From NCBI GenBank assembly GCA_050013255.1, contig JBEKFP010000001.1, forward strand, positions 1,280,001-1,344,000: a stretch of DNA of 64,000 nucleotides, read 5' to 3'. This document shows positions 1 to 64,000 of this stretch, in pieces. How positions within the stretch are numbered: position 1 is the stretch's first letter; the number at the start of each line of letters is the position of its first letter. Source of the stretch: Candidatus Bathyarchaeia archaeon. GTDB taxonomy: Archaea > Thermoproteota > Bathyarchaeia > 40CM-2-53-6. Made by a program: the position numbers and the translations under genes. The notes beneath the pieces were generated by a model. That model was not told the origin of the DNA. It saw nothing but the letters and a program-made list of their open reading frames with translations, and searched no databases.

Positions 1-742
1 AGACCACCTACCCTTCAGAGACCTCCCGCTGGGCCTAATGATTGCTAGCAATGCCGGAGCCTATGCAGAACCTATGGCGGAGCATGCAGTCGCCATGATC
101 CTAGCCATTACTAAGAACCTCTTCGACCGGCAGGTGAAACTCAGGAACGGGACATTTGACCAAACCAATGTGAACCGGATGCTACAGGGCTCCACTTGTG
201 CGATCTTGGGTTTCGGCGGTATAGGAAAGGCGGTTGCACGCCTCCTGCGCTGTTTTGATGTCAAGATCTATGCGCTCAACACGACCGGGCGAACCGATGA
301 GCCAGTCGACTTTATTGGAACACTCAGAGACCTCGAACATGTGCTGCGCCTCGCCGACATCGTCATCCTCACCCTTCCATTAACGAATTCAACTCGAAAG
401 TTAATCGGGAAGGAGCAGTTGGGATGGATGAAGAATGATGCTGTCCTTGTGAACGTTGCGCGCGCGGACATCATTGACGAGGCCGAACTATACCAGAAGC
501 TGAAGGAGAAACCTCAGTTCACAGCCGCGATTGACGCTTGGTGGATTGAACCCCTACGCCACGGGAGGTTTTCCACAAACTATCCCTTCCTAGAGTTGCC
601 CAACGTTCTGGGCTCACCACACAACTCCGGGATCGTCCACAATTCTTTTCAAAAGGGCACGATGCACGCAGTTGAGAACGTGAAACGATTCCTGAACCAC
701 GAACCCGTACTGGGCGTGGTCAGGAGAAGTGACTACACGTAA
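1..742 (+). CDS. D-isomer-specific 2-hydroxyacid dehydrogenase (5' end probably outside window)
   Basis: GFGGIG Rossmann motif, NVARA and catalytic SPHNSG; N-terminal domain is missing from the ORF. Confidence 0.9.
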   Translation, partial: DHLPFRDLPLGLMIASNAGAYAEPMAEHAVAMILAITKNLFDRQVKLRNGTFDQTNVNRMLQGSTCAILGFGGIGKAVARLLRCFDVKIYALNTTGRTDEPVDFIGTLRDLEHVLRLADIVILTLPLTNSTRKLIGKEQLGWMKNDAVLVNVARADIIDEAELYQKLKEKPQFTAAIDAWWIEPLRHGRFSTNYPFLELPNVLGSPHNSGIVHNSFQKGTMHAVENVKRFLNHEPVLGVVRRSDYT

Positions 743-829
743 CCTATAGGCTCCCGGCCATTGCTAGGCCGCGACCCCATCTTGGGTGAATAGAAAACAT
801 GAAAAACCTGCACACCCGACGTATGGAGT

Positions 830-1123
830 ATGCTTAGCTGTTCAAATTGCCAGACGACCGTTAGCGAGCAGGCTCTCTTCTGTCACCGTTGCGGCGCAAG
901 ATTCACCGCTTCGTACGCGCCTTCCGCATACAATGTTCAAGCAGACTTGGTTCAACAATCTCTCGGCCTGCTCTCACGCCTGTGGCCATCGTTGTCCACG
1001 CAGGAGAGAGCTAGTACGATCGCCCTACTGCCGTACGCGTTCCAGGGGTACCCGGCCGCCCTTCAAAGCCTTCGAGGGTGGTTCGCCGATCGCTCAAGAT
1101 ACGACACGCGACCCTACACGTAA
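830..1123 (+). CDS. Small zinc-ribbon protein
   Basis: CSNC...FCHRCG; GGAG upstream of ATG. Confidence 0.6.
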   Translation: MLSCSNCQTTVSEQALFCHRCGARFTASYAPSAYNVQADLVQQSLGLLSRLWPSLSTQERASTIALLPYAFQGYPAALQSLRGWFADRSRYDTRPYT

Positions 1124-1325
1124 CATTGCAGACACGTTAGTTGGGCTCATGCGAGAATAAAAGCACGGAGGCGTGCGCCCCATGATGATAGACTGTGCCG
1201 TGACGCGCGTAGCGACATATGCGTTCACATTCGCTTAGGCGCTATACTTTCTTTCCCTGCATGCTTCAAATATACTGTTCATTGCTTGGTTGGAGTTATC
1301 TGGTTTAGAGGAGGTGTGTGATGAT

Positions 1326-1697
1326 ATGGATAGGACGATTGTTCACTTCGAGATCCCCGCCAACGACCCGGCCAAGCTTTCGCAGTTCTATTCGAAACTT
1401 TTCGGATGGACCTTCGAGAAGTGGGGTGGCTCCGAGACGGAGTATTGGATGATTAAGACGAAGGCGAAGGATGAGGATGTGGGGGTTAATGGTGGTATGA
1501 TGAAGAAAATGGACCCGAACCAAAGGCCGCTTAACTACGTGCTTGTTGAGTCGGTTGACGATTTCAGCAAGAAGCTGGTTCAACTGGGCGGGAAGATTGT
1601 GATGCCTAAGAGGGAGATACCGAACATGGGCCAGTTTGCTGTGGCGCTGGATCCGGAAGGGAACGGCTTCGGGATTTACGAATCCGGCGAGAAATAG
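1326..1697 (+). CDS. VOC/glyoxalase family protein
   Basis: IVHFEIP...FYSKLFGW...DPEGN; GAGGTG Shine-Dalgarno before ATG 1326. Confidence 0.9.
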   Translation: MDRTIVHFEIPANDPAKLSQFYSKLFGWTFEKWGGSETEYWMIKTKAKDEDVGVNGGMMKKMDPNQRPLNYVLVESVDDFSKKLVQLGGKIVMPKREIPNMGQFAVALDPEGNGFGIYESGEK

Positions 1698-1828
1698 GGA
1701 AAATGGGACGTGCCTAGCTCGCCAGCTCACCTTTTTTAAAACAAAACTTCCAGTCGACTATTATTCTAGTCGCTTATTATCGTGGCGACCGCGATTGTCC
1801 TCTACCGAAAACGTAGTCAAACACCCAA

Positions 1829-1931
1829 GCCGGAAGCTTTCTGGAAGTGGTAGTTCAGTTCAATATGAATAAACGTAAGACGGGCATTCTTTGCTGATAG
1901 GTCGTGGCTTGATATGAATTATGTTAGACTT
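1829..1931 (+). repeat. Copy 1 of ~100-bp repeat (aldo/keto reductase upstream region plus first 6 codons)
   Basis: Near-identical to 42910-43012. Confidence 0.9.
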
Positions 1932-2927
1932 GGAGACAGCGGATTAAAAGTTTCTGAGATTTGTCTTGGCACTTGGCATCTTCCGAGGTTGAAGGAAACT
2001 GATTCGTATGGGATACCGAAAGTGGACGCTGAAGAAACAAGAAGGGTAGTGAATCTGGCTTTTGATCATGGTATAAACTTCATTGATACTGCGAACCGAT
2101 ACCATGGAGCGATGGCTCCAGTTGATTTGAACCATTATGGGAACGCCGAGAAGATCCTGTCAGAAATACTCAGAGACCACGAAAGAGAGAGCTTTGTGTT
2201 GGCAACAAAGGTGGGGAACGAAATGGCACCCTGGCCGAATGGACGCGGCCTGTCAAGGAAACACATGTTCTGGCAAATAACCGAAAGTTTGAAGCGATTA
2301 AAATTGGAATACGTGGACGTATATTTGGCTCATCTCCCAGATGAGGAAACTCCGCATCTAGAAACTTTGCAAGCTTTCAGTGACCTAGTCGCAATGGGGA
2401 AAATTCACTATATCGGTTGTTCCAACTTCACGACAGAACAGGTCATAGACTTCATGGAGCTTTCCAAAGTGCATGACCTAGTCAGTTTTGTTACACTCCA
2501 AGACCCATATAGCCTAGGTAACCGAAGCATCGAATCCAACATGCTACCTCTAGCTCGCAAGTACAACTTCACAACAATGGCGTATTCTACGCTAGCTGAA
2601 GGATTACTATCCAGCAGATACCTAGACGGAGTTCCAGTTGGATCAAGAGCAACATATTCCCAGAGCCTCAAGAAAGCATTATCTGAGAAAAACCTAGAGT
2701 CCTTGAGAAAACTATCCACCTTAGCCAGCGAGAAGGGCATCTCGTTATCCCAACTCGCGATTGCATGGATACTTCACAAGCAGAAAAAACTTGGCGTCAA
2801 CATAATTCCGATCATCGGAGTATCGAACAAAGAACAACTACTAGAAAATCTTCAAGCATTAGAAGTCCACCTATCCGAAGATGACATGTTAAAAGCGGAA
2901 CAGAGTGCGCTCCCAATCCAAGTCTAA
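1914..2927 (+). CDS. Aldo/keto reductase
   Basis: LGDSGLKVSEICLGT, FIDTANRY, LATKV, IGCSN. Confidence 0.95.
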   Translation: MNYVRLGDSGLKVSEICLGTWHLPRLKETDSYGIPKVDAEETRRVVNLAFDHGINFIDTANRYHGAMAPVDLNHYGNAEKILSEILRDHERESFVLATKVGNEMAPWPNGRGLSRKHMFWQITESLKRLKLEYVDVYLAHLPDEETPHLETLQAFSDLVAMGKIHYIGCSNFTTEQVIDFMELSKVHDLVSFVTLQDPYSLGNRSIESNMLPLARKYNFTTMAYSTLAEGLLSSRYLDGVPVGSRATYSQSLKKALSEKNLESLRKLSTLASEKGISLSQLAIAWILHKQKKLGVNIIPIIGVSNKEQLLENLQALEVHLSEDDMLKAEQSALPIQV

Positions 2928-3080
2928 CTTTCACTAATGCATGTTACGAAACTCTGGACTTGAGATTTCATTTAGTTTCACGCAGCACTCACACTGGCCT
3001 TTCATTGAGGTCGTGATGCTACAGTTGCTTTCTCGACCACTCGGCCACGCCACACGTTCTTCCTGTTTAGCTCTTGTCGC

Positions 3081-4166
3081 TCAGAACGTGAGTTTTCCGT
3101 TCCGGGCGATGGCATTGCCCTCTACTGTTAGTGTAGCTTTCGTTATGACCCCGGCGAAATAGAAATCGGTTTTGTTGGCGCCCCCTATGTCGTCGTTGCC
3201 GCCAATGCCTACGGTCACGACACCGGAGGCTAGGCTATCTTGAAGGAACCCCGTTCTCACCTGCGGGTTCACGCCAACGCCGATAACTGCAATCCTATCC
3301 CTCTCACCTGAGGCTTTGTCATAGGCTGCCTTCAGAAGGTTCGCGTTCAAACGGCCTCGATAATTCGACAGCAACCCATTCCTGAAATCTAATCGAACTC
3401 CGCCAACCCATTTACCCATGAATGACGTTGGCCTGTCGAAAACGACGCTCCCCTCCGCATAAGTCTCATCTGGGCATGCCAAGACATCGCCGCCCGGTAT
3501 GTTAGCAACGTTTCGGCCATGATCAAGATCCTCTGAGTCGACGATGCAGTCGTCCTGGAACGCATCACGACCTGCCAATCGAAGGGTAAGGTTGGTGCCA
3601 TTGGGGGCGGTGAGTTTGACCTCGCCGTTGCGCATGAGGGATGCGAGCTTCGCCACCTTGCCTTTGAGCTCCGCAAAGTCCACCCCGGAGGCTGCGATCA
3701 ACATACGCTGCCAGGAGGCGAGTGGGATTTTGTAGGCGTGGGCACGCTGTTGTGTGGCGTACCCTAATGCTATCCGTGCTCCTTTAAGCCGGCACTTTTT
3801 CGCCCTTTCATACCATTCTTCGTTGTAGCTAGTTGCGGCGCCGAATTTTTGGCGGTTCTTCCATATTTTGAGGAAGTCCGCTGGGCCGGTGATGAAGACG
3901 TATCCTTTGGCTTTCTCGACCGCCGCCCACTCATGCTCTCCAACTTTTCCCAGCTTCTCTTCGGGAAGCGTTTCAGCACTTTTCCAGAAGGTTTCTTCAT
4001 GCTCGAACAGTAGCATTGGGCGCGCTCCGAGTTCGCGAAGCTTGTAGATGAATGCGTCTGCTATGGGAAGGCCGTGGTCCCAGGTCTCAACGATTACGTC
4101 ATCGCCTGGCTGGATGCCGAGGGTTGATGAGAGAACGTTTGTTGCTAGGGCATCATAACTGAACAT
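3081..4166 (-). CDS. Aminopeptidase, M29/aminopeptidase T-like
   Basis: GTNLTL, NIPGGDV, IGVGVNP; several usual metal ligands look substituted. Confidence 0.75.
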   Translation of the reverse strand: MFSYDALATNVLSSTLGIQPGDDVIVETWDHGLPIADAFIYKLRELGARPMLLFEHEETFWKSAETLPEEKLGKVGEHEWAAVEKAKGYVFITGPADFLKIWKNRQKFGAATSYNEEWYERAKKCRLKGARIALGYATQQRAHAYKIPLASWQRMLIAASGVDFAELKGKVAKLASLMRNGEVKLTAPNGTNLTLRLAGRDAFQDDCIVDSEDLDHGRNVANIPGGDVLACPDETYAEGSVVFDRPTSFMGKWVGGVRLDFRNGLLSNYRGRLNANLLKAAYDKASGERDRIAVIGVGVNPQVRTGFLQDSLASGVVTVGIGGNDDIGGANKTDFYFAGVITKATLTVEGNAIARNGKLTF

Positions 4167-4325
4167 AGTTCAAGCACCACGCAGCCACCCACCCATAAGA
4201 CTTTACCTCGTTTGGAGTAAAGCAGAGAAATAACATGAGAAGACCATGAGGCAAGCAAGTCCGATGGACGCCGCAAAGATGCACGAAAGAAATAGTGACG
4301 CGACGAGTACTGCCGATGCTGCTGG

Positions 4326-4499
4326 TCAATACAACGATCTGTTGCACTTGACACACCATTGCGCCGCTCTAGGGTTTACGGCGCCGCAACTTACACAAGT
4401 CTTCATCGTTTGTGTTTGACTTTGTGCGATCGGGTTGAAGCCGCAATACGGGCAAGGGATTTGCGCTGAATACTTTCCACATTTATCGCAAAACGGCAT
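4326..4499 (-). CDS. 57-aa double zinc-ribbon protein (below ORF-track cutoff)
   Basis: Hand translation MPFCDKCGKYSAQIPCPYCG...CVSCGAVNPRAAQWCVKCNRSLY* has four CxxC pairs. Confidence 0.75.
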   Translation of the reverse strand: MPFCDKCGKYSAQIPCPYCGFNPIAQSQTQTMKTCVSCGAVNPRAAQWCVKCNRSLY

Positions 4500-4632
4500 G
4501 CTTCGAGAAGTGTCGGGTCAAGGTAATATTCTTTGGTCATCATAACCAACGAATTATCGAAAGTCAGGTGTGAAAGCGCGTGGCAATGGAGATTATTGAT
4601 TGATATTCCAAGAATTGTTGCGATGAGAAGCT

Positions 4633-5865
4633 TTGCTGACGCCCCGTAAGTACAAGTTGTCCATCTCTCGCCGGATGGCTACGCTTGGCTCGAGGGTTTT
4701 CTCTCCAGAGCCGGCTGTTCGTTCGCTGATCGTTTACAACCTGCTCCAGGGCATGTATCTTGGTTACATCAGGATCTTTTGGCAGCCCTGGATGGTTTCT
4801 CTAGGGATCTCTATCGCGATAATTGGAGTTTTGGAGAGTGGGGCAGGAAGAAACGGAGCGATATCCGGTTTAATGCAAGTGGTGGGAGGAAGGTTTTCGG
4901 ACCGCCGGGGACGCAGGAGGCTGATTCTTGCAGGAAGTGGTTTCCTCATCGCGTGCTGGCTGACATCCGCGGGGGCATTCTTCTTCGGTTCCTCAGCGCT
5001 CGTATACCTCGCCTACCTCCTCTGGGGTCTCAGTCTGCTGTCGCTCCCGGTAATTGACGCGATGATGGCCGACTACATCGAGACGCCTGACCGTTCAAGA
5101 GTATACAGCACTATGCTAGTTGCGAATTTCATACCAGGTTCAATAACCGGATTCCTTGCGGGAGAGTACGGGGCTTCTCTGAGTCCCCCGCTTCTTCTTG
5201 TACTCGCAGCTGGGCTCGAGACCGTCGGCTTCGCTTTGCTCTTCGTCAAGGTTCGAGACAAAGGCGTAGCGAGTGTGATTCATAGGGCTCCAGTCAGTCT
5301 TAGGGCTACGTGGGAGTGTATCAGCCAGTTCCGGGGGTTCTTCAGCATCTTCATGATGGACGCAACAGCTTGGTCGCTCGCAACTGGAATCTTGTACGCC
5401 CTTCTCTCAACTCGGGGCTTCACCCAGTTTGAATTCGGGGTTGTCGCCCTCACGCAGCCCATCGGAGTTGTGTTCGGCACCGTTCCCGGTGGGTGGTTGA
5501 CGCACCGCATCGGGGCGAGAAGGCTGCTTATGACATCGGAAATCCTAGGAGCGGTCATGGTATTGGGATGGGCCTTCTACCCGGTTGAGCCTCTGGTTCC
5601 TCTATATGGGATCGTGTGGGGTTTCGCGATCTCAACTTGGGTGCCGGCACAATTCCACCTGTCGGCGGCCATGTTCCCCGAAGGGAGGAGGGGAGAAATG
5701 CTTGGGGCTCTAGCAACATCGGTCTACTTCGTCCGCTTCGCTGGCCCCATAGTCGCCGCCGGGCTGTATCTCACCTTCGGCTACCCCGCTCCCATGGTGG
5801 CCGGTGGCCTTGCAATATTCGCAACAATCATTTTGATCAGGAGATTCCTGCCGCAGGACGATTAG
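4633..5865 (+). CDS. MFS transporter
   Basis: About 12 hydrophobic segments; motif A GRFSDRRGRR. Confidence 0.9.
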   Translation: MLTPRKYKLSISRRMATLGSRVFSPEPAVRSLIVYNLLQGMYLGYIRIFWQPWMVSLGISIAIIGVLESGAGRNGAISGLMQVVGGRFSDRRGRRRLILAGSGFLIACWLTSAGAFFFGSSALVYLAYLLWGLSLLSLPVIDAMMADYIETPDRSRVYSTMLVANFIPGSITGFLAGEYGASLSPPLLLVLAAGLETVGFALLFVKVRDKGVASVIHRAPVSLRATWECISQFRGFFSIFMMDATAWSLATGILYALLSTRGFTQFEFGVVALTQPIGVVFGTVPGGWLTHRIGARRLLMTSEILGAVMVLGWAFYPVEPLVPLYGIVWGFAISTWVPAQFHLSAAMFPEGRRGEMLGALATSVYFVRFAGPIVAAGLYLTFGYPAPMVAGGLAIFATIILIRRFLPQDD

Positions 5866-6065
5866 GCTGCATCAGATGTGGCTTCCTTTTGGGGTTCCGC
5901 CGCAACCGCTCGTCCCGTTCGCGTTTCTAGCGATACTTTGTTCGTCCGAGGCTCGGGTCGGTGGGATTCGGACTCGTCGGTGCTTCGGATTAGCCCCTTT
6001 GAAACCTAACTGCTAGGTATGAATTATAAGCGCAACCACGATACGATAAAATTGGGGCGATTCTA

Positions 6066-6395
6066 TTGAGTGATATTGACGTTCATCAGTTGCCCTCAAC
6101 GCTGAGGAAGTTCATCGAACGGAACCCGAAGGTCTGGGAATCCCACGAAGCATTAGGACTAGCCTGCAGAAAAGCAGGGCCCTTATCTGACAAACACATT
6201 GAATTCATCAAGATGGCGATCACGGCGAGTCAGACGCTTGAAACCGCGTTCAAGACCCACGCCAGAAAAGCCGCTGAGGCTGGTGCCAGTCGTGATGAAA
6301 TGGAGCATGTAGTGATTCAATTGCTGCCAATTATGGGTCTGGGCCGCACTATGATGGCGGCGAAATGGTTGGAAGAAGCAGCTGGACCGAGATGA
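6066..6395 (+). CDS. Carboxymuconolactone decarboxylase/AhpD family protein
   Basis: AGPLSDKHIEFI...HARKAAEAGASRDEM. Confidence 0.85.
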   Translation: MSDIDVHQLPSTLRKFIERNPKVWESHEALGLACRKAGPLSDKHIEFIKMAITASQTLETAFKTHARKAAEAGASRDEMEHVVIQLLPIMGLGRTMMAAKWLEEAAGPR

Positions 6396-6411
6396 AGCCA
6401 TCTAATTATTC

Positions 6412-6849
6412 TTGTTTTTGGATTTTCAACCCTCTCTGATCACTGTAGGCGTTAACGTTTTGCTGGGAACTCAGCGGTGGGAACGGCGATTCAAAGAGGC
6501 CGCTCAGCATCATGGAGGTAAATGCGTTGGGCTGGCTATCGGAGTCAGAGCGGTAGATGTTGTAGAGCGGGAACTTGACATCTCCGATAATACGTCAGCT
6601 CTTGAAGTAAAGCTGGGAACGAAAAAATGCCTTGGGGATGCTTTCAAGTCCCTCCTAGGCCTTCAGAAAAGGCAGGTCGAATATGTGAACCCCCGAAACG
6701 ACGTTATACTTGTGACTTTGGGAACAGACGCGATTGAGCTTCACCTTACTCCAACGAAAATCATGGAAGTCGCAAACGTGTTTGAGAAGTCCGACGAGGA
6801 CCTCTTTCCAGTCATCAGGAGACTGAAGCTTAACGCGGGGAGTCACTAG
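6412..6849 (+). CDS. FmdE-like (formylmethanofuran dehydrogenase subunit E family) protein
   Basis: HHGGKCVGLAIG and CLGDAF; adjacent to Mo-cofactor genes; start uncertain. Confidence 0.7.
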   Translation: MFLDFQPSLITVGVNVLLGTQRWERRFKEAAQHHGGKCVGLAIGVRAVDVVERELDISDNTSALEVKLGTKKCLGDAFKSLLGLQKRQVEYVNPRNDVILVTLGTDAIELHLTPTKIMEVANVFEKSDEDLFPVIRRLKLNAGSH

Positions 6850-6862
6850 TGCGGCTTGAGCC

Positions 6863-7510
6863 TCAATGAGGTTCGCGTTTCAATTTGCTGATGATCTTTT
6901 TGAGATCTTCCGTAGTGTTGATGTTGGCAAAAGTGTCGAGGTCAGGATCTAACCCTCGAAGCTCGTCGATGTCAACGTAACGCACGTTACTGATTGACCT
7001 TACCAGGGAGATGACCGAACGACGACCTTCTCGAATAAGTCGTTCAGCTTCCCTCGCCGCGCTTTCCACTCTGTACACTCCATGTAGAGGTTCTAGTCGT
7101 CCATCTTTCCACATCGGGACGGCCGCTTCAAACCCGCGAACAGAAGCAAGTAGCTGCTGAAGGACTTCTCGGATTGGCAGGGGAGAGTCGACGGGGAGAA
7201 CCTGACAGTACTCATAGTGAGTATGACGTGCGCCGGTCAGAATCCCTCCTAAGGGGCCGATCCCTGCTATTTGATCGGTAATGACGTTCGTTTGGCCCAA
7301 TCGTTCCCGTATTTGTCTTTGTTGCAACTCGGTTCCTGCTACTACAACAACCTCTCCGTACAAACCCTCTATTCGGCTCTCTAAATGTTCAAGAATGGTT
7401 CGGCCCAAGACAGTGAATAGCGGCTTGTATGAGCCGAATCGTATTCCAGCACCACCGGCAAGGATTACCGCCGATACGGAATCGTTCTCCGCATTGGTTG
7501 TTTCAGGCAT
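6863..7510 (-). CDS. mobA: Molybdenum cofactor guanylyltransferase
   Basis: ILAGGAGIRFG..K, GPLGG, EPLHGVY, NINT. Confidence 0.9.
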   Translation of the reverse strand: MPETTNAENDSVSAVILAGGAGIRFGSYKPLFTVLGRTILEHLESRIEGLYGEVVVVAGTELQQRQIRERLGQTNVITDQIAGIGPLGGILTGARHTHYEYCQVLPVDSPLPIREVLQQLLASVRGFEAAVPMWKDGRLEPLHGVYRVESAAREAERLIREGRRSVISLVRSISNVRYVDIDELRGLDPDLDTFANINTTEDLKKIISKLKREPH

Positions 7511-7533
7511 TCTAAGCCTTCCGCTGAGCCAGA

Positions 7534-8070
7534 TCAGCCTATGAGTCTCAGGAATTTCACTGTGTCCTTAGGAAACTCGATCAATGGAATCTCATGGAAT
7601 GATTTTCCTGACTGCCCCTTTGCGACCCTCCCCGAAATGTAGTCTGGCCTAGGATTCATGTTCTCGAGGAAGCTTTCTGCGTCGCGTTTCGAGGAGACGC
7701 AGAGTACTCGATTGACGTCGCGCCGCGTTGAGAGTCGTCTATAGAAGCCTTCTATGAGAACGTAATTCGTTCTTTCCTTCCTGAGCATACTGATTATCTT
7801 GTCCAGTTTCACGTGGGTCGTATCTTCTCTCCGTATCACAGCGAGCTCCTTCGGGGCGAGGGAGACAACAATAGAGGCTCCTGCAGCGGCGTGGAGCCAA
7901 GTATCCTTGCCAGGAGTGTCAATCGTGAAATTCCTGTCGTGGATGTGTTTTATGGTGGCGACCTTCCTTCCGCGTTTCTTGAGCGCCCCAGCGATAGCCG
8001 TGATTGCTGTGGTCTTTCCACTTCCACTGTAACCGAGGAATAGGATAATTCGCAAATCCTTCCAGCCCAA
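7534..8070 (-). CDS. mobB: Molybdopterin-guanine dinucleotide biosynthesis protein B
   Basis: GYSGSGKTT, IKHIH, IDTPGKDTW, LIEGF. Confidence 0.92.
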   Translation of the reverse strand: MGWKDLRIILFLGYSGSGKTTAITAIAGALKKRGRKVATIKHIHDRNFTIDTPGKDTWLHAAAGASIVVSLAPKELAVIRREDTTHVKLDKIISMLRKERTNYVLIEGFYRRLSTRRDVNRVLCVSSKRDAESFLENMNPRPDYISGRVAKGQSGKSFHEIPLIEFPKDTVKFLRLIG

Positions 8071-8178
8071 GTCAGCGCGTAACTACCATAGGTCTCATTA
8101 TTGGTACCAGAAATATCGCATATAGAGTATTTGCACACGTTCTAAGAACGCCCAAGACCGCATTTTTCACTGGTCTCA

Positions 8179-10623
8179 TTGGCAGAAATTAAGAAGCCTG
8201 TAACTGTAATAGACCGCAGGGACTTCCTCAAATTATCAGCGATAACAGGAGTTCTAGCGTATGGCGCACTCTCATCCGACAACATCGTGCTAAACGCCCT
8301 TGAGCGTGTCTCTTCCGAAGTACCATTTCAGAGTAGCAGTAGTCAACCCACCCTCTTCAGAACTGCACATGCAAATAATTGCGATGGATCCTGCGGACTC
8401 ACAGTCACCGTAATCGACGGCAACATGACGAAGATAAGCAACGCCAGCTTCAACAACCCCGACTTTCCACCTAGGATATGCCTCCGAGGACTATCTAACC
8501 TCCAATACGTCTACCACCCTGACCGATTGAAGTACCCCATGCAGAATGTCGGCCCCAGGGGAAGTGGTCAATGGAAACGGATCACGTGGGATGAAGCGAC
8601 GACCATTATCGCGAATAAGTTCAATGAAGTTGCTCAGAAATACGGCCCCACTGCAGTCTACATCGCCCCCTACACGGGTAGCCTTACCGCGCTCAATGGT
8701 GTGATTGGAGCCGGTTACAGGTTTGCAAGCGTGATTGGTGCAAGCGCCGGCGATTTCGAAGGCGACAACGAAGGCGATTCAGCAGGGCCTTGCGGCGCGG
8801 TGGAGGCGCTTGGTAATTTTGACGGCCATGACCTTTCAGACCTGCGCAATTCACGCATGATCATTCTTTGGGGGAACAACCTTGCCGAAACCGACGTACC
8901 CGACATGCGATTTGTACTAGACGCCAAAGAAGCGGGAGGGAAGATAGTCTACATTGACCCTAGGTACACATCTACAGCATCTCTCGCTGACGAATGGATT
9001 TCCATACGGCCAGGAACCGATGGCGCCTTAGCACTCAGCATGATCAACGTGATCATCAGCGAGAACCTGTACAAGGCCGATTACGTAACGAATTACACTG
9101 TTGGTCCTTTTCTTGTGCGCCAAGACACGCAGATGTTCCTCAGGGAGAAGGACGTCGCCGGTGGAGACTCAACCAAGTACATGGTTTATGATTCCAATAG
9201 CAAAACAATTGTTCCGTCCGACAAAGACGGCATAGCGCCCTCACTCACTGGCTCATACAGCGCTGCGAGCACATCCTGCAAGCCCGCTTTTCAGCTGCTC
9301 ATCGATTTGGTGAGTCAGTACCCAACTTCTGAAGCTGAGAAAATAACTGGAGTTGCCGCCGCGGAGATTGAGAGCTTAGCCAAGGAGTTCGCGACGACGT
9401 CCCCAGCAGCAATCAAGGCTGGGTTCGGAGGAATCTCACACTGGTTCTACGGCGACCTGACATACAGGGCCATGATAACCCTCTCCGCCATATGCGGCAA
9501 CATCGGAGTACACGGCGGTGGTGTCACAATTTACAATGGCGCCCTACTGGACGCGGCTCTGGACCTTCCGGATTGGATGAACCCCGACAAGAAGACGTAC
9601 ACATACCTTGCACCCATCTTATTCTGCGATGCAGTACTGAACAGTAAGCCATTCCCAGTGAAAGCAGCGTGGTTCCCTGTGGACAACTTTGTGAACCAAC
9701 AAGCTGACACTAACCGCGTCATCTCCGCCCTTAAGGCGTGTGATTTCGTGGTTGTCTCGGACGTCTTCATGACTGCCACAGCGCAGTACGCGGACATCGT
9801 TCTACCAGTCGCCACACAATACGAACGCGAAGATCTGCTTGCAGGCGGAAACTACTACCTACAATACATGCCAAAAATAATCGATCCCCTGTGGGAAACC
9901 AAAGCTGACCTGGACATGTTCGCCGAAGTCGCCCAGAAGATGGGCCAAGGACAATACTTCGACAAAACTCCTGACGAATACATTAGCCTCCTCCTCAGCG
10001 GACTCCCCTCGGGACTAACGTTGGACACGTTGAAGAGCAAGGGTGTCGTGGCTTTGGCGGACGAAGATTTCTACACTTCCTCATTCCAACCAATCACACA
10101 CCCCTACGTTCCATACTACCAACAACACTTCCCCACACCGTCAGGCAGAATCGAATTCTATGTTGAATCCCTCATCCCCTACAACATGCCGCTACCCATC
10201 TACAAGGAACCAATTGAAGCGTCACCATCCAACTCGCTCTACCAGAAGTACCCTCTCGTAATGATAACATCACACACAAAATTCAGAACCCACACGCAGT
10301 GGAATAACTTGCCTTGGCTACGAGAGATCATCCCAAGGTCCTTCCTCGAAATTCACCCAACCGACGCTCAAGCACGAGGGATCAGTGATGGTGACACTGT
10401 GAACGTGTTTAACGACCGCGGCTCAATCCAACTCATGGCCAGAATCACAAACGGAATCAGACCGGGCGTTGTGAACGCATACCAAGGTGATTGGCAGGAA
10501 TTTCCCACGGCCGCAATCAACATGCTAACGCACCAGAAAGTGAACGAAGCACAATCCGTAGTCTTCCTGTTCCAATCCAATACCGCGTACTATGATATCC
10601 TGGTTGATGTTAAGAAATCATGA
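8179..10623 (+). CDS. Molybdopterin oxidoreductase catalytic subunit (DMSO reductase superfamily), Tat-exported
   Basis: RRDFLK Tat motif; HANNCDGSC..C FS0 motif; RLKYP, ADIVLP, PSGRIEF; C-terminal MGD-binding domain. Confidence 0.93.
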   Translation: MAEIKKPVTVIDRRDFLKLSAITGVLAYGALSSDNIVLNALERVSSEVPFQSSSSQPTLFRTAHANNCDGSCGLTVTVIDGNMTKISNASFNNPDFPPRICLRGLSNLQYVYHPDRLKYPMQNVGPRGSGQWKRITWDEATTIIANKFNEVAQKYGPTAVYIAPYTGSLTALNGVIGAGYRFASVIGASAGDFEGDNEGDSAGPCGAVEALGNFDGHDLSDLRNSRMIILWGNNLAETDVPDMRFVLDAKEAGGKIVYIDPRYTSTASLADEWISIRPGTDGALALSMINVIISENLYKADYVTNYTVGPFLVRQDTQMFLREKDVAGGDSTKYMVYDSNSKTIVPSDKDGIAPSLTGSYSAASTSCKPAFQLLIDLVSQYPTSEAEKITGVAAAEIESLAKEFATTSPAAIKAGFGGISHWFYGDLTYRAMITLSAICGNIGVHGGGVTIYNGALLDAALDLPDWMNPDKKTYTYLAPILFCDAVLNSKPFPVKAAWFPVDNFVNQQADTNRVISALKACDFVVVSDVFMTATAQYADIVLPVATQYEREDLLAGGNYYLQYMPKIIDPLWETKADLDMFAEVAQKMGQGQYFDKTPDEYISLLLSGLPSGLTLDTLKSKGVVALADEDFYTSSFQPITHPYVPYYQQHFPTPSGRIEFYVESLIPYNMPLPIYKEPIEASPSNSLYQKYPLVMITSHTKFRTHTQWNNLPWLREIIPRSFLEIHPTDAQARGISDGDTVNVFNDRGSIQLMARITNGIRPGVVNAYQGDWQEFPTAAINMLTHQKVNEAQSVVFLFQSNTAYYDILVDVKKS

Positions 10624-10635
10624 AGGTGAAATGAG

Positions 10636-11304
10636 TTGACCAAGTTAACCATGATAATTGACCTAAGCAGATGCTTAGGTTGCTGGACTTGTGCCCTCGG
10701 CTGCAAGGAGGAGAACAATGAACCCATCGGAATCTGGTGGAACCGCATCCTAACCAATGGCGGTAAGGAAATCGACACACCATCGGGAACCTACCCAGAC
10801 GTCAGAATGACCTACCTACCCATCAACTGCCAACACTGCGACAATGCCCCCTGCGTCAAAGTATGCCCCGTCGGAGCCCTCCAGAAACGAAATGATGGCA
10901 TCGTGTTCCTCGATTGGGGTACATGCATTGGTTGCCGCTACTGCCTCGTGGCGTGCCCATACGGAATCCCCGCCTTCAACTGGCACCCACCAACACAATC
11001 ACCGCCCAGCTCGCAAGTCAAGATAGGAGCTCCTGAAGTCCCACTCAGACCAGTGGGCGTTGCGGAGAAGTGCACTTTCTGCTTCCACAGAGTTGACAAA
11101 GGCAACCTCACACCGGCATGCATCGAGGTTTGCCCCGCCGGGGCACGCTTCTTCGGAGACCTCGACGACCCCACCAGCCAAGTCTCACAGATAATCCAAT
11201 CAAAGCCGACCATGAGGCTCCGGGAAGAGTTAGGCACAGAGCCTTCAGTGTACTATATTCCACCACGTAATCCTTTGAAGAACTTTGAGGTGACTCAAAC
11301 ATGA
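10636..11304 (+). CDS. 4Fe-4S dicluster subunit (DmsB/NrfC-like)
   Basis: Four Cys clusters including CQHCDNAPCVKVCP and KCTFC. Confidence 0.95.
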   Translation: MTKLTMIIDLSRCLGCWTCALGCKEENNEPIGIWWNRILTNGGKEIDTPSGTYPDVRMTYLPINCQHCDNAPCVKVCPVGALQKRNDGIVFLDWGTCIGCRYCLVACPYGIPAFNWHPPTQSPPSSQVKIGAPEVPLRPVGVAEKCTFCFHRVDKGNLTPACIEVCPAGARFFGDLDDPTSQVSQIIQSKPTMRLREELGTEPSVYYIPPRNPLKNFEVTQT

Positions 11305-12620
11305 AGAAGGGATCTAATATGACTAAGAACGAAGAGAGGATTCTCCAGCCCCTCGTCAAAACCGGGACCGCCTTCTACATCTTTGTAGGCGTTCTGTTGG
11401 TGTTGACGGGATGGTTCCTGTACTGCTGGTACACGCAAGTTAGCGAGGGACTTGTAGTAACGGGAATGCGTAGCGTCTACAATGCGCCCAACTACATGGG
11501 ATACAATATTTCCGGCGGTTCTCCCTGGGGAATCTACGTTACAAACTTCATCTTCTGGATAGGCATCAGCCACGCTGGAATCGCCATCTCAGCCTCAGTC
11601 AGGCTGATGAACCTGAACAAGTACAAAGTCGTAGCAAGAATGGCTGAAGTCCTGACCTTGGTAGCGTTGCCCATGGCGGCGCTCTCAATAGTCTTCGATG
11701 TCGGACGGCCAGATCGACTATTCAACCTCCTATCGGTGGGCAGATTCCAAGCACCCCTACTATGGGACCTTTCTGCAATTACAACATACTTCATGGGAAC
11801 GATCATCTACCTCTACCTCAGCCTCCGAGGCGACATTGACAAACTAGCCAGCAGACTGCCAAAGCGAGAAAAGTTCTACAGACGCCTCGCGATGCACTAC
11901 GAGGGAACAGCGACTGAGAAAGAAATACACACAAAGACCCTGTGGTGGCTTGCAGTGGCGATCGTTCCAATCATGGTCACCGTCCACAGCGTAGTCTCAT
12001 TTGTCTTCGGCCTTATGGTGGCAAGAGCCAGCTGGTACTCAACAATATTCGCAATCTACTTCGTCGTCGGCGCAATCGTCAGCGGTGTCGCCGCCGTTTA
12101 CTCGTTGGCCTGGATACTTAGGTGGCTCTACAAATGGCAGACATTCGTTACGGATGAAGTTTTGAAGGGAATCTCGTGGGCTCTTCGAAACGTGCTAATC
12201 ATATACATCTACCTCTGGATTGCAGAAGAACTCACGACAAGATACCAAGGCCCTGCCGCCGAGTTGAGGGTATCAGACTTCCTCTGGAGTGGACCCTACG
12301 CACCAATTTTCTGGCCTTTGGCAATCATTGGGTTCGGTATTCCCGCAATAATACTACTCGCGCCAGTCTTCAAGAAACGGGCGTTCAATCCGGCTCTAAT
12401 CTTTGCAGCCTCAATAATTCTGAACGTGGCCCTATGGGTTAAGAGATTCACAATAGTGGTACCCTCCCTACTCAACCCGCCACTCTACTCCACTGGGATC
12501 TACATCCCCACTGTGACCGAAGTGTCCATCATGCTGGGAACGTTTTGGATGGCAACTCTGTTGTACTTGGCTTTCCTGAAGCTATTCCCAATCATCGAAT
12601 TAGACGTGGTGGAGGCATAG
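11301..12620 (+). CDS. NrfD/PsrC family membrane anchor
   Basis: PWGIYVTNFIFWIG, DVGRPDR, PLLWD; about 10 TM helices. Confidence 0.92.
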   Translation: MKKGSNMTKNEERILQPLVKTGTAFYIFVGVLLVLTGWFLYCWYTQVSEGLVVTGMRSVYNAPNYMGYNISGGSPWGIYVTNFIFWIGISHAGIAISASVRLMNLNKYKVVARMAEVLTLVALPMAALSIVFDVGRPDRLFNLLSVGRFQAPLLWDLSAITTYFMGTIIYLYLSLRGDIDKLASRLPKREKFYRRLAMHYEGTATEKEIHTKTLWWLAVAIVPIMVTVHSVVSFVFGLMVARASWYSTIFAIYFVVGAIVSGVAAVYSLAWILRWLYKWQTFVTDEVLKGISWALRNVLIIYIYLWIAEELTTRYQGPAAELRVSDFLWSGPYAPIFWPLAIIGFGIPAIILLAPVFKKRAFNPALIFAASIILNVALWVKRFTIVVPSLLNPPLYSTGIYIPTVTEVSIMLGTFWMATLLYLAFLKLFPIIELDVVEA

Positions 12621-12624
12621 AACA

Positions 12625-12921
12625 ATGACAAACATCAAGGCCGTTTCGGTTGCGTTGCTCGGGCTTCTCTTGATCGTGTTGGGCGTAGGATTCTGGGTGT
12701 TAGGTGACGCTACAAGCTCTGTCGTTACGCTACCTTTGGCTAGCACAGGTGCGCATTGGGCTCCGTTGATTTGGTTGCTTGGAATTATCGTGCTGCTTTC
12801 AGCGGCCTTCGCGAACACAATGCAAGTCAAGCACTACTTTGTTTGGCTACTTGTACTGGTCGTCGGTTACCTGGCCGTGTTCGTCGTACTGGTTGGTGTA
12901 ACCTCAGTAATCATCCCATAA
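12625..12921 (+). CDS. Small 3-TM membrane protein
   Basis: Hydrophobic; lies inside the operon. Confidence 0.7.
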   Translation: MTNIKAVSVALLGLLLIVLGVGFWVLGDATSSVVTLPLASTGAHWAPLIWLLGIIVLLSAAFANTMQVKHYFVWLLVLVVGYLAVFVVLVGVTSVIIP

Positions 12922-12985
12922 ACCTTCAAAACCCCTCTCACACTACCCCCCCTTCCAACGGGCAACGTGGCTAGAGGCGAGACTA

Positions 12986-13648
12986 ATGCCTAGCTCCATC
13001 GACTCCAATGCTAATGCGAAAGCTAACTTCAGGACCAATGTATACGGGATCCTCGCCCTAGCGTTCTCTCCCCCCCAATCCGAAGCCAAGAATCTTTACG
13101 CAGCAATCTTAGACGCACATTCATCTCTCCGCTCGCCTGAGGATACTGCAGCTCCAGACGTGAACTTCCCGGAAGATACAACGTCCACCGACCTGGGCAG
13201 AGAACACCTGAGGCTATTTGTGGGCCCAGGCCACATTCAATGCCCCCCATATGAGGCGGTTTACCGAAAAGACAGGCCGGGTATGGAAAAGGGGCTTCTG
13301 ATGGGCCCATCAACGGCCGATGTGCGCCGAAGATACGCCGAAGCCCACCTCGCTATGTCTAAGAAATTCACTGACCTACCAGACCACATAACCGTCGAAA
13401 TGGAATTCATGCATTTCCTATGCGGTGAAGAATCAAAGTTCGCAGAACAGGGGAACCCTCAAGAATCGGTGAAAATGAGGAGGTTTCAAAAGGAATTCCT
13501 TAACCAACATCTCAAACCATGGGTGAAAGATTTCGCTGACTGCGTCTTACGATCAGCCAATTCATCCTTCTACAAAGCGGCTGCAAGCCTGCTGAAAACA
13601 TTCATTGAAAGCGAGTCCGAAAACTTCCTGGAAAGCGACACGCAATGA
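12986..13648 (+). CDS. TorD/DmsD family maturation chaperone
   Basis: PPYEAVY, LPDHITVEMEFM, FLNQHLKPW. Confidence 0.92.
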   Translation: MPSSIDSNANAKANFRTNVYGILALAFSPPQSEAKNLYAAILDAHSSLRSPEDTAAPDVNFPEDTTSTDLGREHLRLFVGPGHIQCPPYEAVYRKDRPGMEKGLLMGPSTADVRRRYAEAHLAMSKKFTDLPDHITVEMEFMHFLCGEESKFAEQGNPQESVKMRRFQKEFLNQHLKPWVKDFADCVLRSANSSFYKAAASLLKTFIESESENFLESDTQ

Positions 13649-15048
13649 GAGTCACAGTTCACCTAAACAACCTGGACCCGGAACTCAGAGAAAAAGTCAC
13701 GACACACATCCACAATAACTGGAGCAAAGCCACAATCACCAATGAAACAAACGCTAATTTCCGGAAGAGAAATGAGGCGACACTAGTCATCAGCGGTGAG
13801 GGGTTCCCAGCCGTGGACACAGCGGCTCCACTCCACGACACAATCATAGTGCGAAGCTCAGCTTCAACCGAACAGATTCTTTTCCTGGTAGATGCGAAGC
13901 TCGGCAGGCTCACGAACTCAGACATTGTAAACGCAAAGCAGAGCACCTCGCCGAAGCCCACAATATCAAGGAGAGAATTCCTACTTGGACCATTTAGCAG
14001 ATCTCCCCACCCCCAAAACCTGCCCGTGGTGGCAAGCGATTCATGTGAAGCGAAGTTCGGTTGTTCCAAATGCGTTGACGCATGCCCGGCACTGGGTGCG
14101 TTGAGAATCGAGAATGACTCAGTTATTGTGTCGAGTGAACACTGCATTGAGTGCGGAATATGCGCAGGCGTTTGCCCGGTCGCGGCTATTCAGATGCCCA
14201 ACTTCTCGGACGACGCCTACCGCGGCCTCTTGAAAGCCGTGCACGGCTCATCGGCCCCAAAGAAGACAGTAGTGATCACCTGCAACAAATCAAGCGTACC
14301 CCAACAGCCATGGATGGACGTGGAGGAGGTGCGTGGAATTGGTTGCATGGGTGTTAGGCAACTCGCAATGGCCGCTGGCTCGTCGATTGGTGCACTGCTT
14401 GTTTACTGCCCTGACGGACTGTGCGCGGGCAAAGAGAACCCGAAACGAGCAGCGAACCTCATCTCCTTGATTGTAGGTGAGAATGGCCCGATAGTTGCTT
14501 ACTTAGAGGGGAGCGCGGGCACCCTTCAAATGAACCAGATTCACGAGTCAGCTCGGGCGCATGACAGACCATTAACCCCAGCTGGGGCTCCGTGGAAAGA
14601 CTACGTGAAATCTCTCAAATCCATTTCGAGACCGGAAGCTCACGTAAAGGGGTTTGGCCTCACGCAGATGGAGGTGGCTGACTCATGCACGCTCTGCTAC
14701 GCATGCGTGGAATCCTGCCCCCACCAAGGAGCACTCGCAATCCAAGAGGACAAACTAATCTTCGGGCCGGAGGAATGCACTGGGTGTGGTTACTGCGAGC
14801 AAATCTGCCCTGAACGCTCGATAACCCTCTCTGAAATGGTTGGGCCGATGAACCTGCCAGCACGAACTGTCTACAGGGATGAAATGATGAGATGTGCGAA
14901 GTGCAACACCCCCTACGTTTCAGCAAAAATGTTCAAGAAGGTTTCGGAAACCCTTCAGAGCGACGAAAGTACCCTGAGGCTCTGCCAGAGTTGCAGACAG
15001 AAAGAAACATACGATAAGATACTTGGAAGCATTCGCGGACCCGCGTAG
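13645..15048 (+). CDS. Polyferredoxin
   Basis: Multiple CxxCxxCxxxCP motifs; ATGA overlap with the chaperone gene. Confidence 0.88.
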   Translation: MRVTVHLNNLDPELREKVTTHIHNNWSKATITNETNANFRKRNEATLVISGEGFPAVDTAAPLHDTIIVRSSASTEQILFLVDAKLGRLTNSDIVNAKQSTSPKPTISRREFLLGPFSRSPHPQNLPVVASDSCEAKFGCSKCVDACPALGALRIENDSVIVSSEHCIECGICAGVCPVAAIQMPNFSDDAYRGLLKAVHGSSAPKKTVVITCNKSSVPQQPWMDVEEVRGIGCMGVRQLAMAAGSSIGALLVYCPDGLCAGKENPKRAANLISLIVGENGPIVAYLEGSAGTLQMNQIHESARAHDRPLTPAGAPWKDYVKSLKSISRPEAHVKGFGLTQMEVADSCTLCYACVESCPHQGALAIQEDKLIFGPEECTGCGYCEQICPERSITLSEMVGPMNLPARTVYRDEMMRCAKCNTPYVSAKMFKKVSETLQSDESTLRLCQSCRQKETYDKILGSIRGPA

Positions 15049-15101
15049 CGAAACCCGCTATGCCATCACATTCAGAGATTTCACAATTGGAGGCTACTGG
15101 C

Positions 15102-16295
15102 CTAAATGAGAATAGCTGCCAGAGCAATGACACCAGACGCCACAACAAGCACTAGACTGACCCAGTACGCAGCACTCCACCCCAAACCAGACGATAACTT
15201 CCCCATAACCCGTTTCTTCCTCGTGATCAATCCAACCATTGCGCCCGGTCCGATGAGAACGAAAACGAACAGAACCATCATACCGATTGCTAGATGGAAC
15301 AAATCCGGGAAGAGCATGGGAACAAAAAGAGCTGGAAGAGATTCAATCAAATAAATCCAGAAGAACTTCTGCCTACCCCAACCTATCGCCTCAGCCACAC
15401 CCCAGGCACTACCTAGAGAAACAACAACAAGGGCCAAGAACGAAGCTGCTATCAAGCCTATGCCAAAAAGATACGGAGCGTAGGACCCGGCAAGAAAAGA
15501 CAACGCCTGCGAAAGCTGCTTAGGTGAACTCGTTTCGATCAAGACGCCGTTCAAACCAATTGTAGCCAACAATATCACGACCATTCCAACTTCACTCGCT
15601 ATGGCGCCCACCAAAGTCTCAAGGCGAGAACTCCATACGCTCTTAACCCGCTTCTCAGCCGTAGCCGCAGCCTGGTAAAATAGCATGAAAGGCATTACCA
15701 CAGCCCCCGCAGTCGCCGCCAATAAGTAAAGGAACCCCGGCTTCCAACTCCAGAAAAAGAACATGTACTCACGAACGGGAGGCAATCCCCTAAGAAATAG
15801 CGAACCACCGTACGAAACGATGAGAACAACAGAGAAAACGACCAGGAACCTTTCCACGGTCGTGTACCCTCTCTTCCAAACAATAGCGAGGTAAACCACG
15901 TAGATCACGGGTAGGGAGAGAATTGGTGCAATTCCCAGAAGTTGAAAACCTATGGCGATTCCCGTAAACTCAGCAACATAACTAAGAATGTCCGTACACG
16001 CCATTGGAACACTCGTCAGCAAGGCGATTCTCCGAGAATAATTCTCCCTGATAATCTCACCCAACCCCTTACCCGTTGCGACCCCGATTCTTCCAGCAGC
16101 CTCCTGGATGAAGAACAATGGTACAACCAAAAGGAGCAGAAACCAGACAAGCGAGTACCCGTACAGGGCTCCATCAGCGGCCGCAGTCAATATGCTTGCA
16201 GCATCCACGTCTGCAATCATCACAACCCAAGCGGGACCGAATGAATGGACAAACGTCCGCCACCTGCCTAGTCCAAAGATGTCTCGCCTTTCCAT
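15102..16295 (-). CDS. NRAMP family divalent metal transporter
   Basis: GPAWVVMIADVDA, GKGLGEII, GAVVMPFMLFYQ. Confidence 0.9.
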   Translation of the reverse strand: MERRDIFGLGRWRTFVHSFGPAWVVMIADVDAASILTAAADGALYGYSLVWFLLLLVVPLFFIQEAAGRIGVATGKGLGEIIRENYSRRIALLTSVPMACTDILSYVAEFTGIAIGFQLLGIAPILSLPVIYVVYLAIVWKRGYTTVERFLVVFSVVLIVSYGGSLFLRGLPPVREYMFFFWSWKPGFLYLLAATAGAVVMPFMLFYQAAATAEKRVKSVWSSRLETLVGAIASEVGMVVILLATIGLNGVLIETSSPKQLSQALSFLAGSYAPYLFGIGLIAASFLALVVVSLGSAWGVAEAIGWGRQKFFWIYLIESLPALFVPMLFPDLFHLAIGMMVLFVFVLIGPGAMVGLITRKKRVMGKLSSGLGWSAAYWVSLVLVVASGVIALAAILI

Positions 16296-16421
16296 GTGGT
16301 CATTCAGTCCTAATCCAATCAGCCGCTTGCGAAATCTACCATTTGAACTCTTTCTTGTTGTGAATGAATTTGCGACCGTGCACTTGTCCGCTTCGATGGT
16401 GACAAGATTGTTGAGATGTGG

Positions 16422-16447
16422 GACCTTTAGTTACGACCTTTAGTTAC
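16422..16447. repeat. Perfect 13-bp tandem duplication GACCTTTAGTTAC x2
   Basis: Read directly at 16422-16434 and 16435-16447. Confidence 0.85.
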
Positions 16448-16459
16448 GCTCTGCTCTCG

Positions 16460-16900
16460 TCAATCCCCGCGTCGCGATCGTGAAACGGCGACCGCAGGTG
16501 TCAGGACTTGAACGCCCAGGCGCAAGAGTTCCCTGGATTTGAAATGTTTCTTGTTGTAGGTGATGATTGTTGACGGCGACCTCGCTAGGGCTAACGCTGC
16601 AAACGGCGCATCTGTCTCATCCCGCACTAATTTCAGCGCTCCTTTGAGGCTGCTATTGTAGCCCGAAAGTGGGACGAATTCAACGTTCTCCAAGAGACGG
16701 TCCAAAGCTTCTTCAAGCTGCTGGTGCGTAAGACCTGCCTTGGCAGATATTTCTTTGCTATGAGCCCTGAGCTCTTCGGATAATTCAGCTGGAGCTACGA
16801 CTTCGCAATTGTCCGTATGGAGTAGAATCGCAAGGCTGGTTCTTGTGATTCCTTCCGTGCTTACCAGAGAAGACATCAAAACGTTGGTGTCGAGAATCAG
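16460..16900 (-). CDS. PIN-domain (VapC-like) toxin; probable CTG start
   Basis: ILDTN motif lies upstream of the ORF-track start; D..DAPF and ITYNKKHF; CTGA overlap with the partner stop codon. Confidence 0.85.
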   Translation of the reverse strand: MILDTNVLMSSLVSTEGITRTSLAILLHTDNCEVVAPAELSEELRAHSKEISAKAGLTHQQLEEALDRLLENVEFVPLSGYNSSLKGALKLVRDETDAPFAALALARSPSTIITYNKKHFKSRELLRLGVQVLTPAVAVSRSRRGD

Positions 16901-17115
16901 TGTTTGTATGGGCTAAGCCTCTTCCAGGCCGCGATCTTGATTTCGCGGGAGAGCTTGTCAGCTTCTTTCTTGCTTAGTTTGGATGAGGACGCTAAGACCT
17001 CCAGCACAGCGAAACTTCTCAAGAGGGCGCCCATTTTCTCACGAGAGATGCCGCTGCGCTCTGCAAGTTCAAGAATCTCGGCTGGGATTTCCACGGGAAC
17101 GGTTTCCGTGACCAT
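16897..17115 (-). CDS. Putative antitoxin of the PIN toxin
   Basis: Small gene overlapping the PIN start; N-terminal strand-helix-helix-like pattern. Confidence 0.7.
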   Translation of the reverse strand: MVTETVPVEIPAEILELAERSGISREKMGALLRSFAVLEVLASSSKLSKKEADKLSREIKIAAWKRLSPYKH

Positions 17116-17536
17116 GGTTCCACACGACATTGCATATCTTGACCATTTGAAAAAGGTTCCCAGGCGCCAGCTTCAATCACCCGACGCGACCCCGCTATTC
17201 ATTGCGTAGCCTGAGCCGTAGCTGGATCGAATCGGCCGGATTATCAGAGCATTTTCGATAATACTTCCTCGTACTCTTTCTCGAGTGTCTGTGCCGTGCG
17301 GTGGCGTGCGCGCACGCTTGGAGGGACCCCCCAGGGGGGTGGTGCATCTTCTGGGGTCAGGAGGGGTTGATTTTGCGGTTTCCCTGGGACGTGAGTAATA
17401 TGGGGCTGAGCGGACGGATGGATTCTCGAGGTGTGGCGCACGCGAATTGCCTGGTCCCGTTTTGAGGTGGGTGAGTGTTTCAGCTACCTCCCTACCCGTA
17501 CGCGTGGCGGCAAACGTCAATTCTCCTTGACGAGGC

Positions 17537-17920
17537 ATGCGACGCGGGTGTGTGAAGGAATCGGCCGAGCAAACGAGCGACGAGGCTACGACGGGGAAGG
17601 CGAAGCTGAGGATTGGGTTGTCTGCCGATGAGCATGCTGAACTGCGGAGAGCGGCCAGCGAAAGCGAGTTCCCGAACATGGCGCTTCTTGTTTTTCAGGC
17701 AATTCACGCGGGGCTTGAGGGTGACGAGGTCGTCGGTGTGCAGAGGAAGCACACGAAGAGCGTTACCATCCACATTTCTAGAGAGTTCAAGCAGAAAATT
17801 CGGGCGAGAGCACGCATGTACCGGGTGACCCAGCAAGCACTCCTCCACAGCCTACTCTTCCAATACATACGCAACAGACCATGGCTGAGGACGCAAGCAG
17901 AGAAGACGGAGGTGGCCTGA
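17537..17920 (+). CDS. Tandem ribbon-helix-helix-like DNA-binding protein
   Basis: Two repeats: LRIGLSADEHAEL and VTIHISREFKQKI. Confidence 0.6.
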   Translation: MRRGCVKESAEQTSDEATTGKAKLRIGLSADEHAELRRAASESEFPNMALLVFQAIHAGLEGDEVVGVQRKHTKSVTIHISREFKQKIRARARMYRVTQQALLHSLLFQYIRNRPWLRTQAEKTEVA

Positions 17921-17922
17921 AA

Positions 17923-18327
17923 ATGAAGAGCGAGACAGAACGAGACGGCAAGCCAACGGTCCACAAGGTGCCACTGATCACCGAGAAGGACGCGAAGGAG
18001 TACGAAGCCGTTAAGGCTGGCTTAATCGGCGAGTTGAAGAAACTGGGAAGCTACGAACCGGAAGTAGACGACCTACAAATCGACGCCATCGCCCGAGCCA
18101 CAATATACATGAAAAACCTGGAAAAACTCCTCGACTCTGAAAAGGCGAATCCTGAAACCTACAGCCGCGTCACAGACGCCCAAGCCAAACTGAGAAAGAT
18201 CATAGAAGGCGCCTTCCATGAACTCGCCGTCACACGCAGAGAAAGAATCGCGAACCAGGCCGGCAAAGCCGGGGAAGAGGAGTTGGCGAAGCTTATCCTA
18301 GAGGCGCTGAAAAATAAGCCAAAGTGA
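17923..18327 (+). CDS. Putative terminase small subunit
   Basis: Helical 134-aa protein directly upstream of TerL; GGAGGTG Shine-Dalgarno; assigned mainly by position. Confidence 0.55.
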   Translation: MKSETERDGKPTVHKVPLITEKDAKEYEAVKAGLIGELKKLGSYEPEVDDLQIDAIARATIYMKNLEKLLDSEKANPETYSRVTDAQAKLRKIIEGAFHELAVTRRERIANQAGKAGEEELAKLILEALKNKPK

Positions 18328-18352
18328 GCCCTTAAAAAAATATGCGCAATAC

Positions 18353-19642
18353 GTGGCGGAGTCGCTCAGAGACCCAGTCAATTTCGCACGCAACTTCCTA
18401 AACTTCGAACCCTTCCCATACCAGGAAGAATTTCTACGCGACGAGTCCCACCTCATCGCTGCCTGCTGCGGCCGACAAGTCGGCAAAACCACCCTAGCCG
18501 CAATCAAAGCCCTACACTACACCCTAGCCAACAACCCGGTTCGCACCCTAATCATCAGCGCCGGCCTAAGACAGAGCATGATACTCTTCGACAAAATCCT
18601 TGAGAAGACCGAGGCCGCTGTCCCAGCCAAGGTTCTAACGAGCTACAAATCCAGAACCAAGATTCGTTTCGCGAATGGGTCAGAGATTGTGGCCCTACCC
18701 TGCGGAAGGGACGGTTCAACGTTGCGGGGATTTACCGCGGATATGGTCATTCTTGACGAAGCGAATTTCATACCGAGAATTGTCATCGACTCCGTCATTA
18801 GGCCCACAATGATAACGCGCCCTAATTCGAGGTTGATTATGATTTCGACGCCTTGGGTGCGGGACCACCCGTTCTATGAAGCCATCAGCAAACCCGAGCT
18901 AGGCTTCAAAACGTACACTTGGCCCTCATCGATTAGCCCGCTAATTACGCCTGAGAAGCTTGAGGTGGAAAGGAACACGATTGGAGAATATGACTTCAAC
19001 CGTGAGTACAACGCCGCCTTCATTGACGACGAGTTCAGCTACCTACCTAGCAAATTAGTGCTAAGCTGTACCGACAGCTATGAGCTGAACGGAGAGCCAG
19101 GACCCGGGGAGAGGTACAAAGGCGAATACCTCATCGGAATAGATTTCGGAAAACACACCGACCACTCCGCAATCGCCGTCTTAGAGAAGGCTGGCGATGA
19201 TCTTCGCCTCGTCTACCTGAAGGAACTGCCGCTGGAGACCTCCTACACGGCGGTGATAGGCAGTGTGAGGAGGTTGAACGAGGCGTACGCCTTTGCGGCG
19301 GGATGCCTCGACAAGACGGGAGTGGGTGAAGGGCCCTACGAAGAGATCAAACAATTCATGCGAGGAATGGAAGGAGTCACCCTAACCGCACAAATGAAGG
19401 AAGACCTCATGGGCAAACTGAAACTCGCCTTAGAAAAAGGCAAACTCACCCTCCCAAGAGACAACCCACAACTCCTAGTCCAGATGACGGCGCAACAATG
19501 CGAAGCCACTAAGTCCGGGACGCTGAGGTTCAGCCACCCAGCCGGCACGCATGACGATCAATTGTGGAGCCTTGCATTAGCCATCTACGCATCACAACAG
19601 CAGACTCGACCGAACTTTAAGCCAATTACTCGATCTTTCTGA
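18353..19642 (+). CDS. Terminase large subunit
   Basis: PYQ, Walker A GRQVGKT, LRG, Walker B ILDEA, ISTP; RNase H-like IGIDFG...DKTGVG...HDD. Confidence 0.93.
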   Translation: MAESLRDPVNFARNFLNFEPFPYQEEFLRDESHLIAACCGRQVGKTTLAAIKALHYTLANNPVRTLIISAGLRQSMILFDKILEKTEAAVPAKVLTSYKSRTKIRFANGSEIVALPCGRDGSTLRGFTADMVILDEANFIPRIVIDSVIRPTMITRPNSRLIMISTPWVRDHPFYEAISKPELGFKTYTWPSSISPLITPEKLEVERNTIGEYDFNREYNAAFIDDEFSYLPSKLVLSCTDSYELNGEPGPGERYKGEYLIGIDFGKHTDHSAIAVLEKAGDDLRLVYLKELPLETSYTAVIGSVRRLNEAYAFAAGCLDKTGVGEGPYEEIKQFMRGMEGVTLTAQMKEDLMGKLKLALEKGKLTLPRDNPQLLVQMTAQQCEATKSGTLRFSHPAGTHDDQLWSLALAIYASQQQTRPNFKPITRSF

Positions 19643-20072
19643 CATCAGCCCAAAAAGCACACAATCCAACTCAATCTCCCAACCAAATAACACAAGCATC
19701 TCACAACCAATGACGCTACTCGCCGCTGCCGGAGGCATTGGCGTGCTCCTCGGCGCAGCGATAGTTATTCTTGCCATTCATTCCAGGCAAGGAAATAGGC
19801 CGAAGACACGGAGAACACGGTCTCATACCTTGACTAGCCTGGCATCATCTGTCTGTTGAACAAAATGACCGTTGTTTTGGCCTTCGCTGAGAGAGATGAA
19901 GAATGAATTGAGATCAGATCGTTCCGATGTTTGACCTGAGCGTAATGTTTTGTCAGATTCTTTCATAAATCGTCGGAGAAATATCTACTCAGCAGGATTC
20001 CTGACAGAACTGCCTGGTCGTAGGTCTGAGTGACAAGCGGCGCCCACGCCGACATTTCCATTAACAGAACCG

Positions 20073-20648
20073 TTAGTACTGAAAGCCTTTGACGGCTTTC
20101 TGCACACCGTGGTATTGACGAACCATGTCTGTCAATTCTACTAATAGGTCAACAACTATCTCGTCTTCAAGTTCAGCCAGTGTCTTGATTGCCTTGCGCT
20201 GGTAGTTCCCTCTTATGAGAGTTTTCGGCTTAACGTCCTTCATGAGAAAGGCGTACACCTTGTTTGAAGAACCTTTTAGTTCCTTCAGGGTGTGTGATGG
20301 ACGGGCATAGTACACGAGTGTAGTCATGCCACGTTTGATGGCGTCCAAGAACTCTAGCTTAGTCCGTTCAGAGTACTCTTTGCCGAACAGTCCGACATAC
20401 ATCTGACTCTTGTTCATCCCATCTGTCATTTTCTTTTCGATATCGCCTCCTCGACCATACTCGACGACCTCGGCGAAAAATAGCGGCTGGTAGTACGGCT
20501 CATCTGCTGCGCCCTTTTCATGCTCTCCGACTTTGCTATAGTTGACCACCTGCACCGAGTCAAGTGTTCTTTTGAGTTGCGCACGAAAATCTGAGAACTC
20601 GTCTTCGTGGGAGCTGATGAAGACGTGAATCGGTTCAGGAGGATTCAG
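20073..20648 (-). CDS. DUF4062 (TIR-like fold) protein; probable CTG start
   Basis: In-frame upstream extension encodes IHVFISS; YVGLFGKEYS..T..EF..A. Confidence 0.75.
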   Translation of the reverse strand: MNPPEPIHVFISSHEDEFSDFRAQLKRTLDSVQVVNYSKVGEHEKGAADEPYYQPLFFAEVVEYGRGGDIEKKMTDGMNKSQMYVGLFGKEYSERTKLEFLDAIKRGMTTLVYYARPSHTLKELKGSSNKVYAFLMKDVKPKTLIRGNYQRKAIKTLAELEDEIVVDLLVELTDMVRQYHGVQKAVKGFQY

Positions 20649-20670
20649 ATGTCCTCAGCCCGTCAGACGC

Positions 20671-20958
20671 TTAGCGCTTCTTCATCTTTTTAGGGCGCTT
20701 GGCTTTCTTGCGAAGCTTGTCCATCAGGACGCCTACATGATTGGGCGATATCCCTAGGATTCGGGCTATCTCTACATTGCGCAGAAGTGGTTCTTGTTGC
20801 TGGTCGTCCTCAGTGCCCGCAGAGCTTAGAAGTTCAACTCGCTGCAACAGAGTCAGTTTCCTGTCGTCGCTTGTGGGCAAAGAAAGAATCACACTTAGAA
20901 GGATATCTAGTCTCTTTACGACGTCTTCGAAATCAAATGACGCTTTCTTTGTAGCCAT
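20671..20958 (-). CDS. Small helix+HTH protein (array class B)
   Basis: VVKRLDILLSVIL...EIARILGISPNHV. Confidence 0.75.
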   Translation of the reverse strand: MATKKASFDFEDVVKRLDILLSVILSLPTSDDRKLTLLQRVELLSSAGTEDDQQQEPLLRNVEIARILGISPNHVGVLMDKLRKKAKRPKKMKKR

Positions 20959-21042
20959 TGCAAACCCTTTTGAAATTAAATACACCAAGATGCTTTTAGG
21001 TTCTTGTATGTTTGTGCCAACAATTAGAAAGGAGGTGCTCAT

Positions 21043-21201
21043 ACGAAATCGAGCGAACTGAGGCAACTGACGACCGAATTGCGAGACGTGAAGAAACTAC
21101 TTGTCCTGATTGCCGTCAAGAACAAAGCCAGTCAAACGGAAGTCGGCAAACTTCTAGGGATTACAGATCGGCAAGTACGCAATCTGCTGGTCGGAAAATG
21201 A
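21043..21201 (+). CDS. Small helix+HTH protein (array class A; not in ORF track, start codon uncertain)
   Basis: Hand translation ELRDVKKLLVLIAVKNKASQTEVGKLLGITDRQVRNLLVGK*; GGAGGTG followed by ACG. Confidence 0.65.
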   Translation, partial: TKSSELRQLTTELRDVKKLLVLIAVKNKASQTEVGKLLGITDRQVRNLLVGK

Positions 21202-21252
21202 CTTAGTCTTAATAGCAACACGAAGTCATCTTACTCCATTCAGTGAGGTGCT

Positions 21253-21351
21253 ATCCTGATTGCCTCTAAATCGGGTGCAACACAACCCGAAATTGGAAGG
21301 GCACTTGGTGTTAGTGACCATCAGGTTAGAAGAATCCTAGAGGGAGAATAG
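21253..21351 (+). pseudogene. N-terminally truncated class A HTH paralog
   Basis: ILIASKSGATQPEIGRALGVSDHQVRRILEGE* aligns with 21043-21201; in-frame TGA just upstream. Confidence 0.6.
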
Positions 21352-21389
21352 GTGACGGGAATCGTCAGCGAGGAATCAAGGGTGAAAAA

Positions 21390-21758
21390 GTGACAGGCCC
21401 ACTAGAGAAGGATGTAAGGGAGATAAGATGGCGAGTCGAGGGAGTTGAGAAATCAGTAGACCTTCTCGTTAGAGCCAATCGGCCAGAAATCATCGCAGAC
21501 CTGATGAAATTCTTCGGATGGTCAAAAGAAAGGGTGAAGGTGTTTTTGGCGGTGGATGGTGTGAAAACGGTAGAGGCAATCAAGAATGCCCTGAAAATGA
21601 AAAAGTCGCACGTCTCAGCTAGAATAACCGAACTCAAAGATGAGGGGCTGATCGAGCTGAAGAGGATCACACCAGAAGGCTACTACATATACACAAAGAC
21701 AGAGAAGGTCAAAATCCTAAACCTTGAACGCAAGCTCAGAAAGCAATTCCACCTCTAA
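21390..21758 (+). CDS. Winged-HTH protein (array class C)
   Basis: KVFLAVDGVKTVEAI...HVSARITELKDEGLI. Confidence 0.8.
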   Translation: MTGPLEKDVREIRWRVEGVEKSVDLLVRANRPEIIADLMKFFGWSKERVKVFLAVDGVKTVEAIKNALKMKKSHVSARITELKDEGLIELKRITPEGYYIYTKTEKVKILNLERKLRKQFHL

Positions 21759-21769
21759 CGGCACAAACA

Positions 21770-22525
21770 ATGTCTAGACTCTCAAACTCCGAAGCACGGG
21801 CTCAACTCCAATCTGATATTCTAAACATCTTTCACAGTAATGATTGGAAAGACACGGACGATTTCTCAGTCAAGCTAACAGCCAAGATCATGTCTGAAAA
21901 GGCTACTTCAAAACACGATATCAGAAGGTCGATTGATTCCATCCGAACTACATTCTTTCGAGCCAATGCAATCTCAAAGGAGAAAGTGTTGCGAACGCTC
22001 TTCGAGACTTTGAGCGAGAGTCTTCCATCCTACGTCTACAATGCGTCTGACAGACTCATGGTGAGCGACCTCTTCCCCGAGATCAGGAAAATATCGGATG
22101 AGGTAGCTGAGGGACGCCTAAGCAGCTTCCAGAAGGACGAAAGAACCCTTCAGGACAATCTGCGCCACGTCTTTAGGAGTAAACATGCGAGTATCCCTAG
22201 GAGAACCCATGATTCTTCTAAAGAGGTCGCAGACCTTGAGAAATTCGTTCTGAACCTCAACGGGAGGAACCTAAGTTTCGCCGTCGTTGTGAAGGGATAC
22301 AAGAGCATCAAGAAGCCAAAGCTGACTTGGGAGGATCTTGCTCATCAGATTACTAAGGCAAGGCGAGCCAATCCAGACCACATTCTTGTCATGAGCGCCA
22401 AGGAGCCTGTTGATGAACTCATCACGAGCATTGAGGAATATAACGAGGACATTTCTCGTCCAGGTTGCGTGATCTTCATTCCACCTCTCGACATGACTCG
22501 TATCTTTGTTGCGAATGGGTTTTGA
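21770..22525 (+). CDS. PD-(D/E)xK restriction-endonuclease-like protein
   Basis: E..LQ...EVADL...AVVVKG...HQI pattern in the C-terminal half. Confidence 0.6.
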   Translation: MSRLSNSEARAQLQSDILNIFHSNDWKDTDDFSVKLTAKIMSEKATSKHDIRRSIDSIRTTFFRANAISKEKVLRTLFETLSESLPSYVYNASDRLMVSDLFPEIRKISDEVAEGRLSSFQKDERTLQDNLRHVFRSKHASIPRRTHDSSKEVADLEKFVLNLNGRNLSFAVVVKGYKSIKKPKLTWEDLAHQITKARRANPDHILVMSAKEPVDELITSIEEYNEDISRPGCVIFIPPLDMTRIFVANGF

Positions 22526-22671
22526 GCGGGGTGCGGCTAAGCGTCTACGATTAGAGCCTAGTGTTAGTGTGTGAGATTGGGGCTCAGCACGGTTCGCTTC
22601 TGCTAACGCCATGTATTGTTATATACACAGTTCAGTCTTATGACATCAGAGACGTCGGAGGTGTGAAAGTC

Positions 22672-22854
22672 ATGCCAGATAAGGAATCAGAAGAACTACA
22701 GAGTATTCGAAATCTGTTGATGTTATTGCTATTCAAGATGGGGGCAACTGACGACGAGGTCGCTATTGCTCTGAATGTGACGCAGGGGCGTGTGAGCCAA
22801 ATGATGCCAGCGAGGGGAATAAAGCCCGCGCACGTTGAATGCACCACGAAATAA
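22672..22854 (+). CDS. Small helix+HTH protein (array class A)
   Basis: ELQSIRNLLMLLLFKMGATDDEVAIALNVTQGRVSQM; GGAGGTG Shine-Dalgarno. Confidence 0.75.
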   Translation: MPDKESEELQSIRNLLMLLLFKMGATDDEVAIALNVTQGRVSQMMPARGIKPAHVECTTK

Positions 22855-23037
22855 CCGAACGACACGCTGTTCTGAAAAAGAGAGTTATTGCGAAGATCTC
22901 CGACATGGAGCTTTTGCGTCTGCGGGACAACCCTCCGAAGCCTCGCCCCTGTTGCTCAATGGGTAGTGGAATCGTCTACACAATATTGCTTGAGAGAAAC
23001 ACGGCTGGGCAACCAGGTTAGAGAGGGGGAAAGGTCA

Positions 23038-23328
23038 ATTTCTAACAGTGAACGAAATCATATTCAGAGGCTAGATGCTATCATTCAAAGATTGGATGTT
23101 TTGATTAGCCTGTCGATTCCGCCCCCGCAACCAACAGTCAAGCTTGGCAAGGTCGAACAAGCAGTGTACAGCCTGTGCGACATGCAACATGCTAGGAGAG
23201 ACATGGCCATGACCTTGAACAAAACTGTAAACCTCATAGATGTGACGCTCAATAGCTTAAGGAGAAAGGGCTTGGTCAAGCCGGTTGAAATTGGAGACCG
23301 GACATGCTACGTCCGCTTGAAAGGATAA
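23038..23328 (+). CDS. Winged-HTH protein (array class C); start uncertain
   Basis: IQRLDVLISL...AVYSLCD...TLNSLRRKGLV. Confidence 0.7.
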   Translation: MSNSERNHIQRLDAIIQRLDVLISLSIPPPQPTVKLGKVEQAVYSLCDMQHARRDMAMTLNKTVNLIDVTLNSLRRKGLVKPVEIGDRTCYVRLKG

Positions 23329-23352
23329 AATCGTGGAAGCTAGGTACAACAA

Positions 23353-23826
23353 TTGACTGATGGTCTGGTCGATATCGCAAAGATGGTGGGGACGATCTCG
23401 GTCGCAATTATGTCAATTTCAGTAGTCACCTATGCCCTTGCTGTTCCCAGATTGCAGACTGCACTCTCACTCAGCCTAAAGACGATTCAAGGGAGCAAAG
23501 CAGAGCTTGAAAAGAGAATACAGGAAGAGAGCCTTGCTCTCACAGAAATTGAGGGTCAGCTGAAGAACATCGCGGACGAACAGAAAGAAATGAATAAAGT
23601 CGTCACAAGGCTCAGCTGGAGCAGGGTTGTGTTCGTGCCAGTGATTATGGCTTTTCTCGCAATCGGGGTTACTGCCATATTGTTGGAATATCCTGACCTG
23701 TACCCATTACCACTTCTTCTTGTGTCGATAGCCCTTGTGCTGGGGACTTTTACACATTTACTGGGCAGCCTTCGGCTGATAGAACAGACAACGGTTAGAC
23801 CTGAAATAAGCGTTGGAGGAGGTTGA
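23353..23826 (+). CDS. 3-TM membrane protein with coiled coil
   Basis: TM - coiled coil - 2 TM layout. Confidence 0.7.
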   Translation: MTDGLVDIAKMVGTISVAIMSISVVTYALAVPRLQTALSLSLKTIQGSKAELEKRIQEESLALTEIEGQLKNIADEQKEMNKVVTRLSWSRVVFVPVIMAFLAIGVTAILLEYPDLYPLPLLLVSIALVLGTFTHLLGSLRLIEQTTVRPEISVGGG

Positions 23827-23830
23827 AGTC

Positions 23831-24118
23831 ATGAGCGAAAGCCAGAAGGAACTTAGGGAAATCTCAACCAAGCTGGACATGATACTTGCACTAATGAGAG
23901 TTGCATTTCGTGACGCTATAGAAGCCGCAAAAGAAAAATCATTTGCTCGTTCTGACATAAAGAAGTCAATCTACGAACTGTGCGACGGCAAGAACACCGT
24001 TGATGACATGGCTAAGGAATTGAAGGTATCGTCAGCCTACGTGCGAGTCTATTTGGGAACGCTTGAAGAGGCGGGACTCGTCGTTAAAAAGGGGAGCATC
24101 TACGAGAAAGTTGTATAA
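23831..24118 (+). CDS. Winged-HTH protein (array class C)
   Basis: ISTKLDMILAL...IYELCDGKNTVDDMAKEL...LEEAGLV. Confidence 0.82.
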   Translation: MSESQKELREISTKLDMILALMRVAFRDAIEAAKEKSFARSDIKKSIYELCDGKNTVDDMAKELKVSSAYVRVYLGTLEEAGLVVKKGSIYEKVV

Positions 24119-24186
24119 CCACTAGACCGTATGATCTTGTAATGTCTGATCAGCGGCAAACTGCGTTTCTATTATAAGGTGATTAA

Positions 24187-24405
24187 ATGTCGAATAATGA
24201 ACAAATCAACGAAAGCGAGATCGTAAAGAGACTTGATGCAATCATAGCATTGCTCGCACAAACCGGAGACAGAAAAATCGGTGAGAATATGGTAGTGCTC
24301 CGGAATGCTGGACTTAGACCGACCGAGATTAGTAAGATATTGGGCAAATCACTAAGTCACGTCACGAAAGAACTTGCACTCGCAAAGAAGATTGAAAAAA
24401 AGTGA
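24187..24405 (+). CDS. Small helix+HTH protein (array class B)
   Basis: IVKRLDAIIALL...GLRPTEISKILG. Confidence 0.8.
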   Translation: MSNNEQINESEIVKRLDAIIALLAQTGDRKIGENMVVLRNAGLRPTEISKILGKSLSHVTKELALAKKIEKK

Positions 24406-24459
24406 AACCGAAACGTCGAGATGTAGCTTCTGCACCAGGTTCTCTACGTCGGTGAAAGT

Positions 24460-24690
24460 ATGGACGCCAGACAATTTGCGGAACTCTCGAAGAAAATGGA
24501 CATTGTAATCAAGCTTCTGGCGTCGAACGTAGTTCAAGGCAAAAACCTCACACAACAAGCGGCAATGCTTTCCGCAATCGGCTTAGAGATAAAAGATATC
24601 GCTCTGATATTAGACAAAGATTCACATCTGATCAGTCAAACATTGTACCGGGTGAACAAGTCGAAAAGCGGTAAGGAGGAGACGAAGTGA
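24460..24690 (+). CDS. Small helix+HTH protein (array class B)
   Basis: LSKKMDIVIKLL...GLEIKDIALILD. Confidence 0.8.
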   Translation: MDARQFAELSKKMDIVIKLLASNVVQGKNLTQQAAMLSAIGLEIKDIALILDKDSHLISQTLYRVNKSKSGKEETK

Positions 24691-24953
24691 GCGATCAGGA
24701 GACGAAGCTCGATAGATTGATTGAACTAGTTGAGGCGCTTCTTCGCACGAGGATTTCTGAACTGCTTGATAAGGAACTTGATGACCCGAAGAAGAGGAAG
24801 TTGTATGAACTCACAGGCAAGAAGAGCGTACGCGAACTCAGCGATTTAACTGAACTATCAACAGGTGCAATATCAAAAATCTGGCAAGGATGGCATTCTA
24901 AAGGTATTCTGAGGAAGCAAGGTATGTACTACGTCAAATTACTTGAAGAGTAG
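24687..24953 (+). CDS. Winged-HTH protein (array class C)
   Basis: KLDRLIEL...LYELTGKKSVRELS...WHSKGIL; GTGA overlap with the previous gene. Confidence 0.8.
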   Translation: MSDQETKLDRLIELVEALLRTRISELLDKELDDPKKRKLYELTGKKSVRELSDLTELSTGAISKIWQGWHSKGILRKQGMYYVKLLEE

Positions 24954-24960
24954 ACTAAGG

Positions 24961-25134
24961 ATGGCTGAAAGGGAATTGAAGGAATTGCAAGCCATCAAGA
25001 AACTTTTGGTGTTGCAACTATTGAATGAGGACATCAAGGCTGATGCCATTGCCGATCTCTTGGGAATGGATCGTGCCGATTTTAGTCGAATGTTTCCGGT
25101 CAGGAAATTGTTGAAACGAACGCAGCGCGAGTAG
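24961..25134 (+). CDS. Small helix+HTH protein (array class A)
   Basis: ELQAIKKLLVLQLL...AIADLLGMDRADFSRM. Confidence 0.75.
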   Translation: MAERELKELQAIKKLLVLQLLNEDIKADAIADLLGMDRADFSRMFPVRKLLKRTQRE

Positions 25135-25135
25135 C

Positions 25136-25933
25136 ATGGTTGATCTTCAAGAACTGATAATCCGAGGCAGAATTATGTTTGATGGTGCAAACAGACGGCT
25201 CGAAGTTTTCGAATTAGTAAATGGGCGATCAACAAAAGAGATAGTTAGAAAATCTGGTAGAAGTTTATCTGCGATTGATCAAGACATAGAAAAACTCAGG
25301 GATATGGAACTAATCCAAGAAAAGAAGGATGGTAAGGGAAATGTCATCAAGAAAGACGGAAGCATAGTGTACGAAAAGTCGCCATTGATTAGGCATATAC
25401 CCATTTCGTATTTCAGAGATGTGGCCGATACCAGCAAGCTCGTCAAAAAGACGAAGAAGGGGCGAACGAGGATTTCCAAACCTGCAAATATCCACGTGCC
25501 GTCGGAGAACGAAATTCTTGACATCTGCAAGGAAGGAGAAGACCAATTGTATGAATTCAAAGCCCCCGGTGTGAGCACGGATAAGATAACGAAGGAAATC
25601 GCTGGATTCTTACATACAAAAGGTGGAGGTATACTCCTCTATGGAGTTGAGGACGACGGGAGTATTATCGGAGCCGATATGAGGAGACAAGACTTCGACC
25701 AGAAAATACAGAATTCGGTCAGGAACACGATTTCCCCACCACCATCGATAGAAATCAAAGAGCGGGCAGTAATGGGTTCCGCTGTGCTGCTGGTAGTTGT
25801 TCCTCCTTGGGATAGAAAGGCAATTTATCAAAATACTCTAGATGGAAGGTACTACATACGACGTGGCACGAATATTTTTGCGCTAAAACCTGATGAAATA
25901 AAGAAGCTTTCTCAAGGAATTTTCGTTGTTTGA
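25136..25933 (+). CDS. wHTH fused to AlbA_2 (Schlafen-like) domain
   Basis: GEDQLYEFK, IAGFLHTKGGGILLYGVEDDG, YYIRRG. Confidence 0.88.
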   Translation: MVDLQELIIRGRIMFDGANRRLEVFELVNGRSTKEIVRKSGRSLSAIDQDIEKLRDMELIQEKKDGKGNVIKKDGSIVYEKSPLIRHIPISYFRDVADTSKLVKKTKKGRTRISKPANIHVPSENEILDICKEGEDQLYEFKAPGVSTDKITKEIAGFLHTKGGGILLYGVEDDGSIIGADMRRQDFDQKIQNSVRNTISPPPSIEIKERAVMGSAVLLVVVPPWDRKAIYQNTLDGRYYIRRGTNIFALKPDEIKKLSQGIFVV

Positions 25934-26010
25934 TTTGGATGGAACCGATATGAACCATGTTGGTTAGGCAGGCTAGGCAAAAGCGAGTATCGGATCGATA
26001 ATTACTCATA

Positions 26011-26568
26011 GTGAGGAAGTTGTTGGAGGCAAGTCGGAGAAAAGGGCAATGCTTCTTCTGTGGAGAGAAGGCTACGCAAGCCATTGACCTTCATCACAGA
26101 ATCCCTCAGAGCATAACGAGAAGAATCCCGAAACTCGTTCGAACCGAAGTGCTCGACGAGATCTTCGGAAAGAACTCGCAGAGACTCTATTCGCTGTGCG
26201 GAAGTTGCCATAAGAAACTTCACTCTGTCTTGAGACCGTTTGAGAAAAGCATCCTGCTATTTTCTGACATAACTAATCCGGAAAAGGAAGTGGTCTATCA
26301 GAAAATGAAGGACAGAGCTCTCATGATCATCAGCGCAGACGGAAGAAAGGAAGATACGGCTAATGTTGAACGAGTGGTTGCGAAACTTGAGAAAAAAGGG
26401 CTCGATAGAGAAGAATCTATCCGATTGCTGAAGGATCTTAGGAATGACGGGCCCATCTACTTTGTGCTGGTTGACGAGCCGAGTGCAGGGCATGATCTGA
26501 GTTTCATAAACAAGATCACATACGACTATGAGAGTGTCATGAAGGCTAGAAAGAGGCTCAGAGCGTAA
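26011..26568 (+). CDS. HNH endonuclease-like protein with C-terminal wHTH
   Basis: CFFC...LHHRIP...LCGSCHKKLH. Confidence 0.75.
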   Translation: MRKLLEASRRKGQCFFCGEKATQAIDLHHRIPQSITRRIPKLVRTEVLDEIFGKNSQRLYSLCGSCHKKLHSVLRPFEKSILLFSDITNPEKEVVYQKMKDRALMIISADGRKEDTANVERVVAKLEKKGLDREESIRLLKDLRNDGPIYFVLVDEPSAGHDLSFINKITYDYESVMKARKRLRA

Positions 26569-26696
26569 ATGGGCGCAGATGAATAAGTATCCTACTGCTA
26601 ATTCGAATCTCTATTATTAAGTAGAAATCTGTTCCTACGTGAGTAGAACGAGTTCGAGTGACACAACGGTCAGAATGCTGATTAGTCCCACGACTT

Positions 26697-26724
26697 GTGG
26701 GTTCAAATCCCACCGGCGCCACCA
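26697..26724 (+). pseudogene. tRNA 3' fragment (T-arm, acceptor strand, CCA); putative att site
   Basis: GTGGG-TTCAAAT-CCCAC-CGGCGCC-A-CCA; no complementary GGCGCCG 5' strand upstream. Confidence 0.8.
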
Positions 26725-26892
26725 CGTCGAGTTGTGCAGGCCGGGGGGAGGCGGGTTTTGGTTGCGCGCGGAACCTGATGCGTTGAGGCCGAGAAATTGC
26801 GACTCGAACCCTCAATATCAAAGGTTCGTATTCATCAGGGTCCACCTGCAGTAGGTTCGACCGTTACACATAGTTGCAGTGCTTTTCGCTTT

Positions 26893-27639
26893 CTATTTCA
26901 GCCGTTTGAAACTCCATGTCCCGATTCCGATCATCACGGCCGCGAACCCGGTTAGGATTAGGAGGTTGAGTGCGATGGGAAGTTGGGAGGAGCCTAGGAT
27001 TAGGCCGCGTAGTCCGTCGACGGCGTAGGTGACTGGGTCGAGGATTGTGAAGATTAGTAGGTATTGTGGCAGGTTCTTGAGTGGGAACAGCGCGCCGCTG
27101 AAGAAGAACATTGGAAAGACCAGAAAGCTCACAATCAATTGGAAACCTTCCACGCTCTCCATATTCGACCCTATGATTAACCCTAGGCTTACGAGCGCCG
27201 ACGCGAGAACAAACATGAACACAAACGAGAAGAGCACGGAGAGAATCGTGTAATTTATCCCTAGAACCAATCCGAACACAAGCATCGCACAACCCTGAAG
27301 CAGCGCATCAATGCTTCCACCAACCATCTTGCCCGCGAAAATCGTTGTACGCGAAAGTGGGGCGACGAGCACTTCCTTGAAGAAGTCGATTTTCCTATCC
27401 CACACAATGTACAGGCCGAAGAAGACGGAGGAGAACAGAATCGACATGGCAAGGATTCCTGGAAAGATGAAGACTTGGTAGTTGACGCCACCCAACGAAA
27501 CCGCGGACCCCAAACCACCCCCAAAGACTACAATCCATAGCAGGGGAGTGATGAGGGACGATACGATGCGCGACTTTTCCCGCGAAAACACCTTCATCTC
27601 CCGGTACCAAAGCGCGTAGAACCCTTCAAGCTCACCCAT
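26893..27639 (-). CDS. ABC-2 type exporter permease (DrrB-like)
   Basis: EVLVAP, FFSGALFP, PVTYAVD; 6 TM helices. Confidence 0.92.
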   Translation of the reverse strand: MGELEGFYALWYREMKVFSREKSRIVSSLITPLLWIVVFGGGLGSAVSLGGVNYQVFIFPGILAMSILFSSVFFGLYIVWDRKIDFFKEVLVAPLSRTTIFAGKMVGGSIDALLQGCAMLVFGLVLGINYTILSVLFSFVFMFVLASALVSLGLIIGSNMESVEGFQLIVSFLVFPMFFFSGALFPLKNLPQYLLIFTILDPVTYAVDGLRGLILGSSQLPIALNLLILTGFAAVMIGIGTWSFKRLK

Positions 27640-28610
27640 CAGCGCCCACTCCTCACCCGTGCAATTCGCTCGAAGACGCCGCCTTCACCCGACTCCTCCC
27701 TAATCTCACGCCCAGTATAGTGGAGGAAGACGTCGTTCAGGGTGGCCGTGCGAACCTCCACAGAATCCACCGCACCAACCATCCCGAGAATTTCCTGCAA
27801 ATGCACACTAGCATCCTTAACCGTCAATCGCAGCGTACTCCCCGACTGGTCTATGCTGAGTACATAATCCAAACCTTTCAGGCGTTCAATGTTTGGCGAG
27901 CGGACGCGGAGCTTGATGATTTCCCCGCCCACCTTCGACTTCAACGCCCCCGGGCTATCCAAAGCGGAAACCTTGCCGTGGTCGATTATGGCTACGCGGT
28001 TACAGAGCCTATCCGCTTCGTCCATGTAATGCGTCGTAATTATCACGCTAACCCTCTCGGATTTCACGAGGTTCTCAATGTACGCCCAAATGTGCTCCCG
28101 AGTCTGCGGGTCCAATCCCAACGTGGGTTCGTCGAGAAAGAGGATCCTAGGGTTATGCAATAACCCCCGCGCCAACTCCAGCCTCCTGCGCATTCCGCCG
28201 GAATACTTCTTCACGACATCGTTCGCGCGGTCCTGTAGGTCCACTAGGTTGAGGACGTAGTCTATGCGCTTCCGCCGCTCGTCCTTCGGGACGCCGAACA
28301 TAAGCGCATGCAGGTACAAGTTCTCCCGGCCGGTCAAGACGTCGTCGCTGCTGGGGTCCTGGAATACGATACCAATCGAACGCCGCACATCAGCCGGGTG
28401 GGATAGAATATCGTACCCGTTCACGCGTCCTGTCCCCGAGGTTGGCTTCAGAAGCGTGGCGAGCATAGAAAGCGTCGTAGTCTTCCCCGCCCCATTAGGG
28501 CCGACGAGCCCAAAGATTTCACCCTCCTCAATGCTCAGGTTCAACGAATCAACAGCCAGCAAATCCCCATACCGCTTCGTCAACCCTTCAGTTTCTACGG
28601 CGTGAACCAT
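27639..28610 (-). CDS. ABC exporter ATP-binding subunit (DrrA-like)
   Basis: GPNGAGKT, YSGGM, LDEPT, TTHYM. Confidence 0.95.
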   Translation of the reverse strand: MVHAVETEGLTKRYGDLLAVDSLNLSIEEGEIFGLVGPNGAGKTTTLSMLATLLKPTSGTGRVNGYDILSHPADVRRSIGIVFQDPSSDDVLTGRENLYLHALMFGVPKDERRKRIDYVLNLVDLQDRANDVVKKYSGGMRRRLELARGLLHNPRILFLDEPTLGLDPQTREHIWAYIENLVKSERVSVIITTHYMDEADRLCNRVAIIDHGKVSALDSPGALKSKVGGEIIKLRVRSPNIERLKGLDYVLSIDQSGSTLRLTVKDASVHLQEILGMVGAVDSVEVRTATLNDVFLHYTGREIREESGEGGVFERIARVRSGR

Positions 28611-28632
28611 TGAGCATCATTCCGCTACGCAA

Positions 28633-28665
28633 CGGACTAGATTGCGTGCCTTAAATTGACTAGCT
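28633..28665. repeat. Copy 1 of 33-bp imperfect direct repeat (ABC exporter promoter region)
   Basis: 28/33 identical to 31632-31664; contains TTTAAG on the minus strand. Confidence 0.8.
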
Positions 28666-28681
28666 GGGGTGCCTCGTGATG

Positions 28682-28789
28682 TCATACTTGCAGATTTGCG
28701 ATCGCCGAGGGGGAAACCATCAGTATCACTGAGATGATCGCCAAGAATCCGATTACGAAGACGAAAACCCCGAGGAAGATGAGTTGCAT
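28682..28789 (-). CDS. 35-aa single-TM peptide (not in ORF track)
   Basis: Hand translation MQLIFLGVFVFVIGFLAIISVILMVSPSAIANLQV*. Confidence 0.45.
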   Translation of the reverse strand: MQLIFLGVFVFVIGFLAIISVILMVSPSAIANLQV

Positions 28790-28848
28790 TCTGTCGTGTG
28801 GTGTGAGTCACTTGGTAGCGCCGAAAACCCTGGTGGGGTTCTTAGTAG

Positions 28849-30291
28849 TTAGTCTTGCCTGCGACCGCATCTGAGACAGAATAGACTTCCTCGAGAAAGA
28901 TTGTGGCCACAGGTGAGACAGAACTGAACTTTACTACGTCTCTTGAGGGTGACAGCACTTACTAAGACGACTGCAATGATGATGACAGCGATTGCGGGCA
29001 GGATGATGCCAGGATTCAGTGACCACTCGGCATGAATTGTCATTGGAGCGTTAACGGTTATCAGAGAGGACCCGTCAGGTCGTGGGCTTCCGGTGTAGTC
29101 GCCTCCCCATCCACTAAAAGTGGACCTTACACCCAATAGTCCCAGGACGCCTTCAGCTTGGATTGATGTAGTCCTCACGCCGATTTCTGCTTCGCTGCCC
29201 GCGTCATACCAACCTGAGCCAAAGGTTGATCCCAGAGTTGAGGTGACTGTCACCAAGTACTGCTTAACGTAGACAGCTGAGAGAGACATGTTCTGATCGG
29301 CAGTGAATCCATTCGCTGTGTAGGTCCCGTCAGTCCAGCCTTCTAGGTAGTATCGTTCGCCATCACTAATTGGAATCGTCAACTGAGCTTGCGGCGCAAC
29401 CTCAGAACCTTCAACGTACCATCCGTTTCCTATCGCAGAACCAACTGCGGAAGTTACACTAACATAGAACCATGGCCAAAGGCCCTGCCCTTTAGTCTTA
29501 ATGGGCAGACCGCTTCCTGCTAACCAATGATTATTCTCTCCAGGGACGCTTTCGACTCCGTACGGAAAGGTACCACTGTAACTGGAGCTTGTTACACCGT
29601 AGCAGCATAATGACGCAGCGGCGGACACTTGATGCCAAACTCCAGTGGTCTCTCGGTAGGACAGGTTGCGGAACTCCACAGGACCAAGGACGTTGTCAGT
29701 CCAATACGTTTGCGCTGATTCAGCCACAGCGTATGGCCCGGAGCCTCTTGAGTCACCTACGCTGAGGTCGATCTGTCCGAGTTGTTTATCGTTCGCGAAC
29801 GCCGACCAAATCGTGCCCATACTTGTTAGCGAGAACTTCACCCATGTCCCATTCTTTCCAGCGGTCCGTCCTTCGTTTCCCAAGAATCCCCCCTTATTTT
29901 CATTAGCTGTTCCCGGAAGGAAGTACTCCCAAAATAAACTCGGATGTCCGCTGTTATATTGAGGATTCAACATGAAACCTACTTGGATGAACGCGTCGTT
30001 CGGAAGGTTGACGCCTACCCAGTAGGAGTCGTCAATATCAGCATGGTTGAGTTTCTGATCCAAAATTCTGATTTCAACGCTCGCCCCGGTGATCGGCTGG
30101 CCAAAGTGATCTCCGTATCCTCTGTTGCTTGAAGCCCATGCTCCCACCTGAAACCAATACAAGTCGGACGTAACCTTGGCCACGTCAGCAGGTGAAGACG
30201 GGAGATGAGACTTCAAGCTAATGGGATCTATCTTTGGTATTGAAGGTAGAACTATCAGGATTAGCAGTAAGAGTAGTAATCGATGTCTCAT
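28849..30291 (-). CDS. Secreted membrane-anchored protein with G1-peptidase-like N domain, GWY repeats and cytoplasmic zinc ribbon
   Basis: Signal peptide; YWVGV...FIQVG...AVAE; GNGWY/GSGWY repeats; TM; CLTC..CLRC. Confidence 0.7.
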   Translation of the reverse strand: MRHRLLLLLLILIVLPSIPKIDPISLKSHLPSSPADVAKVTSDLYWFQVGAWASSNRGYGDHFGQPITGASVEIRILDQKLNHADIDDSYWVGVNLPNDAFIQVGFMLNPQYNSGHPSLFWEYFLPGTANENKGGFLGNEGRTAGKNGTWVKFSLTSMGTIWSAFANDKQLGQIDLSVGDSRGSGPYAVAESAQTYWTDNVLGPVEFRNLSYRETTGVWHQVSAAASLCCYGVTSSSYSGTFPYGVESVPGENNHWLAGSGLPIKTKGQGLWPWFYVSVTSAVGSAIGNGWYVEGSEVAPQAQLTIPISDGERYYLEGWTDGTYTANGFTADQNMSLSAVYVKQYLVTVTSTLGSTFGSGWYDAGSEAEIGVRTTSIQAEGVLGLLGVRSTFSGWGGDYTGSPRPDGSSLITVNAPMTIHAEWSLNPGIILPAIAVIIIAVVLVSAVTLKRRSKVQFCLTCGHNLSRGSLFCLRCGRRQD

Positions 30292-30302
30292 TCACTTTGA
30301 CG

Positions 30303-31151
30303 CTACTCTTGGGCAGTGCCACATTTGTTACAGAACTTGGAGCCAGCAGGCAATGGTTTTCCACAATTTATGCAGACGTTCCCTTCATCATCCTTGCCCT
30401 TAACTCTTCTCGGCTTCCTTGTTGTCCTTGACCTAACAACGTACAATAACGCCACAACTGCAAAGACCACTGCGATAATTCCTCCAATAAGCTCAGGGTT
30501 GATGCTTAAGCCGAGCCCGGTAGGCATTTGCGTAACTTGAATCGAGGTAACAGTCTGCGTTGCCGTCGGCGTCGCCTGATTCGTAACCACATTGTAGACC
30601 GTGGAAGTTTGTTCTTGATTGAAGGTGGCGACTAGAACAAATGGAGTCGTGATTGCGCTATTCCCGCTTGTCTCAGTTGAAAAGATGAAGTAGTACCAGC
30701 CGGTTGGTGGGTTTTTCCAATCCAATGAATACGTTGAGGTTAAATCATATACCGCAAGTTCGGCCACATACGGTGTATTGCCGCATTCTGAATGATTGAA
30801 ATCAGAAAACTGTTTCTGGTTCATAATGTAGAAGTCGATTTTGCTGCTTGGTGGTCCAATTGTGCCGGTAACGTCTATGGTCCCTGGGTCGATGGTTATG
30901 TTCCAATAATCAAAAGTGCAAATATGCGTACCCGAATTGCCTATTGTGTCAGTCGTGCTAATGAAAGTGTTTGATGATACAATGGTTTGGGTTGTAGTTC
31001 CGATAGTGTTCGTGGAATAGACAGTTTGCGTGAGGAGTCCGGTGGTTGTCAGAACATCTGTCACAGTAGTAAAGGTCTGGCTCGCAGTAGATGGAACTGA
31101 AGCTATTGCAAACACGATGGATAGAATCAAAAGAAGCGTGCTAAATCGCAA
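30303..31151 (-). CDS. Secreted Thr-rich membrane-anchored protein with C-terminal zinc ribbon
   Basis: Signal peptide, TM, CINCG...FCNKCG. Confidence 0.8.
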   Translation of the reverse strand: MRFSTLLLILSIVFAIASVPSTASQTFTTVTDVLTTTGLLTQTVYSTNTIGTTTQTIVSSNTFISTTDTIGNSGTHICTFDYWNITIDPGTIDVTGTIGPPSSKIDFYIMNQKQFSDFNHSECGNTPYVAELAVYDLTSTYSLDWKNPPTGWYYFIFSTETSGNSAITTPFVLVATFNQEQTSTVYNVVTNQATPTATQTVTSIQVTQMPTGLGLSINPELIGGIIAVVFAVVALLYVVRSRTTRKPRRVKGKDDEGNVCINCGKPLPAGSKFCNKCGTAQE

Positions 31152-31200
31152 AAGAATCCGAATACTGGGTCAACAGATTTCGATTTAACACTTTACATTA

Positions 31201-31281
31201 TTACGTATGCCATCGGACTCGATGCTGGGAATTCTTGAGGACACCACGCCACGGGAGGACCGGCAGCTTAGAGGCTGACAG
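31201..31281 (-). pseudogene. HicA toxin N-terminal remnant
   Basis: SKLPVLPWRGVLK overlaps the hicB end, then similarity is lost and the frame stops. Confidence 0.55.
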
Positions 31282-31489
31282 TCACTAGTTCCAGCTTGTC
31301 AGGCTTCTGTGCTTGGGCCCGAGTTTCCAGCTCCTCAAGAACTAGTTCAATTGCTTCTCTAATGTTCAGCAGGGCTTCCTTTTCGGTCTCTCCTTGGCTG
31401 ATGGCGGCGGGCAATTCGACGCATCGCACAGAATAGCCCCCAGTCTCCTCCTTCTTGAGAGCAACAGTAAACGTAATGGCTCTTGACAT
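31268..31489 (-). CDS. hicB: HicB family antitoxin
   Basis: GGYSVRCVELPAAISQGETEKEALLNIREAI. Confidence 0.9.
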   Translation of the reverse strand: MSRAITFTVALKKEETGGYSVRCVELPAAISQGETEKEALLNIREAIELVLEELETRAQAQKPDKLELVTVSL

Positions 31490-31631
31490 GGCCCTTCAAC
31501 AATCTCTTGTGGTCGGTGTCATTTATGCTTCACCTTCATGGGCAAAGGGTTTTGGCCCCTGGGATCGAGGAGTATCTGATCGGTCAACAAATTGCTTCTT
31601 CTCATGATGTGGGAAATTTCGAGAGAGTCCC

Positions 31632-31664
31632 CGGACTATGTTGCGTGGGTTAAATTGACTGGCT
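31632..31664. repeat. Copy 2 of 33-bp repeat (orphan promoter copy)
   Basis: 28/33 identical to 28633-28665. Confidence 0.8.
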
Positions 31665-31714
31665 CTAAACGCCTCTCCAACCAGAAGAACTTTTTTTCAA
31701 TCTGTATCTTGAGG

Positions 31715-31775
31715 AGGCAGCGTGAAATATCGAAGATGGGATGTAAGAGTTTGCAAGGCGATGCGAATTGAGGAC
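31715..31775 (+). repeat. Orphan copy of isochorismatase upstream/start region
   Basis: About 60 bp, roughly 80-85% identical to 37447-37506 by hand alignment. Confidence 0.8.
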
Positions 31776-31843
31776 CCAGCCGCAATGTGTAATTCTTTGT
31801 ATGCAATAAGTAAGCTCAGAACCAATGAGAGGAGGATGATGAC

Positions 31844-32686
31844 ATGAAATTGGCACTCGCGTTTCTTGTTACCTCAGCGCTTCTCCTGTTAGTCTCCCTG
31901 TTCAGCCCAGCGTTCGCTCAGCCGACCCAGGTTTCATACGTCGTCAACCTGAACTCGTTCAGTCTACAGGTAATGTACCCATCAGAAGTTATGCCCGGCG
32001 ATAATGTTACCTTGAATATTCAAGGTAGCCCGAAGAGTAACCGCCTTTACCTGCAGAGTCTAACCGCCACAATCTACTACGCTGACGCAGCCGGGCTCCA
32101 TCAGCTCGCAACCCAAAACCTTGTCAGCAACTCAGCAAACAGTTACGGGTACTACGAGTCTTACACGACTGGAAGTTTCAGCAAGAGCTTCACGGTGAAC
32201 GTACCGCAGAATGCGCCGAGAACTTCACTGGTTGCAATATTCTCTGAGACCATCCAATCCAACAACTATTACTACTATGATTACTCGTCATACTTTGGTT
32301 ATTCGTACTACGGAAACCCATTCTACGCCTACTACCCATCCTACAGCACTACGACCGATGAAGCAATAGCGCCTTTATCCTACATCAAAGCGACTACACC
32401 TGAATATGTGGCTCTTCAGTCTGAGTATCAGATGCTTCAGCAGCAGCTGAACCAAACTCAAGCTCAGAACAAGCAACTACAAACCACGATTTCACAACAG
32501 AGCACTATGAATAGCCAGCTTAACCAGCAACTAACATCAGCAAACGGCACAGCGCAGACTTACCAGACAGTCGCGGTAGCCTTCGTCATCATAGCGGTGG
32601 CGTTGGCCGCATTCAGCATTTACCAGTTGAGAAGCAAAGGGAAAACGCAAAAGACGGGCGAAACTAAAGCATCCAAATCAGAATAA
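31844..32686 (+). CDS. Secreted protein with Tyr-rich segment, Gln-rich coiled coil and C-terminal TM anchor
   Basis: Signal peptide AFA/Q; GGAGGA Shine-Dalgarno. Confidence 0.8.
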   Translation: MKLALAFLVTSALLLLVSLFSPAFAQPTQVSYVVNLNSFSLQVMYPSEVMPGDNVTLNIQGSPKSNRLYLQSLTATIYYADAAGLHQLATQNLVSNSANSYGYYESYTTGSFSKSFTVNVPQNAPRTSLVAIFSETIQSNNYYYYDYSSYFGYSYYGNPFYAYYPSYSTTTDEAIAPLSYIKATTPEYVALQSEYQMLQQQLNQTQAQNKQLQTTISQQSTMNSQLNQQLTSANGTAQTYQTVAVAFVIIAVALAAFSIYQLRSKGKTQKTGETKASKSE

Positions 32687-32710
32687 TGATCCTCAAAGCG
32701 TCAACCCCGT

Positions 32711-32820
32711 AACCATATTCGTCCACACGAAGCCCTGAAAGGGAAAACGCCCGCCGAAGCGGCTGGAATAACGGTCACGGAAGAAAACAAATGGCTGACA
32801 CTGATTCAGAATGTGACGCA
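32711..32820 (+). mobile_element. C-terminal remnant of an archaeal DDE transposase/integrase
   Basis: Hand translation NHIRPHEALKGKTPAEAAGITVTEENKWLTLIQN. Confidence 0.75.
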
Positions 32821-32861
32821 GATGTCCCGCTGGGCATTCAAGCTATGGCAGCTTACTCAGT

Positions 32862-34154
32862 TTACTTGTAGGTGGCAACGCCCCAAGTCTCAATCGCTCT
32901 CCGGAGTTCCACGTGCTGGCGAGCATCTTCATCCAGACTCGATCCGCTCATGGCCACATCGATCGCCTGCCGAAGAGCCATGGCTCCAGCCCTCCCGCCA
33001 TCGGGGTGGCCCCATATACCTCCACCTGCTTGAATCACAACATCGTTCCCAACGAGTTTGACGAGTTCGGGGACTAGGCCCGGATGGAGGCCACCTGAGC
33101 ATACAGGGAAAACAGTTCTCTTTGTGCCCCAATCCTGTCCCAACCGGCCATTCCCTGAACTGACATTGTTTTGCTGGAGGTTGTCCCGGAGAGCGAGGAC
33201 CTCTTCCCTTGGAGATTCGAGTTTCCCGATGACAGTTCCAATGTGAAGTTGGTCCACGCCAATCAGGCGCGCGACATCTGAAACCGCAAGCATTGACATT
33301 CCATGAAGGGGGTTTCTTGTGAAGGCTGCGTGGAAAGCGCGGTGAGCGTGGATTGCGAGTTTTAGGTCTTCACATGCGTCGCGGAGCGTTTGGAGGGCTG
33401 CCCAGCCGCTCGTGATTATGTCGACCATAACGTACTCGCCCCCAGCTCTGGCGACGACTTTTGCTCGGCGAAGCATTTCGTTTGTTTCTGAGGTTACGTT
33501 GATGAGGTAACTCTTTCGTTCTCCAGTTTCATTTTCCGCTTTGTCCCGTAGCCTGAAGCATTCGTTCACTCTTTCCTTGAATTTGTTGAAGGGTTGCGAA
33601 GTGAGGTTCTCGTCATCCTTTAGGAGGTCTACGCCCCCCATCCAAGCCTCATAGCCGGCTTTCGCATGTTCTCTTGCTGTGAGGCCGAGTTTTGGCTTCG
33701 GTACTGTGGCAGTGAGAGGTCGCTTCTTCACCCCGAAGAGTTTACGGATTCCGCTCAAACCTAGTTTTGGACCTGAGAAACTGTTTAGGATCCTCTTAGG
33801 CCAATGTATGTTTTCCAATCTAAGGTTCTGAACGGTTTTCATCCCGAAGATATTGCCCGCTACTGAGCTGAGGATCTGGGGCATGTTTCCCGGCTCAAAA
33901 AGCTCTGGTGGGTAGGCAACCTTCACAAGGTTTCCTTCGATATCATACGCTTTAGCCATCAGTCGGCGGATTCGGTCTTTCATTGTGGTGAGTTCGGTCC
34001 ATGTTCCTACCGAGGACTCGGATGCAAGACGACCCGCGGCGTCTTCAATCGAAAAGCCAGCCGCAGGTTCGACACGAAACAAGCATATCAACTCGTCTGA
34101 TGTGGGCCTATGGCTAGCGTCTATGAAGTCTCGGTACCATTCTGTCATTACCAT
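32862..34154 (-). CDS. rbcL: Form III RuBisCO
   Basis: ESSVGTW, KPKLG, LKDDE, HRAFH, SGGLHPG, QAGGG; catalytic motifs intact. Confidence 0.95.
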   Translation of the reverse strand: MVMTEWYRDFIDASHRPTSDELICLFRVEPAAGFSIEDAAGRLASESSVGTWTELTTMKDRIRRLMAKAYDIEGNLVKVAYPPELFEPGNMPQILSSVAGNIFGMKTVQNLRLENIHWPKRILNSFSGPKLGLSGIRKLFGVKKRPLTATVPKPKLGLTAREHAKAGYEAWMGGVDLLKDDENLTSQPFNKFKERVNECFRLRDKAENETGERKSYLINVTSETNEMLRRAKVVARAGGEYVMVDIITSGWAALQTLRDACEDLKLAIHAHRAFHAAFTRNPLHGMSMLAVSDVARLIGVDQLHIGTVIGKLESPREEVLALRDNLQQNNVSSGNGRLGQDWGTKRTVFPVCSGGLHPGLVPELVKLVGNDVVIQAGGGIWGHPDGGRAGAMALRQAIDVAMSGSSLDEDARQHVELRRAIETWGVATYK

Positions 34155-34186
34155 TCCCAACCTTCTGAGTAAGCAAGGAGGCGCCG

Positions 34187-34460
34187 TCAATAAAGAATCA
34201 CCCCGACGAAAGTGACTAGGTCTAAGCCTACTCCTGAAGAACATATGTCTAGTAATCTTGAAGTTCCTAAGACATCTTGCAAAATCAACATCGCTCCGAG
34301 CGGTGGAATTATTCCGCGCTCAGTGATTAATAGATCAATAAACTCAGGAGGCGTAACATCGAATGACGGGTTGCGAACGGCAACATGCCGGGTTGCTCAA
34401 GTTCGGTCTGAGAGATCACTTCAGTTCTGTCGCGTTCTTCTATTTTGATGAGCCACTCGT
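34187..34460 (-). pseudogene. Frameshifted 3' remnant of a second R15P isomerase
   Basis: LIKIEERDRTEVISQTELEQ, frameshift, then VRNPSFDVTPPEFIDLLITERGIIPP; parallels the C-terminus of 34582-35568. Confidence 0.8.
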
Positions 34461-34581
34461 CCTGCTGCTTCTCTGATTGAGAATCCCGTTGATGGCTGTA
34501 ATCTGAAAAGAACTATGAGGTTCTCTCGTGACGGGGAGTATGTGTTGTCAACGAACTCGTTGTAACAGTCGCCATTGTTGA

Positions 34582-35568
34582 TTAGTCCTGTTCCGAGATG
34601 CGGACTTTATGGTAGTCGCTGAGTTCCTCGGCTGTGAGCAGACCAAATTCTTGTTCAAGTATGAATATTGCTGCTTGTGGAGGAACTATTCCCTTCTCTG
34701 TTATGATCAGATCGATGTACTCGGGAGGGGTTATGTCGAAGGCCGGATTACGAACTGTCGCGTTGGGTATTTGGCTTAACTCATCTGGGCTAATAATTTC
34801 TGAAGCGTCTCGTTCTTCAATTTCTATAAGTTCTCCGATTAAGGTTTCGGGACTGAACTTGTAAGTCTCCGCTGCCACGAATACTCGAACCCTCGCCTCG
34901 TGTGCAGCTAGGGCTATCAACGATGTTCCAATCTTGTTGACTAATGCTCCATTGGCTGCAACCGCGTCGGCGCCTACAAATACCTTATCCATCTTGTTGA
35001 AAAAGAATCGCACAGCATCGTCGAGAATAAGCGTAACCGGGATTCCAATCGATCCAAGTTCTCGTGCCGTTAGACGCCCCTGGAACCTTGGTCTTGTTTC
35101 AGTAACGGTGACCTCGAATCGTTTTCCCTGTTTCCACGCCGTTCCTAAGATGGCGACGACCGCGGAACTATTGCAATGCGTCAGGATCTTGTCGCCGTCG
35201 GTGATCCGTTTCGCACCAATCTCTCCAATTCTCTGAATGGCCGACAACGAGTTCTGAATGAAATCTTCGGCCGCCTTTATGGCGACGGTTCGAATATCTA
35301 CCACCGTTCTAGCTTGGCCCAACACAGATGTGACGCGGTGCATTACGAACCGAACTGCGTTGGGAAGAGAGACCGCAGTGGGTCTTGTTGCAAGCAAAAG
35401 CTGTGAAGCGCCACGCAATTCCTCGACAAGTTCACTTGGAGAAGTCGCGGTTGATGATTCCGCCGTCAACTGTAGCGCTTGAGCCGCCGACCGTGCTATC
35501 TCTCCTGCTCCTCGTCTCTTCATGCTGCGAATCTCGTCAACAATACGTTGAACTTCGGAAGAAGTCAT
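34582..35568 (-). CDS. Ribose-1,5-bisphosphate isomerase
   Basis: RGAGEIA, TRPTAVSLPN, LTHCNS, ETRP, GADA, NKIGT, NPAFD; lies between AMP phosphorylase and rbcL. Confidence 0.93.
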   Translation of the reverse strand: MTSSEVQRIVDEIRSMKRRGAGEIARSAAQALQLTAESSTATSPSELVEELRGASQLLLATRPTAVSLPNAVRFVMHRVTSVLGQARTVVDIRTVAIKAAEDFIQNSLSAIQRIGEIGAKRITDGDKILTHCNSSAVVAILGTAWKQGKRFEVTVTETRPRFQGRLTARELGSIGIPVTLILDDAVRFFFNKMDKVFVGADAVAANGALVNKIGTSLIALAAHEARVRVFVAAETYKFSPETLIGELIEIEERDASEIISPDELSQIPNATVRNPAFDITPPEYIDLIITEKGIVPPQAAIFILEQEFGLLTAEELSDYHKVRISEQD

Positions 35569-35643
35569 CCGTAAACTTCCATGTCTTGTGCAGATCCGTA
35601 ATAGGTAATAGGTAATATGAAGGATTTCCAGCAGTATTTACGA

Positions 35644-37131
35644 TCACACTATTTCTATTCCCTGTGCGTGTTCTTCCCAGTATCTAACTGCAAAGAGCAG
35701 TGCCTCCTCGCTCTCTGAGTGGATACGCAGGAGTAGTTCTCCATCGTCGACGCTATCGCCAACATGTTTCATGAGATAGATTCCTGCTCCGGGATTGCGA
35801 GGCGCTCCAGCAAGTTTTGCTGTTCGCGCTATTATTCGGTTCCGAACCGCGTTCACTCGTCCGCTTCTCCGCGCACAAATTTCCTTGACATGCGTTCCTA
35901 GAGGAGTCAATTCCTTACGCCCTTGGAGGTTTCGAATTCGTTCAAATTTCTCGTAAGCCTCACCAGATTGTAGTAGATTCTCTGCGCGATCGTGTCCTCG
36001 ACCGTTTGGAGCCCGACCGGTGAACTCCAACAGTTCTCCAGATAGATAGAGAGATCTTTCTTTAAGGTCGGTTGGCGCATCAGGTTCGTTCCTTAAGACT
36101 TTGAGTAAGTCTTTAGCCTCCAAAACTGGACCGACGCCGTTGCCTATAGGTTGCGATCCATCGGTAATCACGACTTGAATATTCAAGCCTAGCCTAGCTC
36201 CGATTTGTCGAAAACGTTGCTCAAGACGAACAGCCCTTTCAGCCGTTTCTGCTTTGGAACCTGAACCCGTTGGAACATCCAGCAGCACATGCGTAGCTCC
36301 CGCAGCCTTCTTTTTCGCCAGGATGGAAGCGATCATGAAACTCTCTGAGTCTATGCTTAGTGGATGCTCCACCTGGATGATGAGGTCATCCGCTGGAGCA
36401 AGATTGAGGGCTCCTCCCCAGACAAGACAGCCTTTTTCACTCGCCGCTAATTCTTTGATGCGCTTGACCGGTAATTCGACGTTCATTAGTGTCTCCACAG
36501 TGTCCGCAGTACCTGAAGGTGACGTTACGGACCGCGATGACGTATTCGGAATAATCAAACCGGAAGCTGCGGCGATTGATACGACGATCGGAGTCGTTCG
36601 ATTTCCCGGAACTCCTCCGATCGAGTGCTTATCAGCGATTATTGAACCGTTGAAGTTTAACTGTTCACCACGATCGATCATCGCGCTAGTCAACGAATAC
36701 ACCTCATCATCGTTGAGAGGATTCATCGTTGCCGCCACGACGAACGCGGTTAACTCAACTGTTGAGTATCGTCCTTCCACAATGTCATCTACGATATTCA
36801 CAAAGTCTTGCGGCAACAGATGTGCTCCTGACATCTTGCGACGCAGTTGCTCCAACGATTTTGGCGGATCAGCGGGTCTCACGTCTACCGTTGCGCCGGA
36901 TTCCACTCCTAGCTTAGCGAACGCGGAATCGCTTAAACCGATAGAACCGGACGGTACGATTGTCCCTTCTGCCACGTTGAGCACAGCGAGAACTTTTCTA
37001 TCGTTCGCTGAGACTTCAACGCGATCCATCGGGTGTAATCCTACGGAGAATTTCTTCAGTTCATCGTGGTCTAGAAACGCAATGTTTTCTCTGTACGCGT
37101 CAATCCCAATCCGTTTCAAGGTCAGCTTCAT
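35644..37131 (-). CDS. AMP phosphorylase (thymidine phosphorylase family)
   Basis: DKHSIGGVPGNRTT, SSRSVTSPSGTAD, TDGSQPIGNGVGP. Confidence 0.9.
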   Translation of the reverse strand: MKLTLKRIGIDAYRENIAFLDHDELKKFSVGLHPMDRVEVSANDRKVLAVLNVAEGTIVPSGSIGLSDSAFAKLGVESGATVDVRPADPPKSLEQLRRKMSGAHLLPQDFVNIVDDIVEGRYSTVELTAFVVAATMNPLNDDEVYSLTSAMIDRGEQLNFNGSIIADKHSIGGVPGNRTTPIVVSIAAASGLIIPNTSSRSVTSPSGTADTVETLMNVELPVKRIKELAASEKGCLVWGGALNLAPADDLIIQVEHPLSIDSESFMIASILAKKKAAGATHVLLDVPTGSGSKAETAERAVRLEQRFRQIGARLGLNIQVVITDGSQPIGNGVGPVLEAKDLLKVLRNEPDAPTDLKERSLYLSGELLEFTGRAPNGRGHDRAENLLQSGEAYEKFERIRNLQGRKELTPLGTHVKEICARRSGRVNAVRNRIIARTAKLAGAPRNPGAGIYLMKHVGDSVDDGELLLRIHSESEEALLFAVRYWEEHAQGIEIV

Positions 37132-37446
37132 GTGTGACGCTCCAAGAAATGACGAGGCGTCGGGACAGGGAGCCACTCCTGGCGGTTCATACGCCTAGAT
37201 TTAAGCATCTGATATTTCAGAATGTGCCCGTGTTATTTTCGATCCTCTGGGAAGCGTCGCTCAAGTTCTTGTGATTCTTCTGACTGCACAGACATCAGAT
37301 GATGGCATTAGTCTTCGTCATTCTAGCGGTGGCTGCATTCAGCATTTACCAGCTGAGAGGCAAAAAGAAAACGCAAAAGACTGTTGAAACTCAAGCACTC
37401 AAATAGGGCCGTTTTCCCTGAGATACGACGGGCTGTTTCAGAAATA

Positions 37447-37506
37447 AGGTAGCGTGAAATATTGAAGATGGCATGTGAGTTAGCAGGGCGATGCCAGTTG
37501 AGCGAC
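37447..37506 (+). repeat. Isochorismatase upstream/start region, duplicated at 31715-31775
   Basis: AGCGTGAAATAyGAAGATGG...GGCGATGC...TTGAG shared by both copies. Confidence 0.8.
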
Positions 37507-38070
37507 CTGATTCTAAGCAAAGCGAAGACGGGCTTAGTAATCATCGACCTCCAAAAAGGAATCACGTCGATCTCGACTGAGCCATACGACACGAAGACTG
37601 TAATATCTAACGCTGCGAAACTGGCTAACGCTTTCAGAGAGAACAAGATGCCCGTATTCCTTGTACATGTCTCCTTTTCAAAGGAGACAGCTCTCCAACC
37701 CATCGCTGACCTTGCAATGCCTTCAAGAGGGACGATGCCTGCGGATTGGGCGGACATAGTGCCAGAGCTGGGGCCTGCTCCTTCTGATGTGGTAATTACC
37801 AAGAGGCAGTGGGGCGCGTTCTACGGCACCGACCTTGATCTTAGGCTTAGACGCGGAGGGATTGACACAATTGTGCTTGCAGGCATTGCAACGACTTACG
37901 GTGTGGAAAGCACCGCGAGGTTCGCGTATGAGTATGGCTACCAGCAAGTATTCGCTGAAGACGCCATGTCAGACCGTTCCACGGAAGCCCATAAGAATTC
38001 CATCGAGTTCGTCCTGAAGAGGATTGGAAGAGTCAGGAAGACAGCAGACATTCTGCAAGCGCTGAAATGA
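37498..38070 (+). CDS. Isochorismatase family cysteine hydrolase
   Basis: IIDLQ, TKRQWGAF, GIATTYGVESTAR. Confidence 0.92.
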   Translation: MSDLILSKAKTGLVIIDLQKGITSISTEPYDTKTVISNAAKLANAFRENKMPVFLVHVSFSKETALQPIADLAMPSRGTMPADWADIVPELGPAPSDVVITKRQWGAFYGTDLDLRLRRGGIDTIVLAGIATTYGVESTARFAYEYGYQQVFAEDAMSDRSTEAHKNSIEFVLKRIGRVRKTADILQALK

Positions 38071-38077
38071 TGGCACA

Positions 38078-39346
38078 TTACTCCAAAAGAAATGCCCGTA
38101 TCATATCCCAGTAATGAGAATGCTCAAGAGTACTGAAAACATCCTCGCATGAAGGTGGACTATCTGATGCATTTGGTGGGGTTAATGGCCCTCTACTCAT
38201 ATTCTTGGCTTGGATCGTTTCTGGCATGTCAGCGAGAAACCGTTTGTTCAAGGCATAGTATGCTGTGACTATGAAGATTCCGACGAAAGTGAGCAGCACA
38301 CCGACGACTGCGAACAAGGTAGTCCATGGAATTTGAGTATAAACGTTCATGAATATTGAAGGCCTGAGCCCTGAATTCCCCGATAGAACCAAGTAGGGGT
38401 ACCTGCCGCCATCATTCATGAATTCCCCAATCATCGCCACAACGATTGCTACTGGGCCGAGAACAAGCGCATACTTCGGCACAACCCCGTATCCTCGCTT
38501 AATCCTCTTCCAGACGTTGACGGATGCGAGGACGAGTAATGTGATTAGTGATAGTTTCAACGCGAAGAGTGGGGCTACATCAAATGTTGACCCTGCTTGG
38601 CCAAGGATATTGGAATATAGCAATGGTGCTCTGCTGTTTAGGTTGATTAGGTAGGATGGCCCCAAAACTCCCTGCACCGCAAGGAACAGTACACCGTGCC
38701 AGAGACCTATCCAAGCGAATTTCGGGTTCACGTTACCCTTAATCGTGAAGAAGGATGCGACAATGAAACCGCCTATCGATAAGGCGCCAAACCACGTATG
38801 CAATACCAACCAGGGATACAGCGGGTTGAAGAACACGGCTATCCGTGCAATATCTTTCATTCCTTGCATAGCCATTGCTAATGCGTAAGGGTAAGTTAGC
38901 TCAGCGAAAATGTACCTGAAACCGAAAGGAACGCCAAACCCCGAAACAGCCATCACGAACCCGACTAGAGTATGCAGCCCTGGCCGAATCTTCCCCCAAG
39001 TATACCAGAATAGGGCGATTGTTGGGATCCGAATCAGTATGGCTGAGAGAGCGATGAGGATGGGCAAGAAGATTATGTCCGTCGCTGTAGCCATCAGCGT
39101 AGGAAAGAAGCCGGCCAATACCACCGTTATGATCGTGCCCCAGACCCCGCTGAAAAGCTCGTGGATTATCAGAATCTTGAAGACTTTCCTCGACATGACC
39201 TCGAGGTCTGGCTTGTGTCGGAACCAGGCGAGGAACCTTGCCATGGCGGAGATCCAGCCTGTTCCAAGGGTGATGTTGACTAGTATGATGTGAACGATTA
39301 CGGCGACGCCGAGGATCGTGAAGCCGAGTATCTCGGTGCTCGCCAG
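38078..39346 (-). CDS. Cytochrome bd subunit CydA' (second CydA-like subunit); probable CTG start
   Basis: In-frame extension gives TM1 VIVHIILVNITLG; HELFSG, LHTW, GGRYPY. Confidence 0.75.
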   Translation of the reverse strand: MASTEILGFTILGVAVIVHIILVNITLGTGWISAMARFLAWFRHKPDLEVMSRKVFKILIIHELFSGVWGTIITVVLAGFFPTLMATATDIIFLPILIALSAILIRIPTIALFWYTWGKIRPGLHTLVGFVMAVSGFGVPFGFRYIFAELTYPYALAMAMQGMKDIARIAVFFNPLYPWLVLHTWFGALSIGGFIVASFFTIKGNVNPKFAWIGLWHGVLFLAVQGVLGPSYLINLNSRAPLLYSNILGQAGSTFDVAPLFALKLSLITLLVLASVNVWKRIKRGYGVVPKYALVLGPVAIVVAMIGEFMNDGGRYPYLVLSGNSGLRPSIFMNVYTQIPWTTLFAVVGVLLTFVGIFIVTAYYALNKRFLADMPETIQAKNMSRGPLTPPNASDSPPSCEDVFSTLEHSHYWDMIRAFLLE

Positions 39347-39347
39347 C

Positions 39348-40895
39348 TTAGTCCACTCCTGCCCCTTTCTTCAGGAGTTCGGTGAACTTCAATCGTCTTG
39401 TTGAGACAATGTAGATGCCGTAGATTCCTACTATGGCGACGGCCACAAAGATTAGAGCAAAGGCTACGAAGACAAATGGGCTGATGGAAACAGGCGTTAT
39501 AAGTTCCTCTGGGTAAATCAACCCGTACACAGTCCAAGGCTTTCGGCCATCCTCACGTACGAACCAACCCAGACCACTCGCGAAAATCGACGCCGAGACA
39601 ACAAGCAGTGAAAGCAGGAACACAGACTTCTGTTCACCGAAACGATTGAGAATACGCTTCGTCAAACTTGACAGTGCACCGAGGTTGAAGTTCAGGGCAA
39701 CCAGCCCCACAATGGCCACCAAATCCAATATTCCGACGGCTATTTTCGCATAGTAGAGTGAATAGATTACAAGGAGGCGTGACTCGGACTTGGATAAGTC
39801 TGATAGGCAGACAGATTTTAGGGTCACCGAGGAAGCTGAACCCAACGTGATGTTAGGGGCAGCAGAAGCCGCGATGTTTCCGAGAGTTGTCTGCCCCAGT
39901 GAATCACATTGGCTTCTTAGCGTATCGAAACCAATTATTGGATGCTGCGGATCACCGTAGGCTAGGAAAGCTATCGGAGGATTTTGCGTTGTGTTGGCGG
40001 CGCCTTCCATCAGGGCGAATTTCGTAGGCTGCTGAACAGCAACAGCCTTACCCATCAGGTCGCCGAACACTGTTGGTTGAAGTATCAGCAGGACCAGAAG
40101 GATGGGCAGAAAAGCTTTCACAATCCTCACATACTTAGCCTGTCCAGTCTTCAAGAACCTGTAAGCGTACCCGACTAGGGCGAAGGACATCCCAACGATT
40201 ATTCCCGCGTTCACAGCGTGGAGTCCGCTTGCCAACGCGTAAGGAGAGGATAAAGCGACAAATGGGTCGCTCAACGTCAAACCAACAGCCCTTGCAAGGC
40301 CAGGGCTTTGCAAAACCTGCGACGCGGTTCCAGTAGCGAGTAGATTCTCAATGAGCTCCAACTTCAGCCTGACGAGGGCGGACGGGTCAGCTGCGCTCGG
40401 ACCGTATTGTGGTAGAAACGGGTACAGGTTTGACGCTAGATTGCCAGTTCCCCAGGGGACGTTCAGCCAACTGTTCACCGTCATTATCAAGACGCCGGAT
40501 AGAATGGCCATGGCACCATAGAAGATCATGATGCCTAAGCTTGCAAGCGGCCGAACCTTGCCCAATGTAACAATGAACATCACGAGCAGCACGATTTCGC
40601 CTATGAAGGCTACGAGTTCCAATGTTAGAGGCATCAGGCCGAAGGTTGCGATTACGAAGATTGAGCCAGGCCAAGCCTGAACAAGCCCAAATTCAACTAG
40701 GGTTCCAGTTATCGCGCCAAGCGCGAAGTTGAGGCCGAGGACAGCAGTAACGTTCCGTGCAGCATCATAGTATTCCTGATCTTTGGTTCTCCACCATTGG
40801 AACAGTAGTCCTCCGATCACCCATGGAAAGCCTAGGGAAATGGTTAGGAAGAAGGCGTGAATGAAGATTCCTAAAGCGCTGATTGGAAGCAACAT
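39348..40895 (-). CDS. cydA: Cytochrome bd quinol oxidase subunit I
   Basis: IHAFF, NFALGAITG, LHAV, QQPTKFALMEG, GWFVREDGRKPW. Confidence 0.9.
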   Translation of the reverse strand: MLLPISALGIFIHAFFLTISLGFPWVIGGLLFQWWRTKDQEYYDAARNVTAVLGLNFALGAITGTLVEFGLVQAWPGSIFVIATFGLMPLTLELVAFIGEIVLLVMFIVTLGKVRPLASLGIMIFYGAMAILSGVLIMTVNSWLNVPWGTGNLASNLYPFLPQYGPSAADPSALVRLKLELIENLLATGTASQVLQSPGLARAVGLTLSDPFVALSSPYALASGLHAVNAGIIVGMSFALVGYAYRFLKTGQAKYVRIVKAFLPILLVLLILQPTVFGDLMGKAVAVQQPTKFALMEGAANTTQNPPIAFLAYGDPQHPIIGFDTLRSQCDSLGQTTLGNIAASAAPNITLGSASSVTLKSVCLSDLSKSESRLLVIYSLYYAKIAVGILDLVAIVGLVALNFNLGALSSLTKRILNRFGEQKSVFLLSLLVVSASIFASGLGWFVREDGRKPWTVYGLIYPEELITPVSISPFVFVAFALIFVAVAIVGIYGIYIVSTRRLKFTELLKKGAGVD

Positions 40896-41138
40896 TGAAG
40901 TTGCAACCACGACCGTCAAGCCTCGATTACAGAAACACTGGACCAACAAACCGGTCTGCTGAATTTTAAGGAACGGTATGTAGAGTAATGCTGGCTGTCA
41001 AAAAAGACGAGCGTCGTAAAGAATTGAGCTGCGTTCCTGTCAGCTCAATAATGTGAACTCTCGCATGTTTTCAGCGGTGAAAACCCGTCGAGATAGCTTA
41101 TCACGATGTTCGATTGAGCAAGCACGCAAGGGTCTGCC

Positions 41139-42263
41139 GTGAACTTCTACATCACATTGACGACCAACTGCAACCTCAGATGCAGCTACTGCTACGGCAA
41201 GTCCTGCGAGGATTTTGGGTGCGACTTCCATGGGCTCGCAGTCGACTATTCGTTGCCCAGTGAAGTTGCCTATGACAGCGAGGTGCTGCGGAATTTTCTG
41301 CAGAAAGATCGAGAGGCCGCCCTGATTTTCTACGGAGGTGAGCCCCTGCTCCAGTTGAGCAAACTGCGAGAGATCATGAACACCGTCCAAGCTGACAAGT
41401 TCATCATCCAGACCAATGGCCTTTTGCTAGACAGGTTGGAGCCTGGGTACGTGAACAGATTCCGATCGATCTTCGTATCACTAGACGGCGAAGAAGCGTT
41501 GACGGACCATTATAGAGGGAAGGGGGTCTACAGGCGAGTTGCACGCAACCTGAGGCTGATCCGCGAGAACGGGTTTAAAGGCGAGGTAGTAGCGCGAATG
41601 ACCATCGGAGAAGAGACTGAGATCGATACACAAGTCCAGGCGTTACTTAACGGCGCAGAGCTGCCGATATCATCAGTCCATTGGCAGCTTGATGCGCTCT
41701 TTTGGCAGAATGACTATTCGAAGCGACAGTTCTCAGAGTGGGCTAGGACGAGTTACAACCCGCGCCTTAGGAGACTCATCGACCTTTGGGTGCAGCGCAT
41801 GAAGGATACCGGCGAGGTACTGCGGCTCTATCCGCTTCTCGGAGTCATGCAGTCTCTGCTTCTCGGCGAATCGAACCACCTACGTTGCGGCGCCGGTTGG
41901 ATTGTCTTCAACATCCAGACTGACGGGAACATAACACCCTGCCCCGTCATGGCGGGAATGAAAGACTTCTACCTAGGAAACATTCGCGAAACGCATCCCG
42001 AGAGTCTGAGAAACGCCGAGTTCGTATCCGAGCCTTGCACGCAATGCCAAGCACTTCCGATCTGCGGTGGGCGTTGCCTTTACGCGAATGTCACTAAACT
42101 TTGGGGGAACGAAGGATTCAGGCAAGTCTGCGCAACCGTCACCGACATGATAAACGCATTGCAGGAGGCACTACCCGAAGTAAGGTCCCTCATAGATAAT
42201 GGAAGAGTTCGGCTAGATTCTTTTGACTACATGAAATACAACGGATGCGAAATAATACCCTAA
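41139..42263 (+). CDS. Radical SAM/SPASM protein (AF0577-like archaeal family)
   Basis: CNLRCSYC, FYGGEP, C-terminal CxxC...CGGRC, YNGCEIIP end. Confidence 0.9.
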   Translation: MNFYITLTTNCNLRCSYCYGKSCEDFGCDFHGLAVDYSLPSEVAYDSEVLRNFLQKDREAALIFYGGEPLLQLSKLREIMNTVQADKFIIQTNGLLLDRLEPGYVNRFRSIFVSLDGEEALTDHYRGKGVYRRVARNLRLIRENGFKGEVVARMTIGEETEIDTQVQALLNGAELPISSVHWQLDALFWQNDYSKRQFSEWARTSYNPRLRRLIDLWVQRMKDTGEVLRLYPLLGVMQSLLLGESNHLRCGAGWIVFNIQTDGNITPCPVMAGMKDFYLGNIRETHPESLRNAEFVSEPCTQCQALPICGGRCLYANVTKLWGNEGFRQVCATVTDMINALQEALPEVRSLIDNGRVRLDSFDYMKYNGCEIIP

Positions 42264-42503
42264 TTCCCACAGAATCATTCCTCAAGGGGCCTTAGCCAAT
42301 TCGAGTACCCAAAGACGAGTCGGAAATGAGGAAATCGGCTGCGCTGACCCTCGAAGCCATGTTAGAGTATTGCCGTCGACTGTGAAACCAGGCCAGGTTA
42401 ACGCGCTGATTCTCTTCTAAGGTAAGAGTAAAATCGAAGTCTTCGCTCTCTACTTTCCCACCGTGTCTGACTGTTTGAATGTGTTGTGTCCGGGGGTGAC
42501 TGT

Positions 42504-42668
42504 ATGAGTGAAGAAGATGAAGATGAAGAAGAACGACTTGTCGGTACTCCTTGCCCAGTTCCTAATTGCCAAGGATTCGTCAAGAACGTATCGAAAGATC
42601 CTAACCTCGAAGAATTTGAATGCGATTACGGCCACATACTTGAGTACGAGCAAGTCAAAAAGAGATAG
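42504..42668 (+). CDS. Small acidic zinc-finger protein
   Basis: CPVPNC...CDYGH; GGGGGTGA Shine-Dalgarno. Confidence 0.55.
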   Translation: MSEEDEDEEERLVGTPCPVPNCQGFVKNVSKDPNLEEFECDYGHILEYEQVKKR

Positions 42669-42909
42669 AACCCGCTAGCAGCTTGAAAGGTGCGTCTTCT
42701 CTCCCTTTCTCTTTCTTTCTCCAGCTCCAATTGAACATCTAGTCTCGGTAGTTGTCTAGCAACCACTTGATTTCGCTTGCACCAATCGGTAGCGGAGCAA
42801 TTGGAACAGTCAATGTCGGCACCGATGCGTAGTGAATGCGGATAATTTGTTTCTTGGACAGAATGCGTGAGAACTTGGCTACGTTCGAGAGGCAGCCGCC
42901 ACATCAGAG

Positions 42910-43012
42910 GCCGGAAGCTTTGAAGACGTGGTAGTTCAGTTCAATATGAATAAACGTAAGACGGGCATTCTTCGCTGATAGGTCGTGACTTGATATGAAT
43001 TATGTTAGACTT
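42910..43012 (+). repeat. Copy 2 (orphan) of aldo/keto reductase upstream region plus first 6 codons
   Basis: Matches 1829-1931; the last 85 bp differ at 2 positions. Confidence 0.9.
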
Positions 43013-43462
43013 AGATTCCTGGGAAGATAGAAGCGGTCCTAACACAGAGCCAAACCCCCGACTCTTTATATTGACTAACCAAGGAACCTCGATCTTCTTA
43101 ACAATCTCAGTCTGCCCTAATCACATTGCAACGTATTGGACGTGTCTGAGTTTCTCGCCTTCGGGGCGCCAGCCAAGCTGTCTGTCCACGCGGAGCATAA
43201 CCGTCATGCTACTGGCACTTCTCGCTGTCTGGATAGCAAGGATTGGTGTAACTCGCAGGAAACATTTCCACACATGAAGGAACGCCTGTTCCAGTTAACC
43301 TCGTATCCGATGTGCCTGCGCTCAAATGATGCGGGCACCCGAATCTGAACAGGGTTATATGTACCGGTAAATTGGGTCAGAATCCCCTTCACCATCTCTG
43401 AATTAGATATCTAGTTATTTGGATCCAGAGATGCCGTACGATGACTTGATTGTGTGGACGAC

Positions 43463-43837
43463 CTATTGGCCCCAGTCCATTAGAATGAGCTCTTTGATTT
43501 CGGAGAAGACTAGCGCCATAACCACGCCAGCCAGTATTGGGCCATACCAGAAGCGCCAGTAAAGGGCAATAAAAGTGAACGGCATGAGGCCCATCCCAAA
43601 CACAAAGTGATGAATATGCGTGTTCGGGACATCCTTCTGTCCGCCGATCGCCTGGGAGGCCTTGCCAAACACGGACTTGGGCTGAGACTTCAACGGCCTT
43701 CCGACCTTGATCTTCAAGTCCTTGAAATCTAAGTATAACCGGAGTTTGACGGAGTCGGCAAGACTGCGAACTAGTATGTAGGATACCCAACCTGACATAA
43801 GGAACAATTCGAGATCGGTAAACCTAGGAATATCCAA
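43463..43837 (-). CDS. Small membrane protein
   Basis: HIHHFVFG motif; 3 hydrophobic segments. Confidence 0.65.
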   Translation of the reverse strand: MDIPRFTDLELFLMSGWVSYILVRSLADSVKLRLYLDFKDLKIKVGRPLKSQPKSVFGKASQAIGGQKDVPNTHIHHFVFGMGLMPFTFIALYWRFWYGPILAGVVMALVFSEIKELILMDWGQ

Positions 43838-44007
43838 ACCAGTTCACCGTTCAACATCCATTTTGATGTGGGTTTGTTCATGAGTCAAATGGCGTATTAA
43901 GGCGTTGGATGAAAATTCCACCAAGTTGGTGATGTGGTATCCTTGGTGCGCACCACGGGTACCGCCCCAAAAAAAGGAAAAACCGTCTGTGGATTGTTGT
44001 TAGTTGG

Positions 44008-44050
44008 TTCGTAGTGTGTGTGGGTCTAATGGTGCGCGCACACACACGAA
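44008..44050 (+). repeat. (GT)n...GGTGCGC(AC)n hairpin repeat, copy 1
   Basis: ttcgtagtgtgtgtgggtctaatggtgcgcgcacacacacgaa. Confidence 0.85.
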
Positions 44051-44246
44051 AACGACGCCCAACCTGACGGTTCAATTTCTCTTGTCCGCACGATCCTCCC
44101 CTTCCCGTTACGTCACCCGCCGAGTTGGAAAAGCTGCTTTCAAAACTGTTGCCAAGCAAACGATCACTCCTTCTTAGTTCCTCAATTCCAAATAGCGGAA
44201 GCAAGCCTGGGAATTGTTATAAAGACAGCGGGCTGTCTGCGTCTGC

Positions 44247-44732
44247 ATGACTCAACGAGTCGAACTCGAAAATTCGGACGACAACCTTTGCTTCGGATGT
44301 GGCCCACAGAATCCGATGGGGCTTAAGCTAAGATTCTTCATGGAAGGCGATCGTGTCATCACCGAATGCATCCCTACAAAGTGGTGGTCTGGTCAGCCCG
44401 GTGTCGTCAACCCTGGAATTGTATACGCAGTGCTCGTCGATCTGATCATCTGGACAGCCGGCGGAATTCTTCACCGAGTTCCCCTAATGCCTAAGACGAT
44501 TGACATGAAGCTTGGAGATGTCAGTACAAGACGCCCTATATCGGGAATAGGCTGGATCGTCAAGCGCGAGGGGCCCATGGCCCAGATCAGGGCTGAACTT
44601 AAGCAAGATGGGATGGTTAGGGCTTTGCTTGAAATGGAGACCAGGTCCGTAACTCGGGCGGAATATCAGAAGGCAAGGCCCATGGTGGAAATCCCAGCAT
44701 CACTCACAGGATTCTTTGAGGAAGAGTCGTAG
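44247..44732 (+). CDS. PaaI/hotdog-fold thioesterase-like protein
   Basis: CFGCGPQNPMGLKL, GQPGVVNPG. Confidence 0.85.
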   Translation: MTQRVELENSDDNLCFGCGPQNPMGLKLRFFMEGDRVITECIPTKWWSGQPGVVNPGIVYAVLVDLIIWTAGGILHRVPLMPKTIDMKLGDVSTRRPISGIGWIVKREGPMAQIRAELKQDGMVRALLEMETRSVTRAEYQKARPMVEIPASLTGFFEEES

Positions 44733-44845
44733 AGTCTTCAACGTCACGAGCGATAACGATGCAAGCCCCCTAACTAAGTACGTTTTTCATTTTCTGTCAA
44801 CTACGTCTCCAAAAGGCAGTTTGCCTGAGCTTAGCACGTCTCTTT

Positions 44846-44890
44846 CATTTGTGTGTGTGGTATAGCTGGTGCGCACACACACACAAAATG
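44846..44890 (+). repeat. Hairpin repeat, copy 2
   Basis: catttgtgtgtgtggtatagctggtgcgcacacacacacaaaatg. Confidence 0.85.
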
Positions 44891-44899
44891 TTGCTAGGC

Positions 44900-45727
44900 T
44901 TAGTAGAATGGTCCAGTAACCCGTGGTCTAACCTGAGTCATCGCCAGGCAAACCAGGTATAACGCGAAGTTTGCGCTAAGACGAATAAAGAAAAATGCAG
45001 TATCAAAATTAGCAGACTGCACAAGCAAGAATGCGACCAAAGAGGTCATCAACGGGACCAACGCACTGTAAAATACGTAGGCCAACGCAAGCAAGACTAA
45101 GTTTCTCGCAGCATACCATCTCCCCAGAAACCGCAACAGCAGAATCGCTGAAGCCAGCTGAAGGAATGCTAAGATAGGAACAAGACCCACCCATAACACA
45201 GTGTCGGAAAAAGTCGTCTGACCGAAAACTGCATCCGCGAAAAGAAGGTTCGTTGAACTAACCACGAGAGCAAGCGCTAACGAGAATAAGACGACCAGCA
45301 ACGTTTTGTGATCATACCTATCCCAGAGAGACCATACACTCGCAACAAGAGCATAGGCGGAAAAGCAACCTGCCAGAACACCAATCCATGTGCTGGTTCC
45401 TGATGCCGAGAATAATGCGGGGGGTTGGAGGAGTTGCAGATCCCCAAGAGCAGTAACGGCGGTCGTGATTGTATAGCCGAATATCGCAAGAGAGAAGAAT
45501 ATCAAAACTCGACCAATGAAGTTCCTTCTTCCACCAAACATCCGAGACGCCCGCCACCCAACAATCCCCGCAACAACCGTTTCCAGTCCTGCTGGTAGTA
45601 GACGTAGGTCAGATAACGCGGGCGGCAAGACAAGAATCAGAACTAGTGTGAGTACGAATAAACCCGTAATCGCTATAGCGTATTTGTTGAATTCAAACTT
45701 CATTGGATTTCCTAACTTAGAGTTCAT
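44900..45727 (-). CDS. Multi-pass membrane protein coupled to a KaiC-like ATPase
   Basis: About 8 TM helices; ATGA overlap with the ATPase stop. Confidence 0.75.
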   Translation of the reverse strand: MNSKLGNPMKFEFNKYAIAITGLFVLTLVLILVLPPALSDLRLLPAGLETVVAGIVGWRASRMFGGRRNFIGRVLIFFSLAIFGYTITTAVTALGDLQLLQPPALFSASGTSTWIGVLAGCFSAYALVASVWSLWDRYDHKTLLVVLFSLALALVVSSTNLLFADAVFGQTTFSDTVLWVGLVPILAFLQLASAILLLRFLGRWYAARNLVLLALAYVFYSALVPLMTSLVAFLLVQSANFDTAFFFIRLSANFALYLVCLAMTQVRPRVTGPFY

Positions 45728-46470
45728 CCTTTCGTCACCTCAATCCCGGTATTCGTTACCGAATATGCAACCGTCGTTCTCGGCGTTCCCAGCATGCCCT
45801 CGACCACCAGCTTTCCTTCAGCGTGCAGATTGACGAGGTTGTCTACGCTGGCTTTGATGATGTTCTCTGATTGTGGGTCGATCGAACCCTGGACGAGGGT
45901 GACGAGGACCCCTACAGCCCCCGCCTTCTTCATCTTCGAGCTATATTCCCTGAGAATCTTCACCACAAGCATCGGAGGGTTGTAGATGAAGAGGGGTGTG
46001 AGTGAATCCCAGATTGCTCGAAATCTGACATTGTCCTTAGCGAAGGATGACAATACCTCATTGAGACTCAACATGAGATCGGTTGGATTTGCTAGAGATA
46101 CAATTTTGAGTGAAGCGTCCTTGATAGAGGATGACGACGTGACGGGCGTCATTGAAATGACTTGGATGCCTCCCTGCTTCAACGCCTCCTGGATAGACCA
46201 ATTGAACCCTGACATGGCGCGGGCAAGTTCCTCCGTTCCATAGTCTGTGGTTACCACGACACATGCTTCATTCGACCTGATGGACTCGGCGAGGAAGTGA
46301 TACGCAAAAACCGACTTCCCAGCCTTAGGAGGCCCGTACACCATCGTTACCGTGCTCTCAGGAATGCCTCCCGAGGTAACAGCGTCGAGGCTCCCGATTC
46401 CAGAGCTTATTCTCCTCAACGCTGAAGAAACCGTACTAATCAACCAGCAGTGGGACGAATTGTAGAGCAC
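45724..46470 (-). CDS. KaiC/RAD55 family RecA-fold ATPase (true start probably near 46419)
   Basis: SSGIGSLD...GGIP, Walker A GPPKAGKS, WDSLT. Confidence 0.88.
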   Translation of the reverse strand: MLYNSSHCWLISTVSSALRRISSGIGSLDAVTSGGIPESTVTMVYGPPKAGKSVFAYHFLAESIRSNEACVVVTTDYGTEELARAMSGFNWSIQEALKQGGIQVISMTPVTSSSSIKDASLKIVSLANPTDLMLSLNEVLSSFAKDNVRFRAIWDSLTPLFIYNPPMLVVKILREYSSKMKKAGAVGVLVTLVQGSIDPQSENIIKASVDNLVNLHAEGKLVVEGMLGTPRTTVAYSVTNTGIEVTKG

Positions 46471-46641
46471 AAGCGCTATTATGACTTTTACCGTTGGTCT
46501 GAAAAACGATGTCGGGGGAGACGATCCCCGCGAAGATAATCGCGAGTGCGAATCAAACGCTATCCGAGTTCAGGAGTATCGAAACTGCTTGCGTCCACCT
46601 TGAGTTTGCGTGGCAACAAATCACAGTTACGACTGCCAAAG

Positions 46642-46658
46642 TGGCGCGCACACACATT
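46642..46658 (+). repeat. Half copy of the hairpin repeat
   Basis: tggcgcgcacacacatt. Confidence 0.5.
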
Positions 46659-46710
46659 ATCGAAAAACTCTTGTCTAACCGTGCACGTATACTCACCTCA
46701 GTCTTCCTTC

Positions 46711-49305
46711 ATGAAGACTTCTCGGAAATGGACCGCTGCGCTAATCATAATTGTATTGATTGTGGGTATTGTAGTCGCGACCACGTATCTCACGCGTCGA
46801 CCAGCACCTTCAATTTCAGTTGCGCCAACAACCTTCGTCACTGAACAGGGAACAGCGATAACGTTCACCGTATTCGGAGTTGAGTCTAACGGAATGGCGA
46901 CAGTCTATTTTGGTGATGGCCACGAAGCGAACACAACCTCCACCGTATCCTACGCTTACCCTAATCCAGGTCGGTATCTGGTGGCGGCTCAGGAGTTCGT
47001 TAACGGTCAACCTGTGTCCTCAACGTTCAACGCCCTGCAAACCATTCAGGTCACACCGCGGGTCAGCGAATCCCTTGCCCCGTTGATTTCTGTGCCTGCA
47101 GTAGCCTTCGACATTGCCAGGAACCCTTCTGCTCCAGTTGTTCGGGTAGGTGATAACGTAATCCTGTACGGTGGCTTCCTTCAACCACCAACTGGAACCA
47201 ACATGACCATCACCCGGTACGAGTGGGACTTTGGTAACGGAGCCACCAAAACCGTTCCCGCGAACAGGACCTCATTCAACCCTGCCAATAACCCGACAAC
47301 AACGTACACTCAAGCCGGCCTATACCCGGTTACATTGACGCTGGTAACTGAAAATTCAACAAGCATGGCAACATACCGGACTTCGATCGAGCAGACAGTT
47401 GCGGTTGGTTCCGGATCTCAGCCTTATACTGTGTTCTTGTATGCAGGTATCGTGCCGAACCCATCCATCATAAACGTGGCTGAAAACTGGGCCGGCGGCC
47501 CATTCTCCTTCGACCCTCAGATAGATGCTGAGGCTAACGGCGTCGAAATTGAACTTAACATATTCAGCACTCTACTCATGTACAATGGTTCATCCACTAC
47601 CCAATTCATCCCAGTGGCTGCAGCTCAAGTTCCATCCGTGGCTAACGGAGGTATATCGTCGGACTACACGAGCTACAGGTTCCAAATCAGAACCGGCCTG
47701 AAATTCTCGAATGGTGACCCGCTTACAGCATACGATGTTTGGTTCTCGATGGTAAGGGACATGCTGTTCGTTGGCGGCAGTCCAACAACTCAAGGGTGGA
47801 TTCTGGCCCAATACCTCATTCCGGGAGCATCCGCAGGCGTACCCGTCATGACCGTTCCCAACGATACAGCCGACTTCAACGCAATCTTGAACGCGTTGAC
47901 CTACAGCAACTCATCAAACACAGTAACCTTCAGGCTTATGCGCCCAACAGCATCGCAACTGTTCTTTACGTCACTTGTTCTTTACGGCGCTAGCATCGTT
48001 GACGCCACTTGGTTGAATGGGGTAGGCGCTGGGATAACGTTCACGCCTGCCGGCTTCTACGCTTACCAGAACCAAGGCAATCAGGGAAGCTACAATTTGA
48101 AGGCTCAGTGGACTCCGGTCGCTTCAGGCCCCTACATGATTCAGAGCTACGCTCCAGGGCAGTCAGTTACACTCGTTTCGAATCCTGGATTCCCAGGAGT
48201 CCCAGGCATTCCCGTCGTGAACAACACGGTGGTGATTCAATGGGTCAACGATCCTGAAACGGCATATAACCTGTTCACGAGTGGGCAGGCCGACATAGTC
48301 TCAGGTCTACCGACGGACTACCTTGCACTCATACCAAAGCAAATTGCAAACGGAAAAGCGGCCATGTATCAAACGCCACCACTTAATTGCAACGCTTTCG
48401 ATTTCAATCTTGACATCAATGTAACCAACATGAAGACTGTTTTCGGACCGCAGTACCACGTTCCCCCGGACTATTTCGCTAACCTTGACGTGAGGGAGGC
48501 GTTCGCTTACGCCTTCAACTACACCAACTACGTTGACGAAATATTAGGAAACCGAAAGTACGGGATAGATTTCGGAAGCAGTTATGCAGGGGTCATTGTA
48601 CCGGGCCTACCAGACTACGTACCGCCAAGCCAATTGCAGAATGTTCCCACATACGACCTGGCAAAAGCCAAGCAACTCTTGCAGCAATCAGGCGAATACG
48701 GGACCTCGATCAACATTCCGGTAGGCAACTGGGCCGGTGACACTAACAGTTTCGCCGGAGCGCAGATGTGGGCTGCTGCCCTAAACTCGATTGACCCGAA
48801 CATAGTAATGACCCCTGTCTACATTAGAAACGGTAACATGGGCGTTCCCGGCCAGAATCCGATTCCAATCATGGAGGCAACGTGGGGGGCGGATTACCCT
48901 TATCCGTCGGACTTCGTCGATGCATTTTACAAACAGGGAGGCTATTACCCGGCTCCGAACAGCTGGGCTGTGAACCAATTCAATTTGACAGGCCATGCTC
49001 AGCAGGCTACGATGTTCGCCCAGATGAATTCATTAATCCAGATAGCAGACTCAACAACAAACGCCACCTTGGCAGCTCAGGATTACAAGGCGGCGGAGCA
49101 AATAGCGATCAACCTCTACATGTACGTTTACACAGTCGACCCCAACTATTTCTGGGTCGCTCAGCCATACATGAATGGGTACCAGGGGCAGATCTCGTAC
49201 GAAGAGAATCCGATGCTCGGAGGCTACCTATTGGGAGTGTACTTTTGGTGGGTTAAGACCTGCGGCTCCGTCCAAGCTTGTTCCGGCCGAAACGTAGGCC
49301 CCTAG
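46711..49305 (+). CDS. Family 5 ABC solute-binding protein with two PKD domains (no adjacent permease)
   Basis: N-terminal TM; YFGDG and WDFGNG PKD motifs; KFSNGDPLTAYDV, SGPY, VREAF. Confidence 0.88.
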   Translation: MKTSRKWTAALIIIVLIVGIVVATTYLTRRPAPSISVAPTTFVTEQGTAITFTVFGVESNGMATVYFGDGHEANTTSTVSYAYPNPGRYLVAAQEFVNGQPVSSTFNALQTIQVTPRVSESLAPLISVPAVAFDIARNPSAPVVRVGDNVILYGGFLQPPTGTNMTITRYEWDFGNGATKTVPANRTSFNPANNPTTTYTQAGLYPVTLTLVTENSTSMATYRTSIEQTVAVGSGSQPYTVFLYAGIVPNPSIINVAENWAGGPFSFDPQIDAEANGVEIELNIFSTLLMYNGSSTTQFIPVAAAQVPSVANGGISSDYTSYRFQIRTGLKFSNGDPLTAYDVWFSMVRDMLFVGGSPTTQGWILAQYLIPGASAGVPVMTVPNDTADFNAILNALTYSNSSNTVTFRLMRPTASQLFFTSLVLYGASIVDATWLNGVGAGITFTPAGFYAYQNQGNQGSYNLKAQWTPVASGPYMIQSYAPGQSVTLVSNPGFPGVPGIPVVNNTVVIQWVNDPETAYNLFTSGQADIVSGLPTDYLALIPKQIANGKAAMYQTPPLNCNAFDFNLDINVTNMKTVFGPQYHVPPDYFANLDVREAFAYAFNYTNYVDEILGNRKYGIDFGSSYAGVIVPGLPDYVPPSQLQNVPTYDLAKAKQLLQQSGEYGTSINIPVGNWAGDTNSFAGAQMWAAALNSIDPNIVMTPVYIRNGNMGVPGQNPIPIMEATWGADYPYPSDFVDAFYKQGGYYPAPNSWAVNQFNLTGHAQQATMFAQMNSLIQIADSTTNATLAAQDYKAAEQIAINLYMYVYTVDPNYFWVAQPYMNGYQGQISYEENPMLGGYLLGVYFWWVKTCGSVQACSGRNVGP

Positions 49306-49440
49306 TAAGAGAACTTATTGCTTGAGCGACTGATGAGTCGTTCATTCTTCGCTCAGACTTCGATTTTCGTGTGCGTATTCTATGGCGTCGTAGTGGGCGG
49401 GCGTCGTAATTTGAACCGTCGTACGTCGTCGTTTGGAAAA

Positions 49441-49473
49441 GTGTGTGTGCGCACCAGCCTACCCACACACACA
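49441..49473 (-). repeat. Hairpin repeat, copy 3 (inverted)
   Basis: Reverse complement tgtgtgtgtgggtaggctggtgcgcacacacac. Confidence 0.85.
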
Positions 49474-49500
49474 GAACGAAGGGAAAGATAGACAAACCGC

Positions 49501-50202
49501 CTACTCTTCGAGCGTGACTTCGAAATTGTCTCCGACTCTGAGTGCGTGCCAGTGTCCGTCGTAGTCCACGCCTCTCATACTCCTTATCCTGATCAGATTT
49601 CTAGCAGGGTTACTCGCTTCATCAAGTTTGACATCAATGATGCCGTCTACGGCGGCTTCAAAGTTCCTGTATACCCAATTGCTGTGAAGATTGGTGATGA
49701 TACCTTCGATTGTCGTCGATTGCGTCATCGGGCTACTGGCGAAACCTCTGGTGAGAGCGTACTCGACCCATGCTTTTTCATCATTGAACCTGGCCATATT
49801 TGAGAAATTATCCATTATTCTCAAGTATTCGGGTCGTGGAGGGCCTTCCATGAAAGACCGCATCATTTCAATGCTCATGTCGGCCACCTTCAACGAATCT
49901 ACGCTGAGTTTTTCTTTGGATTTCCTTCCTAAAGTACACGTGTACCAATCCCAGATTCTTAGCCTATCGTTCCGTTCGAGTTCCTCGACATTCAATCCAA
50001 GCCGTTTGAGATTGGAGCGTACCGAGACCGGCGGTTGACCACATATCGTGCAACTGGCAACCCCTCCTGACTTTATCCATCCCGCCGTGATCGTTAACAC
50101 GACACTGTACCACAATGATGCAGGATCATATTCCACCAGTATGTTATATCCGGGCGGTACAGGTCCCTTAGTCAAGTCTTCGATTAACGGAATCCTCGGC
50201 AA
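49501..50202 (-). CDS. KaiC/RAD55-like protein with degenerate Walker A
   Basis: IPLIEDLTKGPVP, YDPASLWY at the P-loop position, VDGIID, IRSMRG. Confidence 0.8.
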   Translation of the reverse strand: MPRIPLIEDLTKGPVPPGYNILVEYDPASLWYSVVLTITAGWIKSGGVASCTICGQPPVSVRSNLKRLGLNVEELERNDRLRIWDWYTCTLGRKSKEKLSVDSLKVADMSIEMMRSFMEGPPRPEYLRIMDNFSNMARFNDEKAWVEYALTRGFASSPMTQSTTIEGIITNLHSNWVYRNFEAAVDGIIDVKLDEASNPARNLIRIRSMRGVDYDGHWHALRVGDNFEVTLEE

Positions 50203-50242
50203 TCAGAACACACGAGAGTCCTCTGTTCTAGCAGATTTGTAG

Positions 50243-50290
50243 TTTTCGTGTGTGTGTGGGTCTAATGGTGCGCACACACACACACACTTT
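50243..50290 (+). repeat. Hairpin repeat, copy 4
   Basis: ttttcgtgtgtgtgtgggtctaatggtgcgcacacacacacacacttt. Confidence 0.85.
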
Positions 50291-50553
50291 GAAACGGTTG
50301 GAGTAGGTATTTGTGGTTAGGGGAAGTGTCGCCTAACAAGCCCTCCGGCCGGATGCACGGAATCCGACTCCCGAAAGATCCCTCTCCAGACCCGGCCGCA
50401 TGTGTCATTTGGCAGAAATCCAGCCGGAACCGGACTTTGCGCACTAATGGAACCAATAGGACGGAAGAATCTTCAGTTCAAATTTGGTCGTCCGCACCAT
50501 TGGTACCATCACACTAAACGAACGACAAACATTGGTTCGATTACTACATCAAG

Positions 50554-51363
50554 TCAACGCTGTGTTTGCGCTCGCTTGCCCCTCCACCGGTGGTAAAGCG
50601 AGACGCATGCAGTGATGACGACTGAGTAACCGAGCAATTGTGAAACTGTTTTGCCAGTCGTGTTGTATAAGAAATAATGGCACGACAAGTAGATGGACTG
50701 CAAGTCAACGAAGTTTGTAGCATTAAGTGAAATATCATCGAAATACACTTTTCCACCTTCGGCGCTCTCCAACATAATGCGATTTATGTGAGGGTCAAAG
50801 AAATCTGGAAGATACCTTTCCATCAGTTTTGATATATCCACCGAAATATGTACCCATGAGTTCTCGGGCTCGCGATTGAACTGCAAGTAAATGCCGCCGA
50901 TATCTACGCCCGGATTTGGTTCGAAAACTGCTGCTAGGTCTTCAGTGTTATCGGGCGTAACAGTAATGTCGACATAATATGTTGGACCATTTGTAGTTGG
51001 CAGAAAATAGAGATGAAAAAGCGCCTGTGGTTCTTTCCCTCCTCCACTCGCATTCAAGAGAGTGTAGAAGCCTAACTGCATGCTAGGGAAAATGGATACG
51101 GGATCGAGTTTCTGAAGAAAGCCCACGCCTCCTCCTGTCAAACGTAGACTGTGCGACCCAGTTCTGGAAACTGTACGCACTATGTCAACTCCACCACGGG
51201 CTAAAGGAGGCGGCCCGAGTTCCCAGCCCTTCATTCCATCCTCAAAACCTCCGTTTACCACCAAGTCTGTAGTCGAGGTTTTGCTTGCATAAATCGTAAA
51301 GAATGTTCCCAATAGCAACAGAATGATCATGAAGATCAGTATCATTCTGCTATGCTGAGTCAT
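50554..51363 (-). CDS. Membrane-anchored protein with CBM4/9-like domain
   Basis: LVVNGGFE...W...VYFDDISL; N- and C-terminal TM. Confidence 0.7.
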   Translation of the reverse strand: MTQHSRMILIFMIILLLLGTFFTIYASKTSTTDLVVNGGFEDGMKGWELGPPPLARGGVDIVRTVSRTGSHSLRLTGGGVGFLQKLDPVSIFPSMQLGFYTLLNASGGGKEPQALFHLYFLPTTNGPTYYVDITVTPDNTEDLAAVFEPNPGVDIGGIYLQFNREPENSWVHISVDISKLMERYLPDFFDPHINRIMLESAEGGKVYFDDISLNATNFVDLQSIYLSCHYFLYNTTGKTVSQLLGYSVVITACVSLYHRWRGKRAQTQR

Positions 51364-51655
51364 TTAGCAGACCTAGGTAAATGGAGGGCACAGACCCTTC
51401 CGTTTGCAACCGGCAGGCAACTACTGCCGTATGAAGTATGCCTAACGCTCGGTAATAATTCTGGTGCCAATTTCCATCGTAATTGTAGCCCCCACATAAA
51501 TCAAGGACGGTTCAAACCTGCCTTCCCGCACGAAGAGATTCACAGACACTGAAAATTGAACGAACGACGGCGGTTCATGTGAGTCTACTGCTGGAACGAA
51601 AAGAAAATCTAGTATCGCAAGTGATCCCCCCTTCACATTGAAAACGAGTGTGCAT

Positions 51656-53344
51656 CTATCTGTAGATCGCCATGAACGCGTCCTCCGGATGCCTTACGAG
51701 ACTTCTTCTATTGTCTGTTAGCAATCTTGTTGTAGTAGATTCGACGAAATCCGAACTCTTGAAGACATTTTTGTAATCAAAGAAGTTGTTGTGTGCCGTT
51801 GTGTACTCTTCGAAGTATGCATTGATTTCTGGAACCAACAGCAGCCACAATTTGGCTATCGCTGGCTTCAGCCGCAGACCTTGATCCTTGACACAGGCGA
51901 TTGGATCCCGCATAAATTTCATTCCCAATTCATCCTCGTTTAGGACCTTAGCAACGAGGTGAAGAAAGAAGAAATGAGCGAGACCGTAGTTCTGGATTTG
52001 CGGATTGTCAAGGCTCGACATATTGTACAGTATCGTCTTGTAGATTAGATAGGCGAAGTAAATCTTCGCAGCTGTTGTGTGCCTGGAAAAAATGTCGCTG
52101 TACCGTTCTCCGAAAAGTCTAGCCTTCAAGTGCGTATTTTGAGGATTCCCAAGATAAAATGCCTCGATCAGCTGTGCTGCCAAATCTAACTCAATGACGT
52201 CGGAATATCCTGCTTCGGATTCTCCTCTCTTTCTCTTGTAGAGCACATGGTTCCCTGTAAGTTCACTGAACTCGGTTTGGATTGCTTTGTGGACCCTGTC
52301 ATCCGCCTTGAGATCTTGCAACCTTATGGGATTCTGGTTGTTAGTGTAGTATGTAATCTCATTAACGAGCGAAGATGTCTGTTCTAGCCGGATTATTTTC
52401 GCAAGTAAATGCATGTTGTTCGTGATTTTGTTTCTGTTCTCGTAAAGTGCGAGCATTGACTGACAACCGTTGATAACAGAGTAGTTTCCCAAAATCAATG
52501 TTGAACCATTTTGTTCTAAGCTATCGCAGACCAATGTTATCCCATTGTGAAAGAGGAAGAATTTATCGTGCTTGGAGGTGTCTTCGATAGTTTTCTTGAT
52601 GTCTCTGTTCACACGGGTTCTGCCCAAGCCATATCTCACATTTCGGTAGAACAGAGTCTTGTCTTGTATCCCGTTCAGTTTCATAAGCTCGAGTGCGGGG
52701 ATGGCGTAAACCCTTGTGATCATGCCGCCAGGCAAATCATATTGGATCTTGGTGACATTTGTTAACTGTAAAGGAGTTGAACCTGTGGCAATTTCTGTAT
52801 CTGCGAAGTAGGTGTACTCTTTGAAAATATTGGGGAGATCGTGGCCTATCATTGCTCCCTCGTTTATCTTGAGAAATTCTTTAGCATCGATATTGAATAC
52901 TTTGTTCGTTACAAAGTGTGTGTATACAGGATACCCGTCGGAGATTCGTTCGAATACCTTTGTTGCCCTCACTAAGGCTTTCAGTTCCTCACTCGCTGTG
53001 CCACTTAGGAGGGCGTCGATAGTGGTTACGCTATTGAACCATTGCTTGGCTCCTACGAAATTTCTTAGGTCATTGTCGCCTTGGTCCCTTGCGTAATCGG
53101 GTGAAAATTTTGCCTGAAATAAGTGTACTTCTTCTTCATCTTCATCTGCATAGATGCCGTCAATTCCTTTGTCATTGGAGCTATCACACACTGCCGCAAT
53201 CGCATCCTCTTCTTCCAACCTGAAGAAGTTGCGTAGATACCACATAAGAAAAGATGCGCTCTCGGTTCTTCCTTCAGAATAATACCGCTCGACCTCAGTA
53301 CGCATTCTACTGTCAAAGCCTGGTTGGTCCAATCGACAACTCAT
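51656..53344 (-). CDS. AIPR family (abortive infection phage resistance) protein
   Basis: DKGIDG...FQAK N-terminal domain; NVRYGLG, FHNGIT, INGCQS, TNNQN. Confidence 0.92.
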   Translation of the reverse strand: MSCRLDQPGFDSRMRTEVERYYSEGRTESASFLMWYLRNFFRLEEEDAIAAVCDSSNDKGIDGIYADEDEEEVHLFQAKFSPDYARDQGDNDLRNFVGAKQWFNSVTTIDALLSGTASEELKALVRATKVFERISDGYPVYTHFVTNKVFNIDAKEFLKINEGAMIGHDLPNIFKEYTYFADTEIATGSTPLQLTNVTKIQYDLPGGMITRVYAIPALELMKLNGIQDKTLFYRNVRYGLGRTRVNRDIKKTIEDTSKHDKFFLFHNGITLVCDSLEQNGSTLILGNYSVINGCQSMLALYENRNKITNNMHLLAKIIRLEQTSSLVNEITYYTNNQNPIRLQDLKADDRVHKAIQTEFSELTGNHVLYKRKRGESEAGYSDVIELDLAAQLIEAFYLGNPQNTHLKARLFGERYSDIFSRHTTAAKIYFAYLIYKTILYNMSSLDNPQIQNYGLAHFFFLHLVAKVLNEDELGMKFMRDPIACVKDQGLRLKPAIAKLWLLLVPEINAYFEEYTTAHNNFFDYKNVFKSSDFVESTTTRLLTDNRRSLVRHPEDAFMAIYR

Positions 53345-53416
53345 CTCAGGAAGACGCGGTCTGATGTTTCATTTAGTACTTATGGAGTCGAAAACCAAGG
53401 GCTCCTTGTCGATCCG

Positions 53417-54640
53417 CTAGCCAGTATCTAGATGACCTAACTTCTCTCTAACCTTACGGCGAATCGTAAAAGAACTCCTGCCTCTGGCGTTCTTACGGAG
53501 GTAATGAAGAGTGCTCTTACCAATACCTAGCTCTGTCGCTTCCTTTTGAGTCAGCGAGAGAATTCTACGCCTGACCCCTATACCGTCCGACCTACTCAAA
53601 TCAACAAACGGCTGCGTGAAGTCGAGCAAACTTGCTTTTCCCACCAAGTGCCTGCTTAGCTCTGTAGCTTTGTGCTCGATAATCGTATCCCATTTGAACA
53701 CCTGCCCGTTGTACTTGACGCCGGAATTGAAGCGCTCTCTCAAAACATCAACAAACCTGATTTTCGCCGCCACATCAAAGTGATATCGATAATCGTCCCC
53801 TGTGAAATAGAAGCTTGGCAGATCTAGTATTCCTGACTCGAAAGCTTCGAACACTGAAGTGTCAATAAGCCATCGGAAAGGCTCCTCCAGGTCATAAACA
53901 AGTGACTGTTTGGTCTGATATGCACTGAATTCGTGCAAGAAGCCCGCAGATGGTTCAAGTCCGACAGTATTGATCGCACGTCTGCATTCCCCCTCCAAGA
54001 ATCCATAGCCGTAGTTCAATGCCAAGTTAACTGGATCAGACGCATTGTTCTGGTGGCTGGTAGTCATACGTCCATGAAAATCCAATGATTCTGGCAAAAC
54101 TTTGGCATACGCAAACCAATACTTTGTTGCTACACGTCCCTCAACTGAACGCAAATCCGCAACTGTGCGGGCGATACCAATCCGTGCGATTTCCTTCTTG
54201 GCAAGTTGCATCTCCTTTTCGATGTCGTAACGTTGTGCAAGCCAATCTAGCACCTGAAGACTTCGCGCAATCTTGGCCTGCACAATGCATTTCGCGATTG
54301 CATACTTCTTTGCAGGGTCTGCGCAGGCCCGGAACTGAGCCGCACGCAAATCAGCCTTAATGGGCATTGGCGGGAGAATACTCGAAATCAGGCTTCCGTC
54401 AAAGTTCAGTACGAAAACCGGAATCCGGTTCCGCGACAACCAGTGGAAAGCCTGCAGGGAAACGTATCCGCTATGCCCGTCTATGATTATGCTACTATGC
54501 CGGAACCGGCGCGGCCGGAATATGTACACGGATCCCGTCCGTCCATCTTCCCGGCCATCCGTAACCTCAAGCTCAGACCGGGACCGTAAATTCCGCACCC
54601 GGATCTTCACGCCCCAACCGGATAGGTGGAGTGGATTCAT
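53417..54640 (-). CDS. cas1: Cas1-solo integrase (casposase-like) with C-terminal HTH
   Basis: EGRVA..YW, NASDPVN..LNYGY, GFLH, LVYDLEEPFRWLID; C-terminal ATELGIGKSTLHYL; no cas2 or CRISPR array nearby. Confidence 0.92.
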   Translation of the reverse strand: MNPLHLSGWGVKIRVRNLRSRSELEVTDGREDGRTGSVYIFRPRRFRHSSIIIDGHSGYVSLQAFHWLSRNRIPVFVLNFDGSLISSILPPMPIKADLRAAQFRACADPAKKYAIAKCIVQAKIARSLQVLDWLAQRYDIEKEMQLAKKEIARIGIARTVADLRSVEGRVATKYWFAYAKVLPESLDFHGRMTTSHQNNASDPVNLALNYGYGFLEGECRRAINTVGLEPSAGFLHEFSAYQTKQSLVYDLEEPFRWLIDTSVFEAFESGILDLPSFYFTGDDYRYHFDVAAKIRFVDVLRERFNSGVKYNGQVFKWDTIIEHKATELSRHLVGKASLLDFTQPFVDLSRSDGIGVRRRILSLTQKEATELGIGKSTLHYLRKNARGRSSFTIRRKVREKLGHLDTG

Positions 54641-55641
54641 CTTTGATCCTCCAGATCAAGAGCGGATAATAATGCGTAGCTGTCTTCGCGAAGCCATCCT
54701 CGGATCTCATTGAAGATGTCCCCGCGTTCTGACCACAGCTTCTCCAACCTATCCAAATCAGCCCAAGGCTTGGCCATATGATTGAACACAATCTTCCGCC
54801 CTACCCCTGTGAGTCGATTGATGTGCTTTGACGCCCCACGCGATAGTCTCCACCACACTTGGAAATCTGCAGATCGAAGGAAATCCAAAACCTCTACAAC
54901 CAACCGCATGTAACGTTTCGCCAGCTCGGGGTTCGACCAAGCCAAATCAATGAGCTCCAATATACTCTGCTTCGATTGCGCGCGAGCTTTGACTGTCGCC
55001 TCCGCGTGGAAGTCAACGAAGTGAGCAAAGGCCTTGAGAATAGCTTCGCGAACAGGTGTTCGAGAAATCATTTCGTCCGCTTCAAGCAAACGCTGCGCCA
55101 GATCGTCTTCAGAAGCCTGCTCAATGTTGAGACCCTTGTGAGATAATTCTCTTAACACTGCGAGAAGTCGATTCTTTCCATCAATTGGTTGCAGAAACAG
55201 GACCAACATTGTCTGCGCCAAGTTTGCGTGTAAGACACAAGTTCTGATCAGTGAGGGAAAGGTCTTCGATTGAAGGATCTTGGGAAAGGCTGCACAAAGA
55301 ATAACACCTTTGTCGGTGAGAGTATAGCTGAACCTTTTGACTCGCTTCTCACTGGTTTCCTGCCTTCGACGAAGTAATCCAAGGTCATGGAGGAGCGGGA
55401 GCACTCTTCGTCTGGTTTCTCCTCCGACCTGATAGTCCTTCACGAGGAGGTAATTGTTGACCTTGCCATTTTCAGCCGCAACCAAAACAACTGCAAGAGT
55501 TGCATGGAGACCCTTCTTGACCATAGGGTCGTAGGCTGGGCTCCTGAAGTTCAGGCTAGGAAACAGCATGAGTAACTCAGGATCTGCCCGAGCCGCATCC
55601 TTCTGCATTCTTCTAAAATCTAGCTGAGCCTTTGTTCCCAT
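54637..55641 (-). CDS. Hypothetical protein with N-terminal wHTH
   Basis: LHDLGLL...YTLTDKG; ATGA overlap with cas1. Confidence 0.7.
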   Translation of the reverse strand: MGTKAQLDFRRMQKDAARADPELLMLFPSLNFRSPAYDPMVKKGLHATLAVVLVAAENGKVNNYLLVKDYQVGGETRRRVLPLLHDLGLLRRRQETSEKRVKRFSYTLTDKGVILCAAFPKILQSKTFPSLIRTCVLHANLAQTMLVLFLQPIDGKNRLLAVLRELSHKGLNIEQASEDDLAQRLLEADEMISRTPVREAILKAFAHFVDFHAEATVKARAQSKQSILELIDLAWSNPELAKRYMRLVVEVLDFLRSADFQVWWRLSRGASKHINRLTGVGRKIVFNHMAKPWADLDRLEKLWSERGDIFNEIRGWLREDSYALLSALDLEDQR

Positions 55642-55679
55642 TATACTGTCAGTCTCCTATGCTGTCAGTTGACAGTATA
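55642..55679. promoter_or_regulatory. Nested inverted repeats in a divergent promoter (putative operator)
   Basis: TATACTGTCA...TGACAGTATA and inner CTGTCA-GT-TGACAG. Confidence 0.55.
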
Positions 55680-55741
55680 CTGCCCGTACTTCATGACATA
55701 AACTTCGCCTTTTGCTAGACTTCACGTGAGGTCAAGAGTAA

Positions 55742-56110
55742 ATGAAGATGGTTCGATCGTATAGTATGACTGTCAGCAACACATGGTATGACAAAGAGGC
55801 GGGGGGAGCGAAAGAATACGAGTTGCACTTTACCGTCGCAAGACGAGGCAGCATCAAGACAGTTCGTCGAAGGTTAGCCCGTAGAGGAGTTCCATACTTT
55901 CAAAACTACGTCTACGGCCGCGTGAAAAAGTGGATTCCTAGGAAGAATGTCAAAGTCCGCTTCGAGCGCGAGGAACCCGCTGCGAAAAGTGAAGGGAAGA
56001 TCAGCATCGAGGGTCGGAACATGTTGTTCCGGGGGAGGCGATGGTGGGCGTACCCACTCGGCAAGTTGCAGTTGAGCTACGCGAAAAGGAGGCGAAAACG
56101 AGGTGCGTAA
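55742..56110 (+). CDS. Basic hypothetical protein
   Basis: Arg/Lys-rich; overlaps the next gene. Confidence 0.65.
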   Translation: MKMVRSYSMTVSNTWYDKEAGGAKEYELHFTVARRGSIKTVRRRLARRGVPYFQNYVYGRVKKWIPRKNVKVRFEREEPAAKSEGKISIEGRNMLFRGRRWWAYPLGKLQLSYAKRRRKRGA

Positions 56111-56468
56111 CGTAAACGTCCTAAAGGTCGATAAGGACTGCGTGGTACCGGAGAACTGGATTCAGGATTACATATCGGTAGTTTTGACCGTCTGCAAGTG
56201 GTTCGGAGTTTCGGTCATATCGATCGGGGCTTGCAAGAGTCGCATGAAGGGCCTTCACTTCTACATCGAAATAGCACCATCTGTCGAACCGGAAGTTGCC
56301 AACCGTCTTCAATGGCTCATAGGCGACGACTGCCAGCGCGTGGACTTCAACCGGGCCCGCATAGAATCAGGACTTGATTGTTGGAATAAATTGTTTGAAG
56401 TCGCCGGCAGAAGGTTGCGAACAATCTACGGAACCCAACAGCATTCGCTGAGAAACACCGCGTATTGA
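56103..56468 (+). CDS. Minimal AEP primase-like protein (putative)
   Basis: KVDKD (DxD), SRMKGLHFY and GDD occur in AEP motif I-II-III order. Confidence 0.5.
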   Translation: MRNVNVLKVDKDCVVPENWIQDYISVVLTVCKWFGVSVISIGACKSRMKGLHFYIEIAPSVEPEVANRLQWLIGDDCQRVDFNRARIESGLDCWNKLFEVAGRRLRTIYGTQQHSLRNTAY

Positions 56469-56489
56469 CTGACAGGACTAGCGAGTCGT

Positions 56490-57611
56490 ATGAAGACTTC
56501 GAAGTCTCGTAACTCTCGTAACCTTAATGTCAAACCATCTAGACCTGGTGTGAACTTCAAGTTACGCAAATTACATGCCCCTGCGTCCAAGAAAAATTAC
56601 GCCGTCAGGCTTGAAGAGTATTACAACAAGAAGTTCGGGCAGGTAGTAACACCCGTCGCAATTCTGAAAACCCTCGCTGTAATCAGCTCCACCTTCAAGG
56701 GTAACGTTAAACTCTGGATTTTGAACGTCGCTCCCTCCCGGCATCTGAAAACCCAGACCACCCAAGAACAGGCTCAAATCTTTCCGAAGGGCAAGGTCGT
56801 TTACCTCGGATCAGACTTCACGATTCACGGACTCATACGAGACTATGATTCAGGACGCGAGATCAACAACAAGTGCCTTCTCATAAATGACATGACCCTG
56901 TTGCTCGCGAGTAAAGCAAAGCAGACGAAAGCTAGGTTGATCGATGCTTTATCGGAGCTTGCGAGTGAAGGAAAATACATCTATTCAGATTTCCAACACA
57001 CCTATGAAGTCAAGGCCCGCTTTGGTTTCATCGCGAACATTACTCCTCACTCGTTTCTGGTGAACCGGAACAACATGCTCGGCAACACCTTCACTGAACG
57101 CTGCCTAGTAGTGTACCATTGGTTAACAGATGCAGAGATGAGTGAAGGAAATCTTTCGCGGGCAAACCGGACGAGCATGCGAATAGAACGGTTCAAGCAG
57201 ACGATTACGGAAGCTGAGGTCAAAGTGACAGATGAGGACCTAGTGCGATTCGACGAGTACGCAAAGCGATGGCGAATCTTGGGCAGTTACTCAAGTTCAA
57301 GCAGCCTCTTCGACATGATTAAGTCGATGGCAACTGCGCATGCCATTCTAAGCGGTCGCAAGAAAATCACTCACAGCGTGTACAGATTCCTCGATATGAT
57401 TGAGCCTTACTTGAGGAACCCGAGCGAGAATGTGAAGTTGAAGATTCTTGAGCTTGCGCATCAGGGAAGGTCCATTCGCGATATTTGTAATATCCTTGAC
57501 AAGAAGTACGAGAAGTACCGCCCATTCGTTTCAAAGGTAATCTGGCAGTACCGCAAGAGAGGCGTGTTGTCCCCAAACACCTTCGAGAAAAAGGAACTTT
57601 TCGATAGATAG
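56490..57611 (+). CDS. AAA+/MCM-like helicase with C-terminal HTH (putative)
   Basis: Divergent Walker A APSRHLKT, Walker B LLIND, FIANIT, ER finger; RSIRDIC HTH. Confidence 0.6.
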   Translation: MKTSKSRNSRNLNVKPSRPGVNFKLRKLHAPASKKNYAVRLEEYYNKKFGQVVTPVAILKTLAVISSTFKGNVKLWILNVAPSRHLKTQTTQEQAQIFPKGKVVYLGSDFTIHGLIRDYDSGREINNKCLLINDMTLLLASKAKQTKARLIDALSELASEGKYIYSDFQHTYEVKARFGFIANITPHSFLVNRNNMLGNTFTERCLVVYHWLTDAEMSEGNLSRANRTSMRIERFKQTITEAEVKVTDEDLVRFDEYAKRWRILGSYSSSSSLFDMIKSMATAHAILSGRKKITHSVYRFLDMIEPYLRNPSENVKLKILELAHQGRSIRDICNILDKKYEKYRPFVSKVIWQYRKRGVLSPNTFEKKELFDR

Positions 57612-57781
57612 AAAGGCGATAAGGAACTGAACGAAAATGTAGATTGAAAGTACCGTTGCGCGATATCCAACCAAATTCTGCGTAGTTACCCAATTTTCGC
57701 GCAATGAAATTTAATGTATCATTAATAGGACATAAACTTAAAGCGTGCTTTAGCATAACGTATAAGGAGAATTAAACCGAT

Positions 57782-58825
57782 ATGCGATATGTTCTAGACG
57801 TTCCAACAACGCTCGCCGATGAAATCAACAGACTGGTCGCGGCTGGCAAATACAAGACTCCACAAGACTTCATGCTACTTGGCATTCAAAATCAAGTGTA
57901 TCTCGAAACACAGTCAATCGAGTCGGAATCCGTTTCCGCCCAATCTCTAAGAGTGCACCCAAAACCGATCATGGGACCAGTTGATGCTGATGAATTTCTG
58001 TCCATGAACATCGATGGTGTGAAAACTGTTGAACTTAGCGAGCTGAAAAGGCAAGACGTTCTTTGGGGTCAGTACAACAGATTCTTGCCTGTCAAGATCG
58101 TAGTAAGAGTCGCGGCAAACCTTCTCAGAAGAAATGCGTCAGAGTATGTGTTGCTCTCCGATGTTCATGAAATAGCTGCGGCGACGGCTCGTCGCCTTGG
58201 CAAAGAAACTGCTAGAAATGATAAGCTGCTCGGACACAAAAGGGGCACAATAATATCCGCAGGATTGCCAATGGGCAAGGAGGACAAGTCGGCATCTCGA
58301 TTCAAGTATCAATTCGTTGGCTATGCTACTGCAGATAAGATGGAAGGTGCCGCACCTGTCCTGAAGTTTGTCGATATCACAAAGAAGGAGGGCACGGTTC
58401 TTCTAGGAATCACGGATTACGGGTTGAAGTTTGCTTCGTTTAGCAATCCTGTCATCGACAACCATGACTTCTCCTCTCCTATGTCTGAAGAGGAAGTGAA
58501 TTTTCTCCTCAATCACATTGCTCTCCAGGTCCCGGGCGAAGCAAGGCTCATCCACTTCATTCTTGATAGCGTGAACAAAGGACGCAAGACTCCTGAAGCA
58601 TTGAACGATAATATTAGGGCTGAATACGGGACGGTCTGGAAGGGCAAGAATGAACAAGCAACGATGCGATCTGGTGCAGTGAGCCGAATGAGTGAACTTG
58701 GTCTTCTCAAACGCGAGAAGGACGGAGTCAAGGTCACATATCTATTGACAGAGCGTGGGCGACAGTATCTGAATCGTCTTAAGGAGACCGGAGCTCCGAA
58801 GGTGGAGATCAAGCAATGGCCGTAA
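57782..58825 (+). CDS. Hypothetical protein with RHH-like N-terminus and wHTH C-terminus
   Basis: EINRLVAAGKYKT; SRMSELGLL...YLLTERG. Confidence 0.7.
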   Translation: MRYVLDVPTTLADEINRLVAAGKYKTPQDFMLLGIQNQVYLETQSIESESVSAQSLRVHPKPIMGPVDADEFLSMNIDGVKTVELSELKRQDVLWGQYNRFLPVKIVVRVAANLLRRNASEYVLLSDVHEIAAATARRLGKETARNDKLLGHKRGTIISAGLPMGKEDKSASRFKYQFVGYATADKMEGAAPVLKFVDITKKEGTVLLGITDYGLKFASFSNPVIDNHDFSSPMSEEEVNFLLNHIALQVPGEARLIHFILDSVNKGRKTPEALNDNIRAEYGTVWKGKNEQATMRSGAVSRMSELGLLKREKDGVKVTYLLTERGRQYLNRLKETGAPKVEIKQWP

Positions 58826-59928
58826 GCCTGACTGCTTGTTCTTGCTCGTCCTCCTTTGACCTGATGATTTGTGCAAAGTGTGGAGGAACGCTATCAACCA
58901 ACACAATGCTTTCGAGACTTGACGATGGAACGCTACAATGGTTTTCTGAACTCGATTCAGACGGGCGACTTTCCTTTGCGCTTGCGAATTATGCGTCAAT
59001 CGATCGGCAAATCCGTCGAGGAATCCCAGCGACTACCATGCTTCAGACTCTGAAGGATACTATTTCCGGGCCAGGTGGCTTAACGGAAGAGATCGAAAAC
59101 AAGATCACCAAGAGATTCGAGGAGCTGCGTTGCGAGAACGAGAACTCCACAAAGCTTCTCAGGGAAATAGTAGTGGAGCAAGTGGGCGCAATCGTTGGAG
59201 AAATCAAGGGGTTAGTCGAACAGGGCAAATCCATTACAGACATCGAATCAAGGGTCAGGGAGGCGACGGGAGCTCTTCAGACGTATCTGACAGCTATTCG
59301 CATTCCTGCGCTTAAGGGGGAGGAGGGAGAGGTAAATGCGATTCGAGACCTTCAAGAGGCATTCATCGGACAGACATGTTTCAAGGTGGAGCCGATCGGT
59401 GGAGCTGATGCAACTGATGCAATCATCCACTTTCACCAAGCAGGAATCGAAATCGGCAGCTGCCTCGTGGAAGTGAAGTCCAGAAATAGTTGGAGCAATG
59501 ATTTTGTCGAGCAAGTCAGAGCCGATATGAAACGTTACGACGTTGCGCTGGCGATACTCGCTACCAACAAACTCCCAAAGTCCGCGAAAGGTAGAGGTTT
59601 TCGAGTCGACGGTGATTTCGGCCTGGTGGTTATCGCAAGCTCCGAGATGATCGTCCCAACCGTGAGCATGTATTACGAGATCTCTCTATCTACTCACAAT
59701 ATCCACAAGCACAACCTCGATCTAAAGTCAATAGCCGCCAATCGAGACCTGAGCTTCTATCTTAATGACAACATGAAGATACTCGCGATCTGCAAGCAAA
59801 TCTCCGATGCAACAGATGACTCAGCCCGCATAATCAAAGGGCATTTAGTGGACATCAGTTCGAGGCTACGAGAAAACAACGGTAAGATCGCATGCATACT
59901 GTCGGCCTCTACACGGGAGAGTCACTGA
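58816..59928 (+). CDS. Coiled-coil plus PD-(D/E)xK nuclease (DUF2130-like)
   Basis: KGEEGE...TDAII...VEVKS. Confidence 0.7.
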   Translation: MAVSLTACSCSSSFDLMICAKCGGTLSTNTMLSRLDDGTLQWFSELDSDGRLSFALANYASIDRQIRRGIPATTMLQTLKDTISGPGGLTEEIENKITKRFEELRCENENSTKLLREIVVEQVGAIVGEIKGLVEQGKSITDIESRVREATGALQTYLTAIRIPALKGEEGEVNAIRDLQEAFIGQTCFKVEPIGGADATDAIIHFHQAGIEIGSCLVEVKSRNSWSNDFVEQVRADMKRYDVALAILATNKLPKSAKGRGFRVDGDFGLVVIASSEMIVPTVSMYYEISLSTHNIHKHNLDLKSIAANRDLSFYLNDNMKILAICKQISDATDDSARIIKGHLVDISSRLRENNGKIACILSASTRESH

Positions 59929-59932
59929 TCAA

Positions 59933-60304
59933 ATGAATCGGAAAACAACAGTAACAGGCAACGTTCCTAATGGTAACCCCTTTGAAAAGGGCCGTAGATT
60001 CGAATACAGGACAAGAAGTCACCTTTCGCGCCTCGGATGGTTTGTTATCAGGCAACCTCGCTCTGCATCACCCGATCTACTCGCTTTGAGAAAGGGCATT
60101 ATCTTGTTAGTCGAATGCAAAATCCGCGGATACATACCTCCGAAACAGCGCCGACGCATGATGCGATTGACGAAGAGCAACCCCGGCGCTAAAGCAGTGC
60201 TCGCAATGAAAAGCGAAAACGGACTTCTTTTTCGGGAATTATCACGTCGGTCATCAAGATATGATAAGCCGTTTGACCCCGATCCGGGGAAAACGTTAGC
60301 GTAA
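59933..60304 (+). CDS. Hjc-like Holliday junction resolvase/nuclease
   Basis: KGRRFE...PDLLA...VECK. Confidence 0.8.
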   Translation: MNRKTTVTGNVPNGNPFEKGRRFEYRTRSHLSRLGWFVIRQPRSASPDLLALRKGIILLVECKIRGYIPPKQRRRMMRLTKSNPGAKAVLAMKSENGLLFRELSRRSSRYDKPFDPDPGKTLA

Positions 60305-60321
60305 CTAGATGTGAAAAGGAA

Positions 60322-60999
60322 TTGGGACAGGCACCACCAGAAAGATCCGTGGCTAAGGAAGCTGCGCTTCGAAAAGTCTGTAAGCCTTTCGGATGGGAGA
60401 AGTACCAAAATATCGATTTAAACAGGTTAGCAGCTTACGCAATTCATATGCTCGCACGCAAAAGCGTCCTTGTGACTTTCGAGAATGTTGTTGTCGCGCT
60501 CTTTATCATGTTCCCTAGGAAATTCTGTTTGCCAGTCTACGAACACTACCCAGACTCAAGTCGGGTAAACCGAGCTCTTCTGCAATTGCGTCCCAAGTAT
60601 CGAAATTGGGCAACCGGGTCCCCGGTGAGGGGATTCAAGCTCACATCAACTGGAATTGCTATAGCTGAGGATACAGCGAAAGCTCTAACGAATCCTGCTC
60701 CCTTATCTAAGGAACCTCCCCGCATGATAAAGCCCCGAACGTTCTCTCCACAACTTGAGATTGAAAATCGGGTGCTTAATCGTGAAATCTTTTCTAAGTA
60801 CGACAAGAATCAAGTAGACCAAATAGATGGTATGGAAGTTCTCGAGCTCCTTCGAGCGGTGCCTCACACACCTCCCAACATACTGAGAGGTCATCTCCGT
60901 GAACTTGAGAACATAGCCAAGGAAGCGCACAGCACAACAGCACTGGAGTTTCTCAGGTTCTTGCGACACCAATTCTCGTCTCTATTCGAGGAGAGTTGA
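60322..60999 (+). CDS. Hypothetical protein upstream of the GHKL ATPase
   Basis: wHTH-like FKLTSTG; 3 nt from the next gene. Confidence 0.7.
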   Translation: MGQAPPERSVAKEAALRKVCKPFGWEKYQNIDLNRLAAYAIHMLARKSVLVTFENVVVALFIMFPRKFCLPVYEHYPDSSRVNRALLQLRPKYRNWATGSPVRGFKLTSTGIAIAEDTAKALTNPAPLSKEPPRMIKPRTFSPQLEIENRVLNREIFSKYDKNQVDQIDGMEVLELLRAVPHTPPNILRGHLRELENIAKEAHSTTALEFLRFLRHQFSSLFEES

Positions 61000-61002
61000 A
61001 AG

Positions 61003-63255
61003 ATGGTAGAAATTGAAGTTAAGGACAGTGCAAGATTCATTCGGAGGCACATGAACAAGGCTCTACGACGCAGCTATCTGAAGGCACTCACTGAACCCAT
61101 CACAAATAGTGACGACAGTTATGGAAGGATCGAGAAGTCATCCCCATCTGATTTGTCACCCAAAATCATTCGAGTATATGCCTCCCCGAGAAAGAAGCAA
61201 TTCGATGTTCTAGATCTCGCTGAGGGGATTTCAAACGAAGAAATGATCAATCTATTCAGAGAATACGGTGAAGAAAAAAGAACCCACGAAATGGGAGGAC
61301 GAGGTATCTTCGGACAAGGATTGTCTGATGTACTATTTAGTAGAGAAGAGGGGGGATGGGTTCACTCAGTTAAAGATGAAGTCTATTCGGTAGCTCAGTT
61401 CAAATGGAAGAAAAAGAAAGAGAACGGAGTTTTGAAAGAACGTCGCATAATAAGAGTGCCCGGGGCAACTCGCGCGGACAGAGGAGCTAGAGAGCGTTTG
61501 AGACTACCAGAGCATAGTGGTACAGTCGTGTCATTCAAGTTCACTGAGGCTCCCTTCCCAGCTAAGGAAATACTCATTCAACGCCTATCGCAGTTTCACA
61601 TGCTTCGACTGATAAACTCGAACTCGCGTCGCAAAATCATCGTGCATTATGCTGATGAAAATGAAGAGGAAGAGCATGAGATTCGATATGAGTTTCCGCA
61701 GGGGAAGCTCATCGGGAATCTTGCAACAACCATGAAATACGATGGCGTTGACATCTCAATTGGAGGGGAGCTGTATAGATCCGACGAGCCTCTCCTTCAA
61801 AGAGAAGCGGGTGAGGATAGGCAGGGAGGGTTACTTGTCTTTGATGAAGAAGCTAGCGTTCTCGACTTGACACTCTTTGGCTATGATGAAGACCCTTTGG
61901 CGGTGCGGTTCTGGGGAAGATTGAGCCTAAAGGGCGCCCGAACCCTAGTCAGAAAGAAACTCCAAGAGCAGGACGAAATCCTTACTGAGACTCGAGATGG
62001 CTTTGTTAAGACTCACGGATTCTACGCCAAGCTAAAGCCCATCGTAGATGAGTGGTTGAAACCCTTTATCGAAGCAGAGAGAGCGAGAATCAGTCAGCAA
62101 GAATCTGCCCTCACCGAGAAGACGCACCAGGAGCATCGCAAAGCGTTCCAGATGCTTAGCGAACTGAATAGAGAGATCAACCAAGATGTTACCATCTTGT
62201 CACCTGGCACAGGAGAGGGTGGCACTGAGGAGAAACCAAAAAACGGTATAGAATTCGCCAATGAAAATTTGACGCTGCGGAAAGGCGTGAGGTATTCTGT
62301 CCAACTTCGTGTTGATGCTCGTGTGATATCTCCTGGAACGATCATCAAAATAACATCTCAAAATCCGAGCCTAAAAGTCAAACCTCGTAAACATATCGTG
62401 ACTCCACTTGCTGCTTTGCCCGATGACGAAATTGACAGAAAACGCATCATACTCTCTTGCGACTCCGTTGGAGTCAATACAAAGGTCCAGGCCAAGGCAA
62501 AGAGCCATCGAGCGGAACTAACTGCCCTCGTGGTGGAAATACCACGTTCGGAGGAGTTACCTAAGATAGTCACATTGGAACAACCCTTGGAGTTTCGACC
62601 GAGCTCGGCTCGCAGAAAGCCAGGTGCGTCCGGAACACTGCATCTGTTCATTGATAGAGAGCGGATTCCCAAAGCATCTTCAGTTCTGTTCAGTTGCAGC
62701 AATGACCGGATCAGGTTGCAATCAACAACGGTCTCCGTTTCTGCAGGAAGTGTGATCTCTGATAAAGTATCAAGAATCGATATGAACTTCGTCGGTTACA
62801 GCGAGGGGCAGACTGGCGTTGTTAAAGCGGCATGCGGTGAATGCTTTGCTGAAGCAACTGTGAAGATTACCTCGGCAGAAGGATTTGGTGATCTGTTCGT
62901 CGATTGGGATTATAGAGAAATTCACGCTGTCTTCCAAGCATATTTCGAGAAAGAGACTGGACTTGTGATTCTTAACTCAACACATCCGGTCAACAAACAG
63001 TATTTCGGAACGGATAAACCACAGGCTCATCTTGCAGTGGAAAATCAGCCACATTGTCAAATGCTCCTAGCTACCTTGATCCTCGATGTGTGTCTATGGT
63101 ACATCTACAGCGAAGCTTACAAGAACAACAGACTCGAACTTACAGACTGGTGGGAAATACAAAGATACATCGAAGAGGGAAAGCACAGGCTTGGAAAGGA
63201 ATTCATGTCTAGGTTTCTGAAACAGCCAGTTTTTGCGCAGGCTCACGAAGCCTAA
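61003..63255 (+). CDS. GHKL (MORC/Hsp90-like) ATPase with beta-rich C-terminal domains
   Basis: Bergerat motifs EPITNSDD, DLAEG, GRGIFGQG, GT. Confidence 0.8.
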   Translation: MVEIEVKDSARFIRRHMNKALRRSYLKALTEPITNSDDSYGRIEKSSPSDLSPKIIRVYASPRKKQFDVLDLAEGISNEEMINLFREYGEEKRTHEMGGRGIFGQGLSDVLFSREEGGWVHSVKDEVYSVAQFKWKKKKENGVLKERRIIRVPGATRADRGARERLRLPEHSGTVVSFKFTEAPFPAKEILIQRLSQFHMLRLINSNSRRKIIVHYADENEEEEHEIRYEFPQGKLIGNLATTMKYDGVDISIGGELYRSDEPLLQREAGEDRQGGLLVFDEEASVLDLTLFGYDEDPLAVRFWGRLSLKGARTLVRKKLQEQDEILTETRDGFVKTHGFYAKLKPIVDEWLKPFIEAERARISQQESALTEKTHQEHRKAFQMLSELNREINQDVTILSPGTGEGGTEEKPKNGIEFANENLTLRKGVRYSVQLRVDARVISPGTIIKITSQNPSLKVKPRKHIVTPLAALPDDEIDRKRIILSCDSVGVNTKVQAKAKSHRAELTALVVEIPRSEELPKIVTLEQPLEFRPSSARRKPGASGTLHLFIDRERIPKASSVLFSCSNDRIRLQSTTVSVSAGSVISDKVSRIDMNFVGYSEGQTGVVKAACGECFAEATVKITSAEGFGDLFVDWDYREIHAVFQAYFEKETGLVILNSTHPVNKQYFGTDKPQAHLAVENQPHCQMLLATLILDVCLWYIYSEAYKNNRLELTDWWEIQRYIEEGKHRLGKEFMSRFLKQPVFAQAHEA

Positions 63256-64000
63256 TTGTCGAAACTATTACCGGGTAAGACAGTTTCTTCTCTCGCTGCA
63301 ACCAGTTTTGCTCTGAAAACATGTCAGTAACGGCTATCTTGCGATCGTAGGAGATGTTTCTCTTTGAGTAGATCCACATTGTACGACTTTCTCCCTTCAA
63401 GATTGATCTGAGTTCACGGAGTGTAACGACCTTCACCAGCGTTTCAATACCATATTTCGACAGGGGGGGTTTACTCAGTTGTTTTCTAGCTTTAGTCTCC
63501 ATCAACCTTCTGCTTCTTTTCGAGGATTCGCTCCCTACTATCAAGTGGATGTCCTCTGCAGTTATCTTGTAACCTGGTGCCTTTGGCGAGAGGGGGCGCT
63601 CAACAGCTACCGCGAATCTGGTATTCGACATCGCATATTTGCCCATTGATCTCACCAGCATACGCGGTAACTTGATCAACCTGAGTTTTCGTATGTTTGA
63701 TTCGAAATTCGCGGTTTCCTTTGCGTCTATTTGTCGGAGTTCAGATCTTACTTCTCGTCTAATTGTCTTGTAGAAATTTCTGACGTACTTCCTTTGGACC
63801 TCGAATCCAGTAGACATACGACCCATACACTCCGCAGTTGCAAGAACTATCCCGGAACCGGCAAATGGATCTAGAACGATGTCATCAGGATCCGTGGTAA
63901 GTAGCAGCATTCTGCGAACCAACTCTACGGGAAATGGACAGAGATGGTAATGATTCAGCTTATTGTGGCGCCAGGATCCTTGAACTGGAATGCCGATTTT
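63209..64000 (-). CDS. N4/N6 DNA methyltransferase (5' part beyond window)
   Basis: HLCPFPVELVRR, VLDPFAGSG; frame open to the window edge. Confidence 0.88.
   Translation of the reverse strand, partial: KIGIPVQGSWRHNKLNHYHLCPFPVELVRRMLLLTTDPDDIVLDPFAGSGIVLATAECMGRMSTGFEVQRKYVRNFYKTIRREVRSELRQIDAKETANFESNIRKLRLIKLPRMLVRSMGKYAMSNTRFAVAVERPLSPKAPGYKITAEDIHLIVGSESSKRSRRLMETKARKQLSKPPLSKYGIETLVKVVTLRELRSILKGESRTMWIYSKRNISYDRKIAVTDMFSEQNWLQREKKLSYPVIVSTIRLREPAQKLAVSET

What the first reader, a model, noticed from the sequence alone, without database searches (positions are those of the whole stretch)
20073..25933. Modular array of ~11 paralogous helix+HTH micro-proteins paired with interchangeable effectors (top candidate new system)
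Seen: three recurring classes. Class A (about 52-60 aa; EL..(I/V)(K/R).LL.L then HTH) at 21043, 21253 (fragment), 22672 and 24961. Class B (K(R/K)(L/M)D.(I/L/V)(I/L)..(L/I)L then EI..ILG-type HTH) at 20671, 24187 and 24460. Class C (wHTH with a YEL.DG..T-like motif) at 21390, 23038, 23831 and 24687. Most begin with a related amphipathic helix. They group into four modules, each with a different larger gene: DUF4062/TIR-like, PD-(D/E)xK nuclease, 3-TM membrane protein and Schlafen AlbA_2. Established: these four domain types are typical anti-phage effectors. Inference: the HTH proteins hetero-oligomerise through the shared helix into a DNA-sensing or repressor complex that gates a swappable toxic effector. 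I do not recognise this as a named system.
Basis: partly seen in the sequence, partly recalled or inferred. Interest (0 to 1): 0.85.

Follow-up and report, generated by a model that had tools for sequence, protein, structure and literature searches.

The report
Stacked small-HTH plus effector cassettes
A 6-kb stretch of a Bathyarchaeia genome holds four back-to-back gene cassettes, each pairing tiny DNA-binding-type proteins from three unnamed families with a different toxic immune-type enzyme, and the same pairing rules recur in other archaea, so it looks like an undescribed control layer for known anti-virus effectors.

Summary
Eleven small ORFs fall into three real paralogous families. A is a 3-helix HTH, B is an N-terminal helix plus HTH, and C is a helix plus winged HTH. 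Four larger genes sit among them.

E4 is an HTH-fused prokaryotic Schlafen with the Ex4ExK motif. E1 is a DUF4062/NIR (TIR-like NADase) protein. Its true ORF runs up to 20648 and has no ATG/GTG/TTG start there. E2 has a weakly supported restriction-endonuclease-like C-terminal domain. E3 has three hydrophobic segments.

In this genome the families occur only here. The same syntax, [B]n-[C]-A-X, B-DUF4062, B-HEPN and C1-E2, recurs in 12 related genomes, two Nitrososphaeraceae MAGs, one MAG labelled Brocadiales and 23 metagenome contigs. Close A relatives sit before unrelated effectors.

None of A, B or C matches PADLOC or PHROGs, and no source gives them more than an automatic generic label.

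Best reading: a stack of independent TA-like or abortive-infection cassettes in a decayed integrative element, with the HTH proteins as control parts (repressor and/or antitoxin).

Verdict: new variant of a known kind, interest about 0.6. The scan had no look-alike on other DNA.

The parts
20073..20648 (-). E1: small DUF4062/NIR (TIR-like NADase family) protein, 191 aa if read from CTG 20648; the first canonical start is GTG 20555 (160 aa)
   Evidence: The extended frame carries VFISS..EF..R and aligns end to end with 7 homologues. Invariant residues are F10, S12, S13, E17, R22, E63, G86, G89, S93, T96 and E99. Pfam DUF4062 scores E 0.001, 19.6 bits, for E1 and 27-41 bits for homologues. The AF2 model has pLDDT 82, and TIR, ThsB and deoxyribosyltransferase folds are among the Foldseek hits at E about 1e-3.
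20671..20958 (-). B1: class B small protein (N-terminal helix + HTH), directly upstream of E1
   Evidence: Class B profile. The B-DUF4062 order recurs in L036, L047, L059, L060, L075 and L089.
21043..21201 (+). A1: class A 3-helix HTH; SD at 21030-21037, ACG at 21043, first canonical start TTG 21079
   Evidence: Pfam HTH_23 E 1e-4.
21253..21348 (+). Class A fragment (HTH only, N-terminal helix lost; TGA just upstream)
   Evidence: 81% identical over 32 aa to the full 52-aa gene L039:8583-8741.
21390..21758 (+). C1: class C winged HTH, obligate upstream partner of E2
   Evidence: A 121-122 aa C1-type gene precedes every E2 homologue seen. It is 81% identical to L075:2485-2853.
21770..22525 (+). 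E2: 251-aa protein, helical N-terminal half plus alpha/beta C-terminal domain of restriction-endonuclease-like fold (weak support)
   Evidence: No Pfam or PADLOC hit. Only 13 clusters, all at 61% identity or more. AF2 pLDDT is 66. Foldseek's best hits are MspJI, AspBHI, EcoT38I and Hjc at E of 1e-3 or weaker. VIA Z 4.7-6.7 to AF1548, AspBHI, MspJI, FokI, BspD6I, the Avs4 N-domain and Can2, over residues about 107-251. D155, E157 and K175 are invariant.
22672..22854 (+). A2: class A HTH (sub-type ending ..VSQMMPARGIKPA)
23038..23328 (+). C2: class C winged HTH (ATT at 23038 after an SD; a longer ORF starts at TTG 22888)
23353..23826 (+). E3: membrane protein with three hydrophobic segments and a coiled-coil-like middle part
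   Evidence: Kyte-Doolittle segments at about 4-33, 86-116 and 115-140. The E3 then C3 pair, with overlapping ends, is conserved in another family (L079; 62% and 63% identity).
23813..24118 (+). C3: class C winged HTH (ArsR-like), overlaps the end of E3 by 14 nt (or starts at ATG 23831)
   Evidence: Pfam HTH_5 28.4 bits.
24187..24405 (+). B2: class B
   Evidence: 49% identical to L035:7375-7731.
24460..24690 (+). B3: class B, overlaps C4 by 4 nt
   Evidence: 51% identical to L041:9097-9333, which also precedes a C4 orthologue. B2 and B3 are only 31% identical to each other.
24687..24953 (+). C4: class C winged HTH
   Evidence: 71% identical to L041:9330-9599.
24943..25134 (+). A3: class A HTH (likely start ATG 24961, 57 aa), ends 1 nt before E4
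   Evidence: The 57-aa form is on record, as are many 57-aa relatives. 61-86% identical relatives lie before X1, X2 or X3 effectors.
25136..25933 (+). E4: N-terminal class-C-like winged HTH fused to a Schlafen/AlbA_2 nuclease domain
   Evidence: Pfam SLFN_AlbA_2 8.7e-19. E135-x4-E140-x-K142 is conserved in 19 homologues. The family profile hits SLFN11 at 8.9e-9 and CbCash at 3e-7. The N-terminus matches class C at 96%.

Best explanation
The region is a stack of four independent, horizontally shuffled cassettes. It lies inside a decayed integrative element; TerS/TerL are on its left, and an HNH gene and a tRNA-like 3' fragment on its right.

Each cassette has one toxic, immunity-type effector:
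- E1, a DUF4062/NIR NADase-family protein.
- E2, a restriction-endonuclease-like protein.
- E3, a small membrane protein.
- E4, an HTH-Schlafen RNase-family protein.

Before each effector lies a leader of one to four small HTH genes drawn from three related, unnamed families, A, B and C. In the case of E3 there is also a C gene after it.

The most likely working is that of a type II toxin-antitoxin or abortive-infection module. The small HTH proteins are made together with the effector from a tightly packed operon. They keep it harmless in the uninfected cell by repressing the operon, by binding the effector, or both. Infection or loss of the element upsets that control and releases an effector that kills or arrests the cell.

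Shown: gene families, order, tight spacing, recurrence, effector swapping and effector family membership.

Inferred: DNA binding, repression or neutralisation, toxicity and a role in defence.
For: 1. Conserved syntax. Among 35 distinct class A genes from the window, 12 related genomes, 3 MAGs and 23 metagenome contigs, 19 are followed on the same strand within 300 nt by a wHTH-effector gene (X1 Schlafen 8, X2 5, X3 6) and 4 by a class C gene. Of 45 class B genes, 7 are followed by DUF4062, 5 by a Swt1-like HEPN and 26 by another small HTH (maps).

2. TA-like packing. A3-E4 has a 1-nt gap, B3-C4 a 4-nt overlap, C4-A3 an 11-nt overlap and E3-C3 a 14-nt overlap. B-HEPN overlaps by 4 nt in L039 and L043.

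3. Effector swapping. A starred clade of 20 close class A sequences sits before X1 (6), X3 (6), X2 (1) or C (1). Starred branches force at least 2 switches for X1, 2 for X3 and 3 for X2.

4. Effectors belong to families with shown or proposed defence roles.
- DUF4062/NIR are NADases in Swarozyc, Evangelion, Vulcan and Vesta.
- Prokaryotic Schlafens carry Ex4(E/D)xK, and 8.8% of them are HTH fusions.
- The Y family has an invariant RNxxxH and Pfam HEPN_Swt1 at 5.9e-6, and it matches PADLOC candidate PDC-M34B at 1e-23.

5. Mobile, accessory nature.
- The families are confined to this locus in the 2.46-Mb genome.
- They are patchy in relatives: class A in 11 of 36 genomes of the family, and in 4 of 250 genomes across the phylum.
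- They lie next to integrases and a tRNA (L037, L091), next to HerA/FtsK ATPases (L035, L042), or wedged between top6B and top6A (L051).

6. The HTH is a documented hyperpromiscuous antitoxin domain (PMC10440598).
Against: - No direct evidence that any HTH protein binds DNA or its effector.
- No palindromic operator was found in the five intergenic regions.
- Several effectors (E4, X2, X3) carry their own N-terminal HTH, which is unusual for TA toxins.
- Leaders of up to five tandem, anciently diverged HTH genes (L047, L067; B2 and B3 are 31% identical while B3 is 51% identical to its orthologue) are more than a simple antitoxin needs.
- Characterised NIR and Schlafen systems are auto-inhibited and need no antitoxin.
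- Four genes of the array lack canonical start codons, so parts of this copy may be decaying.
Confidence: 0.55

Rival explanations
1. Pure transcriptional controllers. A, B and C only set the timing and level of effector expression, like the C (controller) proteins of restriction-modification systems. They never touch the effector protein.
For: The small HTH gene precedes and abuts or overlaps the nuclease gene, as with C proteins. One A lineage serves structurally unrelated effectors, which is easier for a DNA-binding regulator than for a protein-binding antitoxin. The class B HTH resembles Lrp/AsnC, LuxR, sigma region 4 and MarR DNA-binding domains.
Against: No operator-like palindromes were found upstream. 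There is no methyltransferase or other immunity gene whose head start a controller would secure. Several different HTH genes per effector are unexplained.
Confidence: 0.2
2. A, B and C hetero-oligomerise through a shared helix into one DNA-sensing or repressor complex that gates whichever effector is attached.
For: B and C share an N-terminal helix plus HTH layout (hhalign 88.8%). The B3-C4-A3-E4 genes are translationally coupled. The B3-C4 pair is conserved as a unit in G016. Multi-HTH leaders are common.
Against: Minimal A-X, B-DUF4062 and B-HEPN pairs occur without the other classes (L068-L071, L059, L060, L039, L043). Class A has no extra helix. Leader composition varies freely in front of the same effector family X1 (C-C-A, C-C-B-A, B-A, A-A).
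Confidence: 0.1
3. Split sensor or adaptor. The small HTH proteins are protein-binding modules that recognise a viral component and assemble or activate the effector. They would be analogous to the HTH/winged AUX domain fused to DUF4062 in Swarozyc, here encoded as separate genes.
For: In Swarozyc the AUX domain has an HTH/winged fold and binds the phage portal. E1 and its relatives (169-191 aa) lack any AUX region and always have a class B gene upstream. The stand-alone class C is homologous to the N-terminal domain of E4, which is a fission/fusion pattern.
Against: No sequence similarity between class B and any solved AUX-like chain could be tested (one search found only generic DNA-binding HTHs). 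The partner lies upstream, not C-terminal. Promiscuity across effectors argues against a fixed assembly geometry.
Confidence: 0.1
4. Ordinary housekeeping regulators of an integrated virus or plasmid (repressor, excisionase, copy control) that merely lie beside unrelated cargo genes.
For: The array sits between TerS/TerL and an HNH gene next to a tRNA-like att scar. Integrases and HerA/FtsK ATPases flank related arrays.
Against: TerS, TerL and HNH are not found in any of the other loci held. No A or B relative was found in IMG/VR by pattern scan or in PHROGs. A three-gene C-A-X2 cassette sits alone between top6B and top6A. The adjacency to effector families is too regular.
Confidence: 0.05

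Closest known systems
Combinatorial type II toxin-antitoxin/defence network with hyperpromiscuous antitoxin domains (NetFlax; Panacea and HTH domains; PMC10440598)
   Same: A small partner domain recurs upstream of many unrelated toxic effectors. Gene pairs are tight, horizontally mobile and patchy. Partners are swapped over evolution.
   Different: The A, B and C families are not named there. They are archaeal (Bathyarchaeia, Nitrososphaeraceae). Leaders often hold 2-5 different HTH genes rather than one antitoxin. Many effectors carry their own wHTH. Neutralisation is untested here.
Prokaryotic Schlafen defence nucleases (pSlfn), HTH-fused class (PMC13056530; Cash, PMC13462974)
   Same: E4 has the AlbA_2/Schlafen domain with Ex4ExK and an HTH fusion.
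   Different: Described pSlfns are presented as single proteins with fused sensor domains. In the passages read, no upstream small-HTH leader is mentioned. E4's wHTH is N-terminal and homologous to the stand-alone class C genes.
DUF4062/NIR NADase systems: Swarozyc, Evangelion, Vulcan, Vesta (2026 preprints)
   Same: E1 and its relatives carry the DUF4062 core with the conserved glutamate. Vesta is likewise a two-gene unit with a small NIR protein.
   Different: E1 lacks the auxiliary (AUX), HEAT or ligand-binding region that those systems need. Its partner is a 95-aa HTH protein, not an alkaline phosphatase. E1 in this window has no canonical start codon.
AbiJ-NTD-type modular Abi proteins and HEPN conflict systems (PMC3710099)
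   Same: One N-terminal module combines with swappable effector domains: HEPN of the Ymh, DUF4145 and Swt1 types, Mrr-type REase, and TIR or deoxyribosyltransferase folds. The repertoire seen here is nearly the same.
   Different: Here the constant part is a separate small gene (A or B), plus in many cases a wHTH fused to the effector. It is not the AbiJ N-terminal domain.
Controller (C) proteins of restriction-modification systems (own knowledge)
   Same: A small HTH gene lies immediately upstream of, and often overlaps, a nuclease gene.
   Different: No methyltransferase is present. No C-box-like palindrome was found. The effectors are mostly not DNases.

Membership tests
DUF4062 / NIR (TIR-like NADase) - E1 | Match to Pfam PF13271 at or above the gathering score | tested here: inconclusive
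   Extended E1 scores 19.6 bits against a cut-off of 24.7, E 0.001. Its homologues L036, L039 and L047 score 33.3, 40.9 and 27.3 bits. phmmer E1 against L047 D gives 4.5e-16.
DUF4062 / NIR (TIR-like NADase) - E1 | Conserved catalytic glutamate (E97/E98/E103 in characterised members) | tested here: met
   E99 (extended numbering), in the S..T..E motif, is invariant in 8 sequences. Equivalence to the published residues is inferred from position and motif, not from a direct alignment.
DUF4062 / NIR (TIR-like NADase) - E1 | Flavodoxin-like TIR-type fold | tested here: inconclusive
   AF2 pLDDT 82, beta-alpha repeats plus a long C-terminal helix. Foldseek hits at E about 1e-3 include ThsB, plant and bacterial TIR domains, SARM1 and nucleoside deoxyribosyltransferases, but also GTPases.
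Swarozyc / Evangelion | DUF4062 core fused to a required C-terminal auxiliary (AUX) region | tested here: not met
   E1 is 191 aa and ends in a single long helix. Relatives are 169-219 aa. AUX is required in the published systems.
Prokaryotic Schlafen (pSlfn), HTH class - E4 | Schlafen/AlbA_2 domain | tested here: met
   PF04326 68.6 bits against a cut-off of 25.3. Family profile against SLFN11 8.9e-9.
Prokaryotic Schlafen (pSlfn), HTH class - E4 | Catalytic Ex4(E/D)xK motif | tested here: met
   E135-x4-E140-x-K142. E135 and K142 are invariant and E140 is at 90% or more in 19 sequences. The motif is as given in PMC13056530.
Prokaryotic Schlafen (pSlfn), HTH class - E4 | tRNA cleavage and phage defence | not testable with these tools
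   Needs biochemistry and infection assays.
PD-(D/E)xK nuclease - E2 | Restriction-endonuclease-like alpha/beta core | tested here: inconclusive
   Model pLDDT 66. Foldseek MspJI E 1e-3. VIA Z 4.7-6.7 to about ten REase-fold nuclease domains over residues 107-251, within the range that the tool calls middling.
PD-(D/E)xK nuclease - E2 | Catalytic D ... (D/E)xK | tested here: inconclusive
   D155, E157 and K175 are invariant, but the residue two before K175 is Val. The family is shallow (61% identity or more), so invariance says little.
Type II toxin-antitoxin module | Small DNA-binding-type protein encoded immediately upstream of, and tightly coupled to, a toxic enzyme | tested here: met
   Gaps from -14 to +24 nt for A-X, B-D, B-Y and C-E2.
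Type II toxin-antitoxin module | Antitoxin binds and neutralises the toxin; toxin is toxic alone | not testable with these tools
   Needs co-expression and toxicity assays.
R-M controller (C) protein system | Palindromic C-box operators upstream and a partner methyltransferase | tested here: not met
   No inverted repeat of 8 nt or more in five intergenic regions. No methyltransferase in 20073-26568.
Any system in PADLOC-DB v2 | HMM match of the HTH components | tested here: not met
   A, B and C give only weak matches to the HTH tails of Csa3, CasR and CARF models, or none. Only the out-of-window Y effector matches candidate PDC-M34B.

The most novel reading that the evidence does not exclude
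A, B and C form a dedicated archaeal multi-HTH leader. This would be a co-evolving sensing and licensing platform, not a mere repressor. It would recognise a viral cue and release any one of at least eight unrelated effectors (NIR NADase, Schlafen, three HEPN types, two REase-like proteins, a membrane protein). That would make it a new class of modular defence system in Bathyarchaeia and Nitrososphaeria.
Probability: 0.2. Interest if true: 0.8.

Novelty: new variant of a known kind. Interest (0 to 1): 0.62.

Why it matters
Archaeal immunity outside CRISPR is poorly charted.

Two effector families only shown to act in bacterial defence in 2025-2026, DUF4062/NIR and prokaryotic Schlafen, appear here in minimal forms under a common, unnamed small-HTH control layer. 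That layer also serves HEPN and nuclease-like effectors.

If the HTH leaders are antitoxins or sensors, they offer three things:
- a search handle for finding new archaeal effectors (guilt by association with A and B);
- a natural experiment in how one control part is re-used for unrelated toxins;
- small, clonable cassettes (1.5-2 kb) for testing.

If they are only repressors, the finding is still a useful annotation rule for at least 494 (A) and 179 (B) protein clusters that are now 'hypothetical'.

Tried and rejected
- Complex prediction on E4 (19-row alignment) with A3 (44 rows): score 0.00, 'no answer'. This counts neither for nor against binding.
- Operator search: no inverted repeats in the five intergenic regions of the array.
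- IMG/VR pattern scans with two class A sub-alignments found no relatives. The full class A alignment was too diverse for the pattern tool.
- PHROGs: nothing for A or B, and only generic wHTH hits for C.
- PADLOC: nothing specific for A, B, C, E1, E2 or E3.
- PDB sequence-profile searches for the out-of-window effector families X2, X3 and Y found nothing meaningful.
- A search for longer, fused forms of class B timed out, so fusions of B to effectors remain unexamined.
- ARAGORN and Rfam find no tRNA in the window. The tRNA-like 3' end at 26677-26724 is a fragment. None of five similar sites in the genome is called as a tRNA either.
- TerS, TerL and HNH do not travel with the arrays in the other loci held. 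I therefore dropped the idea that the HTH genes are part of a packaging or virus module.
- I considered that class A's hydrophobic helix is the same extra helix as in B and C, and rejected it on the Pfam HTH_23 and hhalign alignments.

Full report
**What is there**

The window lies in a 2.46-Mb, three-contig genome. Its relatives carry the titles Candidatus Bathyarchaeia or Bathyarchaeota.

The finding lies in a roughly 9.6-kb island. Host genes flank it:
- On the left: a molybdopterin oxidoreductase operon, Nramp, and a PIN/antitoxin pair ending at 17130.
- On the right: an ABC-2 transporter at 26893-28610.

The island itself opens with a possible small terminase and a clear large terminase at 18353-19642 (Terminase_6N/6C). 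It ends with an HNH endonuclease at 26011-26568 (PHROG HNH families, 2.6e-5) and a 48-nt tRNA-like 3' end at 26677-26724. There is no portal, capsid or integrase.

About 40 nt of that tRNA-like end recur at two other places in the genome. They look like attachment-site scars.

**The small genes**

Between 20073 and 25933 I read 15 ORFs. Eleven are small and fall into three families. Local phmmer E-values within a class are 2e-4 to 7e-7, at 25-35% identity. The best cross-class value is 3e-3.

- Class A (A1, a truncated copy, A2, A3) is a bare three-helix HTH. Its hydrophobic 'first helix' is helix 1 of the HTH_23-type domain.
- Class B (B1, B2, B3) has an extra N-terminal helix (..RLDxIIxLL..), a linker and an HTH. 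The HTH resembles Lrp/AsnC, LuxR, sigma region 4 and MarR DNA-binding domains.
- Class C (C1-C4) has a similar N-terminal helix followed by a winged HTH.

Profile-profile comparison ties the classes together more distantly. B and C match over helix plus HTH at 88.8%. A and B match over the HTH only at 93%. C matches the N-terminal 70 residues of E4 at 96%.

**The larger genes**

E4 (25136-25933) is a winged HTH fused to a Schlafen/AlbA_2 domain (68.6 bits).
- It keeps E135-x4-E140-x-K142, which is conserved in 19 homologues.
- Its family profile hits human SLFN11 (8.9e-9) and the CRISPR-associated Schlafen CbCash (3e-7).
- Prokaryotic Schlafens with the Ex4(E/D)xK motif are reported as phage-defence nucleases, and 8.8% of them are HTH fusions (PMC13056530).

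E1 was read by the ORF listing as 160 aa from GTG 20555.
- The frame stays open for another 33 codons.
- That stretch holds the family's N-terminal VFISS..EF..R motif.
- There is no ATG/GTG/TTG start there, only CTG 20648 or ATT 20630.
- With the extension E1 aligns end to end with seven homologues, including an invariant glutamate, E99.
- It scores 19.6 bits on Pfam DUF4062, which is sub-threshold. Three homologues score 27-41 bits.
- The AF2 model (pLDDT 82) is a beta-alpha fold with a long terminal helix. TIR, ThsB and deoxyribosyltransferase chains are among its best Foldseek hits, beside GTPases.
- Three 2026 preprints show that DUF4062 (renamed NIR) is a TIR-like NADase acting in the Swarozyc, Evangelion, Vulcan, Vesta and Avs systems.
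- E1 lacks the auxiliary region those systems need.

E2 (251 aa) has no Pfam or PADLOC hit. It belongs to a family of only 13 protein clusters. Its model is mediocre (pLDDT 66). The C-terminal alpha/beta half repeatedly finds restriction-endonuclease-fold nuclease domains: MspJI, AspBHI, FokI, BspD6I, AF1548, the Avs4 N-domain and Can2. The scores are weak, Foldseek E of 1e-3 or weaker and Z 4.7-6.7.

E3 has three hydrophobic segments.

**Is it more than chance, and does it recur?**

In the window's own genome the three profiles find only this locus, apart from two weak generic wHTH hits.

In 60 related genomes, class B is found in 8 and class A in 13. In six genomes they lie within 1 kb of each other.

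I fetched those loci. I also fetched two Nitrososphaeraceae MAG loci, one locus from a MAG labelled Brocadiales, 23 metagenome contigs found with a class A sub-alignment alone, and contigs that encode E2 or class A relatives. Scanning them with local HMMs gave a consistent grammar:
- [B]n-[C]-A-X, where X is a 225-320-aa protein with its own N-terminal HTH.
- B-DUF4062.
- B-Y, where Y is a Swt1-like HEPN with invariant EN.LR and RNxxxH. It scores 5.9e-6 on Pfam HEPN_Swt1 and 1e-23 on PADLOC candidate PDC-M34B.
- C1-E2.
- E3-C3.

X comes in at least three unrelated families:
- X1, Schlafen, which is E4's family.
- X2, with invariant DWGGE..DL and G..R...G motifs, of unknown fold.
- X3, with invariant RK..EN and DAN.K.H, which looks HEPN-like by motif only.

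A wHTH-Ymh HEPN protein ends one array.

Counted on non-identical genes:
- 19 of 35 class A genes are followed directly by X1, X2 or X3, and 4 by class C.
- 12 of 45 class B genes are followed by DUF4062 or Y, and 26 by another small HTH.

The effector HMMs were built from these same loci. The counts therefore describe recurrence among the loci held. They are not an unbiased census.

The window's left half, E1←B1 | A..C1→E2, is reproduced in metagenome contig L075 as D←B | C..C1→E2. E3→C3 is reproduced in a genome of another family.

**Swapping and orthology**

A maximum-likelihood tree of the 35 class A proteins is poorly resolved, with only 65 columns. It does contain a well-supported clade of 20 close sequences. 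Their downstream genes are X1 (6), X3 (6), X2 (1) or class C (1). Starred branches force at least two or three switches for each effector type. For example, A3 is 75% identical to an A before a Schlafen gene and 61% identical to a Nitrososphaera A before an X3 gene.

Tandem HTH genes are not recent duplicates. B2 and B3 are 31% identical. B3 and C4 have orthologues at 51% and 71% identity, in the same order, in G016.

**Distribution**

Class A has at least 494 protein clusters at 90% identity, and class B at least 179. All are 'hypothetical' or carry generic automatic labels.

In an even sample of 250 genomes of the phylum, only 4 have a class A match at 1e-6. In the window's own family, 11 of 36 genomes have a match at E of 1e-3 or better. 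This is the patchiness expected of accessory, mobile genes.

Flanks elsewhere include:
- a tyrosine integrase overlapping a tRNA-Arg (L037);
- another integrase (L091);
- HerA/FtsK-type ATPases;
- other defence-type genes: PNP_UDP_1, a ParB-methylase, NOV_C and a KaiC-like NTPase.

One three-gene C-A-X2 cassette sits alone between top6B and top6A.

TerS, TerL and HNH do not accompany the arrays in the other loci held. Neither IMG/VR pattern scans nor PHROGs hold A or B relatives.

**How it most likely works**

The anatomy is that of toxin-antitoxin or abortive-infection cassettes:
- small DNA-binding-type proteins upstream;
- gene ends overlapping or a few bases apart;
- a downstream enzyme of a family known or suspected to kill or arrest the cell;
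- patchy, mobile distribution;
- free exchange of the toxic part.

HTH domains are one of two documented 'hyperpromiscuous' antitoxin domains (PMC10440598).

I therefore favour, at about 0.55, the reading that A, B and C are the control parts (autorepressor and/or antitoxin) of independent cassettes that have piled up in an integration hot spot.

Nothing here shows DNA binding, effector binding, toxicity or defence. All of those are inferences.

Points that do not fit neatly:
- leaders of up to five diverged HTH genes;
- effectors that bring their own wHTH;
- no visible operators;
- characterised NIR and Schlafen proteins that are self-inhibited.

Rivals:
- pure transcriptional controllers, 0.2;
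It is weakened because two-gene units stand alone and because class A lacks the shared helix;
- split sensor or adaptor modules analogous to the HTH/winged AUX domain of Swarozyc, 0.1;
- ordinary element housekeeping regulators, 0.05.

**State of this copy**

Four genes lack canonical starts where homology and SD sequences place them: E1, A1, C2 and the truncated A. One class A gene is clearly 5'-truncated. The B2-B3-C4-A3-E4 unit looks intact. Parts of the left-hand cassettes may be decaying, or they may use rare start codons.

**Novelty**

The effectors are members of known families. The design, a small partner with swappable toxins, is known. What is new is the trio of HTH families, their fixed order, and their use as a common leader for NIR, Schlafen, HEPN and nuclease-like effectors in archaea. 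No library searched here (Pfam, PADLOC, PHROGs) and no source annotation or passage I read names them. I class it as a new variant of a known kind.

Noticed in passing
window 20556-20648, 21028-21078, 21244-21262, 23020-23040: Four genes of the array (E1, A1, the A fragment, C2) have a good Shine-Dalgarno-like run (gaggtg, aggaggtg, ggggaaaggt) followed by CTG/ATT, ACG, ATC/CTG or ATT instead of ATG/GTG/TTG. This means either rare start codons or early decay.
   Followed up: partly
window 17537-19642 and 26011-26724: TerS-like and TerL genes on the left, and an HNH endonuclease plus a tRNA-like 3' fragment on the right, bracket the array. There is no portal, capsid or integrase. This could be a decayed provirus or a satellite-like element. 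About 40 nt of the tRNA-like end recur at G000:C3:134102 and 137328.
   Followed up: partly
L043:8432-14431 and L044:6408-8247 (genomes G055 and G048, another family of the order): Homologues of the same ABC-2 transporter pair that flanks the window's island (26893-28610) also lie beside class A/effector cassettes there. This suggests a conserved insertion hot spot.
   Followed up: no
L051:5972-10388: A three-gene C-A-X2 cassette is inserted between the topoisomerase VI B and A genes of a MAG labelled Brocadiales (Planctomycetota). The bacterial label of this contig may deserve a check.
   Followed up: no
L037:9113-10132 and 10030-10107: A tyrosine integrase gene overlaps a tRNA-Arg(CCG) gene directly beside a B-B-HEPN-A cassette. 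This is a clear element end next to the array.
   Followed up: no
window 16460-17130: A PIN-domain gene (PIN_2, 3e-12) with a small upstream partner (weak Xre-like antitoxin HTH hit) sits just left of the island. It is a separate TA-like pair.
   Followed up: no
G000:C3:39662-40132 (L080:1486-2382): A distant paralogue of the membrane protein E3 (28% identity) lies inside a 298-aa ORF elsewhere in the genome.
   Followed up: no
L047:6860-9761 and L067:5044-7171: Leaders of four tandem, overlapping class B genes lie before A and the effector (Nitrososphaera MAG; peat/sediment-type contig). These are the longest HTH leaders seen.
   Followed up: partly

Follow-up and report, generated by a model that had tools for sequence, protein, structure and literature searches.

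The window analysed here, 64,000 nucleotides of DNA from an uncultured Bathyarchaeia archaeon, carries most of a complete mobile element inserted by a Cas1 protein of the CRISPR type (Table 1). The earlier note, which had only the letters of this stretch and a list of its open reading frames, warned that the element continues beyond position 64000 and asked for the contig to be extended in search of terminal inverted repeats (TIRs) and a target-site duplication (TSD). The open reading frames it named were found at the positions given there. Both were found: the element spans positions 50273 to 66555 (16,283 bp; positions above 64000 are extended coordinates), with its right end 2.5 kb past the window. 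The two TIRs align over 132 columns with 82% identity, and the TSD is exact, 14 bp long and begins with a 5' CGCA motif; the M. mazei duplication is likewise of 14 bp with a 5' CGCA (PMC4779613, PMC6977970). The insertion target is a mimic of a tRNA 3' end, consisting of a T-loop motif and the CGCA-starting 14-mer, and four relatives (G136, L179, L189 and L210) are inserted at intact tRNA-type 3' ends. Searches of 22 genomes of the same genus with either flank turned up no empty site, and the flanks are not syntenic.

Table 1. Features of the element and its target site; "ext." marks extended coordinates beyond the window.
Feature	Position	Strand	Remarks
TSD, left copy	50259..50272	-	Identical to right copy
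Element, in-window part	50273..64000		Continues to ext. 66555 (G000:C1:1346555)
Left TIR	50273..50405	+	Starts with (CA)n tip
Internal degenerate landing pad	50476..50526	+	T-loop mimic, 14-mer and CA tip
Cargo ORF269	50554..51363	-	Between the two internal pads; weak carbohydrate-binding domain match
Second internal degenerate landing pad	51510..51569	+	
Cargo AIPR/AbiU-like defence protein	51656..53344	-	562 aa; PF10592 E 3e-37; PADLOC AbiU E 1e-43
cas1 (casposase)	53417..54640	-	407 aa; family-2-type, C-terminal HTH; PF01867 E 7e-49
ORF334, putative winged-helix regulator	54637..55641	-	334 aa; PadR E 0.03
ORF122	55742..56110	+	Basic, pI 11.3; of no known family; predicted ORF121 partner subunit
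ORF121, minimal AEP-like catalytic module	56103..56468	+	Homologous to AFV1 ORF144 and AFV3 ORF267a
ORF373	56490..57611	+	MCM-type AAA+ core and C-terminal HTH
Cargo operon	57782..63255	+	ORF347, DUF2130 protein, Hjc-like nuclease, ORF225, ORF750
Cargo N6/N4 DNA methyltransferase	63209..64588	-	459 aa; PF01555 E 3e-43; 3' part in window
DndB/DpdB-like gene	ext. 64585-66372	-	
Right TIR	ext. 66424-66555		
TSD, right copy	ext. 66556-66569		
tRNA T-loop mimic, leader half of target	ext. 66570-66586	-	

Among solved structures, the Cas1 protein comes closest to the M. mazei casposase 6OPM (E 4e-74), with the second-best hit at E 6e-24. This alignment covers residues 4-402, including the C-terminal HTH, and bears out the earlier description of an intact, HTH-tailed Cas1: the predicted active site (E167, H236, D250 and E253) is complete, unlike that of Cas1-solo group 1. 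In a phylogeny in which casposon families 1, 3 and 4 have no verified references, the protein falls with the casposases and apart from CRISPR Cas1 (support 100/100), so that the grouping with CRISPR-associated clades named earlier as fatal to a casposon reading did not occur. Judged from its sequence, it is a family-2-type casposase with a catalytic site predicted to be functional. The stop of the adjoining ORF334 overlaps the cas1 start, and it occupies the position of the HTH gene in the family-2 casposon layout of MetFor-C1 and MetPsy-C1, whose HTH proteins it does not match in sequence. In the cargo, ORF347 has a weak PaaX-type HTH match and ORF750 is GHKL-ATPase-like. The element sits amid stacked insertions.

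Between the element ends no family B polymerase (PolB) was detected, either with PF00136 or with an HMM derived from family-2 casposon PolBs. The latter was built because casposon PolBs match PF00136 only faintly, making that profile insufficient by itself; it picks up the PolBs of three related loci (L090, L145 and L146). In the source genome as a whole, PF00136 matches are confined to another contig (C2). Two candidates in related loci were set aside: L083 has a PolB-like motif, but out of frame and missed by the casposon HMM, and the PolB of L086 is a host enzyme (96% to that of the source genome) lying outside the cassette. The 112- and 213-aa core proteins of MetFor and MetPsy gave no tblastn match in the source genome and a positive one in L090, and neither the conserved HNH gene of family 2 nor its second HTH gene was found in the element. 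There is likewise no cas2 in the source genome and no CRISPR-like array in the element, while a cas2-like ORF adjoins cas1 in 23 of 30 outgroup loci; the components of a CRISPR-Cas adaptation module (cas2, an array and a CRISPR-clade Cas1) are thus all missing. The earlier statement that cas2, array and PolB are absent holds up to the true right end, and a PolB inside the terminal repeats, which would have told against the reading then proposed, was looked for without appearing.

Divergently from cas1 runs a three-gene module: ORF122, ORF121 and the ATPase ORF373. The DxD, S..G.H and GDD motifs first noticed in ORF121 are genuine and nearly invariant across 118 homologues: D12, G50, H52, D76 and R79 are invariant, D10 and D75 are kept in 117, and serine occupies position 46 in 112 homologues, threonine in the other 6. 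ORF121 thereby has the three motifs of the AEP superfamily, DxD as motif I, His as motif II and Asp as motif III. Pfam AEP-TOTE matches 16 of the 118 family members (best E 2.5e-4), the Atlas structural matches are LigD/AEP-TOTE (TM 0.51-0.58), and LigD polymerase tops the Foldseek search of the PDB, weakly at E 0.013. VIA comparison with the ASFV PrimPol is also weak (Z 5.2, rmsd 3.8, 99 aligned), PrimPols at Z ~5 scoring lower than generic ferredoxin-like folds. The earlier question of whether an AEP fold is present receives a divided answer: motifs and family matches are those of AEPs, but the PDB fold matches are weak, and ORF121 alone, which has no significant one, amounts to about half an AEP core. 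It is homologous to lipothrixvirus proteins, with which it shares the motifs: hhalign gives a probability of 94% (E 1e-7) and Foldseek an E of 2e-6 with TM 0.65. A scan of IMG/VR with ORF121 found nothing, and profiles of all three module proteins gave nothing meaningful against PDB sequences.

ORF122, which has neither a Pfam nor a PHROG family, lies upstream of the AEP-like gene in 62 of 64 loci. The predicted complex of the two proteins scores 0.86 (best control 0.00), with at least 98% of contacts agreeing between runs and a partner pLDDT of at least 90. Of 80 solved complexes 58 reach the mark applied to this score, as do 2 of 110 mismatched pairs, although the two parts of a split gene can clear it through resemblance to solved structures. 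The prediction suggests a split, two-chain primase. Since ORF122 has no detectable homologue, its fold as the "missing AEP half" is a guess: it does not detectably match AFV1 ORF166, AFV3 ORF267a or the gene upstream of the homologue in G008. A weak match to SSB (E 0.04) was not trusted.

The AAA+ core of ORF373 begins at about residue 30, and the N-terminal OB and Zn domains of MCMs are absent. The fold bears out its earlier description as MCM-like, and a helicase-type fold, whose lack would have spoken against that description, is present: VIA aligns it with MCM8/9 at Z 18.7 (rmsd 3.6, 250 aligned), and MCMs reach Z 18 as against 8.6-9.4 for MuB and TnsC. A regulator of the MuB/TnsC type, at about half the Z of MCM, is therefore ranked low. 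The Walker A lysine (K87), sensor 1 (N183) and arginine finger (R204) are invariant; the Walker B of this subtype is non-canonical (LINDM) and the sensor-2 arginine is missing, while a third subtype has a canonical Walker B. In the Atlas, the structural neighbours of ORF373 come from Prim-Pol- and Toprim-helicase fusions, of which they form the ATPase domains. From these models ORF373 probably works like an MCM, yet is not a member of the MCM helicases. The type of ATPase is exchanged between elements. A tblastn search of phages with one ATPase as the query found nothing.

The layout of cas1-wHTH divergent from ORF122-ORF121-ATPase is shared by dozens of loci whose Cas1 proteins are 56-70% identical. 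A divergent cas1 is present in all 31 metagenome loci with enough flank and an ATPase in all 25 having both flanks; the module also occurs at about a dozen genome loci. Median dN/dS is 0.11 in cas1, 0.19 in the AEP-like gene and 0.14 in ORF122; the ATPase, with only seven pairs, has 0.08. An intact PolB is absent from 15 complete elements, and the module stands where MetFor-C1 and MetPsy-C1 have the PolB operon. Sister to the PolB-less clade (support 100/97) is a group that includes a Bathyarchaeia casposon (L054/L090) carrying PolB along with two further family-2 core genes, and one complete element (L217) retains a 106-aa C-terminal remnant of PolB (E 1e-12). Given this sister and this remnant, PolB was most likely displaced from an ancestral element of the family-2 type, and the element is, on sequence grounds, a derived branch of such casposons. 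Close relatives without the module, an element on contig C3 of the source genome and L088 with an exact TSD, show that elements can move or persist without it, and thus that there is no strict need for it in cis.

Comparison with family 2 casposons (MetMaz, MetFor-C1, MetPsy-C1 and AciBoo-C1: PMC4046053, PMC4779613; 6OPM: PMC6977970) shows a common frame: an HTH-tailed casposase with intact active site, TIRs, a 14-bp TSD starting with CGCA after a tRNA T-loop motif, an HTH gene overlapping the cas1 start, a divergent operon, variable defence cargo and tandem stacking. The element differs in lacking PolB, HNH and the 213-aa core gene, its divergent operon being ORF122-AEP-like-ATPase; in this group the ends are tipped with short (CA)n, (CGA)n or poly-C runs, and in many cases a tRNA-end mimic takes the place of a tRNA gene as the target. 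An AEP-type protein encoded together with an MCM-like AAA+ ATPase recurs in the primase-helicase replicons known from archaeal plasmids, viruses and integrated elements (PMC5862659; MetMaz1FA1A3-E1, PMC4779613; SCCmec Cch, 5DGK). These, however, use other integrases than Cas1 (a tyrosine recombinase in MetMaz1FA1A3-E1) and have longer AEPs or fusions instead of an AEP-like chain of ~110 aa with a separate basic partner. AFV1 ORF144, AFV2 ORF116 and betalipothrixvirus ORF267a, the homologues of ORF121, are uncharacterised proteins of filamentous archaeal viruses, found in a viral context without cas1; no homologue of ORF122 or the ATPase is detectable in AFV1 and AFV3. CAPP (PMC8211822) and IEE (PMC9943667) likewise tie an AEP to Cas1 or to transposon excision, but are full-size bacterial Prim-Pols in CRISPR-Cas1-Cas2 operons or with IS629, and have no TIR-bounded Cas1 element. 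The literature searched, which took in few subscription papers, describes neither a PolB-less or Bathyarchaeia casposon nor a function for AFV1 ORF144.

Casposons were defined by self-synthesis through an element-encoded polymerase (PMC4046053), a property that would here depend on what ORF121 and ORF122 do. We consider it probable that the present element is a family-2-derived, casposon-like one in which a primase-helicase module of virus or plasmid type took over the site of the PolB operon. By analogy with family-2 biochemistry, the casposase would join the (CA)n tips to the T-loop motif and CGCA-starting 14-mer. For MetMaz-C1 excision was shown in vivo and a circular intermediate hypothesised. 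After excision the MCM-type ATPase would open or unwind the element DNA and ORF121 with ORF122, as one two-chain AEP, would prime synthesis; host polymerases would probably extend the primers and the casposase would reintegrate the copies, the defence-type genes being carried as cargo. Of the earlier reading, a Cas1-mobilised element with a primase-like and helicase-like module in the place of PolB stands, while replication by that module is something we only infer.

It is unlikely, though the main competitor, that the AEP-like pair and the ATPase are instead transposition accessories, serving 14-nt gap filling, donor-site rejoining or excision in a cut-and-paste element that does not synthesize itself. 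IEE, an AEP with a helicase (PMC9943667), and the Cas1-binding CAPP primase-polymerases (PMC8211822) are precedents for such a role, the minimal AEP module is in tight linkage with cas1, and no origin is seen; however, the ATPase has the fold of the replicative MCM clade and resembles primase-helicase fusion domains, the module has taken the position of PolB, and viruses without cas1 have ORF121 homologues. ORF121 might also be another metal-dependent enzyme of RRM/ferredoxin fold, for nicking or end-processing for example, with the ATPase as its loader or a regulator of target selection. We regard this as improbable: the near-invariant DxD, S-x-x-x-G-x-H and acidic third motif follow the AEP order, the top named matches in Pfam, Atlas and Foldseek are AEP families, and MuB and TnsC reach about half the Z of MCM, as against the weak PDB fold scores, the HUH/Y1 transposases among the tied matches and the uncharacterised state of the viral homologues. 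That a decayed PolB-less casposon received a plasmid or virus fragment by chance is suggested by the stacked insertions of the region and its heterogeneous cargo, but is hardly credible, being refuted by the conservation of the layout across loci and complete elements under purifying selection, with a divergence that excludes one recent clone.

Going beyond the replacement of PolB, these elements could, as a more speculative proposal that we put forward with some doubt, form a self-replicating class of Cas1 transposons that have as replicase a tiny two-chain AEP, common to them and to filamentous archaeal viruses, alongside an interchangeable MCM-like ATPase. Their casposase would also mobilise enzyme-less cassettes into stacked arrays at tRNA-end mimics that it has itself spread. 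If so, the ORF121 family would supply a candidate for the replication protein in viruses like AFV1. The relevance to the origin of CRISPR adaptation claimed earlier shifts, as this is a derived branch, more towards the plasticity of casposons. Integration by Cas1 and replication would belong to modules that can be separated and swapped, which lifts one restriction assumed for the element from which CRISPR obtained its Cas1, and the actual purpose of the casposon polymerase becomes testable. The pair of small proteins offers a candidate minimal split primase, and with it a testable function for the uncharacterised proteins of lipothrixviruses.

[quoted passage not shown] All five ORFs described earlier from the sequence lie where they had been placed, and extension of the contig revealed both ends of the element. 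Casposases are established to integrate at targets combining a T-loop with CGCA. On the minus strand, the TSD of the element starts with 5' CGCA and has a T-loop-like motif upstream at tRNA spacing, the target being a tRNA-end mimic and not a tRNA gene. This agrees with the target rule of family-2 casposases: the M. mazei enzyme generates a 14-bp TSD with a 5' CGCA and requires upstream tRNA bases (PMC4779613, PMC6977970), and for A. boonei the rule is TSD plus T-loop (PMC5137440). Applied to MetFor-C1 as a positive control, the finder returned this target pattern too.

Coordinates of the element and associated features (window numbering, extended along the contig beyond 64000, unless a contig or locus is named; the window is G000:C1:1280001-1344000)
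Feature	Position	Remarks
Element	50273-66555	
Left inverted repeat	50273-50405	132 columns, 82% identity with right repeat
Right inverted repeat	66424-66555	132 columns, 82% identity with left repeat
14-bp direct repeat	50259-50272 and 66556-66569	exact copies flanking the inverted repeats
cas1	53417-54640 (-)	casposase
ORF122	55742-56110 (+)	
ORF121	56103-56468 (+)	AEP-like
ORF373	56490-57611 (+)	MCM-like ATPase
Internal degenerate landing pads	50476-50526 and 51510-51569	either side of ORF269
KaiC-like cassette (L238)	49464-50258	795 bp, adjoins element
Third identical TSD copy	44023-44036	
Cas1-less unit	44023-50272	6.2 kb, tandem with element
Tip-14mer-tip junctions	44860 and 49450	split the Cas1-less unit
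Cas1-less region	G000:C1:39212-42249	opens with ~200-bp copy of element's left end (83%)
Double-headed landing pad	L001:18587-18636; L101	just past element's right end
Second casposase locus (L003)	G000:C3:228079-237121	casposase 60% identical
Casposase C-terminus fragment	G000:C3:171692-171887	isolated; 42 aa, 60%; near landing-pad-like sequence

The Cas1 protein matches PF01867; among solved structures it comes closest to the M. mazei casposase (6OPM, E 4e-74), with CRISPR Cas1s far behind. The alignment spans the C-terminal HTH and the active site (E167, H236, D250, E253) is intact, in keeping with the earlier description. Residues 197-198 are His-Gln, probably at the positions of the CGCA-reading Arg pair of the M. 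mazei enzyme (6OPM alignment, provisional numbering); the CGCA motif is nevertheless the same for both. The absence of cas2 and of CRISPR-like arrays, first noted for the window, extends to the whole genome. PolB is likewise absent between the ends of the element, as judged by PF00136, whose three matches in the genome are all on contig C2, and by an HMM of the MetFor and MetPsy PolBs, which detects true casposon PolBs. Most of the cargo resembles defence genes, with products that include AIPR/AbiU, an Hjc-like nuclease, a GHKL-type ATPase, a methyltransferase and a DndB/DpdB-like protein. The degenerate landing pads flanking ORF269 suggest that cargo was acquired by nested casposase insertions.

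MetFor-C1 and MetPsy-C1 each have an HTH gene that overlaps the start of cas1, with the PolB operon running divergently from it; in our element the ORF122-ORF121-ATPase module occupies the place of that operon. The ORF121 model (pLDDT 85) has one RRM-like module with motifs in the order typical of AEP primases. Support for a primase-like (AEP) assignment is consistent across several lines, each of them weak by itself. Outside these elements, clear homology extends to AFV1 ORF144, AFV3 ORF267a, AFV2 ORF116 and one gene of a virus-like Bathyarchaeia contig. Hence, a viral source is plausible, though transfer may have run in either direction. That contig (L232, G008:C15; 10.8 kb) lacks cas1, carries a distant homologue (E 2e-15) and also encodes a match to a virion structural PHROG. 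Since ORF121 corresponds to about half an AEP core and is almost always preceded by ORF122, the two were modelled together: the complex scored 0.86 (best control 0.00), with contact agreement of at least 98% and partner pLDDT of at least 90, and the closest predicted contacts link the conserved KLFE and FERE segments. Of 80 solved complexes, 58 reached the score mark used, as did 2 of 110 mismatched pairs. The prediction supports mutual binding, with the proviso that halves of a split gene may pass by likeness to solved structures.

ORF373 is confidently modelled (pLDDT 89): its best 50 Foldseek matches are all MCM complexes, and VIA places MCMs at Z 18-19, SCCmec Cch at 12.7 and MuB/TnsC at ~9. 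Its neighbours in the Atlas are the ATPase portions of Prim-Pol-helicase and Toprim-helicase fusions. The earlier MCM-like label is upheld by fold. The Walker A Lys, sensor 1 and Arg finger are conserved. This subtype has an atypical Walker B and lacks the N-terminal domains of MCM, so that ORF373 is a putative helicase.

In a Cas1 tree (IQ-TREE, rooted on CRISPR Cas1; long or partial rows excluded, and no verified family 1, 3 or 4 references), all casposases, including ours, fall on one side (100/100), away from the CRISPR clades. Module-carrying Cas1s and their module-less relatives come together in a clade of 21 rows (100/99); the next group with strong support (100/97) takes in a Bathyarchaeia element (L054/L090) with family-2 PolB, HNH-like and 213-aa genes, and MetFor and MetPsy lie further out. 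As PolB occurs on two successive outgroups, we infer its loss or replacement. A single case fits this: the complete element L217 still has, downstream of the ATPase, a 106-aa stretch that matches the C-terminal part of PolB (E 1e-12).

The ORF121 family is present in 15 of 401 sampled Bathyarchaeia genomes, most intact copies having a divergent cas1 1-4 kb away; 301 genomes of the phylum gave just one weak match from beyond the class. Among 80 metagenomic loci chosen by ORF121, which are not independent (several come from the same sites), the neighbourhood recurs: divergent cas1 in 31 of 31 where the upstream flank is 4.5 kb or more, ORF122 in 62 of 64 where it is 600 bp or more, and an ATPase in 25 of 25 with both flanks (21 by HMM, four of a further subtype by inspection). 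We recovered 15 distinct complete elements (8.4-16.3 kb) with exact 14-bp TSDs and inverted tips, none with intact PolB. The insertion sites of four are intact tRNA-type ends, including one of tRNA-Glu. Purifying selection acts on each of the four core genes. Descriptively, as pairs are not independent, pairwise identity follows that of Cas1 modestly for ORF121 (rho 0.38) and ORF122 (0.44), which follow each other more closely (0.62). The ATPase does not follow Cas1 (rho 0.07; median identity 30%; equally descriptive) and its gene order varies, which suggests exchange between elements.

The genome holds 49 sites with a T-loop mimic or end tip, a CGCA 14-mer and an end tip (order-3 Markov controls: 0, 0, 0). 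These sites cluster, as 30 of the 46 gaps between them measure 6 kb or less where a mean of 5.4 such gaps is expected, and they bound cassettes mostly of 0.6-3 kb. The KaiC-like cassette recurs end to end in G236 (84%) between different 14-mers, which supports the idea that cassettes without an enzyme move as units; it also has paralogues elsewhere in the genome. The L003 locus encodes an HNH and a TIR-domain-like ORF between CCG-repeat ends, with inverted, non-identical 14-mers and neither PolB nor the primase module; L088 has a similar complete 7.1-kb element. The other side of the double-headed pad is a tRNA-Leu 3'-end copy, and G275 has a full tRNA-Leu gene at the orthologous position. The short repeat of this pad is found again at distances of 1 kb and 6 kb, and L088 has several copies; such repeats are possibly att sites of another system.

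For M. mazei, casposon excision, tandem insertion and mini-casposon movement have been observed in vivo (PMC10359463). On the reading we favour, with some reserve, the ATPase and a putative two-chain AEP would, jointly with host polymerases, replicate the element after its excision. Its main rival, by analogy with IEE and CAPP, is that the module is an accessory in excision or gap repair, which we regard as rather unlikely.

A literature search found no published description of such an element. Other casposases, at L111 and L113 (P0205, P0337), likewise show no PolB recognised by Pfam in their vicinity, so Cas1-solo elements devoid of PolB may be common outside the group that carries the module. 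The element integrates like family-2 casposons, yet has neither their PolB nor their HNH. It represents a candidate new casposon family and belongs to a lineage whose conservation extends over several Bathyarchaeia families.
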